Source: Escherichia phage dhabil. From it: a DNA stretch of 64,000 nucleotides. The stretch lies in sequence record MN850621.1; one strand, written 5' to 3'. The number at the start of each line of letters is the position of its first letter. Within the stretch, counting starts at the first letter, position 1. The translations under genes were made by a program, and so were the position numbers. This document shows positions 1 to 64,000 of the stretch, in pieces. Under the pieces are notes generated by a model, which saw only the letters and a program-made list of their open reading frames with translations, was not told where the DNA came from and did no database searches.

Positions 1-87
1 GGTATATTGGTCTGAGTCTAAACGTTCAATGGCGCGTTCAGCGAAGGCGTGCATTAAGGTTAGATAAATGGGGGTTAAAAATTTCAT
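1..87 (-). CDS. hypothetical protein, N-terminal fragment (gene continues beyond window start)
   Basis: ATG at 87 on minus strand, open frame to window edge (MKFLTPIYLTLMHAFAERAIERLDSDQYT...); not in ORF track because truncated. Confidence 0.3.
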   Translation of the reverse strand, partial: MKFLTPIYLTLMHAFAERAIERLDSDQYT

Positions 88-225
88 AGTTGTCTCTTAG
101 TTGTGGGCCGTTCCTTGGCACATTAATTCGTCCCTTTCTGCATTTACCCATTACCGCACTTGGGCTCGACCTTATTACAGGTTGGCGGGAGTCCCTCACA
201 GAATTGTGAGGTCCAGGTTGCTCCC

Positions 226-642
226 TTATGCGTAAATCGCCTTACCATAATGTTTGTACCAGGTAGGACGTTGTGCAATTTTTTCATCCAAACGGGCTTG
301 TGAAATAGCGATAGAAGCTTCGTGAGGAACATAATCACCACGGAATTCCTGAGGAATATCACTAATGTCCTGGACTGTAGTATCCTTGATATTAAAGCCA
401 CGTTTTAAACATTCAGCTATAAGCTCAATTTGACGCTTACGTAAAAATTCAAGCTTATCATAAAAGAATGTAACATGGCCTGTACCAAGGATAAAAGTAG
501 GGCTGATTTTAAAATCACGAACACGTTTACCGTTAGCAACATGCTTACGAACTGCACCGAAAACACGTGGTAATTCACGGTATTCAGCCATAAGGTGTTG
601 GTCGGCCAATTCAGATACTAAGGTAAGGTTGATACGAGTCAT
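226..642 (-). CDS. denV: endonuclease V, pyrimidine-dimer DNA glycosylase/AP lyase
   Basis: 138 aa, near-identical to T4 DenV as remembered ([26 protein letters not shown]...); SD AGGAG upstream. Confidence 0.95.
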
Positions 643-668
643 TTTAATCTCCTGTAGTTGATAGGTCT

Positions 669-697
669 ATAGTATCATGCCTACCGGAGATGTAAAC
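669..697 (-). promoter_or_regulatory. T4-type early promoter for denV (-35 GTTTAC, 17 nt spacer, -10 TACTAT)
   Basis: Minus-strand GTTTAC (692-697) and TACTAT (669-674); same cassette recurs upstream of other early ORFs. Confidence 0.5.
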
Positions 698-702
698 TGC
701 TT

Positions 703-1191
703 TTATCTATAAGCGGCCCAAGTACCTGTTTTAAAGGTGGCGATAACACGCTTGGCACGATTCGGGGTTTGCTTGTACCAACGAGACTGCGCCAGGTTAA
801 CTGCGGCGTCATCCCAACGTTTTTGTTGGAGCATACGCAGAGAGTTGGTAAATCCCGCTACACCAGCTTCACCCATTTGGAAGACCATATTAATCAATGC
901 ACAACGACGAACTTCGTCCAGCACATCATAAACCGGTTTCAATTTAGGATTGCGCATTATAGCTCTACGAGCATTTTCCACTGAACGATTAAAGAGTTGT
1001 TCAGCTTCAGCCATAGTAATACGACCATTACAAACTCGACCCATAAGCTTATCAAGTTCAGCGCGAGCAACATCTTTAGATGGGTTCTTGGTAACTAACT
1101 GGCCTATACCAATAGTCCAATAACCTTCGGTGTCTTTATAAAGATTTAAATCAAGACCTTCGTCTTGACGTAACATATCAAAAATATCCAT
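703..1191 (-). CDS. e: lysozyme (endolysin), T4 gene e homolog
   Basis: 162 aa, aligns along full length with T4 lysozyme (…[17 protein letters not shown]…[59 protein letters not shown]). Confidence 0.95.
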
Positions 1192-1195
1192 AATA

Positions 1196-1221
1196 CCTCC
1201 TGAGTATAGGAGGTATTTATA
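1196..1221 (-). promoter_or_regulatory. late promoter TATAAATA abutting an SD-sequestering hairpin for gene e
   Basis: Minus strand reads TATAAATA-cctcct-atactc-AGGAGG-tatta-ATG; the inverted repeat cctcct/aggagg contains the SD. Confidence 0.5.
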
Positions 1222-1671
1222 TCAAAAGAGCGAATCTAAAACCTTAAACATCGACGGGCCCATGACATATTCCCATTGCGGACGTTTAATCAAGGCGAAG
1301 GCATCAAATTCAGGAATCGTACGACCATCAGGGAACGTGTGGTAAGCTGTACATTTGCAATTCTTGAACTGCTCGTGTTCGACAGGCACAGTATATAAGA
1401 ACAGGTGTAGATTCTTATTGCTAGAATATTTGAACTCACCTAGGTCTTTCAGGAACGCAGGATCGTATGCAGTGAATCCAATCTCTTCTTCAGTTTCACG
1501 CATTGCTGCTTGAATAGGCTCTTCACCCGGTTCGACATGACCTTTAGGGATGTCCCATTTATGACGCATATTCTCTGGATTACGAGAACCTGTTACACGA
1601 CCCATAACCAATTCTTTATCGGCGGTCATAAACAAAATACCGGCGGATAGTTCTTTAACTTTTTTACTCAT
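1222..1671 (-). CDS. nudE: Nudix hydrolase (T4 e.1/NudE-like)
   Basis: 149 aa with Nudix box GHVEPGEEPIQAAMRETEEEIGF; position immediately downstream of e as in T4. Confidence 0.85.
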   Translation of the reverse strand: MSKKVKELSAGILFMTADKELVMGRVTGSRNPENMRHKWDIPKGHVEPGEEPIQAAMRETEEEIGFTAYDPAFLKDLGEFKYSSNKNLHLFLYTVPVEHEQFKNCKCTAYHTFPDGRTIPEFDAFALIKRPQWEYVMGPSMFKVLDSLF

Positions 1672-1900
1672 CGTCTCGTTTCCATGATTGGTTAAAAATG
1701 TCGCTCATTAAAATTTCAAGTCTATTTTCTAATGACGGACTTTCACTATCAGATATTTGGACCATATAATCAGAAATAGGTCGGAACATATCCAAGTCGC
1801 TTTCTAAATCTTCTTTGATTTTCTCTTCTGATGTTCCAGTGTCATAGGAATACAGATAAGAATCGCATGACTCAGATTTAATATAAATCGCAATACTCAT
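1664..1900 (-). CDS. hypothetical small acidic protein
   Basis: 78 aa ORF, start overlaps upstream stop (ATGA coupling), SD GAGGAA. Confidence 0.5.
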   Translation of the reverse strand: MSIAIYIKSESCDSYLYSYDTGTSEEKIKEDLESDLDMFRPISDYMVQISDSESPSLENRLEILMSDIFNQSWKRDDE

Positions 1901-2484
1901 TTACGGCATTCCTCAATAAAAGAGTTTAATGTATTTTTCTTAGTGATATCGTCATATACCTTTTTAACTTTAGAAATACGAAAAGGTACTTCAATAACTG
2001 CAGTCCATAAAAATGATGCGATAAGTCCTAAGATAGCCGCAGACATCGCTGAAGCAAATAGCGTAATAGGCAGGTCATTATCCGTTGTCAGGAAAAACCC
2101 TAGGAGTGGGAAAAATAATATCCCCATCCAAACATAGAACCTAGAACTCACCAATTTGTCGTATTCATCACTCCATGTACGGAAGCCGTATTTTTTGCTA
2201 TAACAAATCAATGGGTCCGGCGTCTGTTCTTTATGGGGTTCCGGTTGCCAACCATTTACGATATAGCCCATTTTATATTCCTCAATTAAAAGTTGTTTCA
2301 TTTCAGCAGTACATCCTGACCAATCTACTGTACTGGCTGAAATTCCTTCATCAGCATCATCAATATTTCGCCAGGACTTTTTAATAATCATATTCTCACC
2401 ATTTGGGATAATGATTCCGGCATTTTCAGACCGACGGATGAAGTTTACATCAACACCCATGCAACCAGGTTCATAAAGGGCCAT
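1897..2484 (-). CDS. hypothetical membrane protein with C-terminal FIxECR motif
   Basis: 195 aa; hydrophobic segment VWMGILFFPLLGFFL…AILGLIASFLWTAVI; C-terminus …NTLNSFIEECRK. Confidence 0.55.
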   Translation of the reverse strand: MALYEPGCMGVDVNFIRRSENAGIIIPNGENMIIKKSWRNIDDADEGISASTVDWSGCTAEMKQLLIEEYKMGYIVNGWQPEPHKEQTPDPLICYSKKYGFRTWSDEYDKLVSSRFYVWMGILFFPLLGFFLTTDNDLPITLFASAMSAAILGLIASFLWTAVIEVPFRISKVKKVYDDITKKNTLNSFIEECRK

Positions 2485-3170
2485 TACCAGCCCTCCATAG
2501 GGAATTCCAGATATACTTGAGCATTAACGCGGATTTCATTTGTAATCTTTTTAACACGGTCGGTATTACGAGACACACGACCAAACCAGCGCCATCCGTT
2601 ACTTACTGCACGGGAACCTGTATGCCATGTCTGCCAATCAAACTGGAGCAATGTACGGTCAGGAGCATCCCACTTGGTTAATTCATTAGACTCAATTTTT
2701 TCCAGAACTTCTTTATGCCACTGGCGATAGATAAGTTCGCCATCAGGAATCTGGCTAAATTGTGCAGTTCCGGTTGCAAAATAAGTAGGACACACATCAG
2801 CGTTAACAAGACCAAGAATATGTTCAGAATGGTATCGAGGGTTATCATAATCAGGTTGCCCTGCAGTAATAAAGTGTTGACCAACCGGAATATCCGGGCG
2901 TGGTACATCATCATGGTGATAACCTGGGATAGCAGGATACCAACCAGGCATCAGCATATGAACCCGAGAATCAAATACAACCTGGTCGGTGTTCCAATCA
3001 TCCGGCAGACTCATTATAAAGCTACGAGTAATAGGGCCACCATTATCAAAAGCGAAAGCCAATGAGCTGTTGAAGAACATAGTTTCGTTTTTGATTTTAT
3101 CGTTAGAAATTTTACCAGCGAAACCGCCTACTGCACGAGCTTGAGAATTAAAAGTTTTTGGGCTGTTCAT
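2484..3170 (-). CDS. hypothetical protein
   Basis: 228 aa ORF with SD TGAGGAAAATATT-ATG; no family recognised from sequence. Confidence 0.6.
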   Translation of the reverse strand: MNSPKTFNSQARAVGGFAGKISNDKIKNETMFFNSSLAFAFDNGGPITRSFIMSLPDDWNTDQVVFDSRVHMLMPGWYPAIPGYHHDDVPRPDIPVGQHFITAGQPDYDNPRYHSEHILGLVNADVCPTYFATGTAQFSQIPDGELIYRQWHKEVLEKIESNELTKWDAPDRTLLQFDWQTWHTGSRAVSNGWRWFGRVSRNTDRVKKITNEIRVNAQVYLEFPMEGW

Positions 3171-3180
3171 AATATTTTCC

Positions 3181-3411
3181 TCAGAAGCAAGTATTAACTT
3201 TACCAGTTGTGCTTACACATGTGTTACCGAGCTGAACACCTAAAGTACCATTAGGATTCATATGGAGATTATTACCGATCTTAACCGATGTACCATCTTT
3301 ACTGACAACGATTGAGGATTCAACTTGTGTTTCGTCTCCAACATCAACAATAAAAGGAACTGCAGCTAAAGCAACCAAGCTCAGGGCTAAAACACTCATG
3401 ATGGCTTTCAT
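3181..3411 (-). CDS. small secreted/periplasmic protein (signal peptide)
   Basis: Start taken at internal ATG after GGAG SD (MKAIMSVLALSLVALAAVPFIV…); conserved leader cassette upstream. Confidence 0.5.
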   Translation of the reverse strand: MKAIMSVLALSLVALAAVPFIVDVGDETQVESSIVVSKDGTSVKIGNNLHMNPNGTLGVQLGNTCVSTTGKVNTCF

Positions 3412-3476
3412 TTTATTCTCCAATTCACTCATTTGTTTTGATAGGTCTATAATAACATATCTTACGAGAATGTATA

Positions 3477-3689
3477 TTACTTTTTGTTGAAAAAGTACAT
3501 TTTACCTTTAGGGGATAAGGATACACGAAGTGCATTACCGATACCAACCGAACATTTAACCAGGTCAGCAGATTTCAATTCACCAAATGCTTGACGAAGG
3601 TCACCGTCACGAGTGTTAACCATCAGACATTTAGCACCAGCTGCACGAACTTCGTTTAACATGTTGATTGCTTGGTTAGAAAGTTTCAT
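3477..3689 (-). CDS. hypothetical small protein
   Basis: Start at ATG 6 nt after GGAG in the conserved leader (MKLSNQAINMLNEVRAAGAK…); the track ORF extends further 5' into the leader. Confidence 0.45.
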   Translation of the reverse strand: MKLSNQAINMLNEVRAAGAKCLMVNTRDGDLRQAFGELKSADLVKCSVGIGNALRVSLSPKGKMYFFNKK

Positions 3690-3720
3690 TTTATTCTCCA
3701 TTTCACTCTGTTGTTTTGAT

Positions 3721-3755
3721 AGGTCTATAGTATCACACCTATAGACCTTGTACAC
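3721..3755 (-). promoter_or_regulatory. early promoter with perfect 10-bp stem-loop (PeSL-like cassette)
   Basis: Minus-strand -35 GTGTAC (3750-3755), -10 TACTAT (3727-3732); inverted repeat aggtctatag (3721-3730) / ctatagacct (3739-3748). Confidence 0.55.
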
Positions 3756-3767
3756 TGTTTTATGCAA

Positions 3768-4727
3768 TTATTTTTCGAAAGGACGAATTAAATGTTGATT
3801 ACGCTTAAACCGGTTGATGTAGTCACTTTCACCTAGGGTCCTATACATATTCACTACAGCTTGGTAGTTTTCCCAGGCATACTCACGGAACCAACCTGAA
3901 GTGATTGAGGTGCACACTTTCTCAAGAGCCATATAGAAACTTGTGGCCGCTGGGATATTAAAGTCATTAGGAACCTGCGAACGCTCTAGAGCAAGTACAC
4001 ATGCTTCTTCATAAACCCCTGCCAGTTTAATAGCTTCAGGCAAAGCTTCAAACTTCTCACGAGAGGTCATGACTTCAGAACCATCTTTCATATAAAAGGT
4101 ATACGCTGGGCGTCCGGCTAATGCCACAGCTTCATGAATAGAGTCGTGGTCTAATGTATAGATGGTATCATTAAAGAACGATGATTTGTTTACATCTAAT
4201 TTAGGATGAGAATAGCTCAACGTTTCTTTCTGACGTTGCAGCATGATTTCTTGGAGCTCTTCATTCAAGGTTACACCTTTATTACGAAGGTATTTGATGT
4301 GGGACATCGTCTTCAAAAAGAAAGGGTTGTTCTTCAAATAACGATGGCTCATTTTGATGGCCAGACAGATATCAGGCGTGGCCCAATAGAAACCCGTCAT
4401 CCGATCTTTCTTAATATGTGTTTTAGCATAATTCAGAAGGCGGTAGCTTGAGGTGAAATCCTCATCTTGGAGTTCGCCGGTAATTTCACGTACGTTAGTC
4501 AAGGCGCGGACGATATAAGCTTCAAAATAGGTTTCTTTACCGTTGTGCATGCATTTAAAAGCCTGGACGTCAGGGTTGTCTACGTGTACATGGGCGCCAA
4601 ACATCTGTGCTTTAAAATTATTCCATGACCCCTGGTCGGCAATAAAATCCCAATCAGAATTTTCGATATACTTACTTTCAATCAGACCAGCGTGGTGCAG
4701 TGCACGAGAACCAATAACTAGCATCAT
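3768..4727 (-). CDS. hypothetical protein (319 aa)
   Basis: Long ORF with SD GAGGAAAATATT-ATG; no confident family assignment. Confidence 0.65.
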   Translation of the reverse strand: MMLVIGSRALHHAGLIESKYIENSDWDFIADQGSWNNFKAQMFGAHVHVDNPDVQAFKCMHNGKETYFEAYIVRALTNVREITGELQDEDFTSSYRLLNYAKTHIKKDRMTGFYWATPDICLAIKMSHRYLKNNPFFLKTMSHIKYLRNKGVTLNEELQEIMLQRQKETLSYSHPKLDVNKSSFFNDTIYTLDHDSIHEAVALAGRPAYTFYMKDGSEVMTSREKFEALPEAIKLAGVYEEACVLALERSQVPNDFNIPAATSFYMALEKVCTSITSGWFREYAWENYQAVVNMYRTLGESDYINRFKRNQHLIRPFEK

Positions 4728-4740
4728 AATATTTTCCTCA

Positions 4741-4908
4741 TTAATAAAGACGAGTTACTTCATATTTACCCAGTTCAGATTTTTTTGCTTCAATACGCGT
4801 TGCGGCTAGATTAGCAGCCTCTAGTGAAGAAAATTGGACCACTTGGGAAGTATTCTGCCTTACGCCACCTTGTGGGTGAGTAACAAAAACAATAAGAACA
4901 TTATACAT
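4741..4908 (-). CDS. hypothetical small protein (55 aa)
   Basis: Below the ORF-track size cutoff; found by manual translation (MYNVLIVFVTHPQGGVRQNTSQVVQFSSLEAANLAATRIEAKKSELGKYEVTRLY), SD TGAGGAAAATATT. Confidence 0.35.
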   Translation of the reverse strand: MYNVLIVFVTHPQGGVRQNTSQVVQFSSLEAANLAATRIEAKKSELGKYEVTRLY

Positions 4909-4929
4909 AATATTTTCCTCAGAGTAAAC

Positions 4930-5169
4930 TTAAATTTCAGCAACGTAATCGTTATGCAATTCCCACATATCATCAGAATTATTCTTAATGATAGGAATTA
5001 TCTCATTAGAGATTTCTTCGGCATAAGGGTCGTTGATACAGTGAGCGTCTTCAAAACGAACACCATAATCAGACTTCTTATAGGCAAAGCCATAAATCTT
5101 TTTAAACTTGGCACGACTAATGCGTACCGGCTCATCAGACTTATCAGACAGTGGAGAGTAATACCACAT
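4930..5169 (-). CDS. hypothetical small protein
   Basis: 79 aa ORF with SD AGGAG 6 nt upstream of ATG. Confidence 0.45.
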   Translation of the reverse strand: MWYYSPLSDKSDEPVRISRAKFKKIYGFAYKKSDYGVRFEDAHCINDPYAEEISNEIIPIIKNNSDDMWELHNDYVAEI

Positions 5170-5213
5170 AATGTTCTCCTCATGTTTGTGTAAGGTAATA
5201 GTAACACAAGTTT

Positions 5214-5564
5214 TTAGAGTTGTACATCACTTCTGCAATATTCTAAAAATAATTTATCGCTGTCTACTGTATCCCAACGCCGCCAAGATGGATTCCAGAC
5301 CAGAGCGTTGTCACCACAATCATTGAGCTTAAAATGGTCGTAGTACATGGCTATGTGTCTAGTCTCGTCACCGGAGAACCCTAGTATAGGCTCGCCGTGG
5401 GTATGATACATATGATGGTGCATTGAGAGGTCGCACTTATAAAACATCTCACGTTTACCACGAACGAACAAGAAAGCTTGCCCATTCATATAGAATTCTT
5501 TATCTGTTTTCAAAAGATATTTGAATACTGAATCTTTGTGCATAAGTCCTCCTACCACATCCAT
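5214..5564 (-). CDS. hypothetical His/Cys-rich protein
   Basis: 116 aa ORF (…CDLSMHHHMYHTHGEP…); alternative start at 5543 has the stronger SD (AGGAGGA). Confidence 0.5.
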   Translation of the reverse strand: MDVVGGLMHKDSVFKYLLKTDKEFYMNGQAFLFVRGKREMFYKCDLSMHHHMYHTHGEPILGFSGDETRHIAMYYDHFKLNDCGDNALVWNPSWRRWDTVDSDKLFLEYCRSDVQL

Positions 5565-5573
5565 GTGGCTAAA

Positions 5574-5801
5574 TTATTTTCCTAACGAAATACGAGTAGG
5601 TTTTTTACCAAAGTATTCTTCATAAGAACCATCTAAACGACCTGCTTTAGACCGGCAATATGAATCATACTTTTTATAATAGGCCATCTCAGTATTATAA
5701 CGTGGGTGTCTATCAGCCATAATAATACTTAACGGCCAACCTTTGGCATAATCGCGAAGACCGTTTATTTTATGAATGTATCTTTTCTTTAATTTTAGCA
5801 T
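5574..5801 (-). CDS. hypothetical small protein
   Basis: 75 aa ORF in a tightly packed minus-strand operon. Confidence 0.4.
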   Translation of the reverse strand: MLKLKKRYIHKINGLRDYAKGWPLSIIMADRHPRYNTEMAYYKKYDSYCRSKAGRLDGSYEEYFGKKPTRISLGK

Positions 5802-6019
5802 GAGCTTGGGTACCAGATTTTACCATCGGAGCGAGCAACGAAGGTACGACCAGCTTCTTCACCATAACAAGAGCTATTCAGCCAATCTTCAAGACGAACT
5901 TCACCATCATAATCATCAAGCTCAACACCAAAATCCTGAGCAGAAGCCATATCTTTTACTTTCTTATACAGCGCAGCCAGTTCAAGAGCTGCTTTTTCTA
6001 ATTCATTAATATTAGACAT
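5795..6019 (-). CDS. small acidic protein, paralog 5 of the C-terminal W-x-x-SS-C family
   Basis: 74 aa, ends …KIWYPSSC; member of the tandem array. Confidence 0.55.
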   Translation of the reverse strand: MSNINELEKAALELAALYKKVKDMASAQDFGVELDDYDGEVRLEDWLNSSCYGEEAGRTFVARSDGKIWYPSSC

Positions 6020-6028
6020 TTTATCACC

Positions 6029-6241
6029 TTAGCAAGACATAGAGGATGTAAACCAGAAACCTTCACCATCTGGGATACCGTAATCATCACGGACCCATTC
6101 GTAATCATCATATTCCGGATTCTTTGGGGAAATGTATTGTCCACGGCCGGAAACATGGAACTCTTCACCTGTTTCGTCAGCCACGGACTGACCTTTACGT
6201 ACTAATTCACGGATTTGTTTTTCAATTTCATCAATAGTCAT
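6029..6241 (-). CDS. small acidic protein, paralog 4 of the C-terminal W-x-x-SS-x-x-C family
   Basis: 70 aa, ends …GFWFTSSMSC; preceded by ggtaataaaATG-type RBS. Confidence 0.55.
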   Translation of the reverse strand: MTIDEIEKQIRELVRKGQSVADETGEEFHVSGRGQYISPKNPEYDDYEWVRDDYGIPDGEGFWFTSSMSC

Positions 6242-6250
6242 TTTATTACC

Positions 6251-6448
6251 TTAGCATTCGTAAGAGGAGGACACCCAAGAGGTACCACTAATAGTAATAC
6301 AACCGTTATAAAGCGTTATATGTCGTTCTAAGTCACGAGCACCATCAATATAGATATCAGCTTCTTCGCGTTCTTCTTTACAAATTTGAATAACGTTTTC
6401 AATTGCCGCAGCGGCAGTTCGGATTGCACAATCTAATTCACGAGACAT
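6251..6448 (-). CDS. small acidic protein, paralog 3 of the C-terminal W-x-x-SS-x-x-C family
   Basis: 65 aa, ends …TSWVSSSYEC. Confidence 0.55.
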   Translation of the reverse strand: MSRELDCAIRTAAAAIENVIQICKEEREEADIYIDGARDLERHITLYNGCITISGTSWVSSSYEC

Positions 6449-6457
6449 AATATTTCC

Positions 6458-6739
6458 TTAACATTCAGAAGAAGAGGACACCCAACCGCCAGTTGCGAGG
6501 TCAGTTGTATAGTCATGAGTATTAACAATAGCCCATTCAGGATGACCATCTTCTTCCCAATGGGCAAGGTCAGCTTTCAAGGCGCCAGGAGAATAATAGT
6601 CACCGCCCATACCGCGAGCAGGGTATATATTAAAATGAGTCTCATATTTGTCTGCAATTTCCTCGGCACGACGAATAGCTTCATGAATTTCTTTTACTGC
6701 GGCCAGAAGCTCTGGATGGTTATGATTATCATTCATCAT
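6458..6739 (-). CDS. small acidic protein, paralog 2 of the C-terminal W-x-x-SS-x-x-C family
   Basis: 93 aa, ends …GGWVSSSSEC. Confidence 0.55.
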   Translation of the reverse strand: MMNDNHNHPELLAAVKEIHEAIRRAEEIADKYETHFNIYPARGMGGDYYSPGALKADLAHWEEDGHPEWAIVNTHDYTTDLATGGWVSSSSEC

Positions 6740-6748
6740 AGCTTTTCC

Positions 6749-7039
6749 TTAGCACATTGCCGAAGAGGAGACCCAGGCACCAACTGTAACGACGCCATTT
6801 TCAACTTCACCGCCATTGTTTTCAATTTCATCTTTAAACCACTGGGAGCATTCATAACCAACAGGGTAGTAGGTACGTCCTGAGCCATAATCACCTGTTC
6901 CGAATTGAATACCGTACTTATCGGCAATAGCTTCACATTTGGATTCGATGATATCTACTTTACCGAGCAGGGCATAGATAGCTTTTTCTGCAGATTTCTC
7001 GTCGTTGTATTCAGGGATTTCAATTTCAATTTTATTCAT
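6749..7039 (-). CDS. small acidic protein, paralog 1 of the C-terminal W-x-x-SS-x-x-C family
   Basis: 96 aa, ends …GAWVSSSAMC. Confidence 0.55.
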   Translation of the reverse strand: MNKIEIEIPEYNDEKSAEKAIYALLGKVDIIESKCEAIADKYGIQFGTGDYGSGRTYYPVGYECSQWFKDEIENNGGEVENGVVTVGAWVSSSAMC

Positions 7040-7389
7040 GATTTACATTCCTTAATAAAGGTTTCAAGGTCATTACGTTTGGTTTGTTTTACATACTCAT
7101 TATAATTAGCCATCTCTAAAGCATATCTCTTACGGATGGGAGCATTCAAAGCATTTGTATGGCAAATATCATACACGAGAGGGATAAAATAAGCCACGAC
7201 AGCCGGAGCAATTATCATATAGAAACCCATCTCAATAGGCATGACTCCTTCGATTGCAGCCATAACTGTGGTCATTACCAGACCAACCAGACCGCCGAGC
7301 ATACCTGTGACAATTCCCGTGAATAAGGAAATAGCAATATCATATTCAGCCAATTGATAAACATGCGATGAAAGACTAGGCCGTTCCAT
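7036..7389 (-). CDS. hypothetical membrane protein with C-terminal FIxECK motif
   Basis: Start at internal ATG (MERPSLS…) preceded by SD AGAGG; multiple hydrophobic helices; C-terminus …NDLETFIKECKS. Confidence 0.5.
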   Translation of the reverse strand: MERPSLSSHVYQLAEYDIAISLFTGIVTGMLGGLVGLVMTTVMAAIEGVMPIEMGFYMIIAPAVVAYFIPLVYDICHTNALNAPIRKRYALEMANYNEYVKQTKRNDLETFIKECKS

Positions 7390-7918
7390 TTTGGACCTCT
7401 TTAGCGTATTCACGGCATTCAGCAATAAAGCGATTAAGCTTCCGTTGTTGTTTACGACTTTCTAATGTGTACTCAGCAGTTAAGATACCAAGCTCGGCTT
7501 TATCATAATTTTTAATATCAGTGTAAGATGGTCGACGGTCGACCATTCCAAATACATCACCATTTTCTAAAGCCACATAGCATACTAAATGGTAATCATC
7601 GTCTGCCATATTAAGAAGCACGCAATCATTGCTCTCATTTAAAGAATATACTGAATAACGTAGTCCAGCGAATTCCACTCGTTGAATAGCCAGATTTACG
7701 TCAATAATTTCCAAAGCATCTTCAAAAGAAAGGTCTTCAGCTAAAGCAAAAATAAAAGGTAATTTGGTAGTATCGCCACGGCTAGATGTTCTGCTTAAGA
7801 AATCGTTTGAATAGCCTAGGTCTTGGCGAATTCTATAAAGAACTGAATTGGTTTCATGGGAAAGACCACTATTTTTAAACCAATCAATATTTGATATAAG
7901 GTTATCATATAAACTCAT
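7376..7918 (-). CDS. hypothetical protein with FIAECR motif near C-terminus
   Basis: 180 aa ORF, SD GGAGGAGAGGAGAATATT-ATG. Confidence 0.55.
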   Translation of the reverse strand: MSLYDNLISNIDWFKNSGLSHETNSVLYRIRQDLGYSNDFLSRTSSRGDTTKLPFIFALAEDLSFEDALEIIDVNLAIQRVEFAGLRYSVYSLNESNDCVLLNMADDDYHLVCYVALENGDVFGMVDRRPSYTDIKNYDKAELGILTAEYTLESRKQQRKLNRFIAECREYAKEVQNGTA

Positions 7919-7931
7919 AATATTCTCCTCT

Positions 7932-7949
7932 CCTCCAAATAGGGAGACC
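7932..7949 (-). terminator. hairpin (gggagac-UUCG-gucuccc), likely minus-strand terminator/attenuator
   Basis: 7-bp GC-rich stem with UUCG tetraloop, short U tract on minus strand. Confidence 0.4.
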
Positions 7950-7966
7950 GAAGTCTCCCGGTAATA

Positions 7967-8560
7967 TTACTTAAGTGAATTAATGTAGTCTTCGATATCG
8001 GCTGAAGTCGTATCCATTCCAACTTGTGGGCCTTTAAACGTTTCTACACGCAGCAGGGTATCTTCAATATCAATCTTAGTCAATGCAGCGATTTCAACCA
8101 CATCATCGGCAGTAGCAATACCAAGGGCAGCCATATTACGAGTTTCACGAATGTACTCAAGCTTAACCGCTAGTTCCTGGCGAGAGTCATCAAGTTCCTT
8201 GACCTTCAGTTTAATTTCATTACGCATTTCGATATAATCGTCTGCTTTCTTACGAAGTTGATTAGCTGTACGACGATAAAGGAGGCCAAGTTTAGCATGC
8301 ACCTGGACATCGGCGCCTTCTTTAATCAGTTTACGAATTTCACGCTCTTTTGAAGCGGCGAGTTGGTCTTTTTCATTCGCTAACTCGCGAATACGTTTTT
8401 CTTCATTCACAGACTTAACATGAGCAGTCTGGAGTTCAGTAATTTTATCAATCAGGGTAGAAGCAGCTTTAGTATACTGGTCTTCGATTGACAGGTTCTG
8501 AGTCATTGCGGTACCCAGTTTAGAACGGATGAATTCAACGATTTTCTTTAAAGTGTTCAT
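7967..8560 (-). CDS. coiled-coil protein, possibly PspA/IM30-like
   Basis: Start at internal ATG ([10 protein letters not shown]…) with SD GAAGGA; predicted long heptad-rich helices; family call is tentative. Confidence 0.5.
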
Positions 8561-8597
8561 AGTATTTCCTTCAGTCGGTTGATATTTTGTAATCCAT

Positions 8598-8633
8598 GAG
8601 GACATTATACCCTGTCCTCTGAGGGTTGTAAAC
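8598..8633 (-). promoter_or_regulatory. strong sigma70-type early promoter with stem-loop over the -10
   Basis: Minus-strand -35 GTTTAC (8628-8633), -10 TATAAT (8604-8609), 18 nt spacer; inverted repeat gaggac/gtcctc flanks the -10. Confidence 0.55.
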
Positions 8634-8636
8634 ATT

Positions 8637-9035
8637 TTATTTCATTTTTGCTAGGCAAATTTCATTGGCTTCCCATTGAGCTTGCTTAATAATAGCTTTG
8701 GATACAGGAACCCTTTGACCATAAGTTTTTGACGTTGAGAGAACAATATATTTGTTTGCCTCATTATGCCAACCTAGTGATTTTTCACCATGAGTACCTT
8801 TAACCACAGCTGACACCTCAACAGAGCAACCACCATCAGAAATCTTGGTTTCTACAATCCATTCATTTCTCTCGACAGCTTCAATTTCCGATCTCCTTTT
8901 TTCTTCATACATGGCGGCCCAATCAGTTTTTGCCAAGCTGAAAGTAAGAGCTTTCTCTAATTCTTTGGCAGCTTTTTGTTGTTCAGGCGTTAATGAATTA
9001 TACAACTCTTGCATTTCTTTATCTTCGATATTCAT
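8637..9035 (-). CDS. hypothetical protein
   Basis: 132 aa ORF in the early accessory operon. Confidence 0.5.
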
Positions 9036-9092
9036 TATGCTCTCCTCAAATTACGGGCTCATAATATCTCAATCATGAGCCCGTGTAAACAA

Positions 9093-9356
9093 TTATTTCA
9101 TATTATTGAAATAATCTTCCGCATCAAAATCGTTATCGTGATAAACTTTGGTAGACAATTTGACGTACCCTTCGGCAGCAAACATATTAACCACAACCTT
9201 TACGGTATACCACTGTCCATCGTCATTACCCATTACTGCGTAGGTTTCAAATATGGGATGGTCATCACCTATAACCTTAATATCGTTAACAGTAGCACCA
9301 AATTCTTCAGGAACGCATTTCATAAAGAAATTAAACAATTCACCATAATTATCCAT
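9093..9356 (-). CDS. hypothetical small acidic protein
   Basis: Start at ATG 9356 after SD AAGGAG; the track start at 9371 is a GTG inside the conserved leader. Confidence 0.5.
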   Translation of the reverse strand: MDNYGELFNFFMKCVPEEFGATVNDIKVIGDDHPIFETYAVMGNDDGQWYTVKVVVNMFAAEGYVKLSTKVYHDNDFDAEDYFNNMK

Positions 9357-9391
9357 TTTACTCTCCTTCACTCTGTTGTTTTGATAGGTCT

Positions 9392-9420
9392 ATAGTATCA
9401 CGTTTAAAGGAGGTGTAAAC
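9392..9420 (-). promoter_or_regulatory. T4-type early promoter cassette (-35 GTTTAC, -10 TACTAT)
   Basis: Minus-strand GTTTAC (9415-9420), 17 nt spacer, TACTAT (9392-9397), followed by the conserved leader agacctatcaaaacaacagagtgaa. Confidence 0.55.
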
Positions 9421-9458
9421 AACTTTGTGAAATTATTTTTAGTTTAAACCCCCTAAAA

Positions 9459-9474
9459 GGAGACCGAAGTCTCC
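9459..9474 (-). terminator. rho-independent terminator (ggagac-UUCG-gucucc + U tract)
   Basis: Hairpin immediately 3' of the 9480..10103 gene, U tract on minus strand. Confidence 0.5.
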
Positions 9475-9479
9475 TTTCA

Positions 9480-10103
9480 TTATTTACGAGTCTTTTCGAA
9501 CTGAGCTGCGTCACCGGCCAGTCGGCGTGCTTGACGAAGTTTGTTGTCAATTTCTTCGCGCATAGGCTGGGTGTACTTAAGGCCTTCAACCGTCAGATAG
9601 AGACGATAAAGGTCTGGTGTGTCCAGGTTGTTAATGTGTTGACCGTTACGAAGAACATTGAATTCACGAACAAGGTGTTTAGTTTCGGATTCTATTTCAG
9701 AAACCAAAGAAGCCAGTTGGTTATATTTTTTAACAATAGTGCTGGTGTCGAACTTGATTTTAGGTTTAGGAGCTTCTTTTACAGGCTCTGCTTTAGGTGC
9801 TGCCGCAGGTTTAGGTGGTGCAACTTTGGTTGGGGCTGCAGGTTTAGCAACAGGAGCTTTAGCTGGTTTAGCAGGTTTAGTAGCGCCACCGGCTACGATA
9901 TCTTTAAAAGCTTTGGAAGCTTTGTAATATTCTTTCTGGTTACTAGTATCAAAACCATACATATCATAAACGTTTTTAAAGAACTCGGTAGTGGTTTTAG
10001 TCCCGGAAATTTTATCATAAGCAGCTTGCCACATATCTTTAGTCATGCGCACGCTGGCTTCAGTCAGAACGCTTTCGTTCAAAAATTCATTGTAAGTTTT
10101 CAT
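9480..10103 (-). CDS. internal head protein (IP) with capsid-targeting sequence and Ala/Pro/Lys-rich linker
   Basis: N-terminus MKTYNEFLNESVLTEA matches the T4 IP capsid-targeting sequence and protease cleavage motif (LTE|A); late promoter upstream. Confidence 0.6.
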   Translation of the reverse strand: MKTYNEFLNESVLTEASVRMTKDMWQAAYDKISGTKTTTEFFKNVYDMYGFDTSNQKEYYKASKAFKDIVAGGATKPAKPAKAPVAKPAAPTKVAPPKPAAAPKAEPVKEAPKPKIKFDTSTIVKKYNQLASLVSEIESETKHLVREFNVLRNGQHINNLDTPDLYRLYLTVEGLKYTQPMREEIDNKLRQARRLAGDAAQFEKTRK

Positions 10104-10131
10104 TATTGTTTCCTGTGTTAATTAACTTATC

Positions 10132-10139
10132 TATTTATA
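10132..10139 (-). promoter_or_regulatory. late promoter TATAAATA (minus strand) for the IP gene
   Basis: Exact TATAAATA ~30 nt upstream of ATG at 10103. Confidence 0.5.
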
Positions 10140-10140
10140 C

Positions 10141-10168
10141 AAAAAAGGCCCAACCTTTCGGAAGGGCC
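10141..10168 (-). terminator. rho-independent terminator at the 3' end of the tRNA/stable-RNA transcription unit
   Basis: Hairpin ggcccaaccuuucggaagggcc followed by U6 on minus strand. Confidence 0.65.
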
Positions 10169-10338
10169 TTTAACCTAGGGTAACCTTGTCGGGGTTCCAC
10201 CTGCTAGGCAAGTGTTCGGTGCGCCGTTTCAGCTGTGAGATAAGGGACTTTAAGAGGAACTCATGTACGCCTTAAAGTCGGGTCTTATTCAGGGAACTTC
10301 AGTCCGACGACTTACCGGTAGCGACCCGGTTTCTTGTT
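10169..10338 (-). ncRNA. possible small stable RNA(s) downstream of the tRNAs
   Basis: 170 nt with no ORF, relatively GC-rich, between tRNA-Arg and the terminator; inferred by analogy to T4 species 1/2 RNAs. Confidence 0.25.
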
Positions 10339-10414
10339 TGGTCGAGACAGTAGGGATCGAACCTACGACCCAGGACTTAGAAGGTCCTTGCTCTTCCTTC
10401 TGAGCTATGCCTCG
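10339..10414 (-). tRNA. tRNA-Arg (anticodon UCU)
   Basis: Manually folded cloverleaf: acceptor cgaggca/tgtctcg, anticodon stem aggac/gtcct, loop cuUCUaa, T-arm gtagg-ttcgatc-cctac, encoded CCA. Confidence 0.8.
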
Positions 10415-10418
10415 TATT

Positions 10419-10493
10419 TGGCGGACATGCATGGATTCGAACCATGGACCAATTGATTAACAGTCAACTGCTCTACCACTGAGCTACACATCC
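10419..10493 (-). tRNA. tRNA-Asn (anticodon GUU)
   Basis: Cloverleaf: acceptor ggatgtg, D-arm gctc-agtggta-gagc, anticodon loop cuGUUaa, T-loop ttcgaat, encoded CCA. Confidence 0.75.
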
Positions 10494-10497
10494 AAAT

Positions 10498-10571
10498 TGG
10501 TGGCCCTGGGTGGAATCGAACCACCATCCAGCGATTATGAGTCGCTCGCTTGACCGTCCAGCTACAGGGCC
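10498..10571 (-). tRNA. tRNA with CAU anticodon (Met, or Ile if lysidine-modified as in T4)
   Basis: Cloverleaf: acceptor ggccctg, anticodon stem agcga/tcgct, loop cuCAUaa, T-arm ggtgg-ttcgatt-ccacc, encoded CCA. Confidence 0.8.
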
Positions 10572-10656
10572 TTAATTCTATTATGAAAGGCTCTTTGAGG
10601 GAAGAACCTTTGGTAATAGAGGGTATTAATGATAGAGTAATAATATCACATAATTC

Positions 10657-10941
10657 TTAAAGCATATTAATATAGTCAAGTTTAATAGAAGCAATCTTCA
10701 AAGGGTTTTTAAAGATGTCGTATTCGACCAATCCATTTTCAGTTGCGGTATAAAAAGTAAAGTTAACAGAATTATAGCGATGGCTGTTAACTTTGAGTTT
10801 AACATCGCTTGAACTACGGCCAATATTAACCTGTTGAACATCAAGCACGGCATCTTTGCCGTAATTTCGAATCAACAACTCGGCTGCAACCTGATCGGAT
10901 TTATAGCCATTCTCTGGATTAGTAACCTTAACGTATAACAT
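10657..10941 (-). CDS. hypothetical protein
   Basis: 94 aa ORF, SD GAGGG, start overlaps upstream stop (TAAATG). Confidence 0.5.
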   Translation of the reverse strand: MLYVKVTNPENGYKSDQVAAELLIRNYGKDAVLDVQQVNIGRSSSDVKLKVNSHRYNSVNFTFYTATENGLVEYDIFKNPLKIASIKLDYINML

Positions 10942-11322
10942 TTAACCCTCGTCTACAATAGTGTGGGTATTGGCATTGACAATCTGCCACCAGTCAAAAC
11001 GATTGGAACCGTAACAAGGCTTATTCTCGTTTTCTTTAATGATATCGCGCAGTTCATCTTCAGTCGCGGCCTTTGCGATTAAGTCAGCATAACCGCCACG
11101 AGGATAATAGTTATCACCGGCAAAGAGCAAAAAGTTTGTTTTGATATTCTTGAATTCTTCAAGAGTAATAACTGTTCCACCCGGTTGAACAATATCTACA
11201 TAACTATATCCTAATTTCTGTGCTTCATTTACCGCTTCAAGCAGGGTGTCATGCGCCCACCCAATTTGGCAATCTGGTTTTTCAGATGGATTTGCTTGAT
11301 AATCCGCATACACTTTATACAT
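10942..11322 (-). CDS. hypothetical protein
   Basis: Start at internal ATG (MYKVYADYQ…) preceded by SD AGGTGAG. Confidence 0.5.
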   Translation of the reverse strand: MYKVYADYQANPSEKPDCQIGWAHDTLLEAVNEAQKLGYSYVDIVQPGGTVITLEEFKNIKTNFLLFAGDNYYPRGGYADLIAKAATEDELRDIIKENENKPCYGSNRFDWWQIVNANTHTIVDEG

Positions 11323-11323
11323 T

Positions 11324-11509
11324 TTACTCACCTTTAGAGATTTTATCCATAACGAAAGAGATTGAACCAATTAAGAATGCCACTACTAAAGAGATTATAT
11401 TCTCGGAAGTTGTAAGCAAATCCAACATGAATCCTGCAAACATACTAAAGCCAAAAGCAGTAACGGCGGCCAGTGCAGTAACATTTCTAATTAATTCACA
11501 ACGTTTCAT
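11324..11509 (-). CDS. small membrane protein (two predicted TM helices)
   Basis: Start after GGAG in the conserved leader (MKRCELIRNVTALAAVTAFGFSMFAGFMLDLL…). Confidence 0.5.
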   Translation of the reverse strand: MKRCELIRNVTALAAVTAFGFSMFAGFMLDLLTTSENIISLVVAFLIGSISFVMDKISKGE

Positions 11510-11545
11510 TTTATTCTCCAATCACTCATTTGTTTTGATAGGGCT

Positions 11546-11574
11546 ATAGTATCATCACTAGAGCCCGTTGTAAA
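11546..11574 (-). promoter_or_regulatory. early promoter cassette with imperfect stem-loop (PeSL-like)
   Basis: Minus-strand -35 TTTACA (11569-11574), 17 nt, -10 TACTAT (11546-11551); inverted repeat gggctctag/ctatagccc. Confidence 0.5.
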
Positions 11575-11579
11575 TAACT

Positions 11580-11858
11580 TTAAAGTGCTTTTTTCAAAAT
11601 ATCAAAGTGCTTGGTGGCGATGTAAACGGTTTTCATTACAGAAGATTCTTGAGCCGGGGAAATAACAATGCTCCCACCGTCTTTTTTAGCATGGTAACCG
11701 TCGCCCAGATAAACAGTACCTTTAAGTTCATCACCATTAAGACCGATAACCGGTTTACCTTCACGGCCTTTGTTTAGGGCTATAACTTCACTCATAACAC
11801 TGGCTTCAGTGATAGGAGCCACTTTTTGAGATTTACTAAATTCTTGATAAGTTTTCAT
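11580..11858 (-). CDS. internal head protein (IP) paralog with capsid-targeting sequence
   Basis: MKTYQEFSKSQKVAPITEA… (CTS with ITE|A cleavage motif); start at second in-frame ATG of the conserved leader. Confidence 0.55.
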   Translation of the reverse strand: MKTYQEFSKSQKVAPITEASVMSEVIALNKGREGKPVIGLNGDELKGTVYLGDGYHAKKDGGSIVISPAQESSVMKTVYIATKHFDILKKAL

Positions 11859-11896
11859 TTTGATTTCCATTTGGTTAGTTTGTTTTTGATAGGCCT

Positions 11897-11925
11897 ATAG
11901 TATCATCACTAAAGCCCTTTGTAAA
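11897..11925 (-). promoter_or_regulatory. early promoter cassette (PeSL-like)
   Basis: Minus-strand -35 TTTACA (11920-11925), 17 nt, -10 TACTAT (11897-11902). Confidence 0.5.
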
Positions 11926-11936
11926 ACATTTTTAAA

Positions 11937-12820
<884 letters not shown>

Positions 12821-12828
<8 letters not shown>

Positions 12829-13582
12829 TTTTATTTCCTAATAATTTATCAATAGTAGTGTATAGTTCAGAAAGAGTGCCGTTATTTTCAATAACAACGT
12901 CACCAGGTAAAATTGGTAGACCCGCTTCAGTGATGTGCGAGTCTTGTACTTGACCGGTTTCAGCGCGAACTACATGAATAATCGTAGCACCCATCGCTCT
13001 GAGCGAATCAATTTCGTGTGTTTGACGAACATCAGGTACGACATAGTATTTCGCATCAGAGTATATTTTATCAAAATAGTCTAAAGCGAACAACTTAACC
13101 CAATACATCTTATCAAATTGGTTAACAATAATATCAGTCCCAAGGGTCTGCATGAGACGACGTACTGACCAATTGTTATTTTTATTTATTACTTCAAATA
13201 GCTGGTCTTTTGTTTCTTCAGACAGATACTGGGCCGGGGTAAGACCATAATGATATGCGATACGAACATCAATTCCTGGAATAGGAAGGATATTATTCAG
13301 CTTAACAATAGCATGTTCAAAAATATCAACCACATCATACGGTTTTAAAGGAATTATTTCTTCACGGTCATAACCGATACCTTCAAAACAATTAAAATCT
13401 AATTTAGGCATATAGCTACGGTCGAATACAGGGTCATCAGATATGTATTCATAAGCTTCAGCCAGATACTTTTTAATAGGACCAGCGAGTTGGAATTTTA
13501 CGGAATCCATATTCTCAATTACATAGTTAGCAACGGTATCCTTACCGCTACGTTTGATTCCTACAATTGATATTAGTTTCAT
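12821..13582 (-). CDS. 1: deoxynucleoside monophosphate kinase gp1
   Basis: 253 aa, P-loop GIKRSGKDT and strong similarity to T4 gp1 (…MYWVKLFALDY…ATIIHVVR…). Confidence 0.9.
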
Positions 13583-14172
13583 TATTTTCTCATAGATGGA
13601 TGCATAGACATACGAGCCACACGTTGTTCGGCATACGAATCAATTTGTGGACGACCTGTAACTATTGTACCATCTATTTCTACAGCAAACGACTTGAAGT
13701 TGAATGTTGCCGTAGCGATTATAGCAGGGTCAGAATCTTCTTTATACGAGTATTGGATTTCCGATAAGTCGGATGGCCAACCGCCGTAGTAATGAATGCT
13801 CATTACGATTTTCTGTTTGTTGTTATCAAGGATATGGAGGGTAATCGCTTCAGGCAAGCCTTTAGGATGCCAGGCTTCGGATTCATGTGTTACATAGTTG
13901 TTTAATGATAGCATCCATTTATAAACGTCCATCCATGATTTCAGCTCACGGTCTACAAGAAAGTTTACAATCAAGGGGTCGAATTCTACTGTAGAACCTG
14001 GCAGCTTAGCACGATGTATGCCCTGGGTCGATCCGGGGACGTCTGAGATAGGAATATGGATACCCGGTAGTGTTACATCTTGTACGTTCAATTTGAATGA
14101 CTGCGTCATTCCTGAGTCACTAACCTCTAAGATAAAGTTGGTAGTGTTAGTTTGGTTAAATAAACCGTTCAT
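13582..14172 (-). CDS. 3: tail completion / sheath stabilizer protein gp3
   Basis: 196 aa ORF at the T4 gene 3 position between genes 1 and 2. Confidence 0.7.
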   Translation of the reverse strand: MNGLFNQTNTTNFILEVSDSGMTQSFKLNVQDVTLPGIHIPISDVPGSTQGIHRAKLPGSTVEFDPLIVNFLVDRELKSWMDVYKWMLSLNNYVTHESEAWHPKGLPEAITLHILDNNKQKIVMSIHYYGGWPSDLSEIQYSYKEDSDPAIIATATFNFKSFAVEIDGTIVTGRPQIDSYAEQRVARMSMHPSMRK

Positions 14173-14254
14173 AGGATTCCTATATTGCTTAAGTCCCAGA
14201 CAGTGTATAATGGTCCTAGGTCTATTCCATTCAATAACTGGCTGGGATAATAGA

Positions 14255-14905
14255 TTATTTTATAAATTCACGTAATCTTACAGGTGTCATAAAAGGCCAT
14301 TTGGCTATAGTTGGTTTTATCCAGTATCTTTCATGACATGTAGCTTTAAACGCCCGAACCATATCCTTGGCCTCTTCTATAGTATCCACACCAAATTGTT
14401 CACAAGTTTTCTTTCTGGCTTTATCCCATCTCCGTTTAGCAAGCTCTGCTTGGAGGTCTTTATTGGCAAAATGGCCATTATTCCTGTTATGTGTGGTTCC
14501 TTTAGTAGGGCTCCATCCTCGTCCCTTTACAAATCCTTTAGGGACAGGTTCGTCTGGGAATAATTTAATACACTTATCACCGTTATTATAATAAACCTTT
14601 CCGGTTTGGGTAGCTGTAATATTCTCAGAATGTTTACGTTTAAGCCACCCATAAAGCTTATTAGAACGACGAGGACCTTGAGTCATTGTCATAGCTGCAA
14701 AAGTTAGTCCAGGATGGCCCGGATGTATTTTAACTAATAGTTGATGTGCCAAATAATGTTCTTCAGGGGTTAAATCAACTAGGTTTGTAGATTCATCACC
14801 TCCACCCATACATCTAGGTAAGATATGATGAGACTCTGTATAGCAGGATAGTGCTCGTCCTTGAGCACGTTTAATTAATGAAGAATATATTTTCTGGTAA
14901 TCCAT
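14255..14905 (-). mobile_element. free-standing HNH homing endonuclease inserted between genes 3 and 2
   Basis: HNH motif …SHHILPRCMGGGDESTNLVDLTPEEHYLAHQ…; ATG at 14905 overlaps the gene 2 stop (TAATG); the track start at 14920 is TTG. Confidence 0.75.
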
Positions 14906-15741
14906 TATGCGTTCTTCCAAACTTTCTGAGCACTGTAACGCTTACCTTTAGACATAAACTGCTGAAGAGGAAGTAGGGTTACGTTAGCCCAATCAGAAGG
15001 TTTTATCTCTACTAAAGGTCCCTTGATATTTCCAGGGATATAAGCCTTAATCATCGCGTCAGCACCAGCAAATCCTTTTACCTTACTCCAATCAATTTTT
15101 AATTTGGTCGAGTTCGTAATGGTAGGCGTACTCGCGTATTGCTTCAGCAATTCTTCTAGAAATTGTTGGCGTGCTTTAGGCGGAATATAGTGTAAGTTCA
15201 ACCCATACATCAGATTATGCTTACCGAGCCCAAGATAAATGATTAAAGGATATTTGTCCCAGTAGGGTAATGTGTCCTTGTGTTTAGCATCATAGATATA
15301 AGCATAAAGCTTACCAGGAGATGGTTTAGATACCTGGTGTCCACGAATTCCTTTCTTTAATGTTTCTGTAAACCATTTAGCTGATTTATTGTTTACAGCA
15401 GCGCCTTCGTTAGCAATCTTATCACGAATACTCTTTCTAAAACTATTCACCAAAATTAATTGACGTTCGGCTTTGGTCAATTTATTGCCAGGTTTCTTCT
15501 GAAGTTTTTCGACCTGTACGGCAGTTTTAATTCGACTCGAGTATCGAGACATCGCAGATGTAAAGCTAGAATACTTAATGCCTTTATCTTCAGCGAATTT
15601 CTTAGACGAGACACCTTTGGCCTTAGCTTTGGCATATTCAACACCTAAAGCTATCCATTGTTGCTCTGAACGAGTAGGCTTAGAACCTTTTGTGGTTTCA
15701 GTGGCCTCATTGATGTAGGAAAATATACTCATCCTTTCCAT
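14905..15741 (-). CDS. 2: DNA end protector protein gp2
   Basis: 278 aa, basic; position and length as T4 gp2. Confidence 0.8.
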
Positions 15742-16178
15742 CCTAATTTTTTCAGTGAATGTTCGGTAATCAATCTAAAGTTGATACCCATTTTATCTGC
15801 GGTAGCTTTAGCGGCTTTCCACTTGTCACTATTCACAGACCAAGTATAATGTTCGTTAATATATCTCTTTTTAGCGGCAGTGGTCATTTTTACCGGAATC
15901 GCTGGAGGGTGGGTCTCTTTAAAAGGTTTGACTTCAAAAAAGAATTGTTGACCATTATCAAACTTAACCCAGAAGTCCATATAATATCGACGTTTCTTTC
16001 CTTCAGCATTACAAAAATATGGAATCACAACCTCTTCTGAATTCCATTGGACTACATTAGGATGATTATCAAGCCATCTCATTAGCCATGCTTCCCAAGA
16101 GGAACGATATTGGATTTTCTTCCAGTCACCTTTATATTTTTGTAAGTTTGTAGGTTTAAATTTCCCTGAGTAAGCCAT
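15729..16178 (-). CDS. 4: head completion protein gp4
   Basis: 149 aa ([21 protein letters not shown]…); synteny with 2 and 53. Confidence 0.85.
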
Positions 16179-16189
16179 AGTTGCCTCCT

Positions 16190-16212
16190 TATAAATATTA
16201 ATATTATTTATA
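16190..16212. promoter_or_regulatory. divergent late promoters: TATAAATA (+, 16190-16197) for gene 53 and TATAAATA (-, 16205-16212) for gene 4
   Basis: Exact T4 late -10 consensus on both strands in the 46-nt intergenic region. Confidence 0.6.
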
Positions 16213-16224
16213 CTCGGAGGCCCT

Positions 16225-16827
16225 ATGCTCTTCTCATTTTTCGATCCTATCGATTACGAATCAAAAACAGTCAAGCCGGATTCGGGCTCATTAACAAATG
16301 CCGATGTATTGAGCGTGCCGATGACTGATATATTTAGAAATTATAAAGAATATTTTGATAAAGTGGCTAAAAATTATACACTAAAGACTTATTATATCAA
16401 TGGGGCCCCTCGTCCAGAAGAATTGGCCCATCTTCTTTATGGCAATGTCCAATTATATTGGGTTCTACTTATGTGCAACAATATATATGACCCTTATTAT
16501 GGATGGATTACCGGGCAAGAAGCAGCATATCAAGCGGCAATCCAAAGATATTCTACCGACGGCGGAAACCAGGTCCTTTACCATGTAAACGAAAAAGGTG
16601 AGAAATTCTGGAATCTTGTCAACACACCGGAAAATCCGTATACTTGGTATGATAAAGGCGATACAGAAAAACGTTATCCTCAATACGAAGGTCCATTAGC
16701 CGCAGTAGATATTTACGAGGATGCCATTCGTAAAAATGAATATAAGCGCGAAATAAAGATTATTGACCCTAATGATATTGAGTCTTTTATTTCTGCCCTT
16801 ATTCGTGAAATGGAGAAAGCCCTCTAA
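16225..16827 (+). CDS. 53: baseplate wedge protein gp53
   Basis: 200 aa, high identity to T4 gp53 (MLFSFFDPIDYE…YINGAPRPEELA…QLYWVLLMCN…DPYYGWIT). Confidence 0.9.
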   Translation: MLFSFFDPIDYESKTVKPDSGSLTNADVLSVPMTDIFRNYKEYFDKVAKNYTLKTYYINGAPRPEELAHLLYGNVQLYWVLLMCNNIYDPYYGWITGQEAAYQAAIQRYSTDGGNQVLYHVNEKGEKFWNLVNTPENPYTWYDKGDTEKRYPQYEGPLAAVDIYEDAIRKNEYKREIKIIDPNDIESFISALIREMEKAL

Positions 16828-18569
16828 TGATTAACATGTCTGATAACGTAAGTTGGTTCGTCGGTGTAGTTGAAGACCGAATGGACCCACTCCAACAAGG
16901 TCGTGTACGCGTACGCGTATGGGGTATGCACCCGTATGAAAAAGTACAGGGCCCTGTAAAAGGCCTTCGTACGGAAGATTTACCATGGATGTCGGTATTA
17001 ATGCCTACATCTTCTGCCTCTGTTTCCGGTATCCAAACCGCTATGACTGGTATGGTCCCTGGTACACAAGTTTATGGCCATTTTCTTGATAAGTGGAAAT
17101 TAAACGGGCTTGTCCTTGGTACGTACGGTTCAGCATCAAAACAAAAGGCAAATCCAAACGAAGGTTTTAGTGACCCTACAGGGCAGTATCCGCTTTATTT
17201 AGGTAATGATGCCGCTGCACTAAACCGAGGTGGTGAAGTTGGATATGATGCCACTTCTAACGTAATACAAGATGCAAACACTGATGTAGGTATTAATCCT
17301 GACGGTTTGGATTTAAGCCAAGTTAAGCCTGATGATAATCCTAATTTCACAATAGAAAACATGCTTCATCGTGATGAAGGGCTTAGACTGAAGGTATATT
17401 GGGACACCGAAGGATACCCTACTATTGGTATAGGCCACCTTATTACTCCACAACCTATTAGAGATATGACCCAGATAAACAAAATATTATCTAATCAAAT
17501 AGGTCGAGAAGTTAAAGGTAATCCAGGTGCAATATCAATGGACGAGGCTTCTAAGTTATTCCAGGAAGACCTTAAAAAAGTTCAAAACGATATAGGTAGG
17601 CATAGTGTTGTAGGTCCGGTTTACAATAAAGAAAACCGTTCAAGACAAATGGCTCTTGAAAACATGGCTTTCCAAATGGGTTTAGGTGGACTTGCTAAAT
17701 TCCGTGGTATGCTCAGTGCTATGTTAATAGGCGATTATAAAAAGGCATTTGAGGAAGCTCGTAATTCAGTATGGTTTAACCAAACTAAGGGACGTGCCTC
17801 AAGGGTATCAATGATTATCCTTACCGGTAATATGGAATCATACGGTATTATGGCCCCTAAAGAAAGAGAATTTAATGGCCGTTCTTATAGGATGATTCAA
17901 ACCTTTGCAGCCCCTACAAATTCAGACCCAGCCGACCCATGGACTCCAGAAGATACAAGGATTCTTTTTAAAGAGCCGGATTCCAGTTATAAAGGCGAAT
18001 ATCCATATGTCCAAACCATGCAAACTGAAGGTGGGCATATCCAAGAATTCGATAACACACCAGGGCAAGAACGTTACCGATTAATTCACCCTACAGGTAG
18101 TTATGAAGAAGTTGCTCCTGATGGACGTAAAACTTCTAAGACCGTAGCCGACGGATATTATATGACCCAAGGCGATTCTAATACTTATGTTGGCGGTAAT
18201 AATAAAGTCAATATAGGTGGTGATGAAACCTATTATAATATGGCAAACGTTCGACGTCAAACTGACGGTTCTGAAAGCATCCATATTCGTGGTAACGAAA
18301 CCAAAACGGTAGAAGGCGACGGAACCCTTATTGTTAAAGGAAATGTTACGGTTATTGTTGAAGGCAATGCTGATATAACTGTTAAAGGTGATGCAAAAAC
18401 ATTAGTTGAAGGCAACCATGATTATACAGTAAATGGAAACGTTAAATGGTCGGTAAACGGAAACGTTGATATGACCGTTGCTGGTAATTGGTCTGAAACT
18501 ATGTCGACTATGAGTTCTATTGCATCCGGTCAATATACTATTGATGGTTCGAGGATTGACATTGGCTAA
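16827..18569 (+). CDS. 5: baseplate hub subunit and tail lysozyme gp5 (cell-puncturing device)
   Basis: 580 aa; N-terminal OB-fold region, central lysozyme domain (DEGLRLKVYWDTEGYPTIGIGHLI), C-terminal beta-helix repeats (VNGNVKWSVNGNVDMTVAGN). Confidence 0.9.
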   Translation: MINMSDNVSWFVGVVEDRMDPLQQGRVRVRVWGMHPYEKVQGPVKGLRTEDLPWMSVLMPTSSASVSGIQTAMTGMVPGTQVYGHFLDKWKLNGLVLGTYGSASKQKANPNEGFSDPTGQYPLYLGNDAAALNRGGEVGYDATSNVIQDANTDVGINPDGLDLSQVKPDDNPNFTIENMLHRDEGLRLKVYWDTEGYPTIGIGHLITPQPIRDMTQINKILSNQIGREVKGNPGAISMDEASKLFQEDLKKVQNDIGRHSVVGPVYNKENRSRQMALENMAFQMGLGGLAKFRGMLSAMLIGDYKKAFEEARNSVWFNQTKGRASRVSMIILTGNMESYGIMAPKEREFNGRSYRMIQTFAAPTNSDPADPWTPEDTRILFKEPDSSYKGEYPYVQTMQTEGGHIQEFDNTPGQERYRLIHPTGSYEEVAPDGRKTSKTVADGYYMTQGDSNTYVGGNNKVNIGGDETYYNMANVRRQTDGSESIHIRGNETKTVEGDGTLIVKGNVTVIVEGNADITVKGDAKTLVEGNHDYTVNGNVKWSVNGNVDMTVAGNWSETMSTMSSIASGQYTIDGSRIDIG

Positions 18570-18603
18570 TATTTTACCTATGAGCACTGATTTAGGAGAC
18601 TCC

Positions 18604-19101
18604 ATGGAAGGAGCCTCAATCGATGTTACGTTTACCGCTCAATTAGAAACAAACGAAACATTAGTTGAAATAAATATAACAGAATATGAGCCAACAGAAG
18701 GCATTATTGTCGATGGGGCTCGTTTATACGGAACCTATGAATCGGTATTTGGATTCTCTGAAGATGCGTTAAAATATCGATTAGGTGATGAATTTAAAAC
18801 AGCAGGTTCATGGAAAGATTTACCAGAGGACAAGAGCACTCAATTATACCTCTGGAAAGCCCCTGGTAATCTTCAGAAGACTTTTTCCTATACTGTCACA
18901 TTAATCTATGACTTTCAGGAAGAGTCATCAGGAGGTGATACAGGGAGCTCAGGAGGAAGTAATTCTAGAGCCGGTAGCGAAACCGACCCTCCTCCAGCAC
19001 CAGTAAGAAAAACCCTTACTAAGGTTTATACCAAGGTTATAGTGGGTAATTGGAGCAAATGGGCTAATCAACTCAGAGAATATGTATATGCGAGGCCATA
19101 A
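18604..19101 (+). CDS. hypothetical baseplate-region protein (5.1-like)
   Basis: Start at ATG 18604 with SD AGGAGA; the track ORF starts earlier at 18520 inside gene 5. Confidence 0.5.
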
Positions 19102-19394
19102 TGTCGGGCTTAAGTTATAACCAATGCGTAACCGCAGGTCATGAAGCATGGCCTCCTACAGTAATAAATGCCACCCAGGGTAAAGTATTTACAGGCGGCA
19201 TTCCTGTATTAGTCGATGGGGACCCAATAACTCCTCATACAGAAATTAAAAAACCATATGAAACCCACGGTGGGGTAACCCAACCTAGAACATCAAAGGT
19301 ATATGTTACAGGCAAAAAGGCTGTCCAGATGGCAGACCCTATTTCGTGCGGTGATACAGTCGCACAAGCCTCATCTAAAGTATTCATAAAATAG
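19101..19394 (+). CDS. 5.4: PAAR-repeat spike tip protein gp5.4
   Basis: 97 aa, same length as T4 gp5.4; ATGA start-stop overlap with upstream ORF. Confidence 0.8.
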
Positions 19395-19402
19395 GAATTA
19401 AA

Positions 19403-21361
19403 ATGGCTACTCCTACGAATTACCAATTAACAAGAACCGTTAACGCTATCCCAAAAGTATTTGTGGGAGCTACGTTTGAAGAAATTAAAAAGAATATTAT
19501 AGACTGGCTTTCCAGCCAGGACGAATTTAAGGATTATGATTTCGTTGGTTCTCGAATGAATATCCTTATTGATATGCTTGCTTATAATACCCTTTATATG
19601 CAGCAATTTGCTAACACAGCTTTATACGAATCTTTTATAGGAACAGCAAACCTTCGTTCTTCTGTTGTCCAAGCTGCACAAGACAATGGATATCTCCCTA
19701 GTTCTAAGTCTGCAGCTAAAACTACGGTAATGCTCACATGCACGCAAGCCCTTAATGAAAAGAATATTCGTATCCCTAGAGGTACCAAATTCTTGGCTTA
19801 TGCACGTGATACATCAGCAGACCCATATTCTTTTGTGACAACTGATAACGTTATCGCAGTGCGAGACGTTAATAATCAGTATTGGCCTATTGTTTCTTTG
19901 GCCCAGGGACGTATTATTCGTACTGAACTTAAATATGACCCTAAAACTCCTATTCTTATTCGTGACCCTGATATTGATAGACAAGAAGTTAGACTTTACG
20001 TTGATGGCGCAGAATGGATTAACTGGACCAATAAATCAATGGTCCACGCTGGCAGTACTTCAACAATTTATTATATGCGTGAAACCGTAGATGGTAATAC
20101 AGAATTCTTCTTTGGTGAGGGTGAAGCCGAGAAATCTGTTGCGGGTGGAGTATTGGAAGCTAATTATATCGGCGGCCTAAAACCTGTTAAAGATTCTACT
20201 ATCGTCATCGAATATCTTCGTACAGATGGTGAAGTTGCTAACGGTGCGGTGGACTTCAGTTATGCTGACTCCTTGGCTTATATTACTGTAGAAAAAATTA
20301 CTGAAAACTATAACGACGACCCTGATTATGTGGGTGCTGATGGTGGTGGCGACCCTGAAGATATTGAACGAATCCGTGAATTGGCTGTAGTTAAGCGTGA
20401 AGCCCAGATGCGTGCTGTAACAGGAACCGACTACGATACATTCGTATCCGAACGTTTTGGTTCTATCGTGCAAGCAGTACAAACCTTTACAGACCCAAAT
20501 AAACCCGGTTATGCTTTTGTCACCATTAAACCTAAATCAGGGCTATATTTGACCGCGGTCCAACGTGAAGATATCCAAGACTATCTAAAAGAATTTAACT
20601 TAGCCCCTATTACCGCTTCTGTTATTTCTCCCGATTATTTGTTCTTAAAGCATAAAATTAAGGTATCGTATGCCTTGAATAAATTACAGGAATCTGAACA
20701 GTGGTTATCGGCCCAAATTCTTTCTCAGATAGACCGTTATTATATTAACGAAGTAGAAATTTTTAACCACGGATTCGCTAAGTCAAAAATGCTGACTTAT
20801 ATTGATAATGCTGACCATAGTATTTTAGGCTCCTCTGCTACCATAACAATGGTTCGTGAGGTATTGAACTTTTTCAAAACTCCTGAGTCAGGTATTAAAT
20901 ACTATAATCAATACACTAACCGTTCTGTGGTTTCTAGTGAATTTGAGTTTGTCCCTACTAACGTTTCTGAAGACCACCCGGCATATAATGTACGAATTGC
21001 CGCTACAGATAAAGACGAACGTGGTGATGGTAAAATGGTTATTGGGCCTTTCCGTCCAGGAGATGTAATTGAAAACCAATATATTAAACCATATACAGGA
21101 AATGACTTTGATAAAATGCCTGCTCCTGCAGACCAATCCGTTTATTACGTTATAGGTGAAATCGATTATTATTCAGATTTCATTTTCTGGGACATCGCGG
21201 CTATTGGTTTAACGTCCGACCGTTTTGAAGTTCAATCTATAGAACTTTATGCGGGACCTGACCAAGATAACATCTTTACAAAAGATGGTTCATTAATCGT
21301 ATTTGAAGATGACCTCCGCCCTCAATACACGACCATTGAATTAGAACCTATTACAATATAA
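19403..21361 (+). CDS. 6: baseplate wedge protein gp6
   Basis: 652 aa; size and order match T4 gene 6. Confidence 0.85.
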   Translation: MATPTNYQLTRTVNAIPKVFVGATFEEIKKNIIDWLSSQDEFKDYDFVGSRMNILIDMLAYNTLYMQQFANTALYESFIGTANLRSSVVQAAQDNGYLPSSKSAAKTTVMLTCTQALNEKNIRIPRGTKFLAYARDTSADPYSFVTTDNVIAVRDVNNQYWPIVSLAQGRIIRTELKYDPKTPILIRDPDIDRQEVRLYVDGAEWINWTNKSMVHAGSTSTIYYMRETVDGNTEFFFGEGEAEKSVAGGVLEANYIGGLKPVKDSTIVIEYLRTDGEVANGAVDFSYADSLAYITVEKITENYNDDPDYVGADGGGDPEDIERIRELAVVKREAQMRAVTGTDYDTFVSERFGSIVQAVQTFTDPNKPGYAFVTIKPKSGLYLTAVQREDIQDYLKEFNLAPITASVISPDYLFLKHKIKVSYALNKLQESEQWLSAQILSQIDRYYINEVEIFNHGFAKSKMLTYIDNADHSILGSSATITMVREVLNFFKTPESGIKYYNQYTNRSVVSSEFEFVPTNVSEDHPAYNVRIAATDKDERGDGKMVIGPFRPGDVIENQYIKPYTGNDFDKMPAPADQSVYYVIGEIDYYSDFIFWDIAAIGLTSDRFEVQSIELYAGPDQDNIFTKDGSLIVFEDDLRPQYTTIELEPITI

Positions 21362-21389
21362 GCCTCTTAGGAGGCTTTGAGGAGATTTA

Positions 21390-24300
21390 ATGTCTGTGCA
21401 AGCGCCTTCCGTTACTAGTTTGAGAATTGATAAACTCTCGGCTAACCATGTAAGTATTCTTTGGGATGACGTAGGCGCCAATTTCTATTATTTCGTAGAA
21501 CTGGCCCAAACCAAGGATGCGGGTGAATCTATACCCGATGATAAGTTATTTTGGAGAAATTTAGGTTACACCCCGAACAATAACTGGTTCGAAGAAAGAT
21601 TTATTTCTCCTAATTCGTTTTATAAAATGCGTGTCGCTGTAGCTGCTCAAGGATTTGAACAATCTGAATGGGTTTATACAGAAGAATTCGAGACATTTTC
21701 TACCAACGCATATACCTTCGAGCATATGCGAGAATTCACTTTATCCAATAAATTCATTGAAGAAAAATTTACCAAAAATAACCAGAATTACGTGGATTTT
21801 AATAGTGATGCCATTATGGCTTCTATGATGACAGAGGATTTTACTTGGACTCCATCGTATTCTCACCTTTCTTCAATTTCTAATTATGTATTAAAGGCTG
21901 ACCGCTTTCATGAGATTCAAGGAAGTATTCAAGCCGTATGTAAGGACCCTAATCGTTCCATTTTAATGGAGCTTGGTGGTGTACTTTATCTTTTAGAAAG
22001 ATTTCAGAACACTGCTAAGGTATCTAATGACAAAGCTCAAAACTGGCACTATATTCGTTTGTTTAATGACCGAGTAGGTAACCCGGTTTCACGTACGGCC
22101 CATTACCAAACGGACACCACAACTTATGTTTTAGGTTATGACCGTATATTTTACGGACGTAAATCGAGCGATATCAGATGGTCTGCTGACGATGTACGTT
22201 TTAGCTCACAAGACGTGACATTTGCTAAAATTGGTAGTGATATCGACCTTGATTTTGAAATTGAAATTTTTGGTTCTTATGCCCGTTTACCATTAGCTAT
22301 TTCTACTATAGCAGAGGCAATGTGTGCTTCGGATGATTTTATTTACGTGGCTGCTAGAGACAGAGTTTATAAAGCAAAAACCACCGATGCGCCTATTGAT
22401 ACCGACCCAGGTTCTCCTACTTATGGTGAAAAAATATTTGAAAGTGGATATTCGACCATAACCGGCAACCCTAAAGCAGTTTGTTATAAATTGGACTCTA
22501 TTCAAGGAAATACTTTTGCCTTAATTACGGGTGAAGTTAAAGAAGAAAGAATGGACCCTACTAAAGAAGAAAACGTGGTTGATTCTGAATCTAAAGGCGT
22601 TTATTGGTTGGATGCTGAAACTGATACATGGACCAGAGTATTTGGTAATACTGAAGAAGAGAGACGTCGTATTGAGCATGGTTATACCAGCATGTCTACA
22701 GACGGTGAAGAAATATTCTTTAGCTCAAGTAACTTCAAATACGAGGTGGAAGTTGACAACGAATTGCCTTTAGAATACCCTATCGTGGCTTCTGCCGTAA
22801 AATACGTTAAGGATGAGCAGTGGATTCATGATAAACATTATCTGATGATGAGCTTTAGAGCCAACAGTAAATCAGATTTTAAAGAATTCAAACCTGGCCG
22901 AATGGCTTATTACGCCGAACCATTCTTTAGTTGGTCTAGACGCGATGGAACCCGCTCTTGGATTACCACAAGTAATCATGCGATGGTAGTTTATAACGAT
23001 GCATTATATCAGAAAATTATTGATTTAAACAGTGGTTCTTCTCCAGAGCGTATTATCCGTGAAATTTGGGATAAAGGCTTTTGTACCGTAACATGCCCTA
23101 ACATTGAATTCAGCGGATTTAAAAAATATTCTTCAGGTATTATGATTCACAAATCATCAGGTGAATTGGTAGGATATTTCGAGTTCGATTATCGAGTTCG
23201 AGATGAAGTTAGAATAATTTGGAAGCCTAAAGAAATAATGTTTACCGCAGAGCTCCAAAACCAAGAGCATGAAATCCCATGGACCCCTAAAGAAGAAACA
23301 GGTGAACAAGACCCTGATTTGCGTCCTTTATTGGTTAAAATGGTCCCTGATAGTTATTTGCTTCAAGATTCTAACTTTGAAAAATTCTGCGAATATTATC
23401 TTCAGTTTATTAGTGATGGCTCTGGCACTCATTATAATAACCTATTAAATCTTATTCGTAACCAATATCCTCGTGAAGAAGACTCGTGGGAATATTTGTG
23501 GTCCGAAATCTATAAACGTAATATCTACCTGTCTAAAGAAAAGCGCGACGAAGTGGTTCGTTTCTTCCAGGCTCGTCAATCGGATTTCTGGTCTACAAAA
23601 GGTACCGAGGCTTCTTATAAGTTCCTGTTTAAATTGCTTTATAACGAAGATGTCGAAATTGATATAGAGTCTAAGAACTCTATTGAATATGATATCATTG
23701 TAGAATCCGATAACATCAGTGAAGATATTGTCGGCCAAACAATTTATACCCCTACAGGAAGAAGTAATGTTACTTATATAGAACGAAATTATAAAGATGG
23801 TAAATTGCAATGGCGTTTAACCATTCATAATCTTTTAGGTCGTTTTATAGTGGGTCAAGAGATTAAATCTGAACGCACATCATTTAAAGGTATGATAGTG
23901 CAGGGTGTACGCGGTAAAGAATTGTTAAGTAACAATATCGATTATATTAACCGCAACCGTTCTTATTATGTTATGACTATTAAATCCAACCTCCCTACTT
24001 CTCGATATCGTAATGATGTATTGAGATTTGTCCACCCTGTAGGATTTGGTTTTATAGGGATTACGTTGCTTTCTATGTTTGTTAACGTCGGTTTGACATT
24101 AAAGCACACGGAAACCATTATTAATATACTTAAGAACTATAAGTGGGACTCAGGTCTTCCATCTGAATGGTATGATAGAGTTGCTGTAATCGGATTTGAT
24201 GGTAATATAGAACGAGACCCTAGAACAGGGCTCCCGGTTTATAACGTTGGACCTAAAGCAGGTGAACCGTTTGATATTCCTGCTGATTATGACGCAGAAA

Positions 24301-24482
24301 ATGATTTCTCTGTATTCCAAGGCCAATTACCTCATGAACGTATTAAAAAGCATAGTCCTTTATTTGACCAAAGTGCAGTAACATTTTCAAAATGGCGTGC
24401 TTTAGTTGATGACAGACTTAAAGCTGATATAGGAAACCCTAGAGACCCGCAAGACCCAACTCAGGTAAAAATTGATGATTAA
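21390..24482 (+). CDS. 7: baseplate wedge initiator gp7
   Basis: 1030 aa; size and order match T4 gene 7 (1032 aa). Confidence 0.85.
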   Translation: MSVQAPSVTSLRIDKLSANHVSILWDDVGANFYYFVELAQTKDAGESIPDDKLFWRNLGYTPNNNWFEERFISPNSFYKMRVAVAAQGFEQSEWVYTEEFETFSTNAYTFEHMREFTLSNKFIEEKFTKNNQNYVDFNSDAIMASMMTEDFTWTPSYSHLSSISNYVLKADRFHEIQGSIQAVCKDPNRSILMELGGVLYLLERFQNTAKVSNDKAQNWHYIRLFNDRVGNPVSRTAHYQTDTTTYVLGYDRIFYGRKSSDIRWSADDVRFSSQDVTFAKIGSDIDLDFEIEIFGSYARLPLAISTIAEAMCASDDFIYVAARDRVYKAKTTDAPIDTDPGSPTYGEKIFESGYSTITGNPKAVCYKLDSIQGNTFALITGEVKEERMDPTKEENVVDSESKGVYWLDAETDTWTRVFGNTEEERRRIEHGYTSMSTDGEEIFFSSSNFKYEVEVDNELPLEYPIVASAVKYVKDEQWIHDKHYLMMSFRANSKSDFKEFKPGRMAYYAEPFFSWSRRDGTRSWITTSNHAMVVYNDALYQKIIDLNSGSSPERIIREIWDKGFCTVTCPNIEFSGFKKYSSGIMIHKSSGELVGYFEFDYRVRDEVRIIWKPKEIMFTAELQNQEHEIPWTPKEETGEQDPDLRPLLVKMVPDSYLLQDSNFEKFCEYYLQFISDGSGTHYNNLLNLIRNQYPREEDSWEYLWSEIYKRNIYLSKEKRDEVVRFFQARQSDFWSTKGTEASYKFLFKLLYNEDVEIDIESKNSIEYDIIVESDNISEDIVGQTIYTPTGRSNVTYIERNYKDGKLQWRLTIHNLLGRFIVGQEIKSERTSFKGMIVQGVRGKELLSNNIDYINRNRSYYVMTIKSNLPTSRYRNDVLRFVHPVGFGFIGITLLSMFVNVGLTLKHTETIINILKNYKWDSGLPSEWYDRVAVIGFDGNIERDPRTGLPVYNVGPKAGEPFDIPADYDAENDFSVFQGQLPHERIKKHSPLFDQSAVTFSKWRALVDDRLKADIGNPRDPQDPTQVKIDD

Positions 24483-25479
24483 TTCAACAGTAATATATCG
24501 TTCTATTGTTACTTCTAAATTTAGAACGGAAAAGATGTACAACTTTTACAGAACAATCGGTGATGGTGAAGACCAGAACACGATGTATGTATCTTTCGGG
24601 AGAGCCCAACCATGGGCTCCTAACGAAAACGACCCAGGCTTTGCTCCACCGTATCCTGTAGATGATTCTGAGGGCGTAGAGGACGTCTGGACAAACATGA
24701 TGGGTTGTGTTAAGGTTTATAAGAGTATGTTGGATTGTGTTGTTCCTCGCAAAGACTGGGGCGATACCTCTTATCCTAATCCTTTCACATTCCAGATTGG
24801 TGAAATTGTAGTGGCGAATAGCCAGCCGCAAAACCGTACTGATGTTGGTGCAGGTTGGATGGTTTATCGTTGTGTGGATGTTCCTGAATCCGGAGCATGC
24901 TCTATTTTATCTCTTGATAATAAAACCGAGTGTATTAAACTTGGCGGTAAATGGACCGCAAACGTCCCTTCAGTTAAAGCTCCAGCAGGACAAGGCGATA
25001 CCGAAGGTATGGTTGATACCGGCGATGGGTATCTTTGGGAATATCTTTATGAGATTCCACCTGATGTAAGTATCAACCGTTGTACCAATGAATATATTGT
25101 AGTTCCATGGCCGGAAGAAATTGCTGAAGACCCTGAACGTTGGGGATACGAGAATAACCTCACTTGGCAACAAGACGATTACGGATTGATTTATCGTATT
25201 AAAGGCAATACTATTCGTTTTAAAGCATTCTTAGATTCAGTTTATTTCCCTGAATTTAGTTTGCCAGGGAATAAAGGATTTAGACAACTTTCAATAATTT
25301 CCAACCCATTGGAAGCTAAAGCCCACCCATCAGACCCGATCATTAAAGCCGAAAAAGAGTACTATGACGTTATAGACCTCTCCCGCCACTCCGGTGAAAT
25401 GATTTATATGGAAAACCGTCCTCCGGTTATTCGTTCCATGGACCAAACCGAAGAAATTAACATTATCTTCGAATTCTAA
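24475..25479 (+). CDS. 8: baseplate wedge protein gp8
   Basis: 334 aa from ATG 24475; strong identity to T4 gp8 (…VIYR.IVTSKFRTEKM…NRCTNEYIVVPWPEE…). Confidence 0.9.
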   Translation: MINSTVIYRSIVTSKFRTEKMYNFYRTIGDGEDQNTMYVSFGRAQPWAPNENDPGFAPPYPVDDSEGVEDVWTNMMGCVKVYKSMLDCVVPRKDWGDTSYPNPFTFQIGEIVVANSQPQNRTDVGAGWMVYRCVDVPESGACSILSLDNKTECIKLGGKWTANVPSVKAPAGQGDTEGMVDTGDGYLWEYLYEIPPDVSINRCTNEYIVVPWPEEIAEDPERWGYENNLTWQQDDYGLIYRIKGNTIRFKAFLDSVYFPEFSLPGNKGFRQLSIISNPLEAKAHPSDPIIKAEKEYYDVIDLSRHSGEMIYMENRPPVIRSMDQTEEINIIFEF

Positions 25480-25506
25480 TAAAGGGCCGCAAGGCCCTTT
25501 CGGGGG

Positions 25507-25514
25507 TATAAATA
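25507..25514 (+). promoter_or_regulatory. late promoter TATAAATA for gene 9
   Basis: Exact consensus ~27 nt upstream of the gene 9 ATG, just after the gene 8 terminator-like hairpin. Confidence 0.55.
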
Positions 25515-25540
25515 CATTATATCAATAATGAGGCATACCT

Positions 25541-26401
25541 ATGATTAAGCAAACTGGTAAATTACTAATTGACGTTGGTGAAATTGGTAATGCTAGCACC
25601 GGCGACATTCTTTATGACGGTGGTGTTAAACTAAACACCGACTTAAACAACATCTATAATACCTTTGGTGACCAACGTAAAACCGCTCTTACAGGCGAAA
25701 CTACCGGTCAGAAATTACATGCCACTGGATACTATCAAAAATTTGGCGATACCGACCAAGCAAGTTCTGTTGACCTTGGTTCTTTGGTTGATATTGATGC
25801 TTCTACAGGTTCTATAGTGTTAACCACGGTAAAAGGAGCCGTAGGTGAAGGTATTGAAATAATTAACTCTAATGGAAGTATTTCAGCTACCAACTATCTT
25901 GAAATCCGTATATTGGATTCGTTTTTAAACCATCCTACATCAACCCTAAGAATAGTAACTCCTTATACTAGAGTTCTATTATGGTGTGTAAGTGACATCA
26001 ACGGTATAGCTGTATGGGATTATTCTATTGAGAGCATGTTTGGTGATAAACGAGTGCCGTTAAATAGAACATATAACATTTCTAACGTACCTAGAGATAT
26101 ACCGGTGGTTTTTTCAGGTCAATATTCTTTGGTCAAGCTTTTAGTTACCGCAGTAAATGCTAATGAAACCATTTATAAAGCTTCTGAATATCTTTTGTTT
26201 ATGGATAACCAAGCTAAAAAAATATATTCCACCGAATATGCTGTTATCCGTCGTGGACAGACCACTGATGAAGACGAAATTTACAAACTCGATTTTAAAT
26301 TTGATACCTCTAACTATATAGTGGCTACGGCATCATCTGAAACCCCTATGAGATTAGCAATTAAAGTCGTAGATACCCAAACTATTGGAGTTCCATTATA
26401 A
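25541..26401 (+). CDS. 9: baseplate wedge / long-tail-fiber socket protein gp9
   Basis: 286 aa; size and order as T4 gp9. Confidence 0.85.
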   Translation: MIKQTGKLLIDVGEIGNASTGDILYDGGVKLNTDLNNIYNTFGDQRKTALTGETTGQKLHATGYYQKFGDTDQASSVDLGSLVDIDASTGSIVLTTVKGAVGEGIEIINSNGSISATNYLEIRILDSFLNHPTSTLRIVTPYTRVLLWCVSDINGIAVWDYSIESMFGDKRVPLNRTYNISNVPRDIPVVFSGQYSLVKLLVTAVNANETIYKASEYLLFMDNQAKKIYSTEYAVIRRGQTTDEDEIYKLDFKFDTSNYIVATASSETPMRLAIKVVDTQTIGVPL

Positions 26402-28212
26402 TGAAACAAGAATTAAAAATAGGCCAGGCCGTTGATGATGGCTCCGGAGATTACCTGCGCGCAGGTGGTCTAAAAATCAATAATAACTTTAACGAGTTAT
26501 ACTATCAATTAGGTGATGGAGATAATCCTCACGCTGCTGGTGCCTGGAAACAATATTCTACTGCAGATGGTCCTTTACTTAATGCTGTTATGGGTCATAG
26601 CTATACGTTGAATACCCAGGGTGGAAGGATTAACGTTCAACTTCCTAAAGGTACCCCTTCAGAATATAACTTTGTAATTCGTTTGCGTGACGTTTATTCT
26701 TCTTGGCAAGCTAACCCTGTAACAATTATACCTGCTCCAGGTGATACGATTAAAGGCTCTGCTGTACAGGTTGAAATAGCCCGTAACTTTGCTGACCTTG
26801 AACTTGTCTATTGTGCTCCGGGTCGCTGGGAATATGTTGAGAACAAGCAAGTTAACCGTATTCCAAATAACGACCTCGCTACTGTAGCAACCAAACAGTT
26901 TATTGCTACTGAAGGCCAAACCGATTTCTTGGATATTTTCCCAGGATTAACCTATAATATTTCTAGTCTTAGCGTAATTCAACGTGGTAACACCTTGTTT
27001 TATGGTGTAGATGATATATTTGATGAAGCCACTTCAGAGTTCGGTAGCCCAGGCGCTAACCCAGGCGAATTGGTTGAATTGAACGGTAAAGATATCCGTT
27101 TGAAATATCCATGTGAAGCCGGTGATACAGTAATCATTAAATCCTATAACGATGGATTGGCCCAATGGCGTAGTTCTTATAATCGTCGTGATATTACTAT
27201 TTTAGATAAAACCCTTACCCATGAAACCACAGTTAACGGTTCTAAAGTAGTATTAGACCTTTCTACCATACAGACTATTACCGCGGTGGAATTAAATGTT
27301 TCTCCTACAAGCCCTATTAACCCTAATGCTTGCCAGGTAATGCTTAACAGTACTTTATTGCACCAAGCTGGTACTGCAGGGTTCCCTGCTTTCTATTGTG
27401 AAGGTGTTGATACTGATGATGCAGCTCTTTGTGCTGATTCGGGTGGTGTATGGACACAATCTAAATCTGATTATATTTTGAATATTGCAGATGACGATAA
27501 AATCGAATCATTCGAATTTGGACGTAAATTAGAACATGGTGATATCCTTACCGTAATTTGGTATAATAATGATATTGGTACTACCATGACTATTGATGAG
27601 ATTTTGGATACTACAAATGATATCTACATTTCTCAAGGTCCTTCGGTGTCTTTAACCGGCCAGGTTCGTATTACTGATGTGGATAATCCATTTTCTCCTA
27701 ACTTTGAACCTGTTGCAGAATCCGAAGTTTCTATTAATACGGCTGCAGTGATGTTCGATTTGTTCCATCCAATAGGGACAATTTACGAGAACACGGTGAA
27801 CCCTAATAACCCTGCAACTTATATGGGTATGGGTAGTTGGAAACGTTTATCTGATAGTTTCCTTGTAGGTTGGTCGCCGGATGCAGATTCATTGTTCAAT
27901 GCGAACAATAACGATTTGGATTCTTCTGGTATTCCTAAATCTACCGCAGGTGGAACAGGTGGTTCTCATAATATTTCGATTAAATATGAAAATGTTCCTG
28001 AACTTAATACAGATGACAAGGTATTAGTTGCTGATGATAATGGCCCTATTGTTATCGGTGGATGTTTGGTAGACCCGGATGCACAAGGTCCTGCTTATAC
28101 CAAATATCGTGAAGATAAAGCTACAATAAACAAGCAGCAATCTACAACGCCTATTCCAATTAATACATTGCCTCCATATACAACCGTTTATCGCTGGGTG
28201 AGGATTGCGTAA
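26401..28212 (+). CDS. 10: baseplate wedge protein gp10
   Basis: 603 aa; ATGA coupling to gene 9; size and order as T4 gp10. Confidence 0.85.
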   Translation: MKQELKIGQAVDDGSGDYLRAGGLKINNNFNELYYQLGDGDNPHAAGAWKQYSTADGPLLNAVMGHSYTLNTQGGRINVQLPKGTPSEYNFVIRLRDVYSSWQANPVTIIPAPGDTIKGSAVQVEIARNFADLELVYCAPGRWEYVENKQVNRIPNNDLATVATKQFIATEGQTDFLDIFPGLTYNISSLSVIQRGNTLFYGVDDIFDEATSEFGSPGANPGELVELNGKDIRLKYPCEAGDTVIIKSYNDGLAQWRSSYNRRDITILDKTLTHETTVNGSKVVLDLSTIQTITAVELNVSPTSPINPNACQVMLNSTLLHQAGTAGFPAFYCEGVDTDDAALCADSGGVWTQSKSDYILNIADDDKIESFEFGRKLEHGDILTVIWYNNDIGTTMTIDEILDTTNDIYISQGPSVSLTGQVRITDVDNPFSPNFEPVAESEVSINTAAVMFDLFHPIGTIYENTVNPNNPATYMGMGSWKRLSDSFLVGWSPDADSLFNANNNDLDSSGIPKSTAGGTGGSHNISIKYENVPELNTDDKVLVADDNGPIVIGGCLVDPDAQGPAYTKYREDKATINKQQSTTPIPINTLPPYTTVYRWVRIA

Positions 28213-28877
28213 TGACTTTAACAGAAATGAAAAGCGGGTTAAAATCCCGCCTTGCCGACTTTTTAGAATTTTCTTTTACAACTAATCAACCTGCCGCAGT
28301 GGCAGGTCAACGCCCTATTGGTGGTCCATCGGCAAACCAAACCCGAAAAGGCGTTTATTACCCTACAGTCCAAAGTGCTATTGATGATATTGCTTTCCGC
28401 GCAGAACTTCCTGTTAATGCGGTGGTAACTACTACCGAAAACAGAGCGCCTGGCTTTATCCAACAATCTGATAAATTAACTTTCTCTGGCTCCATTTCTT
28501 CTGGTGGCGAATTAGGCGATACGGTTATAATTAAGGTATTTGGTTTGCCTGTTGAAGTTATTGTGGGTGATTCTTCGGTTCTGGTTGCTTCTAAAGTTAA
28601 CGATGTTTTTATAAGCGCTATTGCTAATAGTTATATTTTAGCAGAAACCTCTATCGACCCTCTGGACCAATCTACTTTAAACATTAAATATAACGACTAC
28701 CAAAACCATATTTTTGAGCCATTTAAACAGGCTGGATGTACCATTTCCCAAACTATAGTCCAAGAGCCTCGTGCAGGTTATGGATACTGGGAATATTTAG
28801 GTTCTACTACAGAATCTATGACCGGTGGAACTATAAATGGAACTACAACTTTATATCACTATAAGCGAGTAAGTTAA
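28212..28877 (+). CDS. 11: baseplate wedge / short-tail-fiber attachment protein gp11
   Basis: 221 aa; coupled to gene 10; size and order as T4 gp11. Confidence 0.85.
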   Translation: MTLTEMKSGLKSRLADFLEFSFTTNQPAAVAGQRPIGGPSANQTRKGVYYPTVQSAIDDIAFRAELPVNAVVTTTENRAPGFIQQSDKLTFSGSISSGGELGDTVIIKVFGLPVEVIVGDSSVLVASKVNDVFISAIANSYILAETSIDPLDQSTLNIKYNDYQNHIFEPFKQAGCTISQTIVQEPRAGYGYWEYLGSTTESMTGGTINGTTTLYHYKRVS

Positions 28878-30409
28878 TGTCTACAAATACACTAAAACAT
28901 ATAAGTGATAAATCGGAATTTAAAACATTCGACCCTACCGGGTCGAATTTTGACCCTAGTATTACCAACGTCCAAGACGCCTTATCATCCATTTCTGCTA
29001 TAGGTGTTACAGGTAATATTCCGGCCGCATCCGAAACAGAACAGGGTATTATTAGATTAGCCACCCAACAAGAAGTTATTGATGGCACTGATACTTTCTC
29101 TGCTGTGACCCCGGCTACTTTAAAAGGCCGCTTGGACATTCCTACTCAAGCAACTGAAACCTATGTAGGTATCACACGTTATGCTACTAATGATGAGGCC
29201 ATCGCTGGGACAGAGACCCAGGCTGCAATCGTAGCATCATCTTTGAAGGCTACTATAGATTATACATTCACCAATCGTTTAGCCACAGAGAACACTACAG
29301 GTGTACTCAAGATTTCAACCTTGCCAGCGGCTTTAGCGGGTACAGATGATACTACGGCTATGACGCCTCTTAAAACCGCACAGGCAATTGGAGCCGCTAC
29401 ATCGGCCTTACCAACTTATGCAAGTGCAACACAAACTACTGAAGGTATTGTTAGAATCGCGACAAATGCCGAAGTGGCAAATGGCACATTGACTAATGGC
29501 GTCGCAATTTCTCCATCAGGGCTTATTTCTTTAACTTCTAATACTTCTCGACGTGGACTGGTTCAATTAGCCACTGGAGCTGAAGTTTCGGCCGGAATTG
29601 ATGCAAATAAAGCTATTACGCCTCAAACCCTTTTGTCAAGAACGGGTAATACCGGTAGAATAGGCCTTCTTAAAACCACAACTACCGTGGGTTCTGGCGA
29701 TGGAAGTACAGCATTGGCATATAATGCTAACGTTATTTCTACCACCGGTGGTACTATTAATGGTACTTTAAACGTTAATGGTACTTTACGTCGTAATGGG
29801 CGTGATGTTGTTACTGTCGACCAATTAAAAGATTCTGTTCCTATTGGTACTATCGTTATGTGGGGAGGCCAAATTAACAATATCCCTGCAGGTTGGGCCG
29901 TTTGTGATGGTGGTAACTCTGGTGAGCAAGGATTCCGAAACGTAGTTGGTAGTAAATGGGGCTCAACTGGTGCTCGTCCTGACTTCCGTGGATTATATCC
30001 TAGAGGTGCAAACCAAACTAATGACGGTGGATTAAAAGAATGGGACGCCAACGTTAGAATTAGAGACGCCAAAGGTAACGACGCCAAAGGCAAACCAAAA
30101 TTAGGTGTAGGTTGTGGTTCATATGGACACGGTACAGTACAAGCTCAACAACTTCGGTTCCATAAACATGCAGGTGGTTTTGGTGAACATGATAACGCAG
30201 GTGCTTTTGGTAACACTGTTCGTTCCAACTTTGCCGGTACTCGTAAAGGATTAGACTGGGATAACCGTTCTTACTTTACAAACGAAGGATACGAAATTGA
30301 CGGTTCCGGTTCACGAGATTCAAGAACTACCCTAAACAGTGAAGGGTTAATTGGTAACGAAAACCGTCCTTGGACTATGTCCATCCTATTCATTATTAAA
30401 GTTGCTTAA
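28877..30409 (+). CDS. 12: short tail fiber protein gp12
   Basis: 510 aa; repetitive Thr/Ala-rich N-terminal fibre repeats and C-terminal receptor-binding domain; synteny. Confidence 0.85.
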   Translation: MSTNTLKHISDKSEFKTFDPTGSNFDPSITNVQDALSSISAIGVTGNIPAASETEQGIIRLATQQEVIDGTDTFSAVTPATLKGRLDIPTQATETYVGITRYATNDEAIAGTETQAAIVASSLKATIDYTFTNRLATENTTGVLKISTLPAALAGTDDTTAMTPLKTAQAIGAATSALPTYASATQTTEGIVRIATNAEVANGTLTNGVAISPSGLISLTSNTSRRGLVQLATGAEVSAGIDANKAITPQTLLSRTGNTGRIGLLKTTTTVGSGDGSTALAYNANVISTTGGTINGTLNVNGTLRRNGRDVVTVDQLKDSVPIGTIVMWGGQINNIPAGWAVCDGGNSGEQGFRNVVGSKWGSTGARPDFRGLYPRGANQTNDGGLKEWDANVRIRDAKGNDAKGKPKLGVGCGSYGHGTVQAQQLRFHKHAGGFGEHDNAGAFGNTVRSNFAGTRKGLDWDNRSYFTNEGYEIDGSGSRDSRTTLNSEGLIGNENRPWTMSILFIIKVA

Positions 30410-30418
30410 GGAAATAAA

Positions 30419-32581
30419 ATGATTGACAAACTGAGTATTAAAGAACTTCCGTTTGTCGATGGTGTACCTGATGCATCCCAAGAGCGTATCCGTTGGATAC
30501 GCAATGGCGAATGTATTGAAGGAGCCACGACTAAATACGGTCACGACGGTAATTTGAATGCCCCTGCTTTAGGAGTACAAACTAACGTAGTTAGATTAGA
30601 AGAAAACAGCATAGCTTCTAAAGACAAAATTAACGAGCTTGTGGATAACGTTAATTTGATTAATGAAGCCCTTGATATTTCTACTGATACGGCTGTTATT
30701 CAGCAAATTGAAAAGAACCGTGTCGATATATTGGCTGTAGATGAAAAGGCTTCCGAGACTAAAAAGGACTTAGGCGACTTAACAGTTAATTTTAATTTTT
30801 TAGAAGAAGATGTCGGTTATTATGACCCGTCTTTAGATGGCCCGTATCTCACTGTTAGAGAAAATATAAATCTTCTTAAATCAGAAATTGGCCATTATGC
30901 AAACCAAGATATAAACAGCCAGCCGCTTCCTCCCGGTGAAACTTCTGAAGCCACCGGTATGAAACGTCGTATTATGGATAATACCAGTGCTATTGTCGAC
31001 CATTCGCAACGTATAGATACCCTTGAAAAGAATTATGAAGATTCTGATGTAGGTCAACTTGGGCTTAAACTTAACGAAATTCGTGAAGAACTTGGTCCAC
31101 ATATTGATACGGTAGGTAAACAACCTGCTTATACTAGAATTTCAGCTCTCGAAACGGCAGCCGTAAACTTTAATGAATCGATAGATTCTATCAAAACCAG
31201 TATAGGCTTTAATAAGGGCTCTATTGATACCAGAGTAACTACATTAGAAACTAAAACGTCTACTTTAGAAAACACTGTTAATAATGGATTGGTCCCTAGG
31301 GTTACTGCAGTAGAAACTGCCATCGGTACTGCCGATACCCCTACGTCTATTAACGGCAGATTGGGCGGCTTGCGTACTGATGTTAATGAGTTAAAAACCA
31401 TAGTTGGTGCTAGTTCATCTGAAGGGCTTCGTTTCCAGGTTTCTGATATAGACCGTAAAATCGGTGCGGATGTGAGTCCGGCAGCAGGAACAATCAATAA
31501 ACGTTTGAACGACCTTACAACTCAAGGCAATACTTCAGCCTCTACTATTCAGGATTTGCAGGCCGAAATTGGTAATAACCAAACAGGCATCAAAGGTTCT
31601 ATTCTTAAAATCACCAACCAAATTGAAGGAACCAACCCTAACGGTAGTACCGTAGAAGAACGAGGATTAATAAACTCGGTTAAAGGCCTTGAAGCTCAGA
31701 TGCCTACTAAATTGGGTGAAGCACCTACTGATGGTAAATTGTATGGACGTAAGGATTCGGCATGGACGGAAATCCTTGATGGTACTACAGAAATCGATGC
31801 AGTAAAAGCTTCTTTATTGGTTACTGATGGTAAGGTATCAGCCTTAACGGCTAGAGTCGATACTAATGACGCCTCCATTTCTTCTCTTGATACCAGAACT
31901 GGTGCTTTAAACACTTCAGTAGGAGAAATTAAAGCCGATGTTGTTTTGTTAAAATCCAAAGACACTGAGCAAGATAATCGTATTACTGCTTTGGAAGAAA
32001 GTGACGTAACTATTAATGGCAAAATAACCGCATTGGAAACCAAGACGGATACAACCGATTCTGATGTTACGGCTTTGGCTTTAGATGTGAGTTCTATAGA
32101 ATCACAATTAACCCCTATTAAAGCCGATATAACCAAGAATAAAGGTGATATCGTTACTTTAACCGGGCGAGTAGCAGCTAATGAAGGCGAAATTACTGAT
32201 ATTAAATTAGATACCGCTAAAATAGCTCCTTTAACAACTCGTGTAACAACAGCTGAAGGTAAAATAACTACACTTCAGTCCGATTTAGCCGCAGTTAAGG
32301 TTGAATCGGATAAAGTAGAAGGAATTGATACTCGATTAGGTACATCTGAAGGTAAAATAACTACCCTTGAAACAGGTTTGGCTGCCGTTAAAGTTGAATC
32401 TGATAAAGTTGCCGATTTAGGAACCCGTTTAACCGCCGCCGAAGGTAAAATTACAGCCTTAGAAACAGAATTAGCTAAACGTCCGCCGGTGGCTCCTGCT
32501 GCAGACGGACTCCCGTACGTTCTGGTTGATAACGCATGGGTATTATTGTCTGATTTTGTGACTTTAAACTCAGCACCATAA
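30419..32581 (+). CDS. wac: fibritin (neck whiskers), extended form
   Basis: 720 aa coiled coil ending in a foldon-like C-terminus (…GLPYVLVDNAWVLLSDF); longer than T4 fibritin (about 487 aa). Confidence 0.85.
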   Translation: MIDKLSIKELPFVDGVPDASQERIRWIRNGECIEGATTKYGHDGNLNAPALGVQTNVVRLEENSIASKDKINELVDNVNLINEALDISTDTAVIQQIEKNRVDILAVDEKASETKKDLGDLTVNFNFLEEDVGYYDPSLDGPYLTVRENINLLKSEIGHYANQDINSQPLPPGETSEATGMKRRIMDNTSAIVDHSQRIDTLEKNYEDSDVGQLGLKLNEIREELGPHIDTVGKQPAYTRISALETAAVNFNESIDSIKTSIGFNKGSIDTRVTTLETKTSTLENTVNNGLVPRVTAVETAIGTADTPTSINGRLGGLRTDVNELKTIVGASSSEGLRFQVSDIDRKIGADVSPAAGTINKRLNDLTTQGNTSASTIQDLQAEIGNNQTGIKGSILKITNQIEGTNPNGSTVEERGLINSVKGLEAQMPTKLGEAPTDGKLYGRKDSAWTEILDGTTEIDAVKASLLVTDGKVSALTARVDTNDASISSLDTRTGALNTSVGEIKADVVLLKSKDTEQDNRITALEESDVTINGKITALETKTDTTDSDVTALALDVSSIESQLTPIKADITKNKGDIVTLTGRVAANEGEITDIKLDTAKIAPLTTRVTTAEGKITTLQSDLAAVKVESDKVEGIDTRLGTSEGKITTLETGLAAVKVESDKVADLGTRLTAAEGKITALETELAKRPPVAPAADGLPYVLVDNAWVLLSDFVTLNSAP
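32238..32475 (+). repeat. in-frame tandem repeats (~90 bp unit) encoding coiled-coil segments of fibritin
   Basis: Repeated AEGKITTL(Q/E)(S/T)(D/G)LAAVKVESDKV… units visible in both protein and DNA. Confidence 0.6.
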
Positions 32582-32587
32582 TAAAAA

Positions 32588-32606
32588 GGGCTTCGGCCCT
32601 TTTTTG
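32588..32606 (+). terminator. rho-independent terminator after wac (gggc-UUCG-gccc + U6)
   Basis: GC stem with UUCG loop followed by tttttt. Confidence 0.65.
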
Positions 32607-32607
32607 C

Positions 32608-32615
32608 TATAAATA
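32608..32615 (+). promoter_or_regulatory. late promoter TATAAATA for gene 13
   Basis: Exact consensus immediately 3' of the wac terminator. Confidence 0.6.
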
Positions 32616-32636
32616 CGGTTATTAGAGGAATAAAAT

Positions 32637-33569
32637 ATGGCAAGCGAATCATTCAACCCTAAGCAACTCAAGGACGCTATTCTGCGCCGCCTGGGTGCAC
32701 CGATTACAAATATTGAAGTAACTACAGACCAAGTATATGATTGCATCCAGCGTGCTCTAGAGCTCTACGGTGAATACCATTATAACGGGTATAACAAAGG
32801 ATATCAGGCTTTTTATATCGGCCACGACGATGAAGAAAAATTCCGTAATGGTGTATTCGACCTTAAAGGACGTAATATATTTGCAGTAACACAAATTTTG
32901 AGAACTAACGTTGGTTCTTTAACATCTATGGATGGGCAAGCAACTTATCCCTGGTTTACAGATTTTGTATTAGGCTTAGCTGGTATTAATGGTGGGCTTG
33001 GGTCTTCATGTAACAGTTTCGGACCTAATGCCTTCGGCGCCGACCTTGGTTATTTTACGCAGCTAATGCAATATCGTTCTATGATGCAGGACCTTTTGGT
33101 TCCACTACCAGATTATTGGTATAACGATGCCACTGAACAATTGAAGGTAATGGGTAACTTTGTTAAAGGCGATTTTATTGTAATCGAAGTTTATACTCGT
33201 TCTTTTAATGGGGTTGATTCTATGGTTGGAAATACCGTAGGCTATGGTTATGCTTCGGCCTGTGGTGAAAACGAATGGAGCCCAGGTGCTATTTGGGATA
33301 ACCCATCTCGTCGTATTTCCGGTATGCGCGTAGGCGAGGACCTCGGCCTTCAGGACGGTGCATATAATAACCGTTGGGTTAAAGATTATGCCACTGCATT
33401 GGTTAAAGAAGTCAATGGCAATATTCTAGCCAAACACCAAGGCATGCAACTTGCAGGTGGAACCACTGTAGATGGTATTCGATTGATTGAAGAGGCTCGT
33501 TTAGAAAAAGAACGTCTTCGTGAAGAATTAGATTTGCTCGACCCACCAACACCTATTTTAATTGGATAA
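32637..33569 (+). CDS. 13: neck protein gp13
   Basis: 310 aa; size and order as T4 gp13. Confidence 0.85.
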
Positions 33570-33571
33570 TT

Positions 33572-34345
33572 ATGGCTACTTTCGATTCGAGTTTATTCGC
33601 TAAGCTAGAAGATAATACTGGCTATGCTAACACGAACGAAACTGAAATAATGAACCCATTCGTCAACTTTTATCGCCATGAGAACACCCAAACATTGGCT
33701 GATGCTTTAGTTGCTGAGTCTATTCAAATGCGTGGTATCGAGCTTTATTATATACCACGTGAATATGTTAAACCAGACCAGCTATTTGGCGAAGACCTTC
33801 AGAACAAATTTACTAAAGCCTGGAAGTTTGCAGGTTATTTAGATTCCTTTGAAGGTTATTCCGGTGACAATACTTATTTCAGTAAGTTCGGTATGATGGT
33901 TAATGATGAAGTAACAATCACAATTAACCCTAACCTTTTTAAACATCAATGCAATGGTACTGAACCTGTTTCAGGTGACTTGATTTATTTCCCTATGGAC
34001 AACAGTCTATTTGAAATTAATTGGGTTCAACCTTACGACCCGTTCTATCAAGTTGGTACAAACGTCCAGCGTCGTATTACTGCTACCAAGTTCATTTATA
34101 ATGGTGAAGAACTTCGTCCTGAATTACAGAGAAATGAAGGTATTAATATTCCTGAATTCAGTGAGCTTGATTTAATGCCTGTTAAAAATATCGACGGGTT
34201 GGCTGATATCTCTGATATCCAATATGAAGAGGTTAATGAGATTAATGCTGAAGCAGCGGAATTCGTACATCCTTATGTGGTGATTAATGGTAGAGGAGAA
34301 GATGCTCCTCCTACAGCATTTGATGATGCTTTTTTAGATGATTAA
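33572..34345 (+). CDS. 14: neck protein gp14
   Basis: 257 aa; size and order as T4 gp14. Confidence 0.85.
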
Positions 34346-34384
34346 ATAATACATGGCGCATAGTGCGCCATTTTAGGAGGTTTG

Positions 34385-35247
34385 ATGTTTGGACATTGGT
34401 ATAATAGTTCGCTACGTCGCTATATTGTTTTGATGGGTGATTTATTTTCCCATGTTCAAGTAGCACGTCAAAGAGAAGATACAGGGCTTAAATTTATTAA
34501 GGTTCCTATTACGTATGCTTCTAAAGAAAGATTTATGGCTAATTTAGGTAAGTGGACCGCAGTTCAAAATATCCCAAATCCTAATATGTCCCCAAAAGAA
34601 AGGGCTGAACAAAAAGCTAAAGTGGAAACTGTTCTTCCACGTATGAACCTCCAAATGGTTGACATGCTTTATAACTCACAATACAAAACGGCTCTTCAAA
34701 ATAGAACACAAATTCAATTTGAGAATGGAGACCCTCGGAAACGAGTCAGCCAATATTCTCCTACTCCAGTAAAAATGATTTTTGAACTGGGTATTTACAC
34801 TAGAACTCAAGATGATATGTTCCAGATTGTGGAACAAATTATGCCGTATTTCCAACCTCACTTTAATACAACAATTACCGAACTCTATACAAACGAAATT
34901 AAATTTGACCGTGATATTCGTATTGTGTTCCAATCTATAGCAATGGACGAACAATTAGAAGGTGATACCACTTCACGTCGTCGCTTAGAATGGTCTATGA
35001 TGTTTGAGGTTAACGGATGGCTATATCCTCCTGTTAAAGAAATGGAAGGCGAAATCAAAACCATTTATCTTGATTTCTTTGCCAACTCTAAAGAACTCGC
35101 TCCTGAAGGTAATTTTGAATCGGTTGATAGCGAAGTAGTTCCTAGAGGCGTAGAAGAAAAAGAATGGGATGGTAAGTCCATTCAAACGTATTCACAAGAT
35201 ATTCCGGTGCCTGTTGAACCAGAGCCTCCAGCACCAAGGAGAAACCC

Positions 35248-35251
<4 letters not shown>
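34385..35251 (+). CDS. 15: tail sheath stabilizer / tail terminator gp15
   Basis: 288 aa from ATG 34385 (SD AGGAGG); preceded by hairpin atggcgca-tag-tgcgccat; the track start at 34382 is TTG. Confidence 0.85.
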
Positions 35252-37561
<2,310 letters not shown>

Positions 37562-37590
37562 ACAATAAAGCATAACCAAGAGGATTCAAA

Positions 37591-39573
37591 ATGGCTTTAT
37601 TATCACCGGGCATTGAGCTCAAAGAAACGTCCGTACAGAGTACTGTCGTTCGTAACGCAACGGGTCGTGCAGCGCTGGTAGGTAAATTCCAGTGGGGCCC
37701 TGCTTTCCAGGTAACTCAGATTACTAATGAAGTTGAACTGGTTGATTTATTTGGAGGTCCTAATAACGAAGTAGCAGATTACTTTATGTCTGGTATGAAC
37801 TTCCTCCAGTATGGTAATGACCTTCGCACAGTTCGTGTTGTTAGTCGCGAATTTGCTAAAAACGCATCTCCTATCGCTGGTAACATTGAGACCACTATTA
37901 CTACGGCCGGTTCCAACTATGCAGTAGGCGATAAAATCAATATTAAATATAACCAAACTGTAGTCGAATCTGAAGGTCGTGTGACTTCTGTAGATACAGA
38001 CGGTAAAATTCTTTCCGTGTTTATTCCGTCAGCAAAAATTATTGCTTATGCACGTTCTTTAAACCAGTATCCTACCCTTGGCCCAGCTTGGACCGCTGAA
38101 GTTACTTCTGCATCTTCCGGTGTTTCTGGTACTATTACCGTAGGTAAAATTGTTACGGATTCCGGTATTCTTTTGACTGAAGCAGAGAATAGTGAAGAAG
38201 CTATTACTTCTCTTGAATTCCAAGCTTCTCTTAAGAAATTTGCTATGCCAGGCGTAGTGGCTCTTTATCCTGGTGAAATTGGTTCTACTCTGGAAGTAGA
38301 AATCGTTTCCAAAGCCGCTTATGATGCTGGTTCTTCTAAAATGCTGGATATTTATCCTGGCGGCGGTACCCGTGCTTCTATTGCCAAGGCAGTATTTAAT
38401 TACGGACCACAAACAGATGACCAATACGCAATTATTGTTCGTCGCGATGGCGCTATCGTAGAATCTGTCGTACTTTCTACCAAAGAAGGTGAAAAAGACG
38501 TTTACGGTAATAACATTTATCTTGACGACTATTTCGCTAAAGGTACTTCCAACTATATTTTTGCTACCTCTTTGAACTGGCCTAAAGGCTTCAGCGGTAT
38601 CATTAATCTGATGGGCGGTGTTTCTGCTAACGATAAAGTTACTGCAGGCGATTTGATGCAAGGTTGGGATTTGTTTGCCGATCGTGAAGCACTCCATATT
38701 AACCTGCTTATTGCCGGTGCTGTTGCTGGTGAAGGCGACGAAGTGGCTTCTACTGTTCAGAAACACGTTGTGAGTATTGCTGATGAACGTCAGGATTGCT
38801 TAGCATTTATTTCTCCTCCTAAAGGACTGTTGGTTAACGTTCCACTGACTCGTGCAGTAGATAACCTTATTGACTGGCGTACCGGTGCTGGTAATTTCGA
38901 TGCCAACAACATGAACATCAGTACCACTTATGCTGCTATTGATGGTAACTATAAATATCAGTATGACAAATATAATGACGTAAACCGTTGGGTACCACTG
39001 GCTGCTGATATGGCTGGTTTGTGTGCACGTACTGATGATGTGTCTCAGCCTTGGATGTCTCCTGCTGGTTATAACCGTGGTCAGATTCTTAACGTTCTGA
39101 AATTGGCAATTGAACCACGCCAAGCACAACGCGACCGCATGTACCAGGAAGCTATTAACCCAGTTGTTGGTTTTGCTGGTGGTGATGGTTTCGTATTGTT
39201 TGGTGATAAGACTGCAACTAAAGTTCCATCTCCGATGGACCACATTAACGTTCGCCGTCTGTTCAACATGCTTAAGAAAAATATCGGTGATGCCTCTAAA
39301 TATAAACTGTTTGAATTGAACGATAACTTCACTCGTTCAAGCTTCCGTATGGAAGTTTCTCAGTACTTAGATGGTATTAAGGCACTTGGTGGGATTTATG
39401 AAGGACGTGTGGTTTGTGATACTACAGTGAACACCCCTGCGGTTATCGACCGTAACGAGTTTATTGCTAATATATACGTAAAACCTTCTCGTTCTATTAA
39501 CTACATCACGTTGAACTTCGTTGCAACGAGCACTGGTGCTGATTTTGATGAATTGATTGGACCTTTAGTATAA
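37591..39573 (+). CDS. 18: tail sheath protein gp18
   Basis: 660 aa; size and order as T4 gp18 (659 aa). Confidence 0.9.
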   Translation: MALLSPGIELKETSVQSTVVRNATGRAALVGKFQWGPAFQVTQITNEVELVDLFGGPNNEVADYFMSGMNFLQYGNDLRTVRVVSREFAKNASPIAGNIETTITTAGSNYAVGDKINIKYNQTVVESEGRVTSVDTDGKILSVFIPSAKIIAYARSLNQYPTLGPAWTAEVTSASSGVSGTITVGKIVTDSGILLTEAENSEEAITSLEFQASLKKFAMPGVVALYPGEIGSTLEVEIVSKAAYDAGSSKMLDIYPGGGTRASIAKAVFNYGPQTDDQYAIIVRRDGAIVESVVLSTKEGEKDVYGNNIYLDDYFAKGTSNYIFATSLNWPKGFSGIINLMGGVSANDKVTAGDLMQGWDLFADREALHINLLIAGAVAGEGDEVASTVQKHVVSIADERQDCLAFISPPKGLLVNVPLTRAVDNLIDWRTGAGNFDANNMNISTTYAAIDGNYKYQYDKYNDVNRWVPLAADMAGLCARTDDVSQPWMSPAGYNRGQILNVLKLAIEPRQAQRDRMYQEAINPVVGFAGGDGFVLFGDKTATKVPSPMDHINVRRLFNMLKKNIGDASKYKLFELNDNFTRSSFRMEVSQYLDGIKALGGIYEGRVVCDTTVNTPAVIDRNEFIANIYVKPSRSINYITLNFVATSTGADFDELIGPLV

Positions 39574-39697
39574 TCTATTATCCCAGGCTGTAATATAAAG
39601 AACCTAAAACCATTATACCATGGGTTTGGTTACAGCGTACATCACGTAGAATTGCGCCTGGGATTGATTAACTATCAGGAATATGATTTATCAACTG

Positions 39698-39705
39698 TTA
39701 TAAAT
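39698..39705 (+). promoter_or_regulatory. late promoter TATAAATA for gene 19
   Basis: Exact consensus within the 173-nt 18-19 intergenic region. Confidence 0.55.
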
Positions 39706-39758
39706 AAATTAATCAGAACGTTCCTGGTGTGGCCAGGAACTGACTTATGAGGCATCCC

Positions 39759-40250
39759 ATGGAGTTGACAGATATCACTCGTGCGTTTGAGTCAGGTGAC
39801 TTTGCACGCCCTAACCTTTTCGAAGTGGAAATTCCATTTCTTGGTAAAAACTTTAGCTTTAAATGTAAAGCAGCACCTATGCCGGCAGGCATTGTAGAAA
39901 AAGTACCGGTTGGCTACATGAACCGTAAAATTAACGTAGCTGGCGACCGTACGTTTGATGATTGGACTATTACCATTTATAACGATGATGCCCATGACAC
40001 CCGTCAGGCAATTGTCGATTGGCAAAACCTCTGCCACGGTATGACCAATGAAATTACCGGTGCTGCACCTGCAGAATATAAGAAACAAGCAATTGTTCGA
40101 CAGTTCCACCGTGATGGTAAGACTGTGACTAAAGAAGTTACAATTTATGGCTTATGGCCTACTAACGTTGGTGAAGTCCAGATGGATTGGGATTCAAACA
40201 ACGAGGTAGAAACTTTCGAATCTACGTTCGCTATCGATTGGTGGGAATGA
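39759..40250 (+). CDS. 19: tail tube protein gp19
   Basis: 163 aa from ATG 39759 (SD GAGG); high identity to T4 gp19 (…TRAFESGDFARPNLF.VEI…); the track ORF starts 12 nt earlier. Confidence 0.9.
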   Translation: MELTDITRAFESGDFARPNLFEVEIPFLGKNFSFKCKAAPMPAGIVEKVPVGYMNRKINVAGDRTFDDWTITIYNDDAHDTRQAIVDWQNLCHGMTNEITGAAPAEYKKQAIVRQFHRDGKTVTKEVTIYGLWPTNVGEVQMDWDSNNEVETFESTFAIDWWE

Positions 40251-40251
40251 G

Positions 40252-40259
40252 TATAAATA
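40252..40259 (+). promoter_or_regulatory. late promoter TATAAATA for gene 20, followed by hairpin aggagc-UUCG-gcuccu
   Basis: Exact consensus overlapping the gene 19 stop; hairpin at 40272-40287 in the leader. Confidence 0.55.
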
Positions 40260-40307
40260 GAATTATAAAGGAGCTTCGGCTCCTTATCCCATTCATCGGA
40301 GACTCTA

Positions 40308-41882
40308 ATGGCAAACTTTAATACAATATTAAGTTTTCTTAAGCCATGGGCTAATGAAGACGAAAAAGAATATAAACAACAATTAAATAACAATTTAGAG
40401 TCTGTCACTGCACCTAAGCTTGATGATGGCGCTCGCGAAATTGAAACCCAAGAGCAAAATATTCCTTATAATGCTCTTATGCAACAAATGTTTGGTAGTA
40501 ATGAGCCTGAAGTTAAAAACACCAGGGAACTCATTGATACCTACCGTAATTTGATGAACAACTATGAAGTCGACAATGCCGTTCAAGAAATTGTGTCTGA
40601 CGCTATTGTCTACGAGGATGATAAAGAAGTAGTTGCATTGAATTTAGACGGCACGGAATTTAGTCAATCAATTAAAGATAAAATTTTGGCTGAATTTAGT
40701 GAAGTTTTAAACCTTTTAAATTTCCAACGTAAAGGCACTGACCATTTCCAACGTTGGTATGTAGACTCGAGAATATTCTTTCATAAAATTATAAACCCTA
40801 AAAAAATGAAAGATGGCGTACAAGAGCTTCGACGCTTAGACCCGCGCCAAGTCCAATATATTCGTGAAATCGTTACACGTATGGAAGACGGCGTTAAAAT
40901 TGTAGACGGGTATCGCGAGTTTTTCGTTTACGACACAGGCCATGAAAGTTATTGCGCTGATGGACGCATTTATTCAGCCGGGACTAAAGTTAAAATTCCT
41001 CGTGCTGCCGTAGTTTATGCACATTCCGGATTATTAGATTGTTGCGGTAAAAACATCATTGGCTATTTGCAACGTGCTATTAAGCCTGCAAACCAGCTTA
41101 AATTGATGGAAGACGCAATGGTCATCTACCGTATTACACGTGCTCCTGACCGTCGTGTGTTTTATATCGATACAGGTAATATGCCTTCACGTAAGGCTGC
41201 AGCACAAATGCAACATATCATGAACACGATGAAAAACCGTGTGGTGTATGATGCTTCGACAGGTAAAATTAAAAACCAACAACATAATATGTCTATGACT
41301 GAAGACTATTGGTTGCAACGTCGTGACGGTAAAGCGGTAACAGAAGTTGATACAATGCCAGGTGCTACTGGTATGAGTGATATGGATGATGTTCTTTATT
41401 TCCGCACAGCACTTTATCGTGCACTGCGTATTCCAGAGTCACGTATCCCTAGTGAATCTAATTCAGGCGTTATGTTTGATGCCGGTACAGCAATCACTCG
41501 TGATGAGTTGAAATTTGCTAAATGGATTCGCCAGCTACAAAACAAATTTGAAGAAATTTTCCTAGACCCGTTAAAAACAAACCTCATTCTTAAAAAGATT
41601 ATTACAGAAGATGAGTGGGAAAAGGAAATAAATAATATTAAAGTTACGTTCAATCGTGATAGCTATTTCAGTGAAATGAAAGATGCGGAAATCATGGAAC
41701 GCAGAATCAATATGCTAACGATGGCTGAACCATTTATTGGTAAGTATATTTCACATCAAACGGCTATGAAAGATTTCCTTCAGATGACTGACGAAGAAAT
41801 TAATCAAGAAGCTAAGCAAATTGAAGAAGAGTCTAAAGAGGCTCGTTTCCAAAACCCAGATGAAGAAGAAGAGGATTTCTAA
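40308..41882 (+). CDS. 20: portal vertex protein gp20
   Basis: 524 aa, same length as T4 gp20; synteny. Confidence 0.9.
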
Positions 41883-42160
41883 TGGAAGATTTAATCGAAG
41901 CTATTAAATCAAACGACCTCGTAGCAGTTCGTAAAGCAGCAGCCCCGCTTATCGAATCTCGAGTAGCCGCTTTGATTGAAGCCCGTAAAGCAGAAATTGC
42001 TCGCTCCGTTATGATTGAAGGCGAAGAAGCCGACGAAGATGACGAAGACGAAGATAAAGACGAAAAATCCGATAAAGCAGATAAGAAAGACAAAAAAGAA
42101 TCTGACGATGCGGATGAAGGTGATGACGGCGATGATGATGAAGACGAGGACGACGAATAA
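41882..42160 (+). CDS. 67: prohead core protein gp67 with extended poly-acidic C-terminal tail
   Basis: 92 aa; C-terminus is almost entirely D/E/K; ATGA coupling to gene 20. Confidence 0.75.
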
Positions 42161-42588
42161 TGTTCCTTATCCCTGATGATTACGAATTAACTCTAGAAAG
42201 CGTAGAGGCCAAAATTCCAGAAGCACAGGGACGTTTTGCTACTCTTTCTGAAGCCCTCGAGAAAAGCGATATAAATAATCTTGTAGAGAACATGATTGCT
42301 GATGGTGATATCGATACAGCTATCGCCATTGCCTCTTTGAATGAAAATATGGCTCTTAACGAATTTATCGTTAAGCACGTCTCTTCTAAAGGTGAGCTTA
42401 CTCGTACTAAAGATATTAAAACCCGTCAACGCAACGCTTATCAAACGACTGGGTTGTCTAAAGCAAAACGCCGTCAGATTGCTCGCAAAGCGTCTAAAAC
42501 CAAACGTGCTAACCCGTCTACTCAAGTACGTGCTGAACGTAAGCGTAAGAAAGCTCGTTCTAAACGTAAAGCCTTTGGACTTAACTAA
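42160..42588 (+). CDS. 68: prohead core protein gp68
   Basis: 142 aa, basic C-terminus; size and order as T4 gp68. Confidence 0.8.
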
Positions 42589-43223
42589 TGAAACCTGAAT
42601 TGCTCATCGAACATTGGGGACAACCAGGTGAAATTATCGATGGGGTTCCGATGTTGGAATCTCATGATGGAAAAGATTCTGGACTTGCCCCGGGCCTTTA
42701 TATAGAAGGCATATTCATGCAAGCCGAAGTGGTTAACCGTAATAAACGCCTTTATCCAAAACCTATTTTGGAAAAAGCTGTTGCTGATTATATGGCAGAA
42801 CAGGTTGCTACTAAACAAGCTTTAGGAGAATTAAATCATCCGCCTCGTGCTAACGTCGACCCTATGCAAGCCGCTATTATTATTGAAGATATGTGGTGGA
42901 AAGGTAATGACGTTTATGGACGTGCTCGTATTATTGAAGGCGACCATGGTCCTGGTGATAAACTAGCTGCTAATATTAGAGCCGGTTGGGTGCCTGGTGT
43001 TAGTTCTCGTGGTCTAGGTTCTTTAACTGAAACCAATAAAGGATATAAGCGTGTAAACGAAGGTTATAAATTAACCGTCGGTGTTGATGCAGTATGGGGT
43101 CCATCTGCTCCTGATGCTTATGTAACTCCTAAACAAATTACAGAATCACAAACGGTAGATACCGATACCAGTGCCGATGACGCCTTTATGGCTCTCGCAG
43201 AGGCCATGAAAAAAGCGTTATAA
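42588..43223 (+). CDS. 21: prohead core scaffold protein and protease gp21
   Basis: 211 aa; size and order as T4 gp21 (212 aa). Confidence 0.9.
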   Translation: MKPELLIEHWGQPGEIIDGVPMLESHDGKDSGLAPGLYIEGIFMQAEVVNRNKRLYPKPILEKAVADYMAEQVATKQALGELNHPPRANVDPMQAAIIIEDMWWKGNDVYGRARIIEGDHGPGDKLAANIRAGWVPGVSSRGLGSLTETNKGYKRVNEGYKLTVGVDAVWGPSAPDAYVTPKQITESQTVDTDTSADDAFMALAEAMKKAL

Positions 43224-43226
43224 ATA
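43219..43226 (+). promoter_or_regulatory. late promoter TATAAATA for gene 22
   Basis: Exact consensus overlapping the gene 21 stop. Confidence 0.55.
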
Positions 43227-43253
43227 TTATTATCTAAACAACAGGACTACAAA

Positions 43254-44069
43254 ATGCTTAAAGAACAACTGATCGCCGAAGCACAGAATATTGATGCTTC
43301 CGTTGCTCTTGACAGTATTTTCGAATCAGTTAATATTTCTCCGGAAGCAAAAGAAACTTTCGGCACTGTATTCGAAGCTACCGTCAAGCAACACGCCGTT
43401 AAACTGGCTGAATCTCATATCGCTAAAATCGCTGAAAAAGCGGAAGAAGAAGTTGAGAAAAATAAAGAAGAAGCTGAAGAAAAAGCTGATAAGAAAATCC
43501 AAGAAGCTGCCGGTCGTTTCCTTGACCACGTCGCTAAAGAATGGATGGCTGAAAACCAGCTGGCTGTTGATAAAGGTATTAAAGCCGAACTGTTCGAATC
43601 CATGTTGATGGGTATGAAAGAACTGTTTGTTGAACATAACGTGGTTGTTCCAGAAGAAGCAGTAGACGTTGTCGCTGAAATGGAAGAAGAATTGGCTGAA
43701 CAGAAAGCTGAAACCGCTCGTTTGTTCGAAGAAGTTGGCAAGCGTGACGCATATATTAATTACGTACAGCGTGAACAAGCTGTTATGGAAGCAACCAAAG
43801 ACCTGACTGAATCTCAGAAAGAAAAAGTTAGTTCTCTGGTAGAAGGCATGGATTATTCCGATGCATTTGGTAAAAAAATTGGCGCTATCGTTGAAATGGT
43901 TAAGGGTCAGACCGACGTTGAAAAACCAATCACTGAAGCCGCTATAAATAAAACTGAAGACGATGCTGCAGCACTGAATTATATTTCGGAAGCAGTTGAA
44001 GAAAAAGGCGCTAAGCCTACCCTGTCCTTCGCGGACCTGTCTGCAATCGCAGCATCTCGAATTTCTTAA
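43254..44069 (+). CDS. 22: prohead core scaffold protein gp22
   Basis: 271 aa, E/K/A-rich helical; size and order as T4 gp22. Confidence 0.9.
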   Translation: MLKEQLIAEAQNIDASVALDSIFESVNISPEAKETFGTVFEATVKQHAVKLAESHIAKIAEKAEEEVEKNKEEAEEKADKKIQEAAGRFLDHVAKEWMAENQLAVDKGIKAELFESMLMGMKELFVEHNVVVPEEAVDVVAEMEEELAEQKAETARLFEEVGKRDAYINYVQREQAVMEATKDLTESQKEKVSSLVEGMDYSDAFGKKIGAIVEMVKGQTDVEKPITEAAINKTEDDAAALNYISEAVEEKGAKPTLSFADLSAIAASRIS

Positions 44070-44090
44070 TTTAATAAGGTTATACAACAC

Positions 44091-45650
44091 ATGAAAAAGA
44101 ATGCATTAGTACAAAAATGGTCCGCTCTGCTGGAAAACGAAGCTCTTCCTGAAATCGTTGGTGCTTCTAAACAAGCTATCATCGCTAAAATCTTTGAAAA
44201 CCAGGAACAAGATATTCTGACCGCTCCTGAATATCGTGACGAAAAAATCTCCGAAGCATTTGGTTCTTTCCTGACTGAAGCTGAAATCGGTGGTGACCAC
44301 GGTTATGATGCTACCAATATCGCAGCTGGCCAGACCTCTGGTGCTGTAACTCAGATTGGGCCGGCAGTAATGGGTATGGTTCGTCGTGCTATTCCTCATC
44401 TGATTGCTTTTGATATTTGTGGTGTTCAGCCTCTGAATAACCCTACCGGCCAGGTATTTGCACTGCGCGCAGTATACGGTAAAGACCCTATCGCTGCTGG
44501 CGCTAAAGAAGCTTTCCACCCGATGTATGCTCCGAATGCTATGTTCTCTGGTCAGGGTGCTGCTCAGACTTTTGAAGCACTGGCTGCAGGTAAAGTTCTG
44601 GAAGTTGGTAAAATTTATTCTCACTTCTTCGAAGCTACCGGTTCTGCACACTTCCAGGCTGTTGAAGCCGTAACCGTTGATGCTGCTGCTACCGATGCTG
44701 CTAAACTGGATGTTGCCGTAACCGCTCTGTTGGAAGCTGGTCAGCTGGCTGAATTGGCTGAAGGTATGGCTACTTCTATCGCTGAACTTCAGGAAGGCTT
44801 TAACGGTTCTCAGGACAACCCGTGGAACGAAATGGGCTTCCGTATCGATAAACAAGTTATCGAAGCTAAATCCCGTCAGCTGAAAGCAAGTTACTCCATC
44901 GAACTGGCACAGGACCTTCGTGCAGTACACGGTATGGATGCAGATGCTGAACTGTCCGGTATCCTTGCTACCGAAATTATGCTCGAAATCAACCGTGAAG
45001 TTATTGATTGGATTAACTACTCTGCACAGGTTGGTAAATCTGGTATGACCAACACCGTTGGCGCTAAAGCTGGTGTGTTTGACTTCCAGGACCCGATCGA
45101 TATCCGTGGTGCTCGTTGGGCCGGTGAGAGCTTTAAAGCCCTTCTGTTCCAGATTGATAAAGAAGCAGCCGAAATCGCTCGTCAGACCGGTCGTGGTGCT
45201 GGTAACTTCATCATCGCTTCCCGTAACGTAGTTAACGTACTGGCTGCAGTTGATACTTCTGTAAGTTATGCAGCTCAAGGTCTGGGTCAAGGTTTCAACG
45301 TTGACACCACTAAAGCAGTATTTGCCGGTGTTCTTGGTGGTAAATATCGCGTTTACATCGACCAGTATGCCCGTGCTGATTACTTCACCATCGGTTATAA
45401 AGGTTCCAACGAAATGGACGCAGGTATCTACTACGCCCCTTACGTTGCACTGACCCCGCTGCGCGGTTCCGATCCGAAGAACTTCCAGCCGGTAATGGGC
45501 TTCAAAACTCGTTACGGTATCGGTATTAACCCGTTCGCTGACCCAGCTGCTCAGGCACCTACCAAACGTATTCAGAATGGTATGCCGGACATCGTTAACA
45601 GCCTCGGTCTGAATGGTTACTTCCGTCGCGTTTATGTTAAAGGTATCTAA
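44091..45650 (+). CDS. 23: major capsid protein gp23
   Basis: 519 aa, roughly 85% identical to T4 gp23 by eye (…GSFLTEAEIGGDHGY…IAAGQTSGAVTQIGPAVMGMVRRAIP…). Confidence 0.97.
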   Translation: MKKNALVQKWSALLENEALPEIVGASKQAIIAKIFENQEQDILTAPEYRDEKISEAFGSFLTEAEIGGDHGYDATNIAAGQTSGAVTQIGPAVMGMVRRAIPHLIAFDICGVQPLNNPTGQVFALRAVYGKDPIAAGAKEAFHPMYAPNAMFSGQGAAQTFEALAAGKVLEVGKIYSHFFEATGSAHFQAVEAVTVDAAATDAAKLDVAVTALLEAGQLAELAEGMATSIAELQEGFNGSQDNPWNEMGFRIDKQVIEAKSRQLKASYSIELAQDLRAVHGMDADAELSGILATEIMLEINREVIDWINYSAQVGKSGMTNTVGAKAGVFDFQDPIDIRGARWAGESFKALLFQIDKEAAEIARQTGRGAGNFIIASRNVVNVLAAVDTSVSYAAQGLGQGFNVDTTKAVFAGVLGGKYRVYIDQYARADYFTIGYKGSNEMDAGIYYAPYVALTPLRGSDPKNFQPVMGFKTRYGIGINPFADPAAQAPTKRIQNGMPDIVNSLGLNGYFRRVYVKGI

Positions 45651-45666
45651 GACCTAACCTTATTAT

Positions 45667-45695
45667 GGGAGACTTCGGTCTCCCATTCTTGTTTC
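45667..45695 (+). terminator. rho-independent terminator after gene 23 (gggagac-UUCG-gucuccc + U-rich tract)
   Basis: 7-bp stem, UUCG tetraloop, followed by attcttgtttc. Confidence 0.7.
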
Positions 45696-45737
45696 TGTAC
45701 TATAGTAACACGTGGGAACCTTGCTGTAAACAACTTT

Positions 45738-45745
45738 TATAAATA
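45738..45745 (+). promoter_or_regulatory. late promoter TATAAATA for gene 24
   Basis: Exact consensus ~28 nt upstream of the ATG. Confidence 0.55.
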
Positions 45746-45773
45746 AACATATACCCTCAATAAGGAAAGCGCA

Positions 45774-47057
45774 ATGGCAAAGATTAACGAATTACTGCGC
45801 GAGTCAACAACTACTACCAGCAACTCATTGGGTCGCCCTAATCTTGTTGCTTTGACCCGTGCTACCACTAAACTAATTTATCGCGATATCATCGCTGAAC
45901 AACGTACAAACCAACCTATCGCTGCGTTGTATGGTGTCAAATATCTTACCCCTGATAATGAATTCAGTTTCCAAACCGGTGCAGTTTATGGTGGTGAAGT
46001 TGGTTCTAAAGACCGTGAAACTATCCCGGAACTCACAGATAAAGCCCAGGCGATTGCCAAGGGTGACTACTTTAAGTATCAGAATGTGGTTTATAAGGCT
46101 CTTCAAGCAAGCCCACTCGCATCCACTAGCGCTACAGAATTGGCCGATGCTCTTCAAGAAGGTTTGGTGTCATTAACGTGTCGTTTGGTTCCTGATGCAG
46201 CCCATACCACTAAATTTGAAGAGAGTGATGTAGAAATCTCTGATGCTGTATTCCAGGTTAATAAATGGAATGCCCCTGTTAAGACCCGTAAATTGAAGAC
46301 TGCTTTGACCGTAGAATTAGCACAGGATATGGAATCAAATGGCTTCGACGCCCCTGCATTCTTAGAAGACCTCCTGGCTACAGTAATGGCAGATGAAATT
46401 AATAAAGATGTTCTGCAATCCCTAATAACCGTATCCAAACGCTATAAAGTTACGGGTGTATCTGATAATGGCATCATCGATTTGACTTATGATAGTGCTC
46501 CAGAATCTGCACGTAAACTTTATGAAATTGTTTGTGAGATGAATTCTGAAATCCAGAAAACTACTTCTTATTCGGGTACGTTTGTTGTGGCTTCAAGTCG
46601 TGTGGCTGCAATGCTTGCAGGTTCTGGCTGGTTAAAACATAGACCTGAAGATAATAATTGGCTCCCAGAAACGGCCTATGGTTATTTGTTGAATGGATTA
46701 CCTCTGTTCTGTGACGTTAACAGCCCATTGGATTATGTTATCGTAGGTGTTAAAGAGAACTATGGTGGTAATGAAGTTGTCGGTTCTATTTTCTATGCCC
46801 CATATACAGAAGGCCTGGATTTAGACGACCAAGAACACGTTGGTGCTTATAAGGTTATTGTCGACCCGGATTCATTACAGCCTTCTATTTCTCTGATGGT
46901 TCGTTATGCACTGTCCGCTAACCCGTACACCGTAGCTAAAGACGATAAAGAAGCTCGTGTTATCGATGCAACCAATATGGATTTAATGGCTGGTCAGAGT
47001 AATATGTCTTATCTGCTTGGTGTTAAACTTCCAGCAATTATTTACGAGGCTGATTAA
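45774..47057 (+). CDS. 24: capsid vertex protein gp24 (ortholog copy)
   Basis: 427 aa, same length as T4 gp24 and high identity (MAKINELLRESTTT.SNS.GRPNLVALTRATTKLIY…). Confidence 0.9.
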   Translation: MAKINELLRESTTTTSNSLGRPNLVALTRATTKLIYRDIIAEQRTNQPIAALYGVKYLTPDNEFSFQTGAVYGGEVGSKDRETIPELTDKAQAIAKGDYFKYQNVVYKALQASPLASTSATELADALQEGLVSLTCRLVPDAAHTTKFEESDVEISDAVFQVNKWNAPVKTRKLKTALTVELAQDMESNGFDAPAFLEDLLATVMADEINKDVLQSLITVSKRYKVTGVSDNGIIDLTYDSAPESARKLYEIVCEMNSEIQKTTSYSGTFVVASSRVAAMLAGSGWLKHRPEDNNWLPETAYGYLLNGLPLFCDVNSPLDYVIVGVKENYGGNEVVGSIFYAPYTEGLDLDDQEHVGAYKVIVDPDSLQPSISLMVRYALSANPYTVAKDDKEARVIDATNMDLMAGQSNMSYLLGVKLPAIIYEAD

Positions 47058-48337
47058 TGTCTAAGATTATAGACCTAATTAAAGAATCCACATTGACGGC
47101 TGCCAACTCGGTTGGCCGTCCTGCTCTTCTTTCATACACCCAAGCAACTAATAAACGAATCTTTAAAGCCCTAGTTGCTGAACAAAAAACAAGCCAACCT
47201 GTTGCTGCTCTGTACGGGGTTCGTGTACTTAACCCTGACGACAAAATGACTTATCTTGGTGGCGCTACATTTGCAGGCCAGATTGGTATGTCGGAACGTG
47301 AAAATATTCCTGAATTTACCGATTCGTCTACAGCTTATGCAGCCGGCGATATGTTCCAGTTTGAAAGTGTAGTGTTTAAAGTTCTAGAAGCATCTCCTTT
47401 CGCCGGAACCACGGAAACCGACCTCGGTGAAGTTATTTCTGAAGCAGTGGCCGCTGGGCATATTCGTATGGTATCAGATGCTGCTATTACTTCTAAATTC
47501 GAACAAGGCCATCCTGAAATTGCTGAAGCAGGCTTCCGTATTGACAAATGGCAATCTGAAGTTAAATCACGTAAACTGAAAACTTCATTGACAGTCGAAT
47601 TGGCCCAAGACCTAGAATCAAACGGGTTTAATGCTCCTAATTTCATTGAAAATCTGCTAGGCATTCAAATGGCAGAAGAAATTAATAAGGACGTATTACA
47701 GTCATTAATTACAGTGAGTTCTCGTTTTAAAGTCCAGGGTGTTTCTGAAAAGGGCGTATTGGACCTTACTAACCCACGTTATGATAATGCCCAGGACCGT
47801 GCTCGTACATTATATTATTACATGTGTGAGATGAACTCTGCCGTCCAACGTCAAACTTCTTTCGCTGGGACTTATGCCGTAGCTAGTTCTCGTTGTGCTG
47901 CTATTCTCGCTGCATCCGGTTGGGTTGAGAAAAAGGAAGACCAAGATGAATTGGCTTATGGTGTATTAAAGAATGGTCTACCTCTTTATGCCGATATGAA
48001 TAGTCCATGTGATTATGTTATTGTTGGTGTAAATGCTCAGATGGGTGAAGGACAGACGGTCGCATCTTTATATTATGCGCCTTATACGGAAGGTTTGGAT
48101 GTGGTTGATGAAGAAGGTGATACTTCAGTAGGTGAATTTAAGGTTATTGTTGACCCAGAAAGCTTACAACCTACAGTAGCATTGCTTGCTCGTTATGCAT
48201 TGACTGCAAACCCTTATACCGTCGCTAAGGACGATAAAGAAGCCCGCATTATTGATGGTTCTGATATGGACAAAATGGCTAACCAAAGCCAGTTGAGTTC
48301 TTATCTCGGTGTTAAACTTCCACCACTAGAAAAATAA
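47057..48337 (+). CDS. capsid vertex protein gp24 paralog (second tandem copy)
   Basis: 426 aa, roughly half identical to the upstream gp24 copy by eye; ATGA-coupled to it. Confidence 0.8.
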   Translation: MSKIIDLIKESTLTAANSVGRPALLSYTQATNKRIFKALVAEQKTSQPVAALYGVRVLNPDDKMTYLGGATFAGQIGMSERENIPEFTDSSTAYAAGDMFQFESVVFKVLEASPFAGTTETDLGEVISEAVAAGHIRMVSDAAITSKFEQGHPEIAEAGFRIDKWQSEVKSRKLKTSLTVELAQDLESNGFNAPNFIENLLGIQMAEEINKDVLQSLITVSSRFKVQGVSEKGVLDLTNPRYDNAQDRARTLYYYMCEMNSAVQRQTSFAGTYAVASSRCAAILAASGWVEKKEDQDELAYGVLKNGLPLYADMNSPCDYVIVGVNAQMGEGQTVASLYYAPYTEGLDVVDEEGDTSVGEFKVIVDPESLQPTVALLARYALTANPYTVAKDDKEARIIDGSDMDKMANQSQLSSYLGVKLPPLEK

Positions 48338-48338
48338 A

Positions 48339-48363
48339 AGGGACCGTAAGGTCCCTTTATTGT
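48339..48363. terminator. bidirectional rho-independent terminator between the gene 24 paralog (+) and rnlB (-)
   Basis: Hairpin gggacc-GUAA-ggtccc flanked by A-rich 5' and T-rich 3' tracts. Confidence 0.65.
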
Positions 48364-49371
48364 TTATTTGGATACTAATTCAATCCATACAGCTCGTAGC
48401 GTATCTTTAACGCACTCAATAAGCTGCTTTTTAACTTCAACAGGGTTTTCTGCATCGGTTAATTCTAATTCTTCGCGGGCTGCCTCTTCCAAAATATCTT
48501 GGACCGTCAGTCCCATTACCTTTCCAAAATCTTTAGGTGATACTTCACCAATCTTACTGATAACGTTGTTAATACGGTTAACAGTCACATAATCTGTGAA
48601 TTGTTGTAATAAATCTAAATCGTCTTGGGATAATACTACTGCAACTTTAATAGGCTTATCAGATTTTTTCTTCTCGCTGAATTTAGAGTTCTTGCATTTA
48701 ATTGCTACACGATTTCCATTAGGCAGCCAAAGCGGATAACAAGGTTTTAATACGTACCCTTCAGCGGTAAATACTTCGCCTTTTGCTTCGGCATTCCACA
48801 CATGAGCATTAGCTTCGGCTAGCCCGACATTATCTACTGTAAAATTATAATCAGGAAGGACGGAATCTAAATCATTTGGCAATTTAATAAGGTCTTCAAA
48901 TTTACCACGACCTAAAAGTGGTGCCATTTTAAATTTGAACGTCTTACAAAATGATTCCATCATATAATCGTCGACATAAGTCACATCGCCGCTTTCGGTG
49001 GTAACAATAATGTCAAATACATAAAAATCTTTATCACCGTAATCAACGTTCTTCTGAATGCCTGTTCCAGCGAATTCACCGAAAACTTGATAAGATACGG
49101 CTGCTGAAGTTTCCATAATATCTTGTATAGATTTAATAGAATCAGCGTAGTTCTTAAGTACAATTTCATAACCATAGAAATCTTCAGCAGGGAGAATTGG
49201 GCCAGTGCGCTTGGCGCATGTGACTGCGTCACGTTCTATGATTAAACTAAAGTTGGTTCCATGAATCTTCTCACGTGCTACCCATTCACCACCAGTCAAA
49301 CCATTGGTACGGAGTTTTTCGATAAACTTACTGTTGTAGTGGTTTTCCAGACTGCTATATTTCTTGAACAT
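48364..49371 (-). CDS. rnlB: RNA ligase 2 (Rnl2)
   Basis: 335 aa, high identity to T4 Rnl2 ([20 protein letters not shown]…, nucleotidyltransferase motif KIHGTN). Confidence 0.92.
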
Positions 49372-49485
49372 AAATCACCATAATAAATATAATTAAATAG
49401 AAGAGCTAGTAATCTTCTGTCACCAAGCCAAATGGTTTAACGGAAGGACCTAGACCCATTATAACACACCTAAATTTAAAGCATA

Positions 49486-49737
49486 TTACTTTAGACCAAA
49501 AACGCGCTTTGCGCTGACCTTTTTGTTGTTTAATCTTTTACGATACACAACTTTCTCTTTTGCTTTAAACTTGGCCTTAGCATTCTCAACTTCGGCCCAG
49601 GCTTTAGCCATATCTCTGGCAGTTCCGCCAATCTTTTTAGCAATATCAATAAAATTCATACCCGATTCATGTAAAAAATGTACTTTAATCTTATCCATAA
49701 CAGTTCTCTTGTGATTTGAACTATTCAATAGTAACAT
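49486..49737 (-). CDS. hypothetical small basic protein, possible DNA-binding (24.2/24.3 region)
   Basis: 83 aa ORF; start may instead be the internal ATG at 49698 (MDKIKVHF…). Confidence 0.4.
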   Translation of the reverse strand: MLLLNSSNHKRTVMDKIKVHFLHESGMNFIDIAKKIGGTARDMAKAWAEVENAKAKFKAKEKVVYRKRLNNKKVSAKRVFGLK

Positions 49738-49767
49738 GAGAATTTTAACTTGTAAACAGGAGATTTT

Positions 49768-51273
49768 ATGTCAGACAATCCATTATACGGGCATGATGGT
49801 AGAGGCCACTTTAGAGGCGTATCATTAGTAGAAGTTCCACAGAACAAATCATTGGAATTTGTGGACATACTCACTAGTGAAAGCACCTTAGACCCTACTA
49901 TGCTAGATTCTTCTCAAAGCTATGGACTTGAATTTATAAAACAAGCTTCTAGGGAAGGCGCGTTGGCCCATTTAGGTATAACTAATGAGATGCTAACACC
50001 TGGTACTGAAGGTCCACAAGGCCCTAAAGGAGACCCAGGGCCGCAAGGTATTCAAGGTAACCCCGGTCCTAAAGGAGAAAAGGGCGAACCAGGACCAGTA
50101 GGTCCAGAAGGTCCTAAAGGAGACCCGGGTTCACCAGGAAAAGAAGGCCCTCAGGGTTTACAAGGGGCCCAAGGAGAAGTAGGACCGCAAGGACCACAAG
50201 GTCCTATAGGCCCGGCAGGTTTGGTGTGGAAGGGAGCCTGGGATGAATCTACCCAATACTCTAAAGACGATGCAGTTGGATACCAGGGAGCTTCTTATTT
50301 TTGCATCAGTTCTAATACAGGAACAATACCTCCTAGCGAAGGAGTTTGGGCACTATTGGCTAATATCGGTGCACCAGGTCCTCAAGGACCAACAGGCCCA
50401 ACCGGCCCTCAAGGTCCACAAGGCGCGCCAGGCCAAGATGGTAATGGGTTTATCTGGGCCGGAAACTGGGCCCTTGGTTCGTCTTATTATATAAACGATT
50501 TGGTCCAGTGCGAAGGGTCTTCTTGGATTTGTATCCAGGATAATATAGCAAATAATGATAGTTATCCTGGGAGTGGAGACCTGTGGGCCGATTATTGGAA
50601 TTTATTTGTAAAAGAAGGGCGTCCAGGAAATCCCGGAGAAGATGGTGCACCTGGAGAGCAAGGTGCCCAAGGACCGCAAGGCGACCCAGGTCCTAAAGGT
50701 GAAAAGGGTGAACCCGGGCCACAAGGTATTCAAGGTCCTATAGGTCCTGCAGGTGCGCCAGGCAAAGATGCAGTATTTGATGTCGATTCTTTAACCCAGT
50801 CTCAATTAAAATCTTTATATGATAAACTTTTCCCATTCTATCCACCTAGATATTGGAAAGGCTCTTTAAGATTTGATAAGCCTCTGAACACTTCAGAGTG
50901 GAAGGAAATACGTTTGTGGGACCTTAATATGGTTCTTCATGTTCGCATGTACTCATCTGTAGGCATCCATATAAGGGCTACTAATGCAGGTCTTACTAAT
51001 AGGCTTGATATTAAAAGATTTACCAACTATGAAAACGGAATAGAATGTGCCAACTGGAGTAATGTGTTGTGGTCATCATCTCCTGAATTATTCGACGATT
51101 TGGCTTATTCTAGTGCAAGACAATTTAACCGTTACGAAATATTTGACCGTGATACTAGAAAATACTACACTGTATCTGTGTTTATTGTAGGCGGCCCTCT
51201 TAATACGACTACAGATATCCCTGTTGAAGTTTTATTTTCTGTCGAAGACCATACCAATATGAGCACGTTTTAA
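49768..51273 (+). CDS. collagen-like protein with two chitin-binding-type (CBM5/12-like) modules and a C-terminal globular domain
   Basis: 501 aa; three Gly-X-Y blocks (about nt 50002-50194, 50347-50424, 50623-50769) separated by W…Y…D.V.Y.G..Y.C modules; SD AGGAG. Confidence 0.8.
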
Positions 51274-51282
51274 GGAGGTTAA

Positions 51283-52149
51283 ATGATTGTACTTAAAATA
51301 AATGGTCCTAGATATGAATTGGTTGGCAGGACAGTAACCTTTTATACCGGGTTTGTATTACCACCCGGTTCTACTCTAGATGACGTAGAAATTAATTGGT
51401 ATAAAAACGATGTCCATATTCCACAACTTCCTACCGAAGACCCTTTTGAATTAAATTTATGGGAAGTAGGATTCCCGGCGGCAGGAACATTTTATGCGAC
51501 CATAACAAATAAGAAAAGTGGTGAAATAACAAAGAGTAACGAAATAGAACTTGAAATAGGTACCCTTCCAAGAAGAATAGTCCTAGATATAAACTCTAGG
51601 GAATTAATATATGCCAATATAGGAGAAACAGTTTCACTTCGCCCGTCGTGTAGAGTGGAACCCACTTATGCCGAAAGAATTTGTAGATGGTATAGAGATG
51701 GAGTAGAATTATCTAAAGACGAAGATATTGATATATTAATAGACGACCCTGATAAATTTGGAGATTATACATTAAAATCTATAGCGACCTGCGAAGGAGC
51801 ATATATCCCTGCTTCTGAAGAACTTTTAGTTGAAATAAAACCTAGGGATGATGTATTGCAGTGCCCTTTCATATATGATAACGACCTTAATGCTTATTTA
51901 CCATATGGCGGTGGAAGAAATGAATCGTATATGTGGATAGGTTGGTGGGTATGGGACGAAATAAGAGAAGCCGTTAGATTGGGAGAAGATTGGACTTTGG
52001 ATATAAACAACAGCCCATACAAGTATAAATGTGAGTTACAAAAAGTAGCCGACCTTTTGTCTAAGTATCCTGAAGTAGAGATACAAGAGTCGAGAAATGG
52101 CTACATCTTAGAAAGGAAAGACTTAGTTTACGTCCCTCCTGAAAAATAA
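51283..52149 (+). CDS. Hoc-like capsid decoration protein paralog (novel N-terminal domains + Hoc capsid-binding C-terminus)
   Basis: 288 aa; C-terminal ~75 aa (YMWIGWWVWDEI…YPEVEIQESRNGYILER) matches the C-terminus of the Hoc protein on the opposite strand; coupled to the collagen gene (TAAGGAGGTTAAATG). Confidence 0.7.
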   Translation: MIVLKINGPRYELVGRTVTFYTGFVLPPGSTLDDVEINWYKNDVHIPQLPTEDPFELNLWEVGFPAAGTFYATITNKKSGEITKSNEIELEIGTLPRRIVLDINSRELIYANIGETVSLRPSCRVEPTYAERICRWYRDGVELSKDEDIDILIDDPDKFGDYTLKSIATCEGAYIPASEELLVEIKPRDDVLQCPFIYDNDLNAYLPYGGGRNESYMWIGWWVWDEIREAVRLGEDWTLDINNSPYKYKCELQKVADLLSKYPEVEIQESRNGYILERKDLVYVPPEK

Positions 52150-52153
52150 TAAA

Positions 52154-52172
52154 GGGCCTACGGGCCCTTTTT
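52154..52172 (+). terminator. rho-independent terminator after the Hoc-like paralog
   Basis: Hairpin gggcc-UACG-ggccc followed by ttttt. Confidence 0.6.
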
Positions 52173-52337
52173 GGTATGTAAAATTTTATCTATAGTAGCT
52201 ATTATCCCAAAAAAGGAACTAATGCATGTGAAAAGAGCCAATATAGAAGCAAACAACCCACTAGTTAATGAAATTAACGAAAACAAAAACAGCACTATAA
52301 AGAAAACCAACAACCCTATATCTTTGTTAAATTTCAT
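52158..52337 (-). CDS. small hydrophobic membrane protein (59 aa)
   Basis: Below the track cutoff; manual translation MKFNKDIGLLVFFIVLFLFSLISLTSGLFASILALFTCISSFFGIIATIDKILHTKKGP; SD AGGTGG 4 nt upstream of ATG. Confidence 0.4.
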   Translation of the reverse strand: MKFNKDIGLLVFFIVLFLFSLISLTSGLFASILALFTCISSFFGIIATIDKILHTKKGP

Positions 52338-52404
52338 ATATCCACCTATTAAAAATTATTCGTCAATAACTTAATCTCCCGAAACATTATCATAAACTAA
52401 ATAA

Positions 52405-52418
52405 GGGCCTTGCGGCCC
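52405..52418 (-). terminator. hairpin terminator downstream of hoc
   Basis: gggcc-GCAA-ggccc followed on minus strand by ttattt. Confidence 0.45.
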
Positions 52419-52422
52419 TTTA

Positions 52423-53835
52423 TTAATAAACGTAATCGTAAATAATTCCAGCATCCAAAGCGGTTCTGTGAATAATTCTACCATTACGAGATTCCTGTAC
52501 ATCAACCTCAGGATAATCGGCTACCATTTTTTGAAGGGTATAACGATGGAGATAATATTCACTATCAGGTTCGTCAGTTTTCCAGTCTTTGCCTTCAAGG
52601 GTCATTTTCTGAATTTCGTCCATAACCCACCAACCACACCAAATATAAGCTGAATTACGAACTGGTAGCGGATGAACGTAAGGTAGTTCGCCCTCTGGTT
52701 CAGGAGCGACTTTAGCCGTAATTGTTACATTACCGGATTTTGTGACGGTCACAGAATTATAGTCGGTAGCCGAAACCACAACAGAAACTTCAATAACCTG
52801 TGAACCTTCAGCGCTTGTGTCAATTACTAATGTATCCGTAGCACCCACAACAGGTGAACCATCTTTCTTCCAAGAATAAGCAAAAGTAGCACCACTAGGC
52901 GCACCGACTACCGTGGCTTTAAAAGAAGCCGGGATTCCTTCAGAGACAGTAATAGAAGCAGGCGTTAAATTAACAGAAACACCTGCCATAGTCTTTTTAG
53001 TAATTGTTACACTTCCTGTTTTGGTAACGGTTAAATCATTATAATCCGTACCTTTTAGGAGTACCGAAACTTCAATAGAGTAAGAACCTATTGTAGACGT
53101 ATCAACAGCAAGAGTATTACTGCTTTCGCCCGGAATAATAGAACCGTTTTTCTTCCAAGAATAAGTTGCATTTACGCCGGAAGGAGCGCCGACTACATCC
53201 GCTTTAAACTGTGCAGATGAGTCTTTCTCTGTACTAATTGAGGCCGGTGTTAAAGTAACAGAAACACCTGATATAGTTTTCTTAACAAAAGTTACCGCAG
53301 CACCTTTAGTAGCGGTACCCGGGTTATATTCAGGGGCGGTAACAGTAACTTCACAGTTCAACGTGTAATTTGCTTCCGCGGCTTCGGTTACAGTAATAGT
53401 TTTACCAGTTTGGCCAGAGATTACGCTGGTGTTACGTTTCCAAACATAAGCAATTGTTGCACCTGCAGGTGCACCCGTCACGTTAGCAGTAACAACTTGA
53501 GATTGGCCAACTTCTTTAGAAACAGAAATAGGGTCCAAAGCCAAAGAAATAGACATGGTCTTATTAGCTACGGTAACTTCAAAAGTATCTTCAGCTACCT
53601 CAGGTTCGCCTTCAGCCGGAGTAGAAGTTGCTACTACTTTTAAAACTTTCTTACCTACAGGTGCAGCACCTGTATATTTCAAAACATTGGTTGCTTCTGG
53701 ATTAGAAGCACCATCAATAGACCATACATATGTAATGGTTCCTTCTACAGCTGCACCTGTTGCGGTAGCAGTGTAGTTAGCACTTTCGCCTATTTTAATA
53801 GACGCTGTGCCGGCTATACTTACAGTAAAAGCCAT
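52423..53835 (-). CDS. hoc: highly immunogenic outer capsid protein Hoc (four Ig-like domains + capsid-binding domain)
   Basis: 470 aa; C-terminus …PEPEGELPYVHPLPVRNSAYIWCGWWVMDEIQKMT.EGKDWKTD… closely matches T4 Hoc; four internal Ig-like repeats versus three in T4. Confidence 0.9.
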   Translation of the reverse strand: MAFTVSIAGTASIKIGESANYTATATGAAVEGTITYVWSIDGASNPEATNVLKYTGAAPVGKKVLKVVATSTPAEGEPEVAEDTFEVTVANKTMSISLALDPISVSKEVGQSQVVTANVTGAPAGATIAYVWKRNTSVISGQTGKTITVTEAAEANYTLNCEVTVTAPEYNPGTATKGAAVTFVKKTISGVSVTLTPASISTEKDSSAQFKADVVGAPSGVNATYSWKKNGSIIPGESSNTLAVDTSTIGSYSIEVSVLLKGTDYNDLTVTKTGSVTITKKTMAGVSVNLTPASITVSEGIPASFKATVVGAPSGATFAYSWKKDGSPVVGATDTLVIDTSAEGSQVIEVSVVVSATDYNSVTVTKSGNVTITAKVAPEPEGELPYVHPLPVRNSAYIWCGWWVMDEIQKMTLEGKDWKTDEPDSEYYLHRYTLQKMVADYPEVDVQESRNGRIIHRTALDAGIIYDYVY

Positions 53836-53844
53836 ATTTTACCC

Positions 53845-54516
53845 TTATTTTAAAGTTACGAAAGATGAATTACGCGTTTCACGTACTAATACTGAACCAT
53901 TACGATTGATGTAATAAATCAGACTGAATAGTGTTTGGTGGGCAGATGGGTGTTGGAAATCTTTAGGGCGTTCTTTCCAATCAGGGGTTTCGGTAATCCA
54001 TTGATAAATCCACCAAGGCACAGTACAATACCCTGGGTTTTTACCAATGAGTAAAAGATTAGGGCTAAAGTTTTCAGGTAAAGAGAATACAGGTTTTTCA
54101 GATTCAATAACCTCGGCCACAGCCTCTTTGAATTTCTCTTCGACAAACGGGACGTCTTCTTCAATAATCTCTACCTTAGGAAGTTCGGCTACCTCAATAA
54201 CTTCAACTACCGCTTCAGGGGCATCAAATAATAGGGTAGCCTCTTCTTTGGCGGGTTCGGCACCATCAACAAATTCGTTAGCGCCTGTGAGTTCGTCGGC
54301 GGCATCAATCAAATCAGAAATAGACAAACCTTCGGTTTCTGGAAGTGGTTCATCAGCCAGGGCTTTAAGGCCTTCAGAGATATCGATAATCAAATTATCA
54401 AACGAACGGGTTTTCTTAAGTTTCAAACCGAATTGTTCGCCGTATTCGATTAACTTAGCTTTAGCTTCTTTTTTATCTTCGAGTGCACGAAGCTCTTCAA
54501 TATATTGAGTATCCAT
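53845..54516 (-). CDS. inh: Inh-like protein (inhibitor of prohead protease), acidic
   Basis: 223 aa acidic protein in the T4 inh position between hoc and uvsW. Confidence 0.6.
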   Translation of the reverse strand: MDTQYIEELRALEDKKEAKAKLIEYGEQFGLKLKKTRSFDNLIIDISEGLKALADEPLPETEGLSISDLIDAADELTGANEFVDGAEPAKEEATLLFDAPEAVVEVIEVAELPKVEIIEEDVPFVEEKFKEAVAEVIESEKPVFSLPENFSPNLLLIGKNPGYCTVPWWIYQWITETPDWKERPKDFQHPSAHQTLFSLIYYINRNGSVLVRETRNSSFVTLK

Positions 54517-54535
54517 AATTAGTCTCTTGTTGGTG

Positions 54536-54557
54536 TATAAATATAATTATATTTATA
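54536..54557. promoter_or_regulatory. divergent late promoters: TATAAATA (+, 54536-54543) for uvsW and TATAAATA (-, 54550-54557) for inh
   Basis: Exact late consensus on both strands in the 55-nt intergenic region. Confidence 0.5.
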
Positions 54558-54571
54558 ACTGAGAATTAGAC

Positions 54572-56068
54572 ATGCAAATTCAAGTACATTTTGATAATTT
54601 TAGTCATGTTCGTGTTGAGTGTGATGAATCCACCTTCTACGAACTCAGAGACTATTTCAGCTTTGAAGCTGATGGATATAAATTTAACCCTAAATACCGT
54701 TACGGGCAATGGGACGGGAGAATTCGTCTTCTAGATTATAACCGTAAACTTCCGTATGGTCTAGTCCCACAAATTAAAAAATTCGCTGACCAGTTTGAAT
54801 ACTCTCTTTGGATAGACCCACGTATTCTTGAACAGGAAGATATTTCTCGCGAAGATTTTGACTCATGGGTGGCTTCACAAGAGATTTATTCAGGTTCTAC
54901 CAAGATTGAGCCACATTGGTACCAGAATGAAGCCGTATACAACGGTCTGACAAAACGTCGTGCAATTCTGAATTTACCTACATCCGCAGGTAAATCATTG
55001 ATTCAGGCGCTCCTGAGTCGATATTACGTTGAGAACTATGAAGGTAAAATTCTTATCTTAGTTCCTACTACTGCACTTGTCGACCAGATGATTAATGACT
55101 TCATCGATTATCGTTTGTTCCCTAAAGCCGCTATGCTTGGTATTCGTTCAGGTACTGCTCGTGATTCTGATGCAATGATTTATGTTTCAACTTATCAAAC
55201 GGCTATTAAACAACCTAAAGAATGGTTTGCTCAGTTTGGTATGTTTATGAATGACGAATGCCATTTGGCAACAGGTAAATCAATTTCTACCATCATCGAA
55301 GGCCTTACCAATTGTATGTTTAAATTCGGTTTGTCCGGTTCTTTAAAAGACGGTAAAGCCAATTTAATGCAATATATGGGTTTGTTTGGTGATGTGTTTA
55401 AGCCAGTATCCACTTCACAGTTAATGGAAGAAGGACAGGTAACTGATTTAAAAATAAACAGTATTTTCCTTCGTTATCCGGATGAATTCACTGTTAAGAT
55501 GAAAGGTAAAGATTACCAATCAGAAATTAAAGTCATTACTAAGGCTACTCGTCGTAATAAATGGGTTGCTAATTTAGCTGTTAAACTCGCTAAGAAAGAA
55601 GAGAACGTATTCCTGATGTTTAAAAACATCGAGCACGGTAAAACTCTTTTTGAAATGGTTAAAGAGCAACATAAAGAAGTTTATTACGTATCAGGTGAAG
55701 TTAATACAGAAACTCGTAATGCTCTTAAAGTAATGGCGGAAAATGGTAAGGGTATTATTGTTGTGGCAAGTTATGGTGTGTTCTCTACTGGTATTTCCGT
55801 TAAGAACCTCCACCATGTAATATTTGCACATCCGGTAAAATCCAAAATCATTGTACTCCAGACAATAGGTCGTGTGCTCCGTAAACATGCTTCTAAATCA
55901 ACAGCACAAGTTTGGGACATTATAGACGACATGGGCGTTAAGCCTAAATCAGCAAATGCTAAAAAGAAATATGTTCATTTGAATTATGCATTAAAACATG
56001 CCTTAGAACGTATTCAACGTTATGCTGACGAGAAATTTAATTACGTAATGAAACAGGTGGATTTATGA
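54572..56068 (+). CDS. uvsW: UvsW DNA/RNA helicase
   Basis: 498 aa, high identity to T4 UvsW (…VHF..FSHVR..C.ESTF.ELRD.FSFEADGY.FNP…, Walker A PTSAGKS). Confidence 0.95.
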   Translation: MQIQVHFDNFSHVRVECDESTFYELRDYFSFEADGYKFNPKYRYGQWDGRIRLLDYNRKLPYGLVPQIKKFADQFEYSLWIDPRILEQEDISREDFDSWVASQEIYSGSTKIEPHWYQNEAVYNGLTKRRAILNLPTSAGKSLIQALLSRYYVENYEGKILILVPTTALVDQMINDFIDYRLFPKAAMLGIRSGTARDSDAMIYVSTYQTAIKQPKEWFAQFGMFMNDECHLATGKSISTIIEGLTNCMFKFGLSGSLKDGKANLMQYMGLFGDVFKPVSTSQLMEEGQVTDLKINSIFLRYPDEFTVKMKGKDYQSEIKVITKATRRNKWVANLAVKLAKKEENVFLMFKNIEHGKTLFEMVKEQHKEVYYVSGEVNTETRNALKVMAENGKGIIVVASYGVFSTGISVKNLHHVIFAHPVKSKIIVLQTIGRVLRKHASKSTAQVWDIIDDMGVKPKSANAKKKYVHLNYALKHALERIQRYADEKFNYVMKQVDL

Positions 56069-56292
56069 AGTCCTTTAAAGAAGTTATCTATGAAGCCTCT
56101 ATCGAGAGCTTCATGTCTAAAATTAGTTCTTGTCAAACCATGGACGGTTTGAAGGAATTGGAGAAGTATTACAAAACTCGTAGTAAAGAAGCTGAACTTC
56201 GAGATTCGGATGATATCAGTGTTCGTGATGCCCTGGCAGGTAAACGGGCTGAATTAGAATCCATGGATGACGAAGAGCAAGAAGAGTTCTAA
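56065..56292 (+). CDS. uvsW.1: UvsW.1 small acidic protein
   Basis: 75 aa, ATGA-coupled to uvsW as in T4. Confidence 0.7.
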   Translation: MKSFKEVIYEASIESFMSKISSCQTMDGLKELEKYYKTRSKEAELRDSDDISVRDALAGKRAELESMDDEEQEEF

Positions 56293-56324
56293 AAACAAAA
56301 AGGGCCCAACCTTTCGGAAGGGCC
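56291..56324 (-). terminator. rho-independent terminator (same 22-mer hairpin as at 10147-10168)
   Basis: ggcccaaccuuucggaagggcc followed on minus strand by uuuuuguuuuu. Confidence 0.6.
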
Positions 56325-56354
56325 AATAACCATAAAATGGCTATACACACTAGA

Positions 56355-56522
56355 CTAAAGTAATAATTGGGTTTCGTTCAGCTGTTCTTCAGTGTTTTCC
56401 GTAACAGGCATGCTTTGAACGTAATTATAACATGGACCCGGATGAACCGGACCTTTTTCTGTTTCAACAACCAATGCAGCATCGATTGGAGTTTTACAGA
56501 CAACGCAAATCTTATCTGACAT
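56355..56522 (-). CDS. small Cys-containing protein (uvsY.-2-like position)
   Basis: 55 aa (MSDKICVVCKTPIDAALVVETEKGPVHPGPCYNYVQSMPVTENTEEQLNETQLLL); SD GGAGA; below track cutoff. Confidence 0.4.
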   Translation of the reverse strand: MSDKICVVCKTPIDAALVVETEKGPVHPGPCYNYVQSMPVTENTEEQLNETQLLL

Positions 56523-56550
56523 GATTGTCTCCTTAGTTTATCTTACATAT

Positions 56551-56649
56551 CTATTTATTACTTGCTAAAGCGGCATTAATGAATTCTTGGAGAAGTTTCA
56601 TCTTATCGGCATCTACTTTAATGGGTTTGGTATTTTTAGTACGTCTCAT
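56551..56649 (-). CDS. very small ORF (32 aa, uvsY.-1-like position)
   Basis: ATG overlaps the uvsY stop (TAATG); MRRTKNTKPIKVDADKMKLLQEFINAALASNK. Confidence 0.25.
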   Translation of the reverse strand: MRRTKNTKPIKVDADKMKLLQEFINAALASNK

Positions 56650-57083
56650 TATTTACCTGCCTCAAATTGCCTCATCTCATGCATGGTCTTAAGGTTAAAA
56701 CCTCGCGCTTTAATAGCATCAAGGGCTGAACTACAAAAGTCCTGTAATAAAGCCCAATATTGAATTGATGTATCTATTTTAATCACGCTAGAATCTGCGG
56801 CCATTACAGTCTTTAATTCTGACTTCTCATACTGGTCCATACAAACCTCATCACCGGGCTCTCCACGTCCCGTGTAGAAATCTAATCGCTTCTTAAGAGA
56901 GGTCTTTTTCTGGATTTCTAATCGCATTATCTCTTTCTTACAATTCGTATACAGCCTTAGCCATTTGCTGTGCAGCAAAACGTTGTTCTGTACTTCATAC
57001 TGTAAACGGGTCCCATCAATCTTTAAATCTTCATCTAATGCATCTTGGAATGATTCCAATTTATATTCAATCTCTTTACTCAT
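56649..57083 (-). CDS. uvsY: recombination mediator UvsY
   Basis: 144 aa from ATG 57083 (SD AGGAAA); strong identity to T4 UvsY (…LQYE…KKEI/M.RLE.QKK…YEKSE.KTV…IKARGF…M..FEAGK). Confidence 0.9.
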   Translation of the reverse strand: MSKEIEYKLESFQDALDEDLKIDGTRLQYEVQNNVLLHSKWLRLYTNCKKEIMRLEIQKKTSLKKRLDFYTGRGEPGDEVCMDQYEKSELKTVMAADSSVIKIDTSIQYWALLQDFCSSALDAIKARGFNLKTMHEMRQFEAGK

Positions 57084-57141
57084 CGCATGTTTCCTGTGTA
57101 ATAACCATAGGACCATTATACACTATTCATTTGAACAGCAA

Positions 57142-57531
57142 TTAACCACTCTGTGAGAGCTGGATTCTAATTTGCTCTAATGTATCCGGGTCATCAACAA
57201 TACTAAACTGGACAGTTACTATAATAGAGTTGTCATCATAAACAGGGGTAACGCCTACGGCAAGAGCAGAAATTCTGGGTTCGAAGTTCCGCACAGCGGA
57301 AACTATATTACGCTTAATGGTATCTGTGATTAATGGAGTAATATTCTCAAATAGTTGATTACTGATATCACAACCAAATTCAGGCATAAAAGGGCGAGAA
57401 CCCTTACGGGTGGTAATAATGCCTAGCAAACTGTTTTTTACTGCACGGGCCCCTGTAGCTTTAGCGACGTCTCTATTCCAAGACGTCCTCATTTCAGGGT
57501 CTAAATCTGAATACATTTTATTGATATTCAT
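57142..57531 (-). CDS. 25: baseplate wedge protein gp25 (lysozyme-fold, sheath initiator)
   Basis: 129 aa, high identity to T4 gp25 (…NSLLGIITTRKGSRPF.PEFGCD.S.QLFEN.TPL…). Confidence 0.9.
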   Translation of the reverse strand: MNINKMYSDLDPEMRTSWNRDVAKATGARAVKNSLLGIITTRKGSRPFMPEFGCDISNQLFENITPLITDTIKRNIVSAVRNFEPRISALAVGVTPVYDDNSIIVTVQFSIVDDPDTLEQIRIQLSQSG

Positions 57532-58154
57532 TACATCACCTTAAAGAACTCTTTAAGTCCCTCAATAACATGGACGGTATGTTCACCACATTCACAAGAA
57601 ATAGGTATGGCCAAAATAGGCTTAGGGGCAACTAGAGCATCATAAACTTCTTTTATATCTTTTTCTGTTATCACAGAATAAAGGTCATCAAGTTCCGCAT
57701 CACTTAAATCGGAAAGAAAAAGCTTTTCGCCTGCAGAAGTTAAAATATAATCGATACACCCTGCGACCATCATAGCTCTATTTTTATCTTCAAAGAGTTT
57801 AGGATATCTGAACACGATTTTAAAGTTGCCAAAGTCTTTAATAACATCTGGCTCTTTACCTAATGTTGCGCGAGTTAGTGTCATAGGAACAACCTGTGAG
57901 CGACCACAACTACAAACCCACTCACGTTCTATATTAACTTCAGCTAATGAATGGGCCCACAGGTTTATCACCAGGAGCTCAGATTCTTGCTTGTTTAAAT
58001 CACGAGCATCTGTGCAATTCGAAATGAGTTCATTGATAAAGGACTCTATTCTGCCTTCTAATTTAGCTTGGAGCAAGTCCTTATACTCTCTGAGGGTAAA
58101 TGCTCTGCATTTTATGGTTTTGTTTTTAATTTTTACGTCAAAAGTATAATTCAT
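57531..58154 (-). CDS. 26: baseplate hub protein gp26
   Basis: 207 aa; size and position as T4 gp26; SD AGGAGAAG. Confidence 0.8.
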   Translation of the reverse strand: MNYTFDVKIKNKTIKCRAFTLREYKDLLQAKLEGRIESFINELISNCTDARDLNKQESELLVINLWAHSLAEVNIEREWVCSCGRSQVVPMTLTRATLGKEPDVIKDFGNFKIVFRYPKLFEDKNRAMMVAGCIDYILTSAGEKLFLSDLSDAELDDLYSVITEKDIKEVYDALVAPKPILAIPISCECGEHTVHVIEGLKEFFKVM

Positions 58155-58172
58155 TGTCTTCTCCTTTAAGCT

Positions 58173-58184
58173 TATTTATAAATA
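58173..58184. promoter_or_regulatory. overlapping divergent late promoters TATTTATAAATA (gene 26 on minus, gene 51 on plus)
   Basis: TATAAATA on + (58177-58184) and on - (58173-58180) sharing 4 bp. Confidence 0.55.
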
Positions 58185-58204
58185 CATCAATAAGAGGACA
58201 CCCT

Positions 58205-58957
58205 ATGGCTAATATAGTACGTTGTGAAATGCCCGATGGAGTCCACCGATTTAAACCTTTTACAGTAGCTGATTATCGTGATTTTATTTTGATTCGAAAT
58301 GACATGAATAATAAATCACCTGAAGAGCAAAAACAAATTTTAGATGAGTTACTGGAAGAATACTTCGGTGAATATCCTATGTCATGGCGCCCGTATATGT
58401 TCATTGAACTTTACACGTCATCACTCGGCAAGACCAAAATTCCTATCCGATACACTTGCAGTAAGTGTGAAAAGGATAAACAAGTCTTATTCAATTTGAA
58501 ACAGGCCAAGTTAGATAACCCTACAATTGAAGTGGCTGGCTTGAAACTAACATTCAAATTTCCGGAAATAGAATATCACGACAAATCTGAATTGATTTTG
58601 AACACCCTCCAAACCGTCGAAGATGAAAATGGGACATATAATTGGACTGACCTTTCTGAAGAAGACCAGTTGGCCGTAATAGATGCTATAGACTTATCCA
58701 CTTTAGAGGATATAGTCAAACAAACAAGCCCTATTCATTTCGAACTCAAATATGGATGCTGTAATCGTAGAACAATTACGTATACCGATATTTTAGAGGT
58801 GTTTAAGCTTATAGTCAATCCGGATGAGATATTTTTATTTTACCAAATAAACCATTTATTGGTAAAGAACAATTATTCATTAGAAAGCATTATGCAGATG
58901 ATTCCAATCGAACGCGGTATTGCTTTGTCTTTGGTTGAAAAGGACCTTAAGAAATGA
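58205..58957 (+). CDS. 51: baseplate hub assembly catalyst gp51
   Basis: 250 aa from ATG 58205 (SD AAGAGGA); T4 gp51 is about 249 aa; the track ORF starts 51 nt earlier without an RBS. Confidence 0.8.
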
Positions 58958-60123
58958 GTTCAAAAACTATGCAGCGTGAAGGCTTTCCTAATATTAGTAT
59001 ACGCCTTTACGAAGATTATGACGCCTGGTTAGAGCATCGTTTTGTTGAACTAGGCGCGACATTTACTACCCTAACAATGCGTGATGGCCTTTACGGTAGT
59101 AATGAAGGATTGCTCCAGTTTTATGATGCAAAAAACCTTCATACTAAAATGGATGGTGAACAAATTATCCAAGTTTCTGTTAAGAATGCCAACTCTGAAC
59201 GTACCCAATCAAGAATTTACGGAAGTAAACACTTTGCAGTAGGGGTGGATTCTAAGGGCGACAATATCATAACAATACAACTCGCCCCTATCCACTTTTT
59301 AGAAAATCTTAAATTCGGACGTATGTTCTTCCCTAGCGTTCAAGAAACATTAACAGAAATGATTGGTGTTATTTACCAAGACCGTCCGTTACTTGCTCCT
59401 CCTTTGAACGGAATAAACGTTTACGTTCCTAATGTTCCGTGGTGTGATTCTATGGACAGATATATGGAATTTGTGCGAGAAGTAGGTATGGCTGTTGAAT
59501 CCGATAAATTTGTATTTGTCTGGGAAGATATAGATGGTATTTCTATCATGGACTACGAATTTATGGTTAATCAGGAGCCTATCAATTTTGTGGTTGGTGA
59601 GCCTCGTTTAATAGGCCAATACGTCCAAGATATGGATACCCCTATTGCATTTGATTTTGAGTGGCTAACTAAAGCTAACCAACATACCAGAAAGCCATAC
59701 GAAAATGCTACAGTATATGCCCATTCGTTCCTAGATAAAAACGCTACACGAATTACTTTTGGTGATGGACAAAACAGTATATTGGTTTCTCGTTCAGGTG
59801 GATATTCTGATTATACCTACCGAAACGGATTTGAAGAAGCTGATAGATTAGTTACAATGGCCCAGTATGATGGCTATGCTCATTGTAAGGTATACGGTAA
59901 CTTTGAATTAACTCCAGGTGATAAGATTAATTTCTATGACCCTAAAAACCAATTCCAGTACGATTTTTATGTAGACGAAGTTATTCATGAAGTGAGTAAC
60001 AATACATCAATTACAAACCTTTATATGTTTACTAATGGTAAGCCTATTAAGATTGAAGAACCACCGAAGGTTAAAAATGAACTTAAAACTGATACTCCCG
60101 ATCAAGAAAATAACGCTGGGTGA
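58954..60123 (+). CDS. 27: baseplate hub protein gp27
   Basis: 389 aa; ATGA-coupled to gene 51; size as T4 gp27 (391 aa). Confidence 0.85.
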
Positions 60124-60598
60124 TAAAGAGATTTCCATTCCTAAATTAGGTCTTAAACACCAAAAATTGGTTAAAGATGAAAAAGACCCATATAAAGCTC
60201 TTCATATATTAATGAATTCCATTTATAAGGGTTTAACTGCGGCCGAAACCGATTTCGCTGCTCTTCATCTTTTAGAATTCAACGGACGGTTGAAAGAAAA
60301 GGTAACTAAGGACGGGTTTACGTATAACCTAAATGACCTTTATATCTGCCAGCGACTTGAATTCCAATTCCAAGGTAAAACATTTAAATTCAAATCGCAC
60401 GAACCATTCCAAACCTTTGGTCCGGTTGATAGTGTATTACAATCTCTTTACCTTGGTAACGATGTACCAGATTTTCTGGATATGCCTGCCTTTGTTGCTA
60501 CATGGGCCGACGATATAACTTCTACTGTAGCTATCCCTGGTCCTAATGGTCCTATCAAAGGATTGCTTAAAATCATGGATATCTTAAATGAAGAATGA
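60077..60598 (+). CDS. 28: baseplate hub distal subunit gp28
   Basis: 173 aa from ATG 60077 ([11 protein letters not shown]…); overlaps the 3' end of gene 27 in another frame. Confidence 0.75.
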
Positions 60599-62324
60599 AT
60601 CTAATCAGAATAGTTTTCGTCGCAATAAACTGATTGAAGAAATGGCTCCTCAGCGTCGTGCTGAGGCGCTAGCCCAAACTCAGAACGATGAATTAGGAAA
60701 TATATCAGATGTTTTATCTGATTCCCAGGCGGCGTCTGAATTGCTCTCTGAAGTGGTTGAGACAAAGTCCAATCAGATTATTAATTCTGTAGATAGAGTA
60801 GATAAAAGCGTCCAAGACGTTGTCGCTGGAACAGAATTAACAGCTGAAGCTATATCAGAACAAACCCAACAGTCTAAAGCTCTTTCGGATGCATTAAACG
60901 AAAAGATTAATAAGCTTTCTAATATGTTGGAGGCTAAATTTTCCGGTATTTCTATTCCACCGGACGGGAGCTCATTAAAGGTTATTGAAGACTCTATTCC
61001 GGAAGAACCCAAGGCCGAAACTCCTAAAGTCCCTGCTGTTGTTGAAGATATTCTTCCGCCTGAAGATAATAAACCTGACGCCGAATTTATGCCAGAGCCT
61101 CCTAAAAATTCGGATGAAGGTAAAGAAGGTGATAAGTCTTCTCTTTCTGATAAAATCGAAGCCCTTACAAAAATAACCGAAAAAGGATTTAAAGCTTCTA
61201 TAGGCGTCGCTGATAGAATTTCAGGCATGCTTTTTAAGTATACTATTACTGCTGCTGCAGAAGCCGCTAAACTTGCCGCAGGTTTAGCCCTTTTAATATT
61301 TGGTATAGATGCTATTCGTGTATACTTCCAATATTTCATGGACCAATTTAATGAAGGATGGAAAAAATTTAACGATAAGTTTAAAGAATGGGGACCTGTA
61401 CTTGAAGGCTTAATGACCTGGGCCAAGAATGCTGAAGCTATGTTTAGCGAAAGAAATTGGCTAGGTCTGGCAGAAGCTATTATTCGCGGTATGGTTAATC
61501 TTACCAAAAATATGGCACAACTGTTAATGCTCGGTATTTCTAAATTGATTTCTGCCATTTTAAGTAAAATACCAGGTATGGGCGAGTTGGCTGAAAACGT
61601 AGAGGCATCCGCTTTAATGTCATATCAACAAAATACCGGAGCCACTTTAGATGACGAAGACCAAACTAAAGTAGCCAAGTATCATGATAGACGTTCTGCC
61701 GAGGCTTTAGAAGCAGCCGAGAAAATGAATAAGAAGTATAAGGATAAACCCGAGCTTATAAACCAGGCAGAGAAATACGGTAACCTTACTAAAGAACAAG
61801 CTGACCAATTACGCGCAGGTGGAATTGACACAAGCTTCCGTGACCTCCCTGAAGAAGAACGTTTAGAGTATTTCAAGAAACGTGATAAAGCACAGGCCGA
61901 TATTATTCGTTTAACTCAAACCGCCGATAATATAATGAAGCCTGATTCTAAAGATATCGAAAATGCCAAGGCATTTAAAGCGGATATCGAGAAACAATTG
62001 GCTGACCCTATTATGGCTAAAGGTGGAGCACCTAAGGACCTTAATATCCAGCAATTACTTGATAAGATGAATAAATCTTTAGAGAAATTTAACGAAGCTG
62101 AAAAGCCTAAACCTGCTTCTGTAGCGGAATCTCCTGAAAACACCCAGGTTAAAAAGGTTGACGAGCAAATGAGAGCAAAGGAAAATGCTAAATATAGTCA
62201 GCAAGCTCCAACTCAAATAAATCAGCAAACGAATATCAAGAAAACGAGTAAGACCAGTTATAATTTACCACCACAGTCTTCTACTCCTGCTCCTGGTATG
62301 CGTCAAGCTACTAAAGTTAATTAG
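60588..62324 (+). CDS. 29: baseplate hub / tail-length determinator gp29
   Basis: 578 aa, long helical protein; size and order as T4 gp29. Confidence 0.85.
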   Translation: MKNESNQNSFRRNKLIEEMAPQRRAEALAQTQNDELGNISDVLSDSQAASELLSEVVETKSNQIINSVDRVDKSVQDVVAGTELTAEAISEQTQQSKALSDALNEKINKLSNMLEAKFSGISIPPDGSSLKVIEDSIPEEPKAETPKVPAVVEDILPPEDNKPDAEFMPEPPKNSDEGKEGDKSSLSDKIEALTKITEKGFKASIGVADRISGMLFKYTITAAAEAAKLAAGLALLIFGIDAIRVYFQYFMDQFNEGWKKFNDKFKEWGPVLEGLMTWAKNAEAMFSERNWLGLAEAIIRGMVNLTKNMAQLLMLGISKLISAILSKIPGMGELAENVEASALMSYQQNTGATLDDEDQTKVAKYHDRRSAEALEAAEKMNKKYKDKPELINQAEKYGNLTKEQADQLRAGGIDTSFRDLPEEERLEYFKKRDKAQADIIRLTQTADNIMKPDSKDIENAKAFKADIEKQLADPIMAKGGAPKDLNIQQLLDKMNKSLEKFNEAEKPKPASVAESPENTQVKKVDEQMRAKENAKYSQQAPTQINQQTNIKKTSKTSYNLPPQSSTPAPGMRQATKVN

Positions 62325-62326
62325 GA

Positions 62327-63421
62327 TTGATAATGAAAGTAAAAGAAATTGACATTGACGTAGCCTCCTTGTTTAAAGGAGGTTCAAAGACCTCCGCCGG
62401 CCAGTCTAAAGCTAAACCGGTCCAAACTACAGTAACGGCCCAATACCCAGCAGAAAGGGCCTCTGGTAATGACACCTCTACGGATATGGTGTTAAGCGAT
62501 TTATATAAAAACGGGCTACTTTTTACAGCATATAATTTTAGCTCTCGTGTATCACCCGATTTGCGTAATGACCGTTCAAGCCAAATGACTAAAAAGTTTT
62601 CAAAAGCCGCTAGTAAACTTACCGGTAATACCGGAGGATTCAGTGCGGTTAAAAACTTGTTTAGTAACAACTCTAAAGGAGTTAAATTTGATAGCCAGGC
62701 TTTAGCCAATATTTTGCTCCCACGTTCTAAATCTGATGTTGATTCGGTTACCCATAAATTTAATGATGTAGGCGAATCATTAATTACTAAAGGTGGTGGT
62801 ACTGCTACCGGTATTTTGAGTAACGTTGCCAGTACTGCTGTATTTGGAGCATTGGAATCCGTAACTAACGGCGTAATGGCCGATTCAGGTGAGCAAATAT
62901 ACACAACCGCCCGTAGTATGTATGCAGGGCCAGATAACCGTACTAAGGTATTTACTTGGGAAATGACCCCTAGAAACGCCCAAGACCTTATTCAGATTAT
63001 TAAAATATACGAAATCTTTAATTACTATTCTTATGGTGAAACCGGTAACTCTGCCTTCGCCGGTGAATTAAAAGAGAAGATTGATACTTGGTACCGTTCC
63101 ACATTTAAAAAAGAAGCTATTGATAACTTTGACGGCAAACTATTAGGCGAAGGTATTACGAGCTTCCTTTCTAATGTTATTGTGGTAAGTAACCCAACTA
63201 TTTGGTATATTCGAAACTTTGGTGATAGTAGTTCATACGATGGCCGTGAAGATATTTTCGGACCCTGCCAAATCCAAAGTATACGATTTGATAAAACTCC
63301 TGATGGACATTTTAACGGTTTGGCTATTGCTCCTAACTTACCATCTACGTTTAGTTTAGAAGTTACTTTCCGTGAAATCATTACTTTGAACCGTGGCTCA
63401 CTTTATACGGAAGGATTCTAA
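62327..63421 (+). CDS. 48: baseplate-tail tube junction protein gp48
   Basis: 364 aa, same length as T4 gp48; synteny. Confidence 0.85.
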   Translation: MIMKVKEIDIDVASLFKGGSKTSAGQSKAKPVQTTVTAQYPAERASGNDTSTDMVLSDLYKNGLLFTAYNFSSRVSPDLRNDRSSQMTKKFSKAASKLTGNTGGFSAVKNLFSNNSKGVKFDSQALANILLPRSKSDVDSVTHKFNDVGESLITKGGGTATGILSNVASTAVFGALESVTNGVMADSGEQIYTTARSMYAGPDNRTKVFTWEMTPRNAQDLIQIIKIYEIFNYYSYGETGNSAFAGELKEKIDTWYRSTFKKEAIDNFDGKLLGEGITSFLSNVIVVSNPTIWYIRNFGDSSSYDGREDIFGPCQIQSIRFDKTPDGHFNGLAIAPNLPSTFSLEVTFREIITLNRGSLYTEGF

Positions 63422-64000
63422 TGTATACTTTACAAGAATTTCAAAACCAGGCAATTAATATTGACCTACAGAGGAATAACCTGTTTAGTGTAGTATTTGC
63501 TACAGTTCCTTCTTCTAAATCCCAAGCGCTCCTCGACCAGTTCGGTGGAGCTTTATTTAACAATATCCCATTGAACACTGATTTGTTTGGAATTACTCAA
63601 GGAGAGTTGACTCAAGGTGTTACGACATTAGTGACCGCGGGCACTCAGAAGTTGATTCGTAAGTCAGGCATAAGTAAATATCTGATTGGTGCTATGTCAT
63701 CCAGGGTTGTGCAGAGCTTACTAGGTGAGTTTGAAGTCGGGACTTATCTGATGGATTTTTTCAATATGGCTTATCCTACGGCAGGTCTTTTAGTCCATGC
63801 TGTTAAAATCCCAGATAATACTTTGAACTATGAAATGGATTTGAATCACAACTCGCCTAATATCAAAATTACCGGAAGAGAATATTCTCCATTGGTATTA
63901 AGCTTCCGTATGGATTCTGAAGCTGCTAACTACCGTGCTTTTAATGATTGGGTCAACAGTGTCCAAGACCCTATTACACAATTAAGAGCATTGCCAGAGG
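63421..64000 (+). CDS. 54: baseplate tail-tube initiator gp54 (truncated at window end)
   Basis: ATGA-coupled to gene 48; open to the window edge; synteny. Confidence 0.8.
   Translation, partial: MYTLQEFQNQAINIDLQRNNLFSVVFATVPSSKSQALLDQFGGALFNNIPLNTDLFGITQGELTQGVTTLVTAGTQKLIRKSGISKYLIGAMSSRVVQSLLGEFEVGTYLMDFFNMAYPTAGLLVHAVKIPDNTLNYEMDLNHNSPNIKITGREYSPLVLSFRMDSEAANYRAFNDWVNSVQDPITQLRALPE

Follow-up and report, generated by a model that had tools for sequence, protein, structure and literature searches.

The gap between genes 18 and 19

The window analysed here is a 64,000-nucleotide stretch of Escherichia phage dhabil (MN850621.1), a Dhakavirus, that is, a JS98-like, T4-like coliphage. In the window, the tail sheath gene (18) and the tail tube gene (19) are separated by a gap of 185 nt (39574-39758). 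It contains a branched fold designated E1, an exact late promoter octamer, and a hairpin designated H2 (Table 1). An earlier sequence-only reading gave the gap as 173 nt; the gene 18 stop codon at 39571-39573 and the gene 19 ATG at 39759 set it at 185 nt. That reading was right to call the gap unusually long. It ranks second in length among ~50 annotated gaps in 50 kb of the genome, and no gap between co-directional genes is longer. Among 62 distinct homologous 18-19 gaps from T4-like phages, which range from 24 to 204 nt, only those of Gaprivervirus (202-204 nt) exceed it.

Table 1. Features of the 18-19 gap and its borders, by position in the window.
Feature	Position	Strand	Remarks
Gene 18 (tail sheath) stop codon TAA	39571..39573	+	ORF 37591-39573; tail sheath annotation in MN850609
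E1, 85-nt branched fold	39580..39664	+	MFE -28.1 kcal/mol; other T4-like phages have a simple stem-loop at the same position
P1 5' arm ATCCCAGGC	39580..39588	+	Pairs with 39656-39664; perfect 9-bp inverted repeat
P1b 5' arm GUAAU	39590..39594	+	Pairs with 39651-39655; in MFE and RNAalifold structures
Hairpin A	39601..39631	+	Loop UAUACC 39614-39619; weak, degenerate counterpart of a strong Klebsiella Marfavirus hairpin
Hairpin B, small 4-bp stem	39635..39647	+	In MFE and consensus folds
P1b 3' arm AUUGC	39651..39655	+	In MFE and RNAalifold structures
P1 3' arm GCCTGGGAT	39656..39664	+	Pairs with 39580-39588
Spacer, unstructured	39665..39698	+	z +0.1; variable patch at ~39671-39678 with alternative haplotypes
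T4-type late promoter TATAAATA	39699..39706	+	Exact octamer, 52 nt upstream of the gene 19 ATG
H2 leader hairpin GUUCCUGG(U) / (G)CCAGGAAC	39720..39740	+	~8 nt into the predicted late transcript
Gene 19 Shine-Dalgarno GAGG	39749..39752	+	6 nt upstream of the annotated ATG
Gene 19 (tail tube) start codon	39759..39761	+	Annotated in MN850609; aligns with residue 1 of gp19 homologues

When the gap was compared by blastn with 50,697 phage records, matches were found in Dhakavirus only, with one copy per genome in 50 genomes. A single copy per genome of an optional ORF (PHROG 5104, T6 gp19.1-like) is present in 243 phage records, and its distribution within genera is sporadic. In Dhakavirus it is inserted either directly upstream of E1 (UP19, PSD9, and QL01) or just downstream of the spacer (005, Bp7, and IME540), and it also occupies the 18-19 gap in other genera. 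These sequences point to the 18-19 gap as a hot spot for an optional ORF that is probably mobile. No sequence match to the ORF was found in Pfam, NCBIfam, or PDB. In UP19, PSD9, and QL01, the ORF is preceded by a unit resembling a PeSL (promoter-early stem-loop) cassette, composed of GTTTAC-17 nt-TATAAT and a GCGCG hairpin. This unit is absent from the window.

Four CCWGG sites are found in the gap. Their clustering was rejected as a signal; the sites are arranged as two palindromic pairs, and the genome as a whole shows no avoidance of the motif (123 observed versus 61 expected).

Structures E1 and H2 and the late promoter

Both structures are more stable than shuffled sequences: E1 against a mean of -16.9 +/- 3.1 kcal/mol (z -3.66, with 0 of 200 shuffles as stable), and H2 at -14.3 against -5.7 kcal/mol (z -3.78), these z-scores being somewhat inflated by the choice of sub-window boundaries by the analyst. 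The majority variant of Dhakavirus has the same E1 fold (z -4.06), and the RNAalifold consensus of 13 Dhakavirus variants recovers it. A 47-nt stretch between E1 and H2 folds like its shuffles and is unstructured. The variable patch of the spacer reads aactatcag in one haplotype and attctttag, attctctca, or attctctt in the others.

E1 is closed by the long-range 9-bp inverted repeat that was noticed in the sequence-only reading. The repeat exists and its 3' arm was placed correctly, while its 5' arm was off by one (39580-39588). With the five further pairs of P1b, it forms a closing stem of 14 pairs across a 1-nt bulge, and the pairing probability of this stem in longer transcripts is 0.95-0.96. 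Taken by itself, the repeat is not significant, because 77 of 1000 dinucleotide shuffles of the gap (7.7%) hold a perfect inverted repeat of at least 9 bp. The earlier description of the gap as structured is thus justified for the whole fold (E1 z -3.7, H2 z -3.8), but not for the 9-bp repeat by itself.

Among the 13 Dhakavirus variants, six pairs of P1 are invariant, two change to G-U wobble only, and the terminal pair is broken in two variants. One variant loses one pair of P1b. In hairpin B, a G-U pair is replaced by G-C in 4 of the 13. Hairpin A alone (-6.3 kcal/mol, z -0.01) is no more stable than shuffles, and site 39623, which varies among three states, is bulged in the consensus fold of the genus. 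For E1 as a whole, 21 of 28 pairs are invariant, four show wobble-compatible changes, three include breaks, and none shows a double change. By type, three changes fall at a bulge, loop, or junction, four are G-U-compatible transitions at pairs, and two break a pair, one of them at a helix end. Paired positions (7 variable of 56) are not better conserved than unpaired ones (2 of 29). The shuffle control for covariation equals the observed value in the Dhakavirus alignment; since these sequences are at least 92% identical, the test within the genus is without power. E1 is kept intact in all 50 Dhakavirus records, including genomes with an ORF inserted on either side. A metagenome scan with ACCTAAAACCATTATACCATG returned two unrelated chance matches and no further E1 variants, and a pattern scan of viral contigs with CATTATACCATGNNTT gave mostly chance hits among the matches listed.

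H2 was described earlier as a hairpin of seven pairs at 39721-39739. The hairpin exists, but it has eight Watson-Crick pairs and spans 39720-39740. Its arms are GTTCCTGG (39720-39727) and CCAGGAAC (39733-39740), and U39728-G39732 is a possible ninth pair. The pairing probability is 0.98-0.99 in every transcript context tested. In an alignment of 13 sequences drawn from several lineages of T4-like phages, 89.5% of cells are paired and five of nine pairs are changed on both sides. The covariation is 0.506 versus 0.255 for shuffles (0 of 500 reach the observed value), and slid partners give 0.165 at most. RNAalifold recovers the stem with a covariation term of -1.53. Conservation of the pairings in relatives, raised by the sequence-only reading, is therefore found for H2. 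H2 is a real conserved structure, and its pairs are kept by compensatory change. Its covariation and its tolerance of G-U fit sense-strand RNA better than a DNA cruciform. In phage ABTNLS3, the H2 loop is inverted and the stem is intact.

The late promoter is real, although it had been placed one base too early (39698-39705 instead of 39699-39706). By its sequence, it is a putative gp55-dependent late promoter of gene 19, for which activity is inferred. The octamer occurs 19 times in the window versus 8.2 expected, 14 of the 19 on the + strand, which carries the late genes, and it is invariant in all Dhakavirus genomes without a downstream ORF insertion. A 14-mer, TATAAATAAATTAA, is common to the window and the group of Yersinia phages fHe-Yen9-01, TG1, and phiR1-RT. 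T4 late promoters give transcripts that start about 6 nt downstream of the octamer, and the late transcript is predicted from this established spacing to start at ~39712-39713. A near-promoter sequence, TATAAAGA, which matches at 7/8 positions, lies at 39594-39601 and reads TATAAAGG in VR5.

There is no U-tract on the + strand 3' of E1, which is followed by UUGAUUAA, or 3' of H2, which is followed by CUGACUUAUG. The sequence after E1 is more U-rich in the majority Dhakavirus haplotype (UUGAUUAUUCUUU). A terminator scan flagged nothing on the + strand of the gap. It did report H2 as read on the - strand, a reading that was rejected, with no minus-strand genes nearby. E1 is not a compact terminator hairpin, as 67 nt, including two inner hairpins, lie within its closing stem. 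H2 is compact, with eight pairs (five G-C) and a 5-nt loop. Literature searches for T4 3'-end or transcript maps of the 18-19 gap gave nothing usable.

Function of the gap and alternative explanations

In T4 and most T4-like phages, gene 18 is followed by a stem-loop and one or two late promoters, and in many cases by another stem-loop. In 52 of the 62 distinct homologous gaps, a stable hairpin starts at most 35 nt from the gene 18 stop. The octamer TATAAATA is present in 31 of the 62, and in 19 of these 31 a hairpin ends at most 3 nt from it. A predicted stem-loop with a late promoter after gene 18 is nearly universal in T4-like phages. Dhakavirus is a rearranged variant, in which the simple first hairpin has decayed and is enclosed by a long-range stem, and the promoter lies upstream of H2.

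It is moderately likely that the gap is the Dhakavirus rearranged form of the ordinary T4-type 18-19 control region, acting at the level of sense-strand RNA. Late transcripts reading through gene 18 would fold into E1 (39580-39664), branched and closed by the 14 pairs. By analogy with the simple stem-loop of other T4-like phages, E1 is most likely a leaky attenuator and/or a 3'-end cap, and such a cap would shield gene 18 mRNA from 3'-to-5' exonucleases after termination or cleavage. Gene 19 transcription would be restarted at ~39712 by its own late promoter. H2 would begin ~8 nt into this transcript, and its most likely role is to stabilise the leader and to keep upstream sequence from interfering with the ribosome-binding site. 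Any termination, processing, or stabilising effect of E1 or H2 is inferred. Leader stabilisation cannot be the ancestral function of H2, since H2 is upstream of the promoter in the CC31-like phages and their neighbours, where its covariation is clearest.

The sequence-only reading had suggested a terminator or attenuator that sets the sheath:tube ratio. An attenuator or 3'-end role of E1 is plausible from its position and by analogy, because stem-loops follow gene 18 and adjoin late promoters in T4-type gaps; neither E1 nor H2, however, is a canonical intrinsic terminator on the + strand, where the U-tract is lacking. The need to set a ratio is doubtful, because gp18 and gp19 are present in about equal numbers in the T4 tail. 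In reporter assays, T4-type intergenic stem-loops without canonical U-tracts strongly lowered read-through and cut reporter expression about as much as the rrnB T1 terminator (PMC2839356).

A rather unlikely alternative is that E1 is functionless debris in a gap remodelled time and again by indels and an optional mobile ORF. Function would then be confined to the late promoter, H2, and the ribosome-binding site, and the inverted repeats would have arisen incidentally, for instance through template-switch mutation, or have hitch-hiked. The gap is indeed mosaic. The E1 core is common to Marfavirus and the promoter-H2 module to Yersinia phages, and the 11-nt AACCATTATAC and the 13-nt TGTTATAAATAAA, adjacent in Gaprivervirus, are 77 nt apart in the window. 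The optional ORF at two positions flanking E1, and in the same gap in other genera, fits such remodelling, and the inverted H2 loop of ABTNLS3 indicates that template-switch events do happen in the gap. The chance-level stability of hairpin A, the chance frequency of the 9-bp repeat, and the absence of compensatory covariation in E1 (among sequences at least 92% identical) are also expected of debris. Judged by identities among relatives, the gap diverges at about the same rate as the flanking coding DNA. However, in both haplotypes the stability of the complete E1 fold far exceeds that of shuffles, all four transitions at its paired sites keep G-U pairing, and the sole hypervariable site is a bulge. 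Debris also does not account for an E1 that is intact in every Dhakavirus record, even beside an inserted ORF, at a position where structure is nearly universal in T4-like phages.

At the other extreme, E1 could be a genuine Dhakavirus-specific cis-acting RNA, a three-way junction with a 14-pair stem that functionally replaces the ancestral hairpin and is recognised by an RNase or a phage protein. This is considered improbable. If it were true, the recognising factor, either a phage protein or a host RNase (III or E), would generate defined 3' ends of gene 18 mRNA and uncouple the expression of sheath and tube, and the UAUACC loop, also found in Marfavirus, would be a specific contact.

There is an equally small chance that the inverted repeats act at the DNA level, as a recombination or cassette boundary or as the recognition region of a probably homing-type ORF. 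The single copy of the optional ORF per genome, its sporadic occurrence, and its insertion sites on both sides of E1 are compatible with this explanation, and PeSL-mediated shuffling is documented for T4-type phages (PMC2839356, PMC4122927). However, the nuclease nature of an ORF with no Pfam, NCBIfam, or PDB match is putative, and the insertion junctions are outside E1. E1 is single-copy per genome, unlike PeSLs, and variation in E1 and H2 that allows G-U pairing is more in keeping with RNA than with DNA.

The sequence-only reading also suggested a small RNA. The gap is an ordinary regulatory region, not a small-RNA gene, and it is very improbable that E1 is an independent small RNA gene or that a micro-peptide is encoded here. 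In favour of a small RNA, the E1 fold is compact and stable, and a sigma-70-like TTGATG-18-TATAAT (10/12) at 39545-39574 would place a start at about the first base of P1. This match, however, falls in the final codons of gene 18, and relatives with an unchanged E1 do not preserve it: UP19 and PSD9 have a displaced -35, and QL01 an altered -10. A scan of 39000-40400 against Rfam 15 with E up to 10 gave only a chance snoRNA match inside gene 18 (39031-39054, E = 7), ARAGORN found no tRNA/tmRNA-like fold in the region, and the terminator scan found no site after E1. The candidates for a micro-peptide, a 9-codon ORF from ATG 39620 to TAG 39649 and a 32-codon TTG ORF (39652-39750), were rejected, as neither has a Shine-Dalgarno sequence or is conserved. 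Codon 2 of the former varies (Gly, Ser, or Cys) and its Marfavirus counterpart differs by compensating indels, so the peptide is not conserved; the latter spans the variable patch and is destroyed in the 005-type variant.

It is just as hard to believe in a T4-style switch, in which read-through transcripts mask the gene 19 ribosome-binding site and late-promoter transcripts, without the 5' arm, are translated. Such an arrangement, with a masked ribosome site and a late promoter inside the structure, is common among the late genes of T4, such as e, soc, and I-TevI (PMC2988022, PMC3014915), and in the window the promoter, H2, and the start codon lie between the two halves of an 11-nt pair of 82% complementarity (39686-39696 with 39763-39773). 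This pair is weak and cannot form in 005-type variants. Unmasking by the late promoter was rejected, as the predicted accessibility is the same in both transcripts: the unpaired probabilities in read-through and late transcripts are 0.31 and 0.27 for the Shine-Dalgarno sequence and 0.75 and 0.82 for the AUG. Over all contexts (long read-through transcripts, transcripts beginning at the stop codon or past E1, and the late transcript), they are 0.27-0.32 and 0.67-0.85, and nothing is unmasked. A pairing of CCAUGGG (39618-24) with CCCAUGG at the gene 19 start was also rejected as a by-product of the CCATGG palindrome; it is weakened in 12 of 13 variants by A or T at 39623.

As a rearranged T4-type control region, the gap is the sort of regulatory sequence that one would expect between two late genes with high expression, and for the most part has little significance. 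The near-universal stem-loop with a late promoter and the covariation of H2 offer a concrete, testable element for the punctuation of the late polycistronic message. Dhakavirus indicates that parts of such a control region can be rearranged, with a branched first element and a promoter moved upstream of the second hairpin. As a recurrent landing site for an uncharacterised optional ORF, the gap is relevant to annotating and engineering therapeutic JS98-like phages.

Comparison with known systems

The 18-19 gap of T4 (NC_000866, 100516-100631) is bounded by the same genes. As in the window, a stem-loop begins a few bases past the gene 18 stop, followed by one or more TATAAATA promoters, a second stem-loop, and the gene 19 ribosome-binding site. 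The T4 gap is 116 nt long and has two simple hairpins, each with TATAAATA one base later. In the 185-nt gap of the window, by contrast, the first element is branched, 85 nt long, and closed by a long-range stem, there is only one exact TATAAATA, and the second hairpin is downstream of the promoter, hence part of the late leader.

In Klebsiella Marfavirus (Marfa, F48, and PhiKpNIH-6), a hairpin occupies the same position after gene 18 as hairpin A. A 13-nt core, CATTATACCATGG, is common to both (E 0.02, in a small database) and makes up the loop together with the upper part of the stem. The flanking bases are similar, and the Marfavirus hairpin likewise lies inside a further stem. It is annotated as "terminator" in PhiKpNIH-6 (MN395284). 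With 13 perfectly matched pairs (-18.1 kcal/mol, z -6.4), the Marfavirus hairpin is strong, whereas its counterpart in the window is at chance level (-6.3 kcal/mol, z 0). The loop is UAUACU in most Marfavirus genomes and UAUACC in the window. Homology of the two closing stems was rejected, as their 3' arms are built from positions that are not homologous; that of E1 is thus a genus-specific feature.

An H2 hairpin with the same invariant CTGG core is present in the CC31-like and neighbouring phages and in Yersinia phages fHe-Yen9-01, TG1, and phiR1-RT, and 8-10 pairs are kept by compensatory changes as in the window. The three Yersinia phages share the entire module of promoter, hairpin, and ribosome-binding site with the window. 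In the CC31-like phages, the hairpin abuts the promoter from upstream and is outside the late transcript, whereas in the window and the Yersinia phages it is downstream, in the leader.

In T4-type phages, PeSL cassettes bring about the shuffling of genome modules; like the gap of the window, they combine an intergenic stem-loop (attenuator), a promoter, and a ribosome-binding site, and they are associated with plasticity of gene content (PMC2839356, PMC4122927). PeSLs have strong sigma-70-type early promoters and are multi-copy in hyperplastic early regions (PMC2839356, PMC4122927), whereas the gap has a late promoter and is single-copy (50 genomes) in a conserved late structural block. The gap is not a PeSL by this measure: its sole sigma-70-like site matches at 10/12 positions with an 18-nt spacer, lies inside the end of gene 18, and is not conserved.

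The T4 genes e, soc, and I-TevI resemble gene 19 of the window in having a late promoter within a structured intergenic region ahead of a late gene; in the window, however, the ribosome-binding site is predicted to be equally accessible in read-through and late transcripts. Stabilising 5'-proximal stem-loops are known in bacterial mRNAs, such as the ompA leader. Like these, H2 is a stable hairpin near the 5' end of a transcript, here a predicted one, but ~8 unpaired nt precede it, more than is usual for protection from RNase E.

Parts of the gap between genes 18 and 19

The window matches Escherichia phage dhaeg (MN850609; Straboviridae, Tevenvirinae, Dhakavirus, JS98 group) at 100% identity. 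The best-supported reading of the gap between gene 18 (tail sheath) and gene 19 (tail tube) is an ordinary late-gene control region acting through RNA, and the gap represents a known kind of element in a rearranged form. It contains E1, an 85-nt branched fold after the gene 18 stop, a late promoter, and a second hairpin, H2. All the features named in the sequence-only reading are present, with ATCCCAGGC and TATAAATA each placed there one base off. Its long gap exists as well, although the length is 185 nt by annotated boundaries, not 173 nt. The description "unusually long" is justified: of the ~50 gaps annotated across 50 kb of this genome, it is the second-longest and the longest between co-directional genes. 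The longest of the region (52150-52422, 273 nt) separates two convergent genes that both carry the annotation head outer capsid protein (hoc-like).

Features of the 18-19 gap of dhaeg (window positions)
Feature	Position	Sequence or property
Gene 18 (tail sheath) stop	39571-39573	TAA
18-19 gap	39574-39758	185 nt
E1	39580-39664	closing stem P1 (9 bp), then 1-nt bulge
Inverted-repeat 5' arm	39580-39588	ATCCCAGGC
P1b	39590-94 with 39651-55	5 bp
Hairpin A	39601-31	loop UAUACC
Hairpin B	39635-47	
Inverted-repeat 3' arm	39656-39664	GCCTGGGAT
Late-promoter octamer	39699-39706	TATAAATA
H2 arms	39720-27 with 39733-40	GTTCCTGG with CCAGGAAC, 8 pairs
Gene 19 Shine-Dalgarno	39749-52	GAGG
Gene 19 (tail tube) start	39759	annotated ATG

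Inside E1, TATAAAGA (39594-39601) matches the late-promoter octamer at 7/8 positions; VR5 reads TATAAAGG. It may be a decayed promoter, since its location equals that of the first TATAAATA of T4 relative to the first stem-loop. CCWGG (Dcm/EcoRII site) is observed 123 times in the whole window versus ~61 expected from base composition. At least four copies within 185 nt are found in only four places, one being the 18-19 gap and the others near 49950-50800.

Conservation of H2 and E1

The folding energy of H2 is -14.3, versus -5.7 for shuffles (z -3.8). H2 was aligned around an invariant CTGG across Dhakavirus, Yersinia phages (fHe-Yen9-01, TG1, and phiR1-RT), and CC31-like phages and their neighbours. 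In the stem, 89.5% of cells are paired and both sides have changed in five of nine pairs. The covariation score is 0.506, versus 0.255 for shuffles (0/500) and at most 0.165 for slid partners, and RNAalifold agrees on the stem. The Yersinia row is one column out of register, which only lowers these figures. By eye, the Yersinia stem differs from that of dhaeg by two C-to-U changes leading to G-U pairs, while loop and flanks have diverged. On this comparative evidence H2 is a real conserved structure, and its G-U tolerance argues for action as sense-strand RNA. In CC31-like phages, H2 adjoins the promoter on the upstream side, whereas the H2 of dhaeg and the Yersinia phages is downstream and begins ~8 nt after the predicted late transcript start, which we take to follow the established T4 late-promoter geometry. 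In Salmonella phage vB_SalD_ABTNLS3, a Dhakavirus, the loop (window 39728-39732) is changed from tgtgt to acaca, its exact reverse complement, with the stem unchanged. Such an inversion is what a hairpin template-switch or loop-flip mutation leaves behind.

When the gap is shuffled by dinucleotides, 7.7% of the shuffles contain a perfect inverted repeat at least 9 bp long, and thus the 9-bp repeat alone proves nothing. The whole E1 folds at -28.1 kcal/mol versus -16.9 +/- 3.1 for shuffles (z -3.7; z -4.1 in the commoner Dhakavirus haplotype). P1 and H2 show pairing probabilities of 0.95-0.99 in all transcript contexts folded, and the spacer between E1 and H2 has no structure (z +0.1). At 39671-39678, a patch of the spacer differs sharply between haplotypes: dhaeg, JS98, UP19, VR5, and ESCO10 have aactatcag, and the remaining genomes attctttag, attctctca, or attctctt. 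The commoner ones give a more U-rich sequence 3' of E1.

The gap sequence was found only in Dhakavirus (50 records, at least 92% identity, single copy per genome). RNAalifold recovered the same fold from the 13 distinct variants of E1, in which 21 of the 28 pairs are invariant, four show only changes that create or remove a G-U pair, and three lose pairing in some genomes. Paired sites have undergone four transitions, each of which preserves the pair; pairing is disrupted by two changes, both transversions, one at a helix end. Only one site is hypervariable: 39623 carries G, A, or T, is paired solely in the dhaeg minimum-energy fold, and forms a bulge in the consensus of the genus. Conservation of the pairings in relatives is borne out for H2 by covariation; for E1, no compensatory double change occurs among the 13 variants, an alignment in which the test is powerless, as the shuffle control gives just the value observed. 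The variation of E1 is compatible with, and weakly suggests, selection on pairing. The leading alternative to a functional E1 holds that it is non-functional debris in a gap that has been remodelled many times.

Candidate functions

On the best-supported reading, E1 would be a leaky attenuator and/or a 3'-end protector of the gene 18 message. The late promoter would serve gene 19, and H2 is a conserved hairpin that would be placed in the leader in the dhaeg lineage. T4-type stem-loops without U-tracts can cause strong attenuation in vivo (PMC2839356), and late promoters inside structured regions are commonplace in T4 (PMC2988022).

No canonical + strand terminator was found in the gap. The T4 tail requires approximately as many sheath as tube proteins, and a ratio-setting attenuator, as had been suggested, is therefore not required. 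The suggested small RNA is not convincing: the sole sigma-70-like match (39545-74) is within gene 18 codons and is displaced or altered in relatives keeping E1. A switch masking the ribosome site was rejected because Shine-Dalgarno and AUG are equally accessible in the predicted folds of read-through and late transcripts. In every transcript context, CUGACUUAUGAGG (39740-39752, with the gene 19 Shine-Dalgarno) is predicted to pair with UGAGUCAG (~39789-39797), ~30 nt inside gene 19, which would leave the Shine-Dalgarno only ~30% accessible. Also rejected were a PeSL (promoter-early stem-loop cassette), as the region is single-copy without a strong early promoter, and two mini-ORFs without ribosome-binding site or conservation; no Rfam family or tRNA-like fold was found.

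Optional ORF and comparison with T4-like phages

In Klebsiella Marfavirus, the hairpin found in this place has an exact 13-nt core, CATTATACCATGG, in common with dhaeg hairpin A, and its flanks are similar. It folds strongly in Marfavirus (-18.1 kcal/mol, z -6.4) and carries the annotation "terminator" in PhiKpNIH-6, whereas hairpin A has chance-level stability (-6.3, z 0), and thus the stability of E1 comes from the long-range stem P1/P1b. This stem has no positional homology with the Marfavirus closing stem. In Marfavirus Clarke_MM3 and Kpn BM7 (loci L216 and L217, 23-130), a 35-codon "hypothetical protein" overlapping the gene 18 end and the terminator-like hairpin is probably an annotation artefact. 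In Gaprivervirus, AACCATTATAC and TGTTATAAATAAA are separated by 2 bases; the same blocks are 77 nt apart in dhaeg. The promoter-H2 module (TATAAATAAATTAA...) of dhaeg is instead common to the Yersinia phages. The gap of Gaprivervirus (202-204 nt; VR20, VR25, and VR7; L017 1033-1080, L019, L219) has two TATAAATA, the first in the loop of a 15-bp hairpin (CCGTAGAACCATTAT...ATAATCGGTTCTACGG), and transcripts from it would lose the 5' arm. Matches between genera are short (E 0.005-0.34, small database), and it is likely but not proven that the gap is a mosaic.

The traffic of an optional ORF is a ready explanation for a mosaic gap. An extra ORF of 190-230 codons is present in the 18-19 gap of several genomes (L001 1775-2651 in UP19, L002 1775-2666 in PSD9, L005, L006, L011, L018, L026, L030, and L037). 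In UP19, PSD9, QL01, and UGJNEcP3, it follows the gene 18 stop on the 5' side of E1, with an early-promoter-like GTTTAC-17 nt-TATAAT and a GCGCG hairpin ahead of it. This upstream-type insertion carries a PeSL-like unit (L001 1778-1830; equivalents in L002 and L005), with the promoter overlapping the GCGCGTATACACAATACGCGC hairpin, and this early-type cassette is inside the late structural gene block. In 005, Bp7, and IME540, the ORF replaces the promoter-H2 module 3' of the spacer and carries its own hairpin and TATAAATA. The insertion points, window 39573/39574 and ~39698/39699, flank E1 within Dhakavirus. Related ORFs are in the same gap of other genera and T6 (named gp19.1 in the VR7 annotation). 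The whole set falls in PHROG 5104, an uncharacterised family (243 phage records, once per genome), with no matches in Pfam, NCBIfam, or PDB sequence searches. The sporadic distribution and a DH...N...N motif permit a guess that the ORF might be a free-standing homing nuclease.

For 79 fetched loci around gp19 homologues, as well as T4, the gene 18 stop was located and every gap was read. A stable hairpin starts at most 35 nt from the gene 18 stop in 52 of 62 distinct gaps, and a hairpin ends within 3 nt of TATAAATA in 19 of the 31 gaps with an exact copy. The T4 gap (116 nt) has two units: GGCCTG-tttcgg-CAGGCC, one base, TATAAATA, and ~30 nt; then CCCTA-ggttaaaca-TAGGG, one base, TATAAATA, and the ribosome-binding site. 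These observations indicate an ancestral layout of stem-loop, late promoter, often a second stem-loop and promoter, and ribosome-binding site. E1 is a lineage-specific elaboration of the first element, and the dhaeg gap, as judged from sequence comparison, is composed of ancestral T4-like parts, rearranged.

Follow-up and report, generated by a model that had tools for sequence, protein, structure and literature searches.

The window analysed here, a stretch of 64,000 nucleotides from Escherichia phage dhabil (sequence record MN850621.1), carries two adjacent genes for capsid vertex proteins, 24a and 24b, and the features of their locus are collected in Table 1. The gene order in the window is gp20-...-gp21-gp22-gp23-24a-24b-(rnlB), and the stop codon of 24a (TAA, 47055-47057) shares one base with the start codon of 24b (ATG, 47057-47059), giving a TAATG junction. 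The box TATAAATA is the only one of its kind between positions 45600 and 48400, with none inside either 24a or 24b; across the whole window, late-promoter boxes are matched 19 times against 8.2 expected. Both the T4-type late promoter and the place within the late head-gene cluster, directly behind gene 23, are as in the gp24 family. The CAI calculated against gp23 is 0.37 for 24b and 0.43 for 24a, a weak difference that is not decisive as a proxy for expression. In our reading, 24a and 24b form a conserved late operon of two genes, composed of a late promoter, 24a, an overlapping stop and start, 24b and a terminator.

Table 1. Features of the 24a/24b locus, in coordinates of the window.
Feature	Position	Strand	Remarks
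gp21 homologue (prohead protease)	42588-43223		same window
gene 23	44091-45650		upstream of 24a
GC-rich terminator-like hairpin, then T-run	45665..45686	+	after gene 23; pattern scan
T4-type late promoter box TATAAATA	45738..45745	+	29 nt 5' of 24a start
gene 24a, capsid vertex protein, 427 aa	45774..47057	+	T4 gp24 orthologue; BLASTP, Pfam match
GAGG Shine-Dalgarno of 24b	47046..47049	+	within final 24a codons; 7 nt 5' of 24b ATG
gene 24b, second capsid vertex protein paralogue, 426 aa	47057..48337	+	BLASTP, Pfam match
bidirectional terminator-like hairpin	48337..48358	both	between 24b end and rnlB; pattern scan
rnlB	48364-49371	-	convergent with 24b; named from dhaeg annotation

Both proteins are homologous to gp24 over their full length. 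Compared with each other by BLASTP, they are 56% identical with 77% positives (E=0, full length), and their genes are about 65% identical in nucleotides. The T4 gp24 structure 1YUE (residues 1-424) is matched at 666 bits by 24a and 510 bits by 24b, and the gp23 chains at only 45-48 bits by both (E about 1e-11), placing the two copies in the gp24 family, nearer gp24 than gp23. The Pfam family PF07068 is matched at 331 bits (24a) and 327 bits (24b), both fall in PHROG 138, and alignment to T4-type gp24, represented by RB55, gives identities of 70% for 24a and 58% for 24b. These values bear out the original prediction in several respects: two adjacent, full-length and apparently translationally coupled gp24 homologues (the two open reading frames, TAATG, GAGG 7 nt upstream), about half identical to each other, of which the first is much nearer to T4 gp24, and a single gene 24 in T4 that is a distant relative of gene 23. 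Since the copies are 58-70% identical to the T4 gp24 of known structure, we infer an HK97-type fold with an I domain in the E-loop for both copies; an AlphaFold2 model of 24b, built on an alignment of 21 sequences, had a mean pLDDT of 41 and was confident only for residues about 80-140.

The tandem pair is already annotated and published, and is not new to this phage. Sequence identity between the window and Dhakavirus phage dhaeg is 99.9%, and the dhaeg record carries an annotation for each of the two genes. In GenBank they are named 24a/24b in JS98, JS10 and IME08, 24(1)/24(2) in VR7, and 'head vertex protein I/II' in S16, CGG4-1 and Melville, and the announcement of the Melville genome notes the tandem duplication in S16-like phages (PMC6486254). 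These phages share the two genes, their order and their coupling with the window. The JS98 and JS10 proteins are 95-99% (24a) and 91-100% (24b) identical to those of the window (JS98 at 95% and 91%), with nothing substantive that differs, although both phages have a small minus-strand ORF between genes 23 and 24a that the window, dhaeg and CLB_P2 do not.

The arrangement is also widespread. A search with the two genes as query recovered it in 81 phage records, each with a query coverage of 80% or more. Annotated pairs are known from Dhakavirus, Gaprivervirus, Gelderlandvirus, Roskildevirus and Enterobacter 'Kanagawavirus' phages, and the pair is also present in metagenomic lineages. A 24a-type gene lies directly upstream of 24b for all six metagenomic 24b proteins that were looked up (8 contigs) and at 17 of 17 24b loci in IMG/VR; among the annotated pairs and these metagenomic proteins and loci, no 24b was found that lacked its upstream 24a. 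The junction between the two genes measures -4 to +1 nt in 16/16 pairs examined, and the window conforms, with a 24b-clade gene right after a 24a-clade gene on the same strand, joined by TAATG. Within each genome, the identity between 24a and 24b is constant at 52-57% across the pair-bearing lineages. A candidate second type of pair (P0071 with P0097) was rejected, P0071 being a single gene that adjoins rnlB.

Trees were built by neighbour-joining with bootstrap rather than by maximum likelihood, revealing a monophyletic 24b clade (100% bootstrap) that includes the 24b of the window, while the window's 24a falls in the 24a clade; the topologies of the two clades are mirror images of each other, and the two genes have been passed on as a pair across several Tevenvirinae genera. 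The gp24 proteins of T4, Mosigvirus and PEi20 nest inside the 24a clade, where T4 and Mosigvirus gp24 group with mgL019_24a (88%) within a 24a clade supported at 96-99%. In the gp23 tree as well, single-copy phages are nested among pair-bearers (in a 94% clade; KpShark with mgL019 at 100%; PEi20 in a 90% clade). According to these trees, the 24a and 24b lineages parted before the split between T4 and Dhakavirus, and the pair is old rather than a recent, lineage-specific one. Because T4-type gp24 nests in the 24a clade of pair-bearers, the single gene 24 of T4, Mosigvirus and PEi20 more likely reflects a secondary loss of 24b. The original prediction implied a duplication notable in this phage against a single-copy T4 norm, a contrast that is not supported given this nesting and the occurrence of the pair elsewhere.

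Three recent histories of the pair were rejected. A recent lineage-specific tandem duplication does not fit about 65% nucleotide and 56% protein identity, nor the 52-57% seen in every pair-bearing lineage. The same nucleotide divergence, the constancy of the identity between copies and the lack of long identical tracts speak against recent gene conversion. Finally, 24b is not a fast-evolving recent duplicate of 24a displaced by long-branch attraction, since its identities to outgroups match those of 24a (42 vs 45% for Aeromonas 25, 45 vs 44% for RB43 and 58 vs 59% for ZZ1, 24b given first). The deep nodes that join 24a, 24b and the single genes of Klebsiella, Acinetobacter and Erwinia phages are poorly resolved, at 42-62%. 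As a side observation, suggestive only, the single gp24 of Klebsiella phages may be a fusion of the two types, its residues 1-90 being 24a-like and residues 161-330 grouping with 24b at 80% bootstrap.

How 24b arose is a separate matter, and here a xenologous origin has a real though minority claim: a gp24 gene from another T4-like lineage would have been captured long ago and integrated behind the gene 24 that was already present. The neighbour-joining trees put 24b near the Klebsiella-type and Acinetobacter ZZ1 gp24 rather than sister to 24a, with weak values of 42-66%, and 24a, 24b and the Klebsiella-type and ZZ1 single genes are roughly equidistant (56-64%). Against this, the phage, metagenomic and IMG/VR look-ups found no possible donor, meaning a lineage whose sole gp24 is of the 24b type, 24b is unremarkable in GC content and codon usage, and the C-terminal segment groups the two clades in 44% of bootstrap replicates. 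We regard the capture as rather unlikely. In either case the event predates the radiation of all pair-bearing phages, and the functional reading is therefore unchanged.

Both copies are intact and under strong purifying selection, with dN/dS of 0.02-0.09 (NG86), like gp23. The N-terminus of 24a, MAKINELLRE|ST, matches the propeptide of T4 gp24 and its cleavage context residue for residue, and that of 24b reads MSKIIDLIKE|ST; the motif L-[IL]-x-E-S, variable at x, is kept in 16/16 24b orthologues. Both proteins of the window share with T4 gp24 (PDB 1YUE, 5VF3, 7VRT/7VS5) its length, a matching 10-residue propeptide ending in Glu is predicted for each, and T4 gene 24 likewise sits after gene 23 with a late promoter; the difference is that T4 has one vertex gene and the window two, the second from a separate old clade. 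Taking domain roles from T4 head structures (PMC9546572, PMC9958956) and using approximate domain boundaries, we found the highest identity between 24a and 24b in the two P-domain regions (69% and 68%), and lower values in the N-arm (53%), I-linker 1 (40%) and A-domain region (54%). In these last three regions, conservation within each paralogue is 65-82%. Seven of the 14 fixed differences between the paralogues lie in T4 residues 25-57 (Fisher p=0.0013), and it is in this N-arm segment that the fixed differences of 24b from T4 gp24 are concentrated, in addition to a 3-residue insertion in the 348-359 loop. Besides this insertion, the positions that tell the paralogues apart are, in T4 numbering, L34R, Y57V, T204I, P244Q and E335Q. 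The same conserved residue occupies 137 alignment columns in both clades.

On balance we lean towards 24a and 24b being two sub-functionalised vertex proteins of one capsid, with separate homopentamers as the favoured arrangement. Both proteins would enter the prohead, the gp21 protease would, as the motif suggests, cut each of them after Glu10, and both would end up in one capsid, at its 11 non-portal vertices. Homopentamers of 24a and of 24b may then sit separately in one gp23 lattice, possibly at different vertex classes of the prolate head. The paralogue-specific signatures fall in the N-arm, I-domain linker 1 and A-domain region, which would correspond to the capsomer core and intracapsomer contacts of T4. 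Homopentamers are favoured over mixed ones because these core and intracapsomer regions are paralogue-specific, with the P-domain regions, which dock to gp23 hexamers, the most conserved; this preference is drawn from approximate domain boundaries and identity statistics, not from interface residues. The gp23/gp24 paralogy of T4 follows the same theme, in which an HK97-fold capsid gene is duplicated and then specialised for one lattice position; gp23 and gp24 share about 20% identity and occupy demonstrably distinct positions (hexamer vs pentamer), whereas 24a and 24b are 56% identical and their positional specialisation is hypothetical. Against the main reading, T4 and many relatives make the same prolate head with a single gp24, which point mutants of gp23 can even bypass (PMC9958956); the head structure therefore does not require a second vertex protein, and that protein has been lost repeatedly. 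Virion proteomics or cryo-EM of any pair-bearing phage was not found in the searchable literature; the proteomes found, of Morganella phage MP1 and Klebsiella phage ValerieMcCarty, both belong to single-copy phages.

A more far-reaching version, which we put forward as speculation and think unlikely, is that the ancestral Tevenvirinae capsid had two penton proteins for different classes of five-fold vertex, a state kept in the pair-bearers and simplified in T4. One paralogue might be apical on the long axis and the other at the ten shoulder vertices, or the two might divide portal-proximal and distal rings.

Among the competing functional explanations, the best placed, though in our judgement unlikely, is that one paralogue suffices and that 24b is a back-up or condition-specific subunit, with capsids made mainly of either protein, for instance according to the range of temperatures, the chaperones of the host, osmotic or gut stress, or the need to escape a vertex-sensing defence. 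The repeated loss of 24b in viable lineages (T4/Mosigvirus, PEi20, Klebsiella type, Winklervirus type) is in keeping with this, as is the description of the pair-bearing phages VR5, VR7 and VR20 as low-temperature coliphages. Counted on the same side are the effect of T4 gp24 on capsid robustness and the fact that it can be bypassed (PMC10580926, PMC9958956), and the finding that triggering of type IV Thoeris needs T6 gp24, with the substitution A380V escaping it (PMC13243611). However, one late promoter in common and translational coupling in every genome argue for obligatory co-expression rather than a switch, and a sensor that detects 24a would still fire with 24b co-expressed. Evasion of defence through the T6 A380 position is itself unsupported, as the same alanine is present in both copies (RYALSANPY and RYALTANPY).

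It is less probable still that 24a and 24b co-assemble as heteromeric pentamers within one vertex. Coupled translation would supply both proteins together in time and space, and the columns conserved identically in the two clades are compatible with mixing; nevertheless, a symmetric mixture of the two is impossible in a five-fold vertex, and the paralogue specificity of the A-domain region, I-linker 1 and N-arm is what self-contacts within each paralogue would be expected to leave. We give even less weight to a role for 24b outside the virion, whether only in assembly, as a transient plug of prohead vertices, a trigger of protease activation or a scaffold-like factor, or away from the capsid altogether. 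In T4, gp21 activation is believed to be set off when gp24 attaches at the prohead vertices (PMC9958956), which makes an assembly-only 24b conceivable. Yet 24b conserves the whole HK97-type capsid protein, including the gp23-contacting P-domain regions (68-69% to 24a), has a dN/dS as low as that of the major capsid protein and retains the propeptide cleavage motif, features that suit a subunit of the mature shell more than a transient factor. A recent duplication in this phage can be dismissed, only adjacency and equal gene length speaking for it against the same 52-57% in all pair-bearing lineages, and the assembly or frameshift artefact that the original prediction had allowed for is excluded because 81 independent phage records share the arrangement and the copies are only about 65% identical in nucleotides.

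The duplication itself is ordinary, having been annotated since the JS98 genome and being in print for S16-like phages; what this analysis adds is the age of the pair, its spread across genera, the reading of the T4 state as a loss, the selection acting on both copies and the regions in which they differ. Pair-bearing phages are already in culture, and several are candidates for phage therapy. What could matter is the direction of evolution and the structural question. Should the Tevenvirinae have started with two vertex proteins and T4 have lost one, the standard account of T4 head evolution, a duplication of gp23 that yields gp24 followed by optimisation of gp24, would miss a step. The Dhaka-, Gelderland- and Roskildevirus phages would in that case be a natural system for studying how, in a prolate capsid, different proteins are directed to five-fold vertices that are geometrically non-equivalent.

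The window carries two adjacent genes, here called 24a and 24b, which were originally predicted to encode full-length homologues of gp24, the T4 capsid vertex protein, roughly half identical to each other and with the first copy closer to T4. Each of these points was confirmed: both products match the T4 gp24 structure (1YUE) over their full length, with 666 bits for 24a and 510 bits for 24b, both match Pfam PF07068 and PHROG 138, and both match the major capsid protein gp23 weakly (45-48 bits). In an end-to-end alignment the two proteins share 56% identity and 77% similarity, and in a common alignment 24a is 70% identical to T4-type gp24, versus 58% for 24b. An assembly or frameshift error, named in the original prediction as a possible source of an artefactual duplication, is ruled out, since the copies are ~65% identical in DNA and the same arrangement recurs in 81 phage records.

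Features of the 24a/24b region (window positions) and regional identity of the two proteins (residue positions; domain limits taken from T4 gp24 in PMC9546572)
Feature	Position	Strand	Description	24a-24b identity	Within 24a	Within 24b
Hairpin after gene 23	45665-45686		terminator-like			
Late promoter box	45738-45745		T4-type, TATAAATA; 29 nt before 24a start			
24a	45774..47057	+	ORF, 427 aa			
24b	47057..48337	+	ORF, 426 aa			
Hairpin between 24b and convergent rnlB	48337-48358		reads as terminator on both strands			
P-domain regions	155-230 and 360-427			69% and 68%	82-83%	84-86%
N-arm	11-59			53%	82%	78%
I-domain linker 1				40%	65%	74%
A-domain-rich stretch	231-347			54%	74%	82%
Loop	348-359			38%	76%	66%

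The promoter box upstream of 24a is the sole such box across 45600-48400; no box belonging to 24b was found in a scan of this interval, and 24b starts on the 24a stop codon. At this junction, TAATG, the 24a TAA overlaps the 24b ATG, and a GAGG lies within the final 24a codons, 7 nt 5' of the ATG. Across the 16 extracted pairs the junction is always kept at -4 to +1 nt, and most pairs have a purine-rich stretch close to the 24a stop, in its final codons. The shared promoter box and the tight, conserved junction indicate that the genes are co-transcribed late and probably, as originally proposed, translationally coupled. Across the window, TATAAATA boxes are enriched (19 found versus 8.2 expected from shuffles, with none of 100 shuffles reaching 19), mostly on the plus strand, 5' of head and tail genes at 37-46 kb.

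Gene 23 and 24a are separated by only 123 bp (45651-45773), as in dhaeg and CLB_P2; in JS98, JS10, Bp7, VR5 and VR7 this slot holds a minus-strand ORF of 267-282 bp, and in T4/RB55, Salmonella CGG4-1 and Erwinia Gravdalen it holds a segD-type homing endonuclease, making it a variable insertion point. Roskildevirus-type phages and related metagenomic contigs carry two extra plus-strand genes directly after 24b (L028 5027-6542; L022 4890-6427; L024 6326-7841; L026 2634-4140), labeled in Cronus as 'tail fiber protein' (~340 aa) and 'putative structural protein' (~165 aa), and the metagenomic locus mgL019 has a different gene of 239 aa there. Further along the window, a plus-strand gene for a 501-aa protein that combines collagen triple-helix repeats with a CBM_5_12 carbohydrate-binding module (49768-51273) directly precedes one for a 288-aa Ig-like, hoc-annotated protein (51283-52149, plus strand); together (49768-52149) they may form a capsid or fiber decoration module. 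The collagen-like gene is present in JS10, VR5 and VR7 and missing from JS98 and Bp7, where hoc lies on the opposite strand.

Identity of the region to CLB_P2, JS10, Bp7 and JS98 is 85-99%; to Escherichia phage dhaeg (Dhakavirus) it reaches 99.9%, so the window contributes no new variant. The duplication itself is annotated and published, hence known: the genes are labeled '24a' and '24b, gp24 head vertex protein' in JS98, JS10 and IME08, '24(1)/24(2)' in VR7, 'capsid vertex protein I/II' in VR5, VR20, VR25 and VR26, and 'head vertex protein I/II' in CGG4-1. What the present analysis contributes is the polarity of the pair's evolution and evidence of function drawn from sequence.

Intact pairs occur in Dhakavirus (JS98, JS10, Bp7, VR5), Gaprivervirus (VR7), Gelderlandvirus (S16, CGG4-1), Roskildevirus (Erwinia phage Cronus; also IT22, FBB1) and the Enterobacter phages Entb_45 and IME523, filed under Kanagawavirus. 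At least 80% identity to the window 24b is found in 91 of the 1420 records whose gp24-type match is full-length, and a search of 5.8 billion proteins yielded a graded series of 24b-type proteins (P0001-P0021) down to 67% identity. A 24a-type gene lies immediately upstream in all six of these examined on their contigs and in all 17 IMG/VR loci with a 24b-type gene; among the phage records, the six metagenomic proteins and the 17 loci, no genome was found with a 24b-type gene as its sole gp24. Only one copy is present in, for instance, T4/RB55, Mosigvirus, Klebsiella phage Shark_ER15, Erwinia phage Gravdalen (Winklervirus), Edwardsiella PEi20, Acinetobacter ZZ1, Aeromonas phage 25 and RB43. Copy number is not constant at genus level, since under the one name Kanagawavirus PEi20 (L015) has one gp24, whereas Entb_45 (L009) and IME523 (L016) have two. 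The IME523 record (L016 7570-8675) gives the name 'capsid vertex protein gp24' to a 1464-bp minus-strand gene and 'major capsid protein' to 24a; a tblastn search with 24b hits just three gp23/gp24-like loci in that genome (24a, 24b and gp23), and both labels are probable misannotations.

The original prediction had proposed comparing gp23, gp24 and the paralogue by pairwise identity and phylogeny, which we did with neighbor-joining trees (Kimura-corrected distances, 200 bootstraps). All 24b sequences fall into a single clade (100%), and the gp24 of T4, Mosigvirus and PEi20 groups with 24a to the exclusion of 24b (96-100%). Branching orders are mirrored within the two clades, with Roskildevirus-type sequences basal, followed by the metagenomic loci mgL019 and mgL021 and next by the groups of Enterobacter, Gelderlandvirus and Gaprivervirus/Dhakavirus; T4/Mosigvirus gp24 adjoins mgL019 24a (88%) and PEi20 gp24 adjoins mgL021 24a. 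In the independent gp23 tree, single-copy phages are scattered among pair-bearers (94% clade), Shark_ER15 pairing with mgL019 (100%) and PEi20 falling within a 90% clade of pair-bearers. Same-genome identity of 52-57% in every lineage shows that the copies have not been homogenized. We rejected 24b as a fast-evolving recent copy, for it is no more distant from outgroups than 24a. The simplest reading of these trees is that the two lineages split before the sampled Tevenvirinae radiated and were co-inherited since, with 24b lost several times, probably including the T4 line, whose single gene 24 would reflect that loss. The original event may have been in-situ duplication or, as a rival reading of foreign origin holds, capture of a foreign gp24; support is only 42-66% at the deep nodes that connect 24a, 24b and the single genes from Klebsiella, Acinetobacter and Erwinia phages. 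The single gp24 of Klebsiella phage vB_KpnM_Shark_ER15 (L012 2301-3581) seems to be a mosaic: its residues 1-90 share 90-100% identity with 24a of the pair-bearing mgL019, and its residues 161-330 fall with the 24b clade (80%). Unequal crossing-over that fused 24a and 24b, as one way of losing a copy, could account for this.

Both copies appear, from their sequences, to be functional prohead or capsid proteins. Among orthologues, dN/dS (Nei-Gojobori) is 0.02-0.09 for 24a and likewise for 24b, against 0.02-0.15 for gp23 of the same genomes, so the constraint on 24b equals that on the major capsid protein. In T4, the gp21 protease removes the first 10 residues of gp24 (PMC9958956, PMC9546572). 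This propeptide is nearly unaltered in all 24a proteins, and L-[IL]-x-E-S, with x free to vary, is kept at the same position in all 16 24b proteins, as selection for continued cleavage would produce; the retained motif suggests that 24b enters the prohead.

The copies appear to have diverged mainly in the N-arm and in the regions of the capsomer core. Different residues occupy only 14 of the 151 columns conserved in both clades, and half of these 14 fall at T4 residues 25-57 (Fisher p=0.0013). In T4, P domains contact neighboring gp23 hexamers near quasi-threefold axes, the capsomer core is built from A domains, and intracapsomer contacts hold linker 1 (PMC9546572). The N-arm, which becomes ordered on the outer surface during expansion, touches neighboring subunits (PMC9958956). 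The pattern fits docking of both proteins in the same gp23 lattice, each with its own co-adapted intracapsomer contacts, as separate homopentamers, a reading drawn from identity statistics rather than interface coordinates.

In the mechanism we propose, both proteins would be made late from one transcript, join prohead vertices, lose the residues up to Glu10 and stay in the mature head, where each would probably form pentamers of its own. Rival readings are that one copy is a co-expressed, conditionally advantageous back-up, that pentamers are mixed, or that the role is confined to assembly. The searchable literature yielded neither virion proteomics nor knockouts nor vertex-resolved cryo-EM of a pair-bearing phage. 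As originally written, the finding is of moderate-to-low interest; the structural question merits a wet-lab test. In the five-fold-averaged T4 head, 11 independent gp24 subunits represent three classes of non-portal vertex (PMC9546572), so that a positional division of labor between 24a and 24b over vertex classes, although hypothetical, would be geometrically possible.

Follow-up and report, generated by a model that had tools for sequence, protein, structure and literature searches.

The hoc locus of Escherichia phage dhaeg, a T4-like phage of the genus Dhakavirus, raises the question of whether a collagen-like fibre and a second Hoc-like protein, encoded by adjacent genes, belong to a single module on the phage head. 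Hoc is the standard dispensable Ig-like capsid decoration protein and the workhorse of T4 display and vaccine engineering, and the role of the phage head in adhesion to hosts, mucus or particles is the context of the finding. In the window, the 64,000-nucleotide stretch of DNA analysed here, the three ORFs that a first-pass annotation placed at this locus are all present exactly as described: canonical hoc (hoc1) on one strand and, on the other, the fibre gene followed by hoc2 (Table 1). The same annotation treated the latter two as one module, a grouping for which comparative genomics, beyond the reach of that annotation, provides strong backing. The favoured reading, toward which the evidence tilts slightly, is that they form a mobile accessory two-gene capsid-decoration cassette, in which Hoc2 is the anchor and its first Ig-like domain (Ig1) holds the fibre N-terminus.

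Domain composition of Hoc2 and the fibre protein

Hoc2 is a genuine paralogue of Hoc, built of two Ig-like domains and a capsid-binding domain, and BLASTP, phmmer, PHROG and the AF2 model uphold the Hoc-like C-terminus proposed for it. The capsid-binding domains of Hoc2 and Hoc1 share 46% identity over 71 amino acids (BLASTP, E 8e-18), and phmmer matches Hoc2 to T4 Hoc (PDB chain 5vf3_Z) at E 1.6e-14. The AF2 model (pLDDT 85) contains two beta-sandwich Ig domains and the capsid-binding domain; the top Foldseek match of the Ig domains is RB49 Hoc (3shs, 1.9e-12), and Pfam Ig_2 gives a weak match (E 0.0068). The C-terminal domain of Hoc2 is homologous to positions ~281-376 of T4 Hoc and has the Glu-Ser-Arg-Asn-Gly loop. 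The positions at which T4 Hoc touches gp23, or which stabilise this loop (R300, Y304, W306, W309, W310, D313 and Q354-Y360; PMC10385173) correspond in the phmmer alignment to identical residues R212, Y216, W218, W221, W222, D225 and Q268-Y274, with H299 replaced by G and H295 by Y. Of the 13 mapped residues to which that work assigns capsid contact or loop stabilisation, Hoc2 has 11, and its ESRNG loop is intact. It is predicted to bind the capsid at the gp23 hexamer centre, where it would compete with Hoc1 for the same sites.

Hoc2 capsid-binding domains have in common a 2-residue insertion and an RFKYxC signature, neither of which occurs in Hoc1. Within Dhakavirus, identity in this domain is 89-95% for Hoc1 and only 49-63% for Hoc2, which points to allele exchange. 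Ig1 is kept in all 11 aligned Hoc2 proteins (mean identity 35%), and Ig2 (mean 26%) has been lost twice, from the 166-aa Hoc2 of Cronus and from the 195-aa Hoc2 of L016. The conserved Ig1 residues W39, Y40, A66 and G68 are largely Ig-core positions, so their conservation may reflect the fold and not an interface.

The fibre protein has the architecture first proposed for it, collagen blocks interleaved with CBM5/12 modules, as both Pfam and fold matches agree. Pfam Collagen (PF01391) matches at E 8.8e-24 (83.5 bits against a 27.2-bit cutoff), with uninterrupted Gly-X-Y runs of 25, 9 and 17 triplets (51 in total), and CBM_5_12 (PF02839) matches two stretches at E 1.9e-9 (37.8 bits against a 26.2-bit cutoff). 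The modules have the CBM5/12 fold, and module 2 shows a tandem-CBM12 match to a Vibrio chitin deacetylase. At this level of fold similarity, the modules may bind glycans; such shafts and knobs are widespread in trimeric phage fibres, so they may equally be purely structural. Thousands of bacterial proteins and phage tail fibres share this collagen/CBM5/12 shaft. The PHROG family phrog_5073 ('tail fiber protein') matches the fibre at 7.5e-86, and many other 'tail fiber' PHROGs match through the shaft. The collagen-like fibre presumably forms a trimer; in the AF2 monomer model, the collagen segments have pLDDT below 50 and the N-terminal domain is of low confidence.

The N-terminal 78 amino acids match no Pfam or PHROG family and have only 21 matches among 1.84 billion representative proteins. 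This domain is conserved in all members of the fibre family, with an invariant GHDG(R/L)G motif. Identity falls from 38% at the N-terminus to 23% in the distal head, of which there are at least two unrelated types, and this combination of conserved N-terminus and variable head is, judged from sequence, typical of fibres. Neither sequence nor gene position gives a sign of tail or baseplate attachment for the fibre: its N-terminus has no Pfam or PHROG counterpart, and its gene adjoins hoc-type or head genes and never lies beside tail-fibre or baseplate genes among the loci compared.

Table 1. Features of the dhaeg hoc locus in window coordinates
Feature	Position	Strand	Evidence or remark
Fibre gene, dhaeg_81, 501 aa	49768..51273	+	ORF, Pfam, PHROG; annotated 'hypothetical protein'
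Fibre N-terminal domain, aa 1-78	49768..50001	+	GHDG(R/L)G at aa 8-13; proposed docking end
Collagen block 1, aa 79-153	50002..50226	+	25 Gly-X-Y triplets
CBM5/12-fold module 1, aa 154-198	50227..50361	+	Pfam CBM_5_12 at aa 157-184; AF2 pLDDT 66-75; fold matches
Collagen block 2, aa 201-227	50368..50448	+	9 triplets
CBM5/12-fold module 2, aa 229-281	50452..50610	+	Second Pfam stretch; AF2 pLDDT 77-88
Collagen block 3, aa 284-334	50617..50769	+	17 triplets
Neck helix (aa 344-354) and distal C-terminal beta-sandwich head (aa 362-494)	50776..51270	+	Varies among relatives
Junction TAAGGAGGTTAAATG	51271..51285	+	Fibre stop codon, Shine-Dalgarno sequence, hoc2 start
hoc2, dhaeg_80, 288 aa	51283..52149	+	phrog_1149 at 6.2e-43; annotated 'head outer capsid protein'
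Hoc2 Ig-like domain 1, aa 1-93, distal	51283..51561	+	AF2 pLDDT 88-95; proposed fibre-docking domain
Hoc2 Ig-like domain 2, aa 100-187	51580..51843	+	AF2; dispensable spacer
Hoc2 capsid-binding domain, aa 197-281	51871..52125	+	BLASTP, phmmer, AF2; QESRNGY loop at aa 268-274
GC-rich hairpin	52151..52170		T-runs on both strands; terminator-like site closing fibre-hoc2 operon
Terminator-like hairpin after hoc1	52403-52420		
Canonical hoc (hoc1), 470 aa	52423..53835	-	Four Ig-like repeats and capsid-binding domain
inh	53845..54516	-	
Exact T4-type late promoter TATAAATA	54550..54557	-	Upstream of inh and hoc1

Conservation of the fibre-hoc2 pair

Intact, co-oriented fibre-hoc2 pairs occur at least 14 times, in at least six Straboviridae genera and at several genomic positions. 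They are found in dhaeg/CLB_P2, JS10, ABTNLsp5/TH15 and CGG4-1, in Aeromonas phages 65, AhFM11 and AS4, in Erwinia phages Cronus/IT22 and FBB1, in Pantoea phage Phynn, and in the metagenome contigs L021, L022 and L023. The pair lies between 24.3 and hoc, directly after gene 24, beside tk or near NAMPT. Junctions in relatives have gaps of 9-12 nt (0-12 nt overall) or overlapping stop and start codons, as in the ATGA overlap of the three Aeromonas phages. The order is reversed in L016, with hoc2 preceding the fibre gene, and L022 carries two tandem diverged pairs with ~48-49% identity in both partners.

The two genes also share their distribution. Searches by tblastn retrieve 25 phage records with the fibre N-terminus and 23 with Hoc2 Ig1, against a background of 1066 records holding any Hoc; the two sets nearly coincide, and the two domains appear near-exclusive to each other. 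The exceptions, AP1, PspYZU05 and IME08, are decay remnants, and the genes are lost together or leave remnants. Disruption of the collagen ORF in relatives, which the first-pass annotation had named as evidence against its proposal, is seen in IME08, where only 22 codons of the ORF are left at this locus; because IME08 has another fibre gene with the GHDG(R/L)G motif nearby, the remnant is read as turnover and dispensability, not as refutation. Similarity of the fibre N-terminus and that of Ig1 are weakly correlated (r 0.57), a value confounded by co-inheritance, and a search for fibre-Hoc fusion proteins returned none.

The locus had also been called previously undescribed, which holds for the pairing and fails for the genes themselves. 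Both were already annotated, and GenBank carries a second hoc in dhaeg itself, JS10 and IME08. In the Aeromonas phage 65 record, 'hoc-2, second copy of the hoc gene' stands next to an entry 'similar to collagen-like proteins', and GenBank annotation of a second hoc with a 'tail fiber-like/collagen-like' neighbour goes back to the records of JS10 and Aeromonas phage 65. Short second Hocs are also known from other T4-like phages, namely Serratia phage Muldoon and Enterobacter phage PG7 (Fokine et al. 2023, PMC10385173, section 3.6). No paper describing or testing the pairing, no virion proteomics or imaging showing either protein, and no description of a two-component Hoc-socket head-fibre system was found in the literature. 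What is new here, on the basis of genome comparison, is the fibre gene and hoc2 as a conserved pair.

A proposed two-component head fibre and its alternatives

Hoc2 probably anchors to the capsid and receives the fibre N-terminus on its distal Ig domain, giving a two-component head fibre. In the proposed mechanism, Hoc2, a separate and old Hoc paralogue, would seat its conserved C-terminal domain on the gp23 hexamer centre, so that it and the fibre would be displayed on the head alongside Hoc. Ig1 would serve as the socket for the GHDG(R/L)G N-terminal domain of a trimeric collagen-like fibre, whose 51 Gly-X-Y triplets would form a triple helix of ~44 nm (calculated from standard collagen geometry), broken by two CBM5/12-fold knobs. 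The variable beta-sandwich head, and possibly the CBM-like knobs, would bind a ligand outside the virion, for example glycans of the host surface or the environment. The outcome would be reversible head adhesion, as with Hoc, SPP1 gp12 and phi29 head fibres, yet with two components. A bolder form of the proposal, to which we give a little less than even credence, casts Hoc2 as a dedicated adaptor and the GHDG(R/L)G domain as its cognate plug, together mounting interchangeable ~50 nm fibres with differing heads on gp23 hexamers; cognate pairs would diversify and even duplicate together, as in L022. A trimeric fibre on a monomeric Hoc poses a question of symmetry and stoichiometry for docking, and a single fibre trimer might bring together as many as three Hoc2 molecules from adjacent hexamers.

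The two genes could instead be independent neighbours in an accessory-gene hot spot, with the collagen protein acting as an auxiliary tail, baseplate or neck fibre and Hoc2 as a lone short Hoc decorating the capsid. We consider this unlikely, even though the fibre falls in PHROG and GenBank 'tail fiber protein' families and shares its shaft with real tail fibres, including T7 tail-fibre N-terminal-domain proteins and those of Agrobacterium phages Milano and 7-7-1. Fibre-less paralogues also gather at the hoc region, among them a second Hoc of 944 aa in MN01 and a long Hoc in CGG4-1, and the short second Hocs of Muldoon and PG7 have no reported partner. Against independence, the adjacency and co-orientation of the pairs recur across genera and sites and outlast order reversal and tandem duplication of the whole pair, the Hoc2 lineage essentially never occurs without a GHDGRG fibre gene or its remnant, and the fibre N-terminal domain is unlike any known tail or baseplate attachment domain. 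Both proteins might also sit on the capsid without touching, the trimer binding directly through its own N-terminal domain and Hoc2 being co-expressed to set hexamer occupancy. SPP1 gp12, a collagen-like trimer placed directly on hexamer centres, is a precedent for such an arrangement, in which the mismatch between 3-fold and 1-fold symmetry vanishes; it is nevertheless improbable, since two proteins at hexamer centres would compete and since it leaves unexplained both the retention of Ig1 against the loss of Ig2 and the presence of a diverged Hoc2 of its own for each duplicated fibre.

Just as improbable is a dhaeg cassette that is poorly or not late expressed, or that is not virion-associated, its products being released at lysis or acting at the cell surface, or its locus decaying. 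The lack of a late promoter 5' of the collagen gene, noted in the first-pass annotation, is confirmed for dhaeg: no equivalent of TATAAATA lies upstream of the fibre gene there or in JS10, and in dhaeg gene 24b is followed by a strong bidirectional terminator. The cassette is also absent from close relatives such as WG01, in addition to the remnants described above. Opposing this, neither ORF is interrupted and both are 97-100% conserved across dhaeg, CLB_P2 and Ec2-ASingh, the dhaeg operon has a strong Shine-Dalgarno sequence and its own terminator, and the capsid-contact residues of Hoc are kept. Homologous cassettes have canonical late promoters, with exact TATAAATA at -42 in ABTNLsp5 and -75 in Phynn, or lie inside the late head operon, as in Cronus/FBB1, where the cassette follows gene 24 on the late strand. 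These arrangements support late expression in the relatives, and expression in dhaeg may be timed likewise.

If Hoc2 is a natural adaptor, T4-like capsids would be able to carry long exchangeable receptor-binding-type fibres, beyond short Ig strings. Such a system would add to the known routes by which the phage head takes part in adsorption, explain the recurrent 'tail fiber' mis-annotation within head-gene clusters, and could supply a ready-made non-covalent docking pair for capsid engineering. Cultured phages carry the cassette (dhaeg, CLB_P2, JS10, Cronus and Aeromonas phage 65), making the hypothesis directly testable.

Relation to known systems

Like T4 Hoc and RB49 Hoc, Hoc2 retains most gp23-contact residues. 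It differs in its separate lineage, its 2-residue insertion, RFKYxC signature and longer beta1-beta2 loop, in having only one or two Ig domains, and in being always paired with a fibre gene, and it coexists with canonical Hoc in most genomes. [quoted passage not shown] The tblastn searches with Hoc2 Ig1 and with the fibre N-terminus recovered neither Muldoon nor PG7. In PG7 the cargo is a GDSL lipase fused to the capsid-binding domain, whereas the proposed dhaeg cargo is a separate polypeptide.

SPP1 gp12 is likewise a collagen-like trimer at hexamer centres, dispensable for capsid stability and with a proposed role in adhesion. Compared by description, it is small and binds the capsid directly, whereas the dhaeg fibre is far longer, with CBM-fold knobs, a distal head and a proposed Ig adaptor. 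The gp8.5 head fibres of phi29 are also trimeric and dispensable and are thought to help cell-wall attachment; they differ in their alpha-helical coiled-coil shaft and direct quasi-3-fold attachment, with no Hoc or collagen. Collagen-like tail fibres (Milano 8fqc, 7-7-1 9rkv; PHROG 5073, 819 and 366) have the same Gly-X-Y triple helix and small beta-rich knobs. The dhaeg fibre is distinguished from them by an N-terminal domain restricted to Straboviridae Hoc2 cassettes and by a genomic partner that is a head-decoration gene instead of baseplate or tail genes.

Pairing of the fibre gene with hoc2

The main new result is the conserved pairing of the gene for a 501-aa collagen-like protein (the fibre) with hoc2, the gene for a second Hoc protein, and genomic evidence supports the two well as a conserved cassette. 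tblastn searches with the fibre N-terminus and with the first Ig-like domain of Hoc2 (Ig1) return 25 and 23 phage records, respectively, against 1066 records with any Hoc. The two sets are near-identical and belong entirely to Straboviridae, and a search reseeded from the most divergent member converges on the same records. Pairs are found in Dhakavirus (dhaeg/CLB_P2, JS10/Esco_phi_B-01 and ABTNLsp5), Gaprivervirus (TH15), Gelderlandvirus (CGG4-1), Ishigurovirus (Aeromonas phage 65), Biquartavirus (AhFM11 and the related AS4) and Roskildevirus (Cronus/IT22 and FBB1), with a further pair in Pantoea phage Phynn. The genes of intact pairs are always adjacent and co-oriented, with a gap of 0-12 nt or overlapping stop and start codons, and the junction in dhaeg is TAAGGAGGTTAAATG.

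The cassette is inserted at several sites: between 24.3 and hoc in some phages, immediately after gene 24 in Cronus and FBB1, next to tk and two genes away from hoc-1 in phage 65, and close to NAMPT in Phynn. Two metagenomic contigs (L016 and L017) have the reversed order, with a 195-aa hoc2 preceding the fibre gene; in another (L021) the pair abuts inh with no Hoc1 in between, and L023 holds one more pair. A 118.9-kb T4-like contig (L022, from Logan SRR10097265) carries two tandem pairs in the order fibre-Hoc2-fibre-Hoc2, each partner being ~48-49% identical to its counterpart; the second fibre is 586 aa long and its collagen runs comprise 49 and 55 triplets. A distant 397-aa Hoc on contig L015 (P0009) lacks a neighbouring fibre with the GHDGRG motif and was set aside as an ordinary Hoc. 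Among the 21 matches to the fibre N-terminal family, none is a Rosetta-stone fusion to a Hoc capsid-binding domain.

The two genes are also lost jointly. Both are missing from WG01, AP1 retains only a 78-aa fibre stub, and PspYZU05 has a 49-aa stub next to a 132-aa Hoc bearing the Hoc2-type signature. An internal in-frame deletion in IME08 has left a 22-codon fibre remnant, ending in STF and a stop codon, upstream of hoc2; this remnant still supplies the hoc2 Shine-Dalgarno sequence. IME08 has another GHDGRG fibre gene right after 24b, recorded with its N-terminal domain and collagen part in different frames, which could reflect a sequencing error, a pseudogene or a frameshift.

The first-pass annotation had suggested a previously undescribed capsid-decoration module; as an annotation, the second hoc already exists in several genomes. 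The dhaeg hoc2 product (dhaeg_80) is listed as 'head outer capsid protein', the JS10 and IME08 records contain two 'hoc' genes and a 'tail fiber-like protein', and that of Aeromonas phage 65 places 'hoc-2, second copy of the hoc gene' next to a protein 'similar to collagen-like proteins'. Fokine et al. 2023 (PMC10385173) noted that Muldoon and PG7 have additional short Hocs, and suggested that the capsid-binding domain serves to 'functionalize the capsid surface'; these Hocs were rejected as members of the Hoc2 lineage, having no match at tblastn sensitivity. Searches of the open literature (hoc with collagen, Dhakavirus, JS10, head fibres) found no paper on a collagen-like gene linked to a second hoc.

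The dhaeg locus and its expression

This region of the window is 100% identical to dhaeg (MN850609; Straboviridae, Tevenvirinae, Dhakavirus) and ~97% identical to CLB_P2 and Ec2-ASingh. The gene order is gp24a, gp24b, rnlB(-), 24.3(-), fibre(+), hoc2(+), hoc1(-), inh(-), uvsW(+), and the ORF list reproduces the fibre, hoc2 and hoc1 genes exactly as first annotated. GC-rich hairpins with T-runs follow both hoc2 and hoc1, and an Rfam scan of window 48000-55000 gave no match.

Positions of features in the window, in Hoc2 and in related loci
Feature	Sequence	Position	Strand	Remark
Gene 24a	window	45774-47057	+	
Gene 24b	window	47057-48337	+	
Bidirectional terminator-like hairpin	window	48337-48358		perfect 9-bp stem
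Early-type 24.3 promoter	window	49756..49728	-	
Fibre gene	window	49768..51273	+	501 aa
hoc2	window	51283..52149	+	288 aa
GC-rich hairpin with T-runs	window	52151-52170		3' of hoc2
Small ORF	window	52158-52337	-	59 aa
Second such hairpin	window	52403-52420		3' of hoc1
hoc1	window	52423..53835	-	470 aa
Ig-like domain 1	Hoc2	aa 1-93		AF2 model
Ig-like domain 2	Hoc2	aa 100-187		AF2 model
C-terminal alpha/beta domain	Hoc2	aa 197-281		AF2 model
Second fibre gene	IME08 (L003)	~551-1935		
Fibre remnant	IME08 (L003)	3380-3450		22 codons
Tandem pairs	contig L022	3001-7467		
Very long second Hoc	MN01 (L018)	2488-5322		
Very long Hoc	CGG4-1 (L004)	7515-10237		

Between the two hairpins lies a 59-aa ORF with its own Shine-Dalgarno sequence (GGTGGA), whose predicted product is a strongly hydrophobic membrane protein with two helices. 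The ORF is not annotated in dhaeg, and the CLB_P2 annotation is on the opposite strand. It is kept in CLB_P2 and Ec2-ASingh and is 88% identical in IME341; the ~270-bp insert that carries it is absent from JS10. The tandem paralogues of gp24, the head vertex protein, meet in an ATGA-type overlap and are named 24a/24b in JS10. A link between this duplication and the cassette was rejected: in WG01 both gp24 copies occur without the cassette, and the cassette remnant of PspYZU05 lies beside only one annotated gp24.

The earlier caveat about a missing late promoter holds, as TATAAATA is absent upstream of the fibre gene in dhaeg; it is also absent in JS10. Exact late promoters in the window serve gene 24a, uvsW and inh/hoc1. 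In dhaeg, a strong bidirectional terminator-like hairpin between the convergent 24b and rnlB makes late read-through from the gene 23/24 operon unlikely. The sequence TGTAAA(C/T)A recurs 5' of many fibre genes and was considered as a variant late promoter. It was rejected because its opposite strand forms the TTTACA -35 box of a divergent early-type 24.3 promoter, and because in dhaeg it lies immediately next to the Shine-Dalgarno sequence. Relatives support a probable late timing for the cassette family: exact late promoters precede the cassette in ABTNLsp5 (at -42) and Phynn (at -75), and in Cronus and FBB1 it directly continues the late head cluster of genes 23-24.

Hoc2 and fibre proteins

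Homology of Hoc2 to Hoc is clear. Its C-terminus is 46% identical to that of Hoc1 over 71 residues (E 8e-18) and matches the solved T4 Hoc chain (E 1.6e-14), and PHROGs assigns the protein to 'Hoc-like head decoration'. An AF2 model from a 10-sequence input (mean pLDDT 85) has two Ig-like domains before the C-terminal domain, and in structure it is most similar to the Ig string of RB49 Hoc; Hoc1 has four tandem ~95-residue Ig-type repeats before its capsid-binding domain. Fokine et al. 2023 (PMC10385173) listed the residues of T4 Hoc in contact with gp23 or supporting the ESRNG loop. In the alignment Hoc2 has identical residues at R300, Y304, W306, W309, W310, D313 and Q354-Y360 and differs only at H299 and H295, which makes it very probable that Hoc2 can still sit at the gp23 hexamer centre, where it would compete with Hoc1.

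The fibre has Gly-X-Y runs of 25, 9 and 17 triplets (Pfam Collagen). Collagen rises 0.286 nm per residue, and by this geometry the triple-helical parts alone would span ~44 nm. Fibre models also match knobs in the collagen-like tail fibres whose structures were solved for Agrobacterium phages Milano and 7-7-1. The fibre was at first termed glycan-binding; the collagen/CBM5/12 shaft is common to >3,500 database proteins and is therefore a widespread fibre-building module, and glycan binding is no more than a possible property.

The N-terminal 78 and C-terminal 165 residues of the fibre have no Pfam or PHROG family match. AF2 models the C-terminal part as a short helix and a 10-strand beta-sandwich (pLDDT 70-83); structure searches gave no close relative, and this domain alone found zero homologues in an index of 5.8 billion proteins. 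Full-length searches are dominated by collagen/CBM proteins, with only ~10 true full-length relatives. The N-terminal domain family has its 21 matches among 1.84 billion representative proteins and is always N-terminal in such fibres. Additionally, two giant metagenomic proteins, P0133 (3157 aa) and P0138 (3405 aa), contain 8-9 repeats resembling fibre residues 24-65, and the GHDGRGxF motif is similar to the NDGxGxFxD repeated throughout P0145.

Evolution of the cassette and a proposed head fibre

A 2-residue insertion and an RFKYxC signature, both absent from Hoc1, are common to the Hoc2 capsid-binding domains of every genus; Hoc2 is therefore an old paralogue moving with the fibre gene and not a recent local duplication. 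Capsid-binding domains within Dhakavirus are 89-95% identical for Hoc1 versus 49-63% for Hoc2, and a single Dhakavirus site is occupied by different cassette alleles. Mean identities over 11 pairs are 38% for the fibre N-terminus, with GHDG(R/L)G invariant, and 23% for the distal head, which has at least two unrelated types; such proximal conservation and distal variability is the polarity typical of phage fibres. The corresponding values for Hoc2 are 35% for Ig1, present in 11/11 pairs, 26% for Ig2, lost in Cronus and L016, and 52% for the capsid-binding domain.

Being distal and always kept, Ig1 is the obvious candidate socket for the fibre. Mirror-tree correlation with the fibre N-terminus gives r 0.57 for Ig1 and r 0.14 for the capsid-binding domain; the former is only suggestive, since co-inherited pairs are not independent data points. 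Most of the residues conserved in Ig1 lie in the core of the fold, a weak point for the socket model. In the proposed mechanism, Hoc2 would anchor at gp23 hexamer centres, Ig1 would dock the fibre N-terminal domain, and the distal head, perhaps with the CBM-fold knobs, would be held tens of nm off the capsid for reversible adhesion to a putative ligand. Seating a presumably trimeric fibre on a monomeric Hoc2 poses a stoichiometric weak point. The mechanism is plausible, with the balance tipped slightly in its favour. Domain identities, Hoc homology with its preserved contact residues and the genomic coupling are shown; capsid binding, contact between fibre and Hoc2, trimerisation, the ligand and the timing of expression are inferred. 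The initial observation is confirmed, and its interpretation as a capsid-decoration module is supported in part, now with genomic evidence for a conserved cassette.

The closest functional analogues are Hoc, SPP1 gp12, a collagen-like trimer at hexamer centres, and the phi29 head fibres. In architecture, Hoc2 is a member of the Hoc family, and tail fibres with collagen/CBM knobs have the same type of shaft as the fibre. No counterpart was found in the open literature for a Hoc-family protein stably paired with a fibre protein of its own gene. Capsid decoration is the class into which the finding fits best.

The hoc locus is also enlarged in other ways. MN01 has a very long second Hoc of 944 aa, and CGG4-1 carries a very long Hoc of at least 900 aa besides the cassette. 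Hoc1 in Dhakavirus relatives measures 282, 377 or 470 aa, corresponding to two to four Ig repeats.

Follow-up and report, generated by a model that had tools for sequence, protein, structure and literature searches.

A candidate small membrane-protein ORF in a hairpin-bounded cassette beside hoc in Dhakavirus coliphages

The question raised by this locus is whether the DNA between hoc and a convergent hoc-like gene of 288 aa encodes a small membrane protein or is a spacer in which open frames arise by chance. The window analyzed here is a stretch of 64,000 nt from Escherichia phage dhabil (MN850621.1), a T4-like coliphage of the genus Dhakavirus. Over positions 51200-53900 its sequence matches phage dhaeg (MN850609.1) at 100% identity and CLB_P2 at 97.9%. 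The stretch and dhaeg are colinear and identical over about 34-58 kb; elsewhere indels offset the coordinates by 93, 743, 396 and 1 nt, with 98.8% identity in the 4-16.5 kb part. Gap and coding statistics were computed on the dhaeg record. The gap of interest measures 273 nt, from the hoc stop at 52423 on the minus strand to the stop of the hoc-like gene at 52149 on the plus strand, and ranks third by size among 79 intergenic gaps, the median of which is 9 nt and the largest of which holds tRNAs.

A sequence-only reading of the window had drawn attention to an unannotated, strongly hydrophobic ORF of 59 aa on the minus strand of this gap. We reproduced its translation exactly (MKFNKDIGLLVFFIVLFLFSLISLTSGLFASILALFTCISSFFGIIATIDKILHTKKGP; an ATG start, 59 codons and a TAG stop), and dhaeg indeed carries no annotation for it. 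The strong Shine-Dalgarno (SD) sequence ascribed to it was borne out as well, as AGGTGG lies 4 nt before the ATG and its 5-mer AGGTG pairs with the 16S 3' end with a duplex dG of -7.1 kcal/mol, a strength that exceeds 65% of the SDs from 80 annotated genes and is attained by only 5.6% of 54 spurious ATG ORFs. In phage IME341 the SD reads AGGTGA, a single substitution that raises its complementarity to the 16S 3' end. The product is as hydrophobic as claimed, with a GRAVY of 1.32, 19-residue Kyte-Doolittle windows reaching 2.8, and an uninterrupted hydrophobic stretch of 43 residues (residues 7-49) with TSG in its center. This core is framed by a Lys-rich N-terminus (MKFNKD) and a basic, Lys-rich C-terminus (DKILHTKKGP), and no lipobox, signal-peptidase site or dual-start motif was seen by eye in the product, which contains a single Met. 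The coordinates of the ORF and of the features surrounding it are collected in Table 1.

Table 1. Features of the hoc-side gap and its surroundings (positions in the window)
Feature	Position	Strand	Evidence
Candidate small membrane protein gene	52158..52337	-	ORF, SD, hydropathy, shuffles, substitutions
Shine-Dalgarno AGGTGG	52342..52347	-	sequence and 16S complementarity
Predicted TM1, residues 7-24, IGLLVFFIVLFLFSLISL	52266..52319	-	hydropathy
Predicted TM2, residues 28-49, LFASILALFTCISSFFGIIATI	52191..52256	-	hydropathy
AT-rich ORF leader, 65 nt	52338..52402	-	promoter scan and sequence reading
Hairpin 1, AAGGGCC-GCAA-GGCCCTT, hoc terminator, cassette left boundary	52403..52420	-	dG -13.5 kcal/mol
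Hairpin 2, AAAGGGCC-CGTA-GGCCCTTT, bidirectional terminator, cassette right boundary	52151..52170	both	dG about -13 kcal/mol
Late promoter TATAAATA upstream of inh, nearest on the minus strand to the ORF	54550..54557	-	motif search
Opposite-strand 67-aa TTG ORF, hypothetical protein in CLB_P2, judged not the gene	52171..52374	+	no SD; pN/pS

By hydropathy and the positive-inside rule, the product would form a 59-aa helical hairpin in the inner membrane, with TM1 at about residues 7-24, a turn at TSG and TM2 at about residues 28-49. The Lys-rich character of both termini fits such a hairpin with the N- and C-terminus in the cytoplasm (N-in/C-in). The small residues of TM2 cluster on one helical face (permutation p=0.0035), but the DNA itself has a periodicity of about 10.5 nt (p of about 0.03), which confounds this signal. 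A single-sequence AF2 model instead presents one continuous helix spanning residues 2-56 (pLDDT 91) with no hairpin, and does not settle the topology.

Two families of small phage membrane proteins offer a comparison. The superinfection immunity protein Imm of T4 is an inner-membrane protein of 83 aa with two predicted TM helices, and class II holins or pinholins such as S21 of phage 21 are about 70 aa long, with two TMDs, an N-in/C-in topology and a helix face of small residues. Like Imm, the ORF product would be a small phage membrane protein with two helices, predicted here from hydropathy; unlike Imm, which is the product of an early gene, it is encoded at a different genomic position without an early promoter, and neither sequence similarity nor a Pfam or PHROG hit connects it with Imm families. 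The resemblance to class II holins extends to size, two hydrophobic helices, a basic cytoplasmic C-terminus and the small-residue face of TM2, all as predicted here, and the two hydrophobic segments and charged C-terminus fit the class II layout by hydropathy and charge, the AF2 single-sequence model being one helix. In contrast to those holins, the product matches no holin profile in Pfam, PHROGs or NCBIfam and has no dual-start motif, and its neighbors are hoc and the hoc-like gene, with no endolysin or spanin adjacent. The T4-type holin of the phage (dhaeg_8), rIII and the spanin Rz1 are encoded elsewhere in the genome. Thus the likeness to Imm and to class II holins is limited to size and hydropathy, and fails in sequence and in context. 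The holin/antiholin or superinfection-exclusion role that the earlier reading had suggested for such proteins finds no significant database match, with a T-type holin already encoded elsewhere.

The ORF fits exactly between two near-identical GC hairpin terminators. Hairpin 1 begins 2 nt past the hoc stop and has an interrupted U-tract (AUUUAGUUUAU); its sequence is also present in VR25, JS98 and Bp7, as the sole hairpin at the site. Hairpin 2, whose loop contains the TAG stop of the ORF, runs into UUUAUUAUUUUU when read on the minus strand. On the plus strand UUUUU comes after it, and there it terminates the 288-aa hoc-like gene; these U-runs on both strands mark it as a bidirectional terminator. 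The shared motif, AAGGGCC-N4-GGCCCTT, occurs three times in the 64 kb (25482-25499, 52152-52169 and 52403-52420) against an expectation of 0.01. The copy at 25482 is directly followed by a late promoter, TATAAATA, at 25507.

No such promoter, nor one of sigma-70 or MotA type, was found in the leader of the ORF (52338-52402 on the minus strand) by promoter scan and motif search. The leader does contain a -35-like TTGACG (52361..52366 on the minus strand), with no usable -10; the best candidate by eye, TTGACG-N17-GGATAT, matches the -10 at 2 of 6 positions and ends at the ATG, and transcription from it would start inside the ORF. Farther along the minus strand, an early-type promoter (TTTACA-N17-TACTAT, 49719-49747) fits the T4/PST consensus for promoter-early stem-loops, TTTACW-N17-TAYWAT. 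It lies upstream of the DUF2774 (24.3-like) gene and inside the 5' end of the collagen-like gene on the opposite strand, and this position suggests that the true start of the DUF2774 gene is the annotated second ATG at 49698 rather than the start of the 83-aa ORF at 49737.

A tblastn search of 50,697 phage records found the ORF in just four Dhakavirus phages: dhaeg, CLB_P2, Ec2-ASingh and IME341. The product is the same in dhaeg and CLB_P2, and differs by 2 aa in Ec2-ASingh and by 7 aa in IME341. Leader, ORF and terminator together span about 250 nt, and sequence homology among phages breaks at the hairpins. This segment is missing from JS98, Bp7, 04086, JS10, IME08 and VR25, each of which has a single hairpin at the site. 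In JS98, Bp7 and 04086 the single hoc hairpin directly precedes the early promoter of 24.3, and in JS10, IME08 and VR25 the convergent hoc genes are only 30-45 nt apart with one hairpin between them. The pattern of presence and absence, together with the breakpoints at the hairpins, identifies the ORF as part of a self-contained indel cassette, about 250 nt long and flanked by copies of the repeated hairpin. A lack of conservation in relatives, which the sequence-only reading had named as grounds for doubting the gene, is thus found in part: most relatives do not have the cassette, but it is intact wherever it is present.

IME341 has no inverted module of collagen-like and hoc-like genes, yet it retains hairpin 1, leader, ORF and hairpin 2, and there the ORF points the same way as hoc, the 24.3-like gene and rnlB; the ORF therefore travels with the 3' end of hoc as a unit of its own. 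Its leader carries a 3-nt deletion and three substitutions, and the loop of its hairpin 1 is inverted, from GCAA to TTGC, a flip that fits a crossover inside the palindrome.

More broadly, the place where hoc meets the 24.3-like gene (49486-52422) is a hot spot at which gene content changes from phage to phage in Dhakavirus and Gaprivervirus. No additional sequence lies there in JS98 and Bp7; IME341 has the small-ORF cassette and about 85 nt; in dhaeg and CLB_P2 the cassette is joined by the inverted module, comprising the 288-aa hoc-like gene and a collagen-like gene whose 501-aa product contains CBM_5_12 and collagen repeats; JS10, IME08 and VR25 have the inverted module and no cassette; and MN01 carries a gene for over 900 aa.

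Such an organization recalls the PeSL (promoter-early stem-loop) cassettes of T4-type phages, in which ORFans are shuffled by stem-loops (Arbiol et al. 2010, PMC2839356; Comeau et al. 2014, PMC4122927) and among which the phi1-specific ORFan168.1 is located near hoc (PMC2839356). As in those cassettes, a single ORFan lies between near-identical stem-loop terminators while close relatives have one stem-loop and no ORFan, the ORFan is present or absent among relatives with breakpoints at the repeated motif, and the motif recurs in the genome. The cassette also adjoins hoc, a known variable spot, and the loop flip in IME341 is compatible with stem-loop crossover. Unlike PeSLs, the present locus has no sigma-70-like early promoter at the stem-loop upstream of the ORF, and it lies in the late structural region rather than in the hyperplastic early region. 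As judged from its sequence, the locus spreads like a PeSL-type ORFan cassette, but without the early-promoter half.

Is the ORF within this cassette translated? When the 273-nt gap is shuffled with its dinucleotides preserved, 1.2% of the shuffles contain an ATG ORF that reaches 59 aa or more, and the joint chance of such an ORF together with such an SD (about 6%) in one specific gap is approximately 1e-3. This counts against the principal alternative, in which the segment is non-coding: a T- and AT-rich recombination scar between copies of a terminator hairpin, possibly with a structural or DNA-curvature role, whose ORFs are by-products of composition and whose AGGTG is fortuitous. That alternative would also have about 230 nt of functionless DNA persist in genomes with a median spacer of 9 nt. 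Once the small number of large gaps inspected is taken into account, the start signal and context together favor a gene with a likelihood ratio of the order of 100.

The composition of the ORF speaks in the opposite direction. Under a 3-periodic Markov model for which 145 dhaeg genes served as the training set, the ORF scores -0.19 to -0.25 bits per codon, lower than 47 of the 48 annotated genes shorter than 100 aa (median +0.26) and inside the range of spurious overlapping ORFs (-0.33 +/- 0.15). Its CAI of 0.60 and synonymous-usage log-odds of -0.003, against 0.70 +/- 0.04 and 0.24 +/- 0.08 for small genes, place it about 3 SD under those genes but no more than 1 SD away from spurious ORFs, with ATA used for six of nine Ile codons and GGG for three of four Gly codons. 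Matching for hydrophobicity leaves it in the non-coding range: the TM windows of the ORF score -0.20 to -0.43 and non-coding hydrophobic windows -0.34 +/- 0.23, compared with -0.25 to +0.22 for real TM-coding windows, five of six of which reach at least -0.01 and one of which is as low as those of the ORF. The sole annotated small gene to score as low, at -0.23, is dhaeg_36, a 35-aa hypothetical protein (27577-27684 of the dhaeg record), the annotation of which may itself be spurious.

Further properties of the segment also suit a non-coding spacer. A GC content of 28% makes the ORF a local minimum that resembles intergenic DNA, no promoter precedes it, and T accounts for 77 of the 180 nt of its coding strand (43%). 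Both strands are open, as this composition predicts, and the periodicity of about 10.5 nt noted above lies in the DNA itself. Hydrophobic stop-free windows of 20 codons are frequent, with 63 others in non-coding frames of the 64 kb, so hydrophobicity alone is not evidence of a gene. A period-3 signal in the ORF, marginal at p=0.05, points the other way, toward a gene. Overall, composition counts roughly 10-fold against a gene, and in this respect the sequence-only reading of the ORF as a gene is weakened, its nucleotide statistics looking like those of non-coding frames.

Between these opposing lines of evidence, the substitutions that separate the variants are near neutral overall with a hint of constraint on TM2. 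The frame is open and free of indels in all three sequence variants, and the leader has a 3-nt indel; this difference and the retention or improvement of the SD both argue against a mere spacer. In the ORF frame, pN/pS (Nei-Gojobori) is 0.64 against IME341 (seven non-synonymous and three synonymous changes) and 0.27 against Ec2 (two of each). Across the ORF as a whole there are nine non-synonymous and five synonymous changes, giving a pN/pS of about 0.5 that is not significantly below 1 (P=0.18), and the ORF diverges at the same rate as its own leader, both as a spacer would; its pN of 0.05 is above that of hoc, inh and the 24.3-like gene. The changes are unevenly placed, with seven non-synonymous and one synonymous in the fast-changing TM1 half (codons 1-28) and none and three, respectively, in the TM2 portion (codons 29-53). 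That all three substitutions in the latter are synonymous is not expected of a spacer (P=0.011 under neutrality; Fisher p=0.027 against the rest of the ORF), with the qualification that the region was chosen post hoc.

Taking these lines together, we see about an even chance that the ORF is a translated accessory membrane-protein gene, either foreign or very young. The spacer interpretation we regard as well possible, without favoring it.

The substitutions also bear on a second alternative, namely that the true coding sequence is the overlapping plus-strand ORF of 67 aa, of which the minus-strand ORF would be the antisense shadow. The sequence-only reading had noted this ORF as lacking a ribosome-binding site, and it does exist with a TTG start and no SD; the start abuts the hairpin, and the best SD match is a 3-mer inside the stem. 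The plus-strand ORF scores somewhat better in composition (Markov about 0 against -0.2, CAI 0.67 against 0.60), it was the choice of the RAST pipeline in CLB_P2, and it too fits between the two hairpins and is open in IME341. Its frame, on the other hand, has accumulated nine non-synonymous changes and one synonymous change against IME341, for a pN/pS of 2.4 (Nei-Gojobori), and it has no homolog beyond the CLB_P2 entry itself. In IME341 it would stand alone as an antisense gene, lacking any plus-strand gene or promoter upstream, and in dhaeg it would lie downstream of a strong plus-strand terminator. We consider this alternative highly improbable. The earlier preference for the minus-strand ORF stands in this comparison, given its ATG and SD, its lower pN/pS, its co-directional placement in IME341 and the terminator at its stop.

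A third alternative, that the cassette is a small structured or regulatory RNA, such as a terminator-bounded sRNA or an element for processing of the hoc transcript, derives from the folding of the 281-nt region, which is better than that of shuffles (z=-3.25), and from the two stable hairpins that flank it. The z-score, however, is produced by the two GC palindromes; in the MFE structure these also base-pair with one another, and the centroid shows weak pairing in the interior. An Rfam scan returned no match other than a sub-threshold hit to a eukaryotic lncRNA, no promoter is present, and the variants are too few for covariation. An RNA element is accordingly very unlikely.

For the favored interpretation, an accessory membrane-protein gene, we searched widely for relatives of the product. 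A word-indexed search of 5.8 billion proteins gave no homolog, and no gene caller had ever called the frame in that collection, as would also be the case for a spacer. No homolog was found by phmmer among 1.84 billion representatives, the sole match (P0002) being rejected as a translated tandem repeat. Comparison with Pfam, PHROGs, NCBIfam, PADLOC and PDB sequences gave no significant match, the best profiles being DUF4386 (E=0.005, below the cut-off) and PHROGs of unknown function (E of at least 0.1). IMG/VR returned IME341 alone, and JGI metagenome contigs and GTDB genome contigs yielded no homolog of the ORF; the metagenome scan used the degenerate invariant peptide FFIVLFLF as its query, with which near relatives would have been caught. 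Plasmids (tblastn) and E. coli genomes (blastn) likewise contained no homolog of the ORF, and blastn in distant mode against phages and E. coli genomes detected no partial homolog of the cassette segment. Within the phage itself, a likeness to the 61-aa putative membrane protein dhaeg_118, which has a 'DKI..KG' tail, was rejected (BLASTP E=2.3). The ORF is best classed with the small hydrophobic ORFans of variable spots in T4-like phages, itself being an orphan.

An orphan of this composition could have arisen in place. In yeast, membrane proto-genes have been described as emerging de novo from thymine-rich non-genic sequence (Vakirlis et al. 2020, PMC7005711), and the ORF shares with them a T-rich strand, a predicted TM product, restriction to one lineage, codon usage like that of non-coding DNA and a lack of homologs. 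In the corresponding scenario, a T-rich spacer caught between duplicated terminator hairpins downstream of hoc, a late gene with high expression, would have gained an SD and an ATG. Read-through transcripts would now supply its translation into a membrane peptide of two helices, with TM2 already under purifying selection. In contrast to the yeast case, no homologous non-genic precursor was found here, and we rate de novo birth as unlikely for this reason. Since the relatives without the ORF lack the entire DNA segment, a de novo origin is inseparable from import out of an unsampled source.

If the ORF is indeed an accessory gene, the following sequence of events would account for the observations. 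The cassette of about 250 nt would have been inserted at the hoc terminator, or be excisable from it, through recombination between the near-identical GC hairpins. With no promoter of its own, the ORF would be expressed late in infection; we infer that inh-hoc late transcripts, initiated at the late promoter upstream of inh, would read through hairpin 1, which its weak U-tract may render leaky. Translation would then initiate at the strong SD of the ORF itself. In dhaeg these transcripts would end at hairpin 2, and in IME341, where hairpin 2 has no U-tract, they would run on into 24.3. The N-in/C-in membrane hairpin outlined above would follow as the product, and its conserved TM2, with the face of small residues, would be the likely interaction surface, either for self-packing or for a host or phage membrane protein partner. 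The outcome could be modulation of the envelope or membrane, for example superinfection exclusion or a tuning of lysis timing, for which the sequence offers no support.

Translation of the ORF would add a membrane-active peptide, absent from current annotation, to four coliphages of therapeutic or model use, and might provide a test case for the origin of orphan membrane peptides in phages. Among the four, CLB_P2 has been used in gut-colonization studies, and its record probably annotates the wrong strand at the cassette. Were the ORF untranslated, it would amount to an annotation footnote only, and in either case long-standing open questions are untouched. The locus in itself illustrates cleanly, on a small scale, how ORFans bounded by stem-loops are shuffled beside hoc.

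A second gap in the window also contains an ORF. On the minus strand at 11937..12146, in a gap of 284 nt that is unannotated in dhaeg, an ORF of 69 aa with a GTG start (58 aa from an internal ATG) lies between a 57B-like gene and an internal-head-protein gene. Its start overlaps the upstream stop in the style of translational coupling, its Markov score of about 0 is above that of the hoc-side ORF, and it is probably a missed gene.
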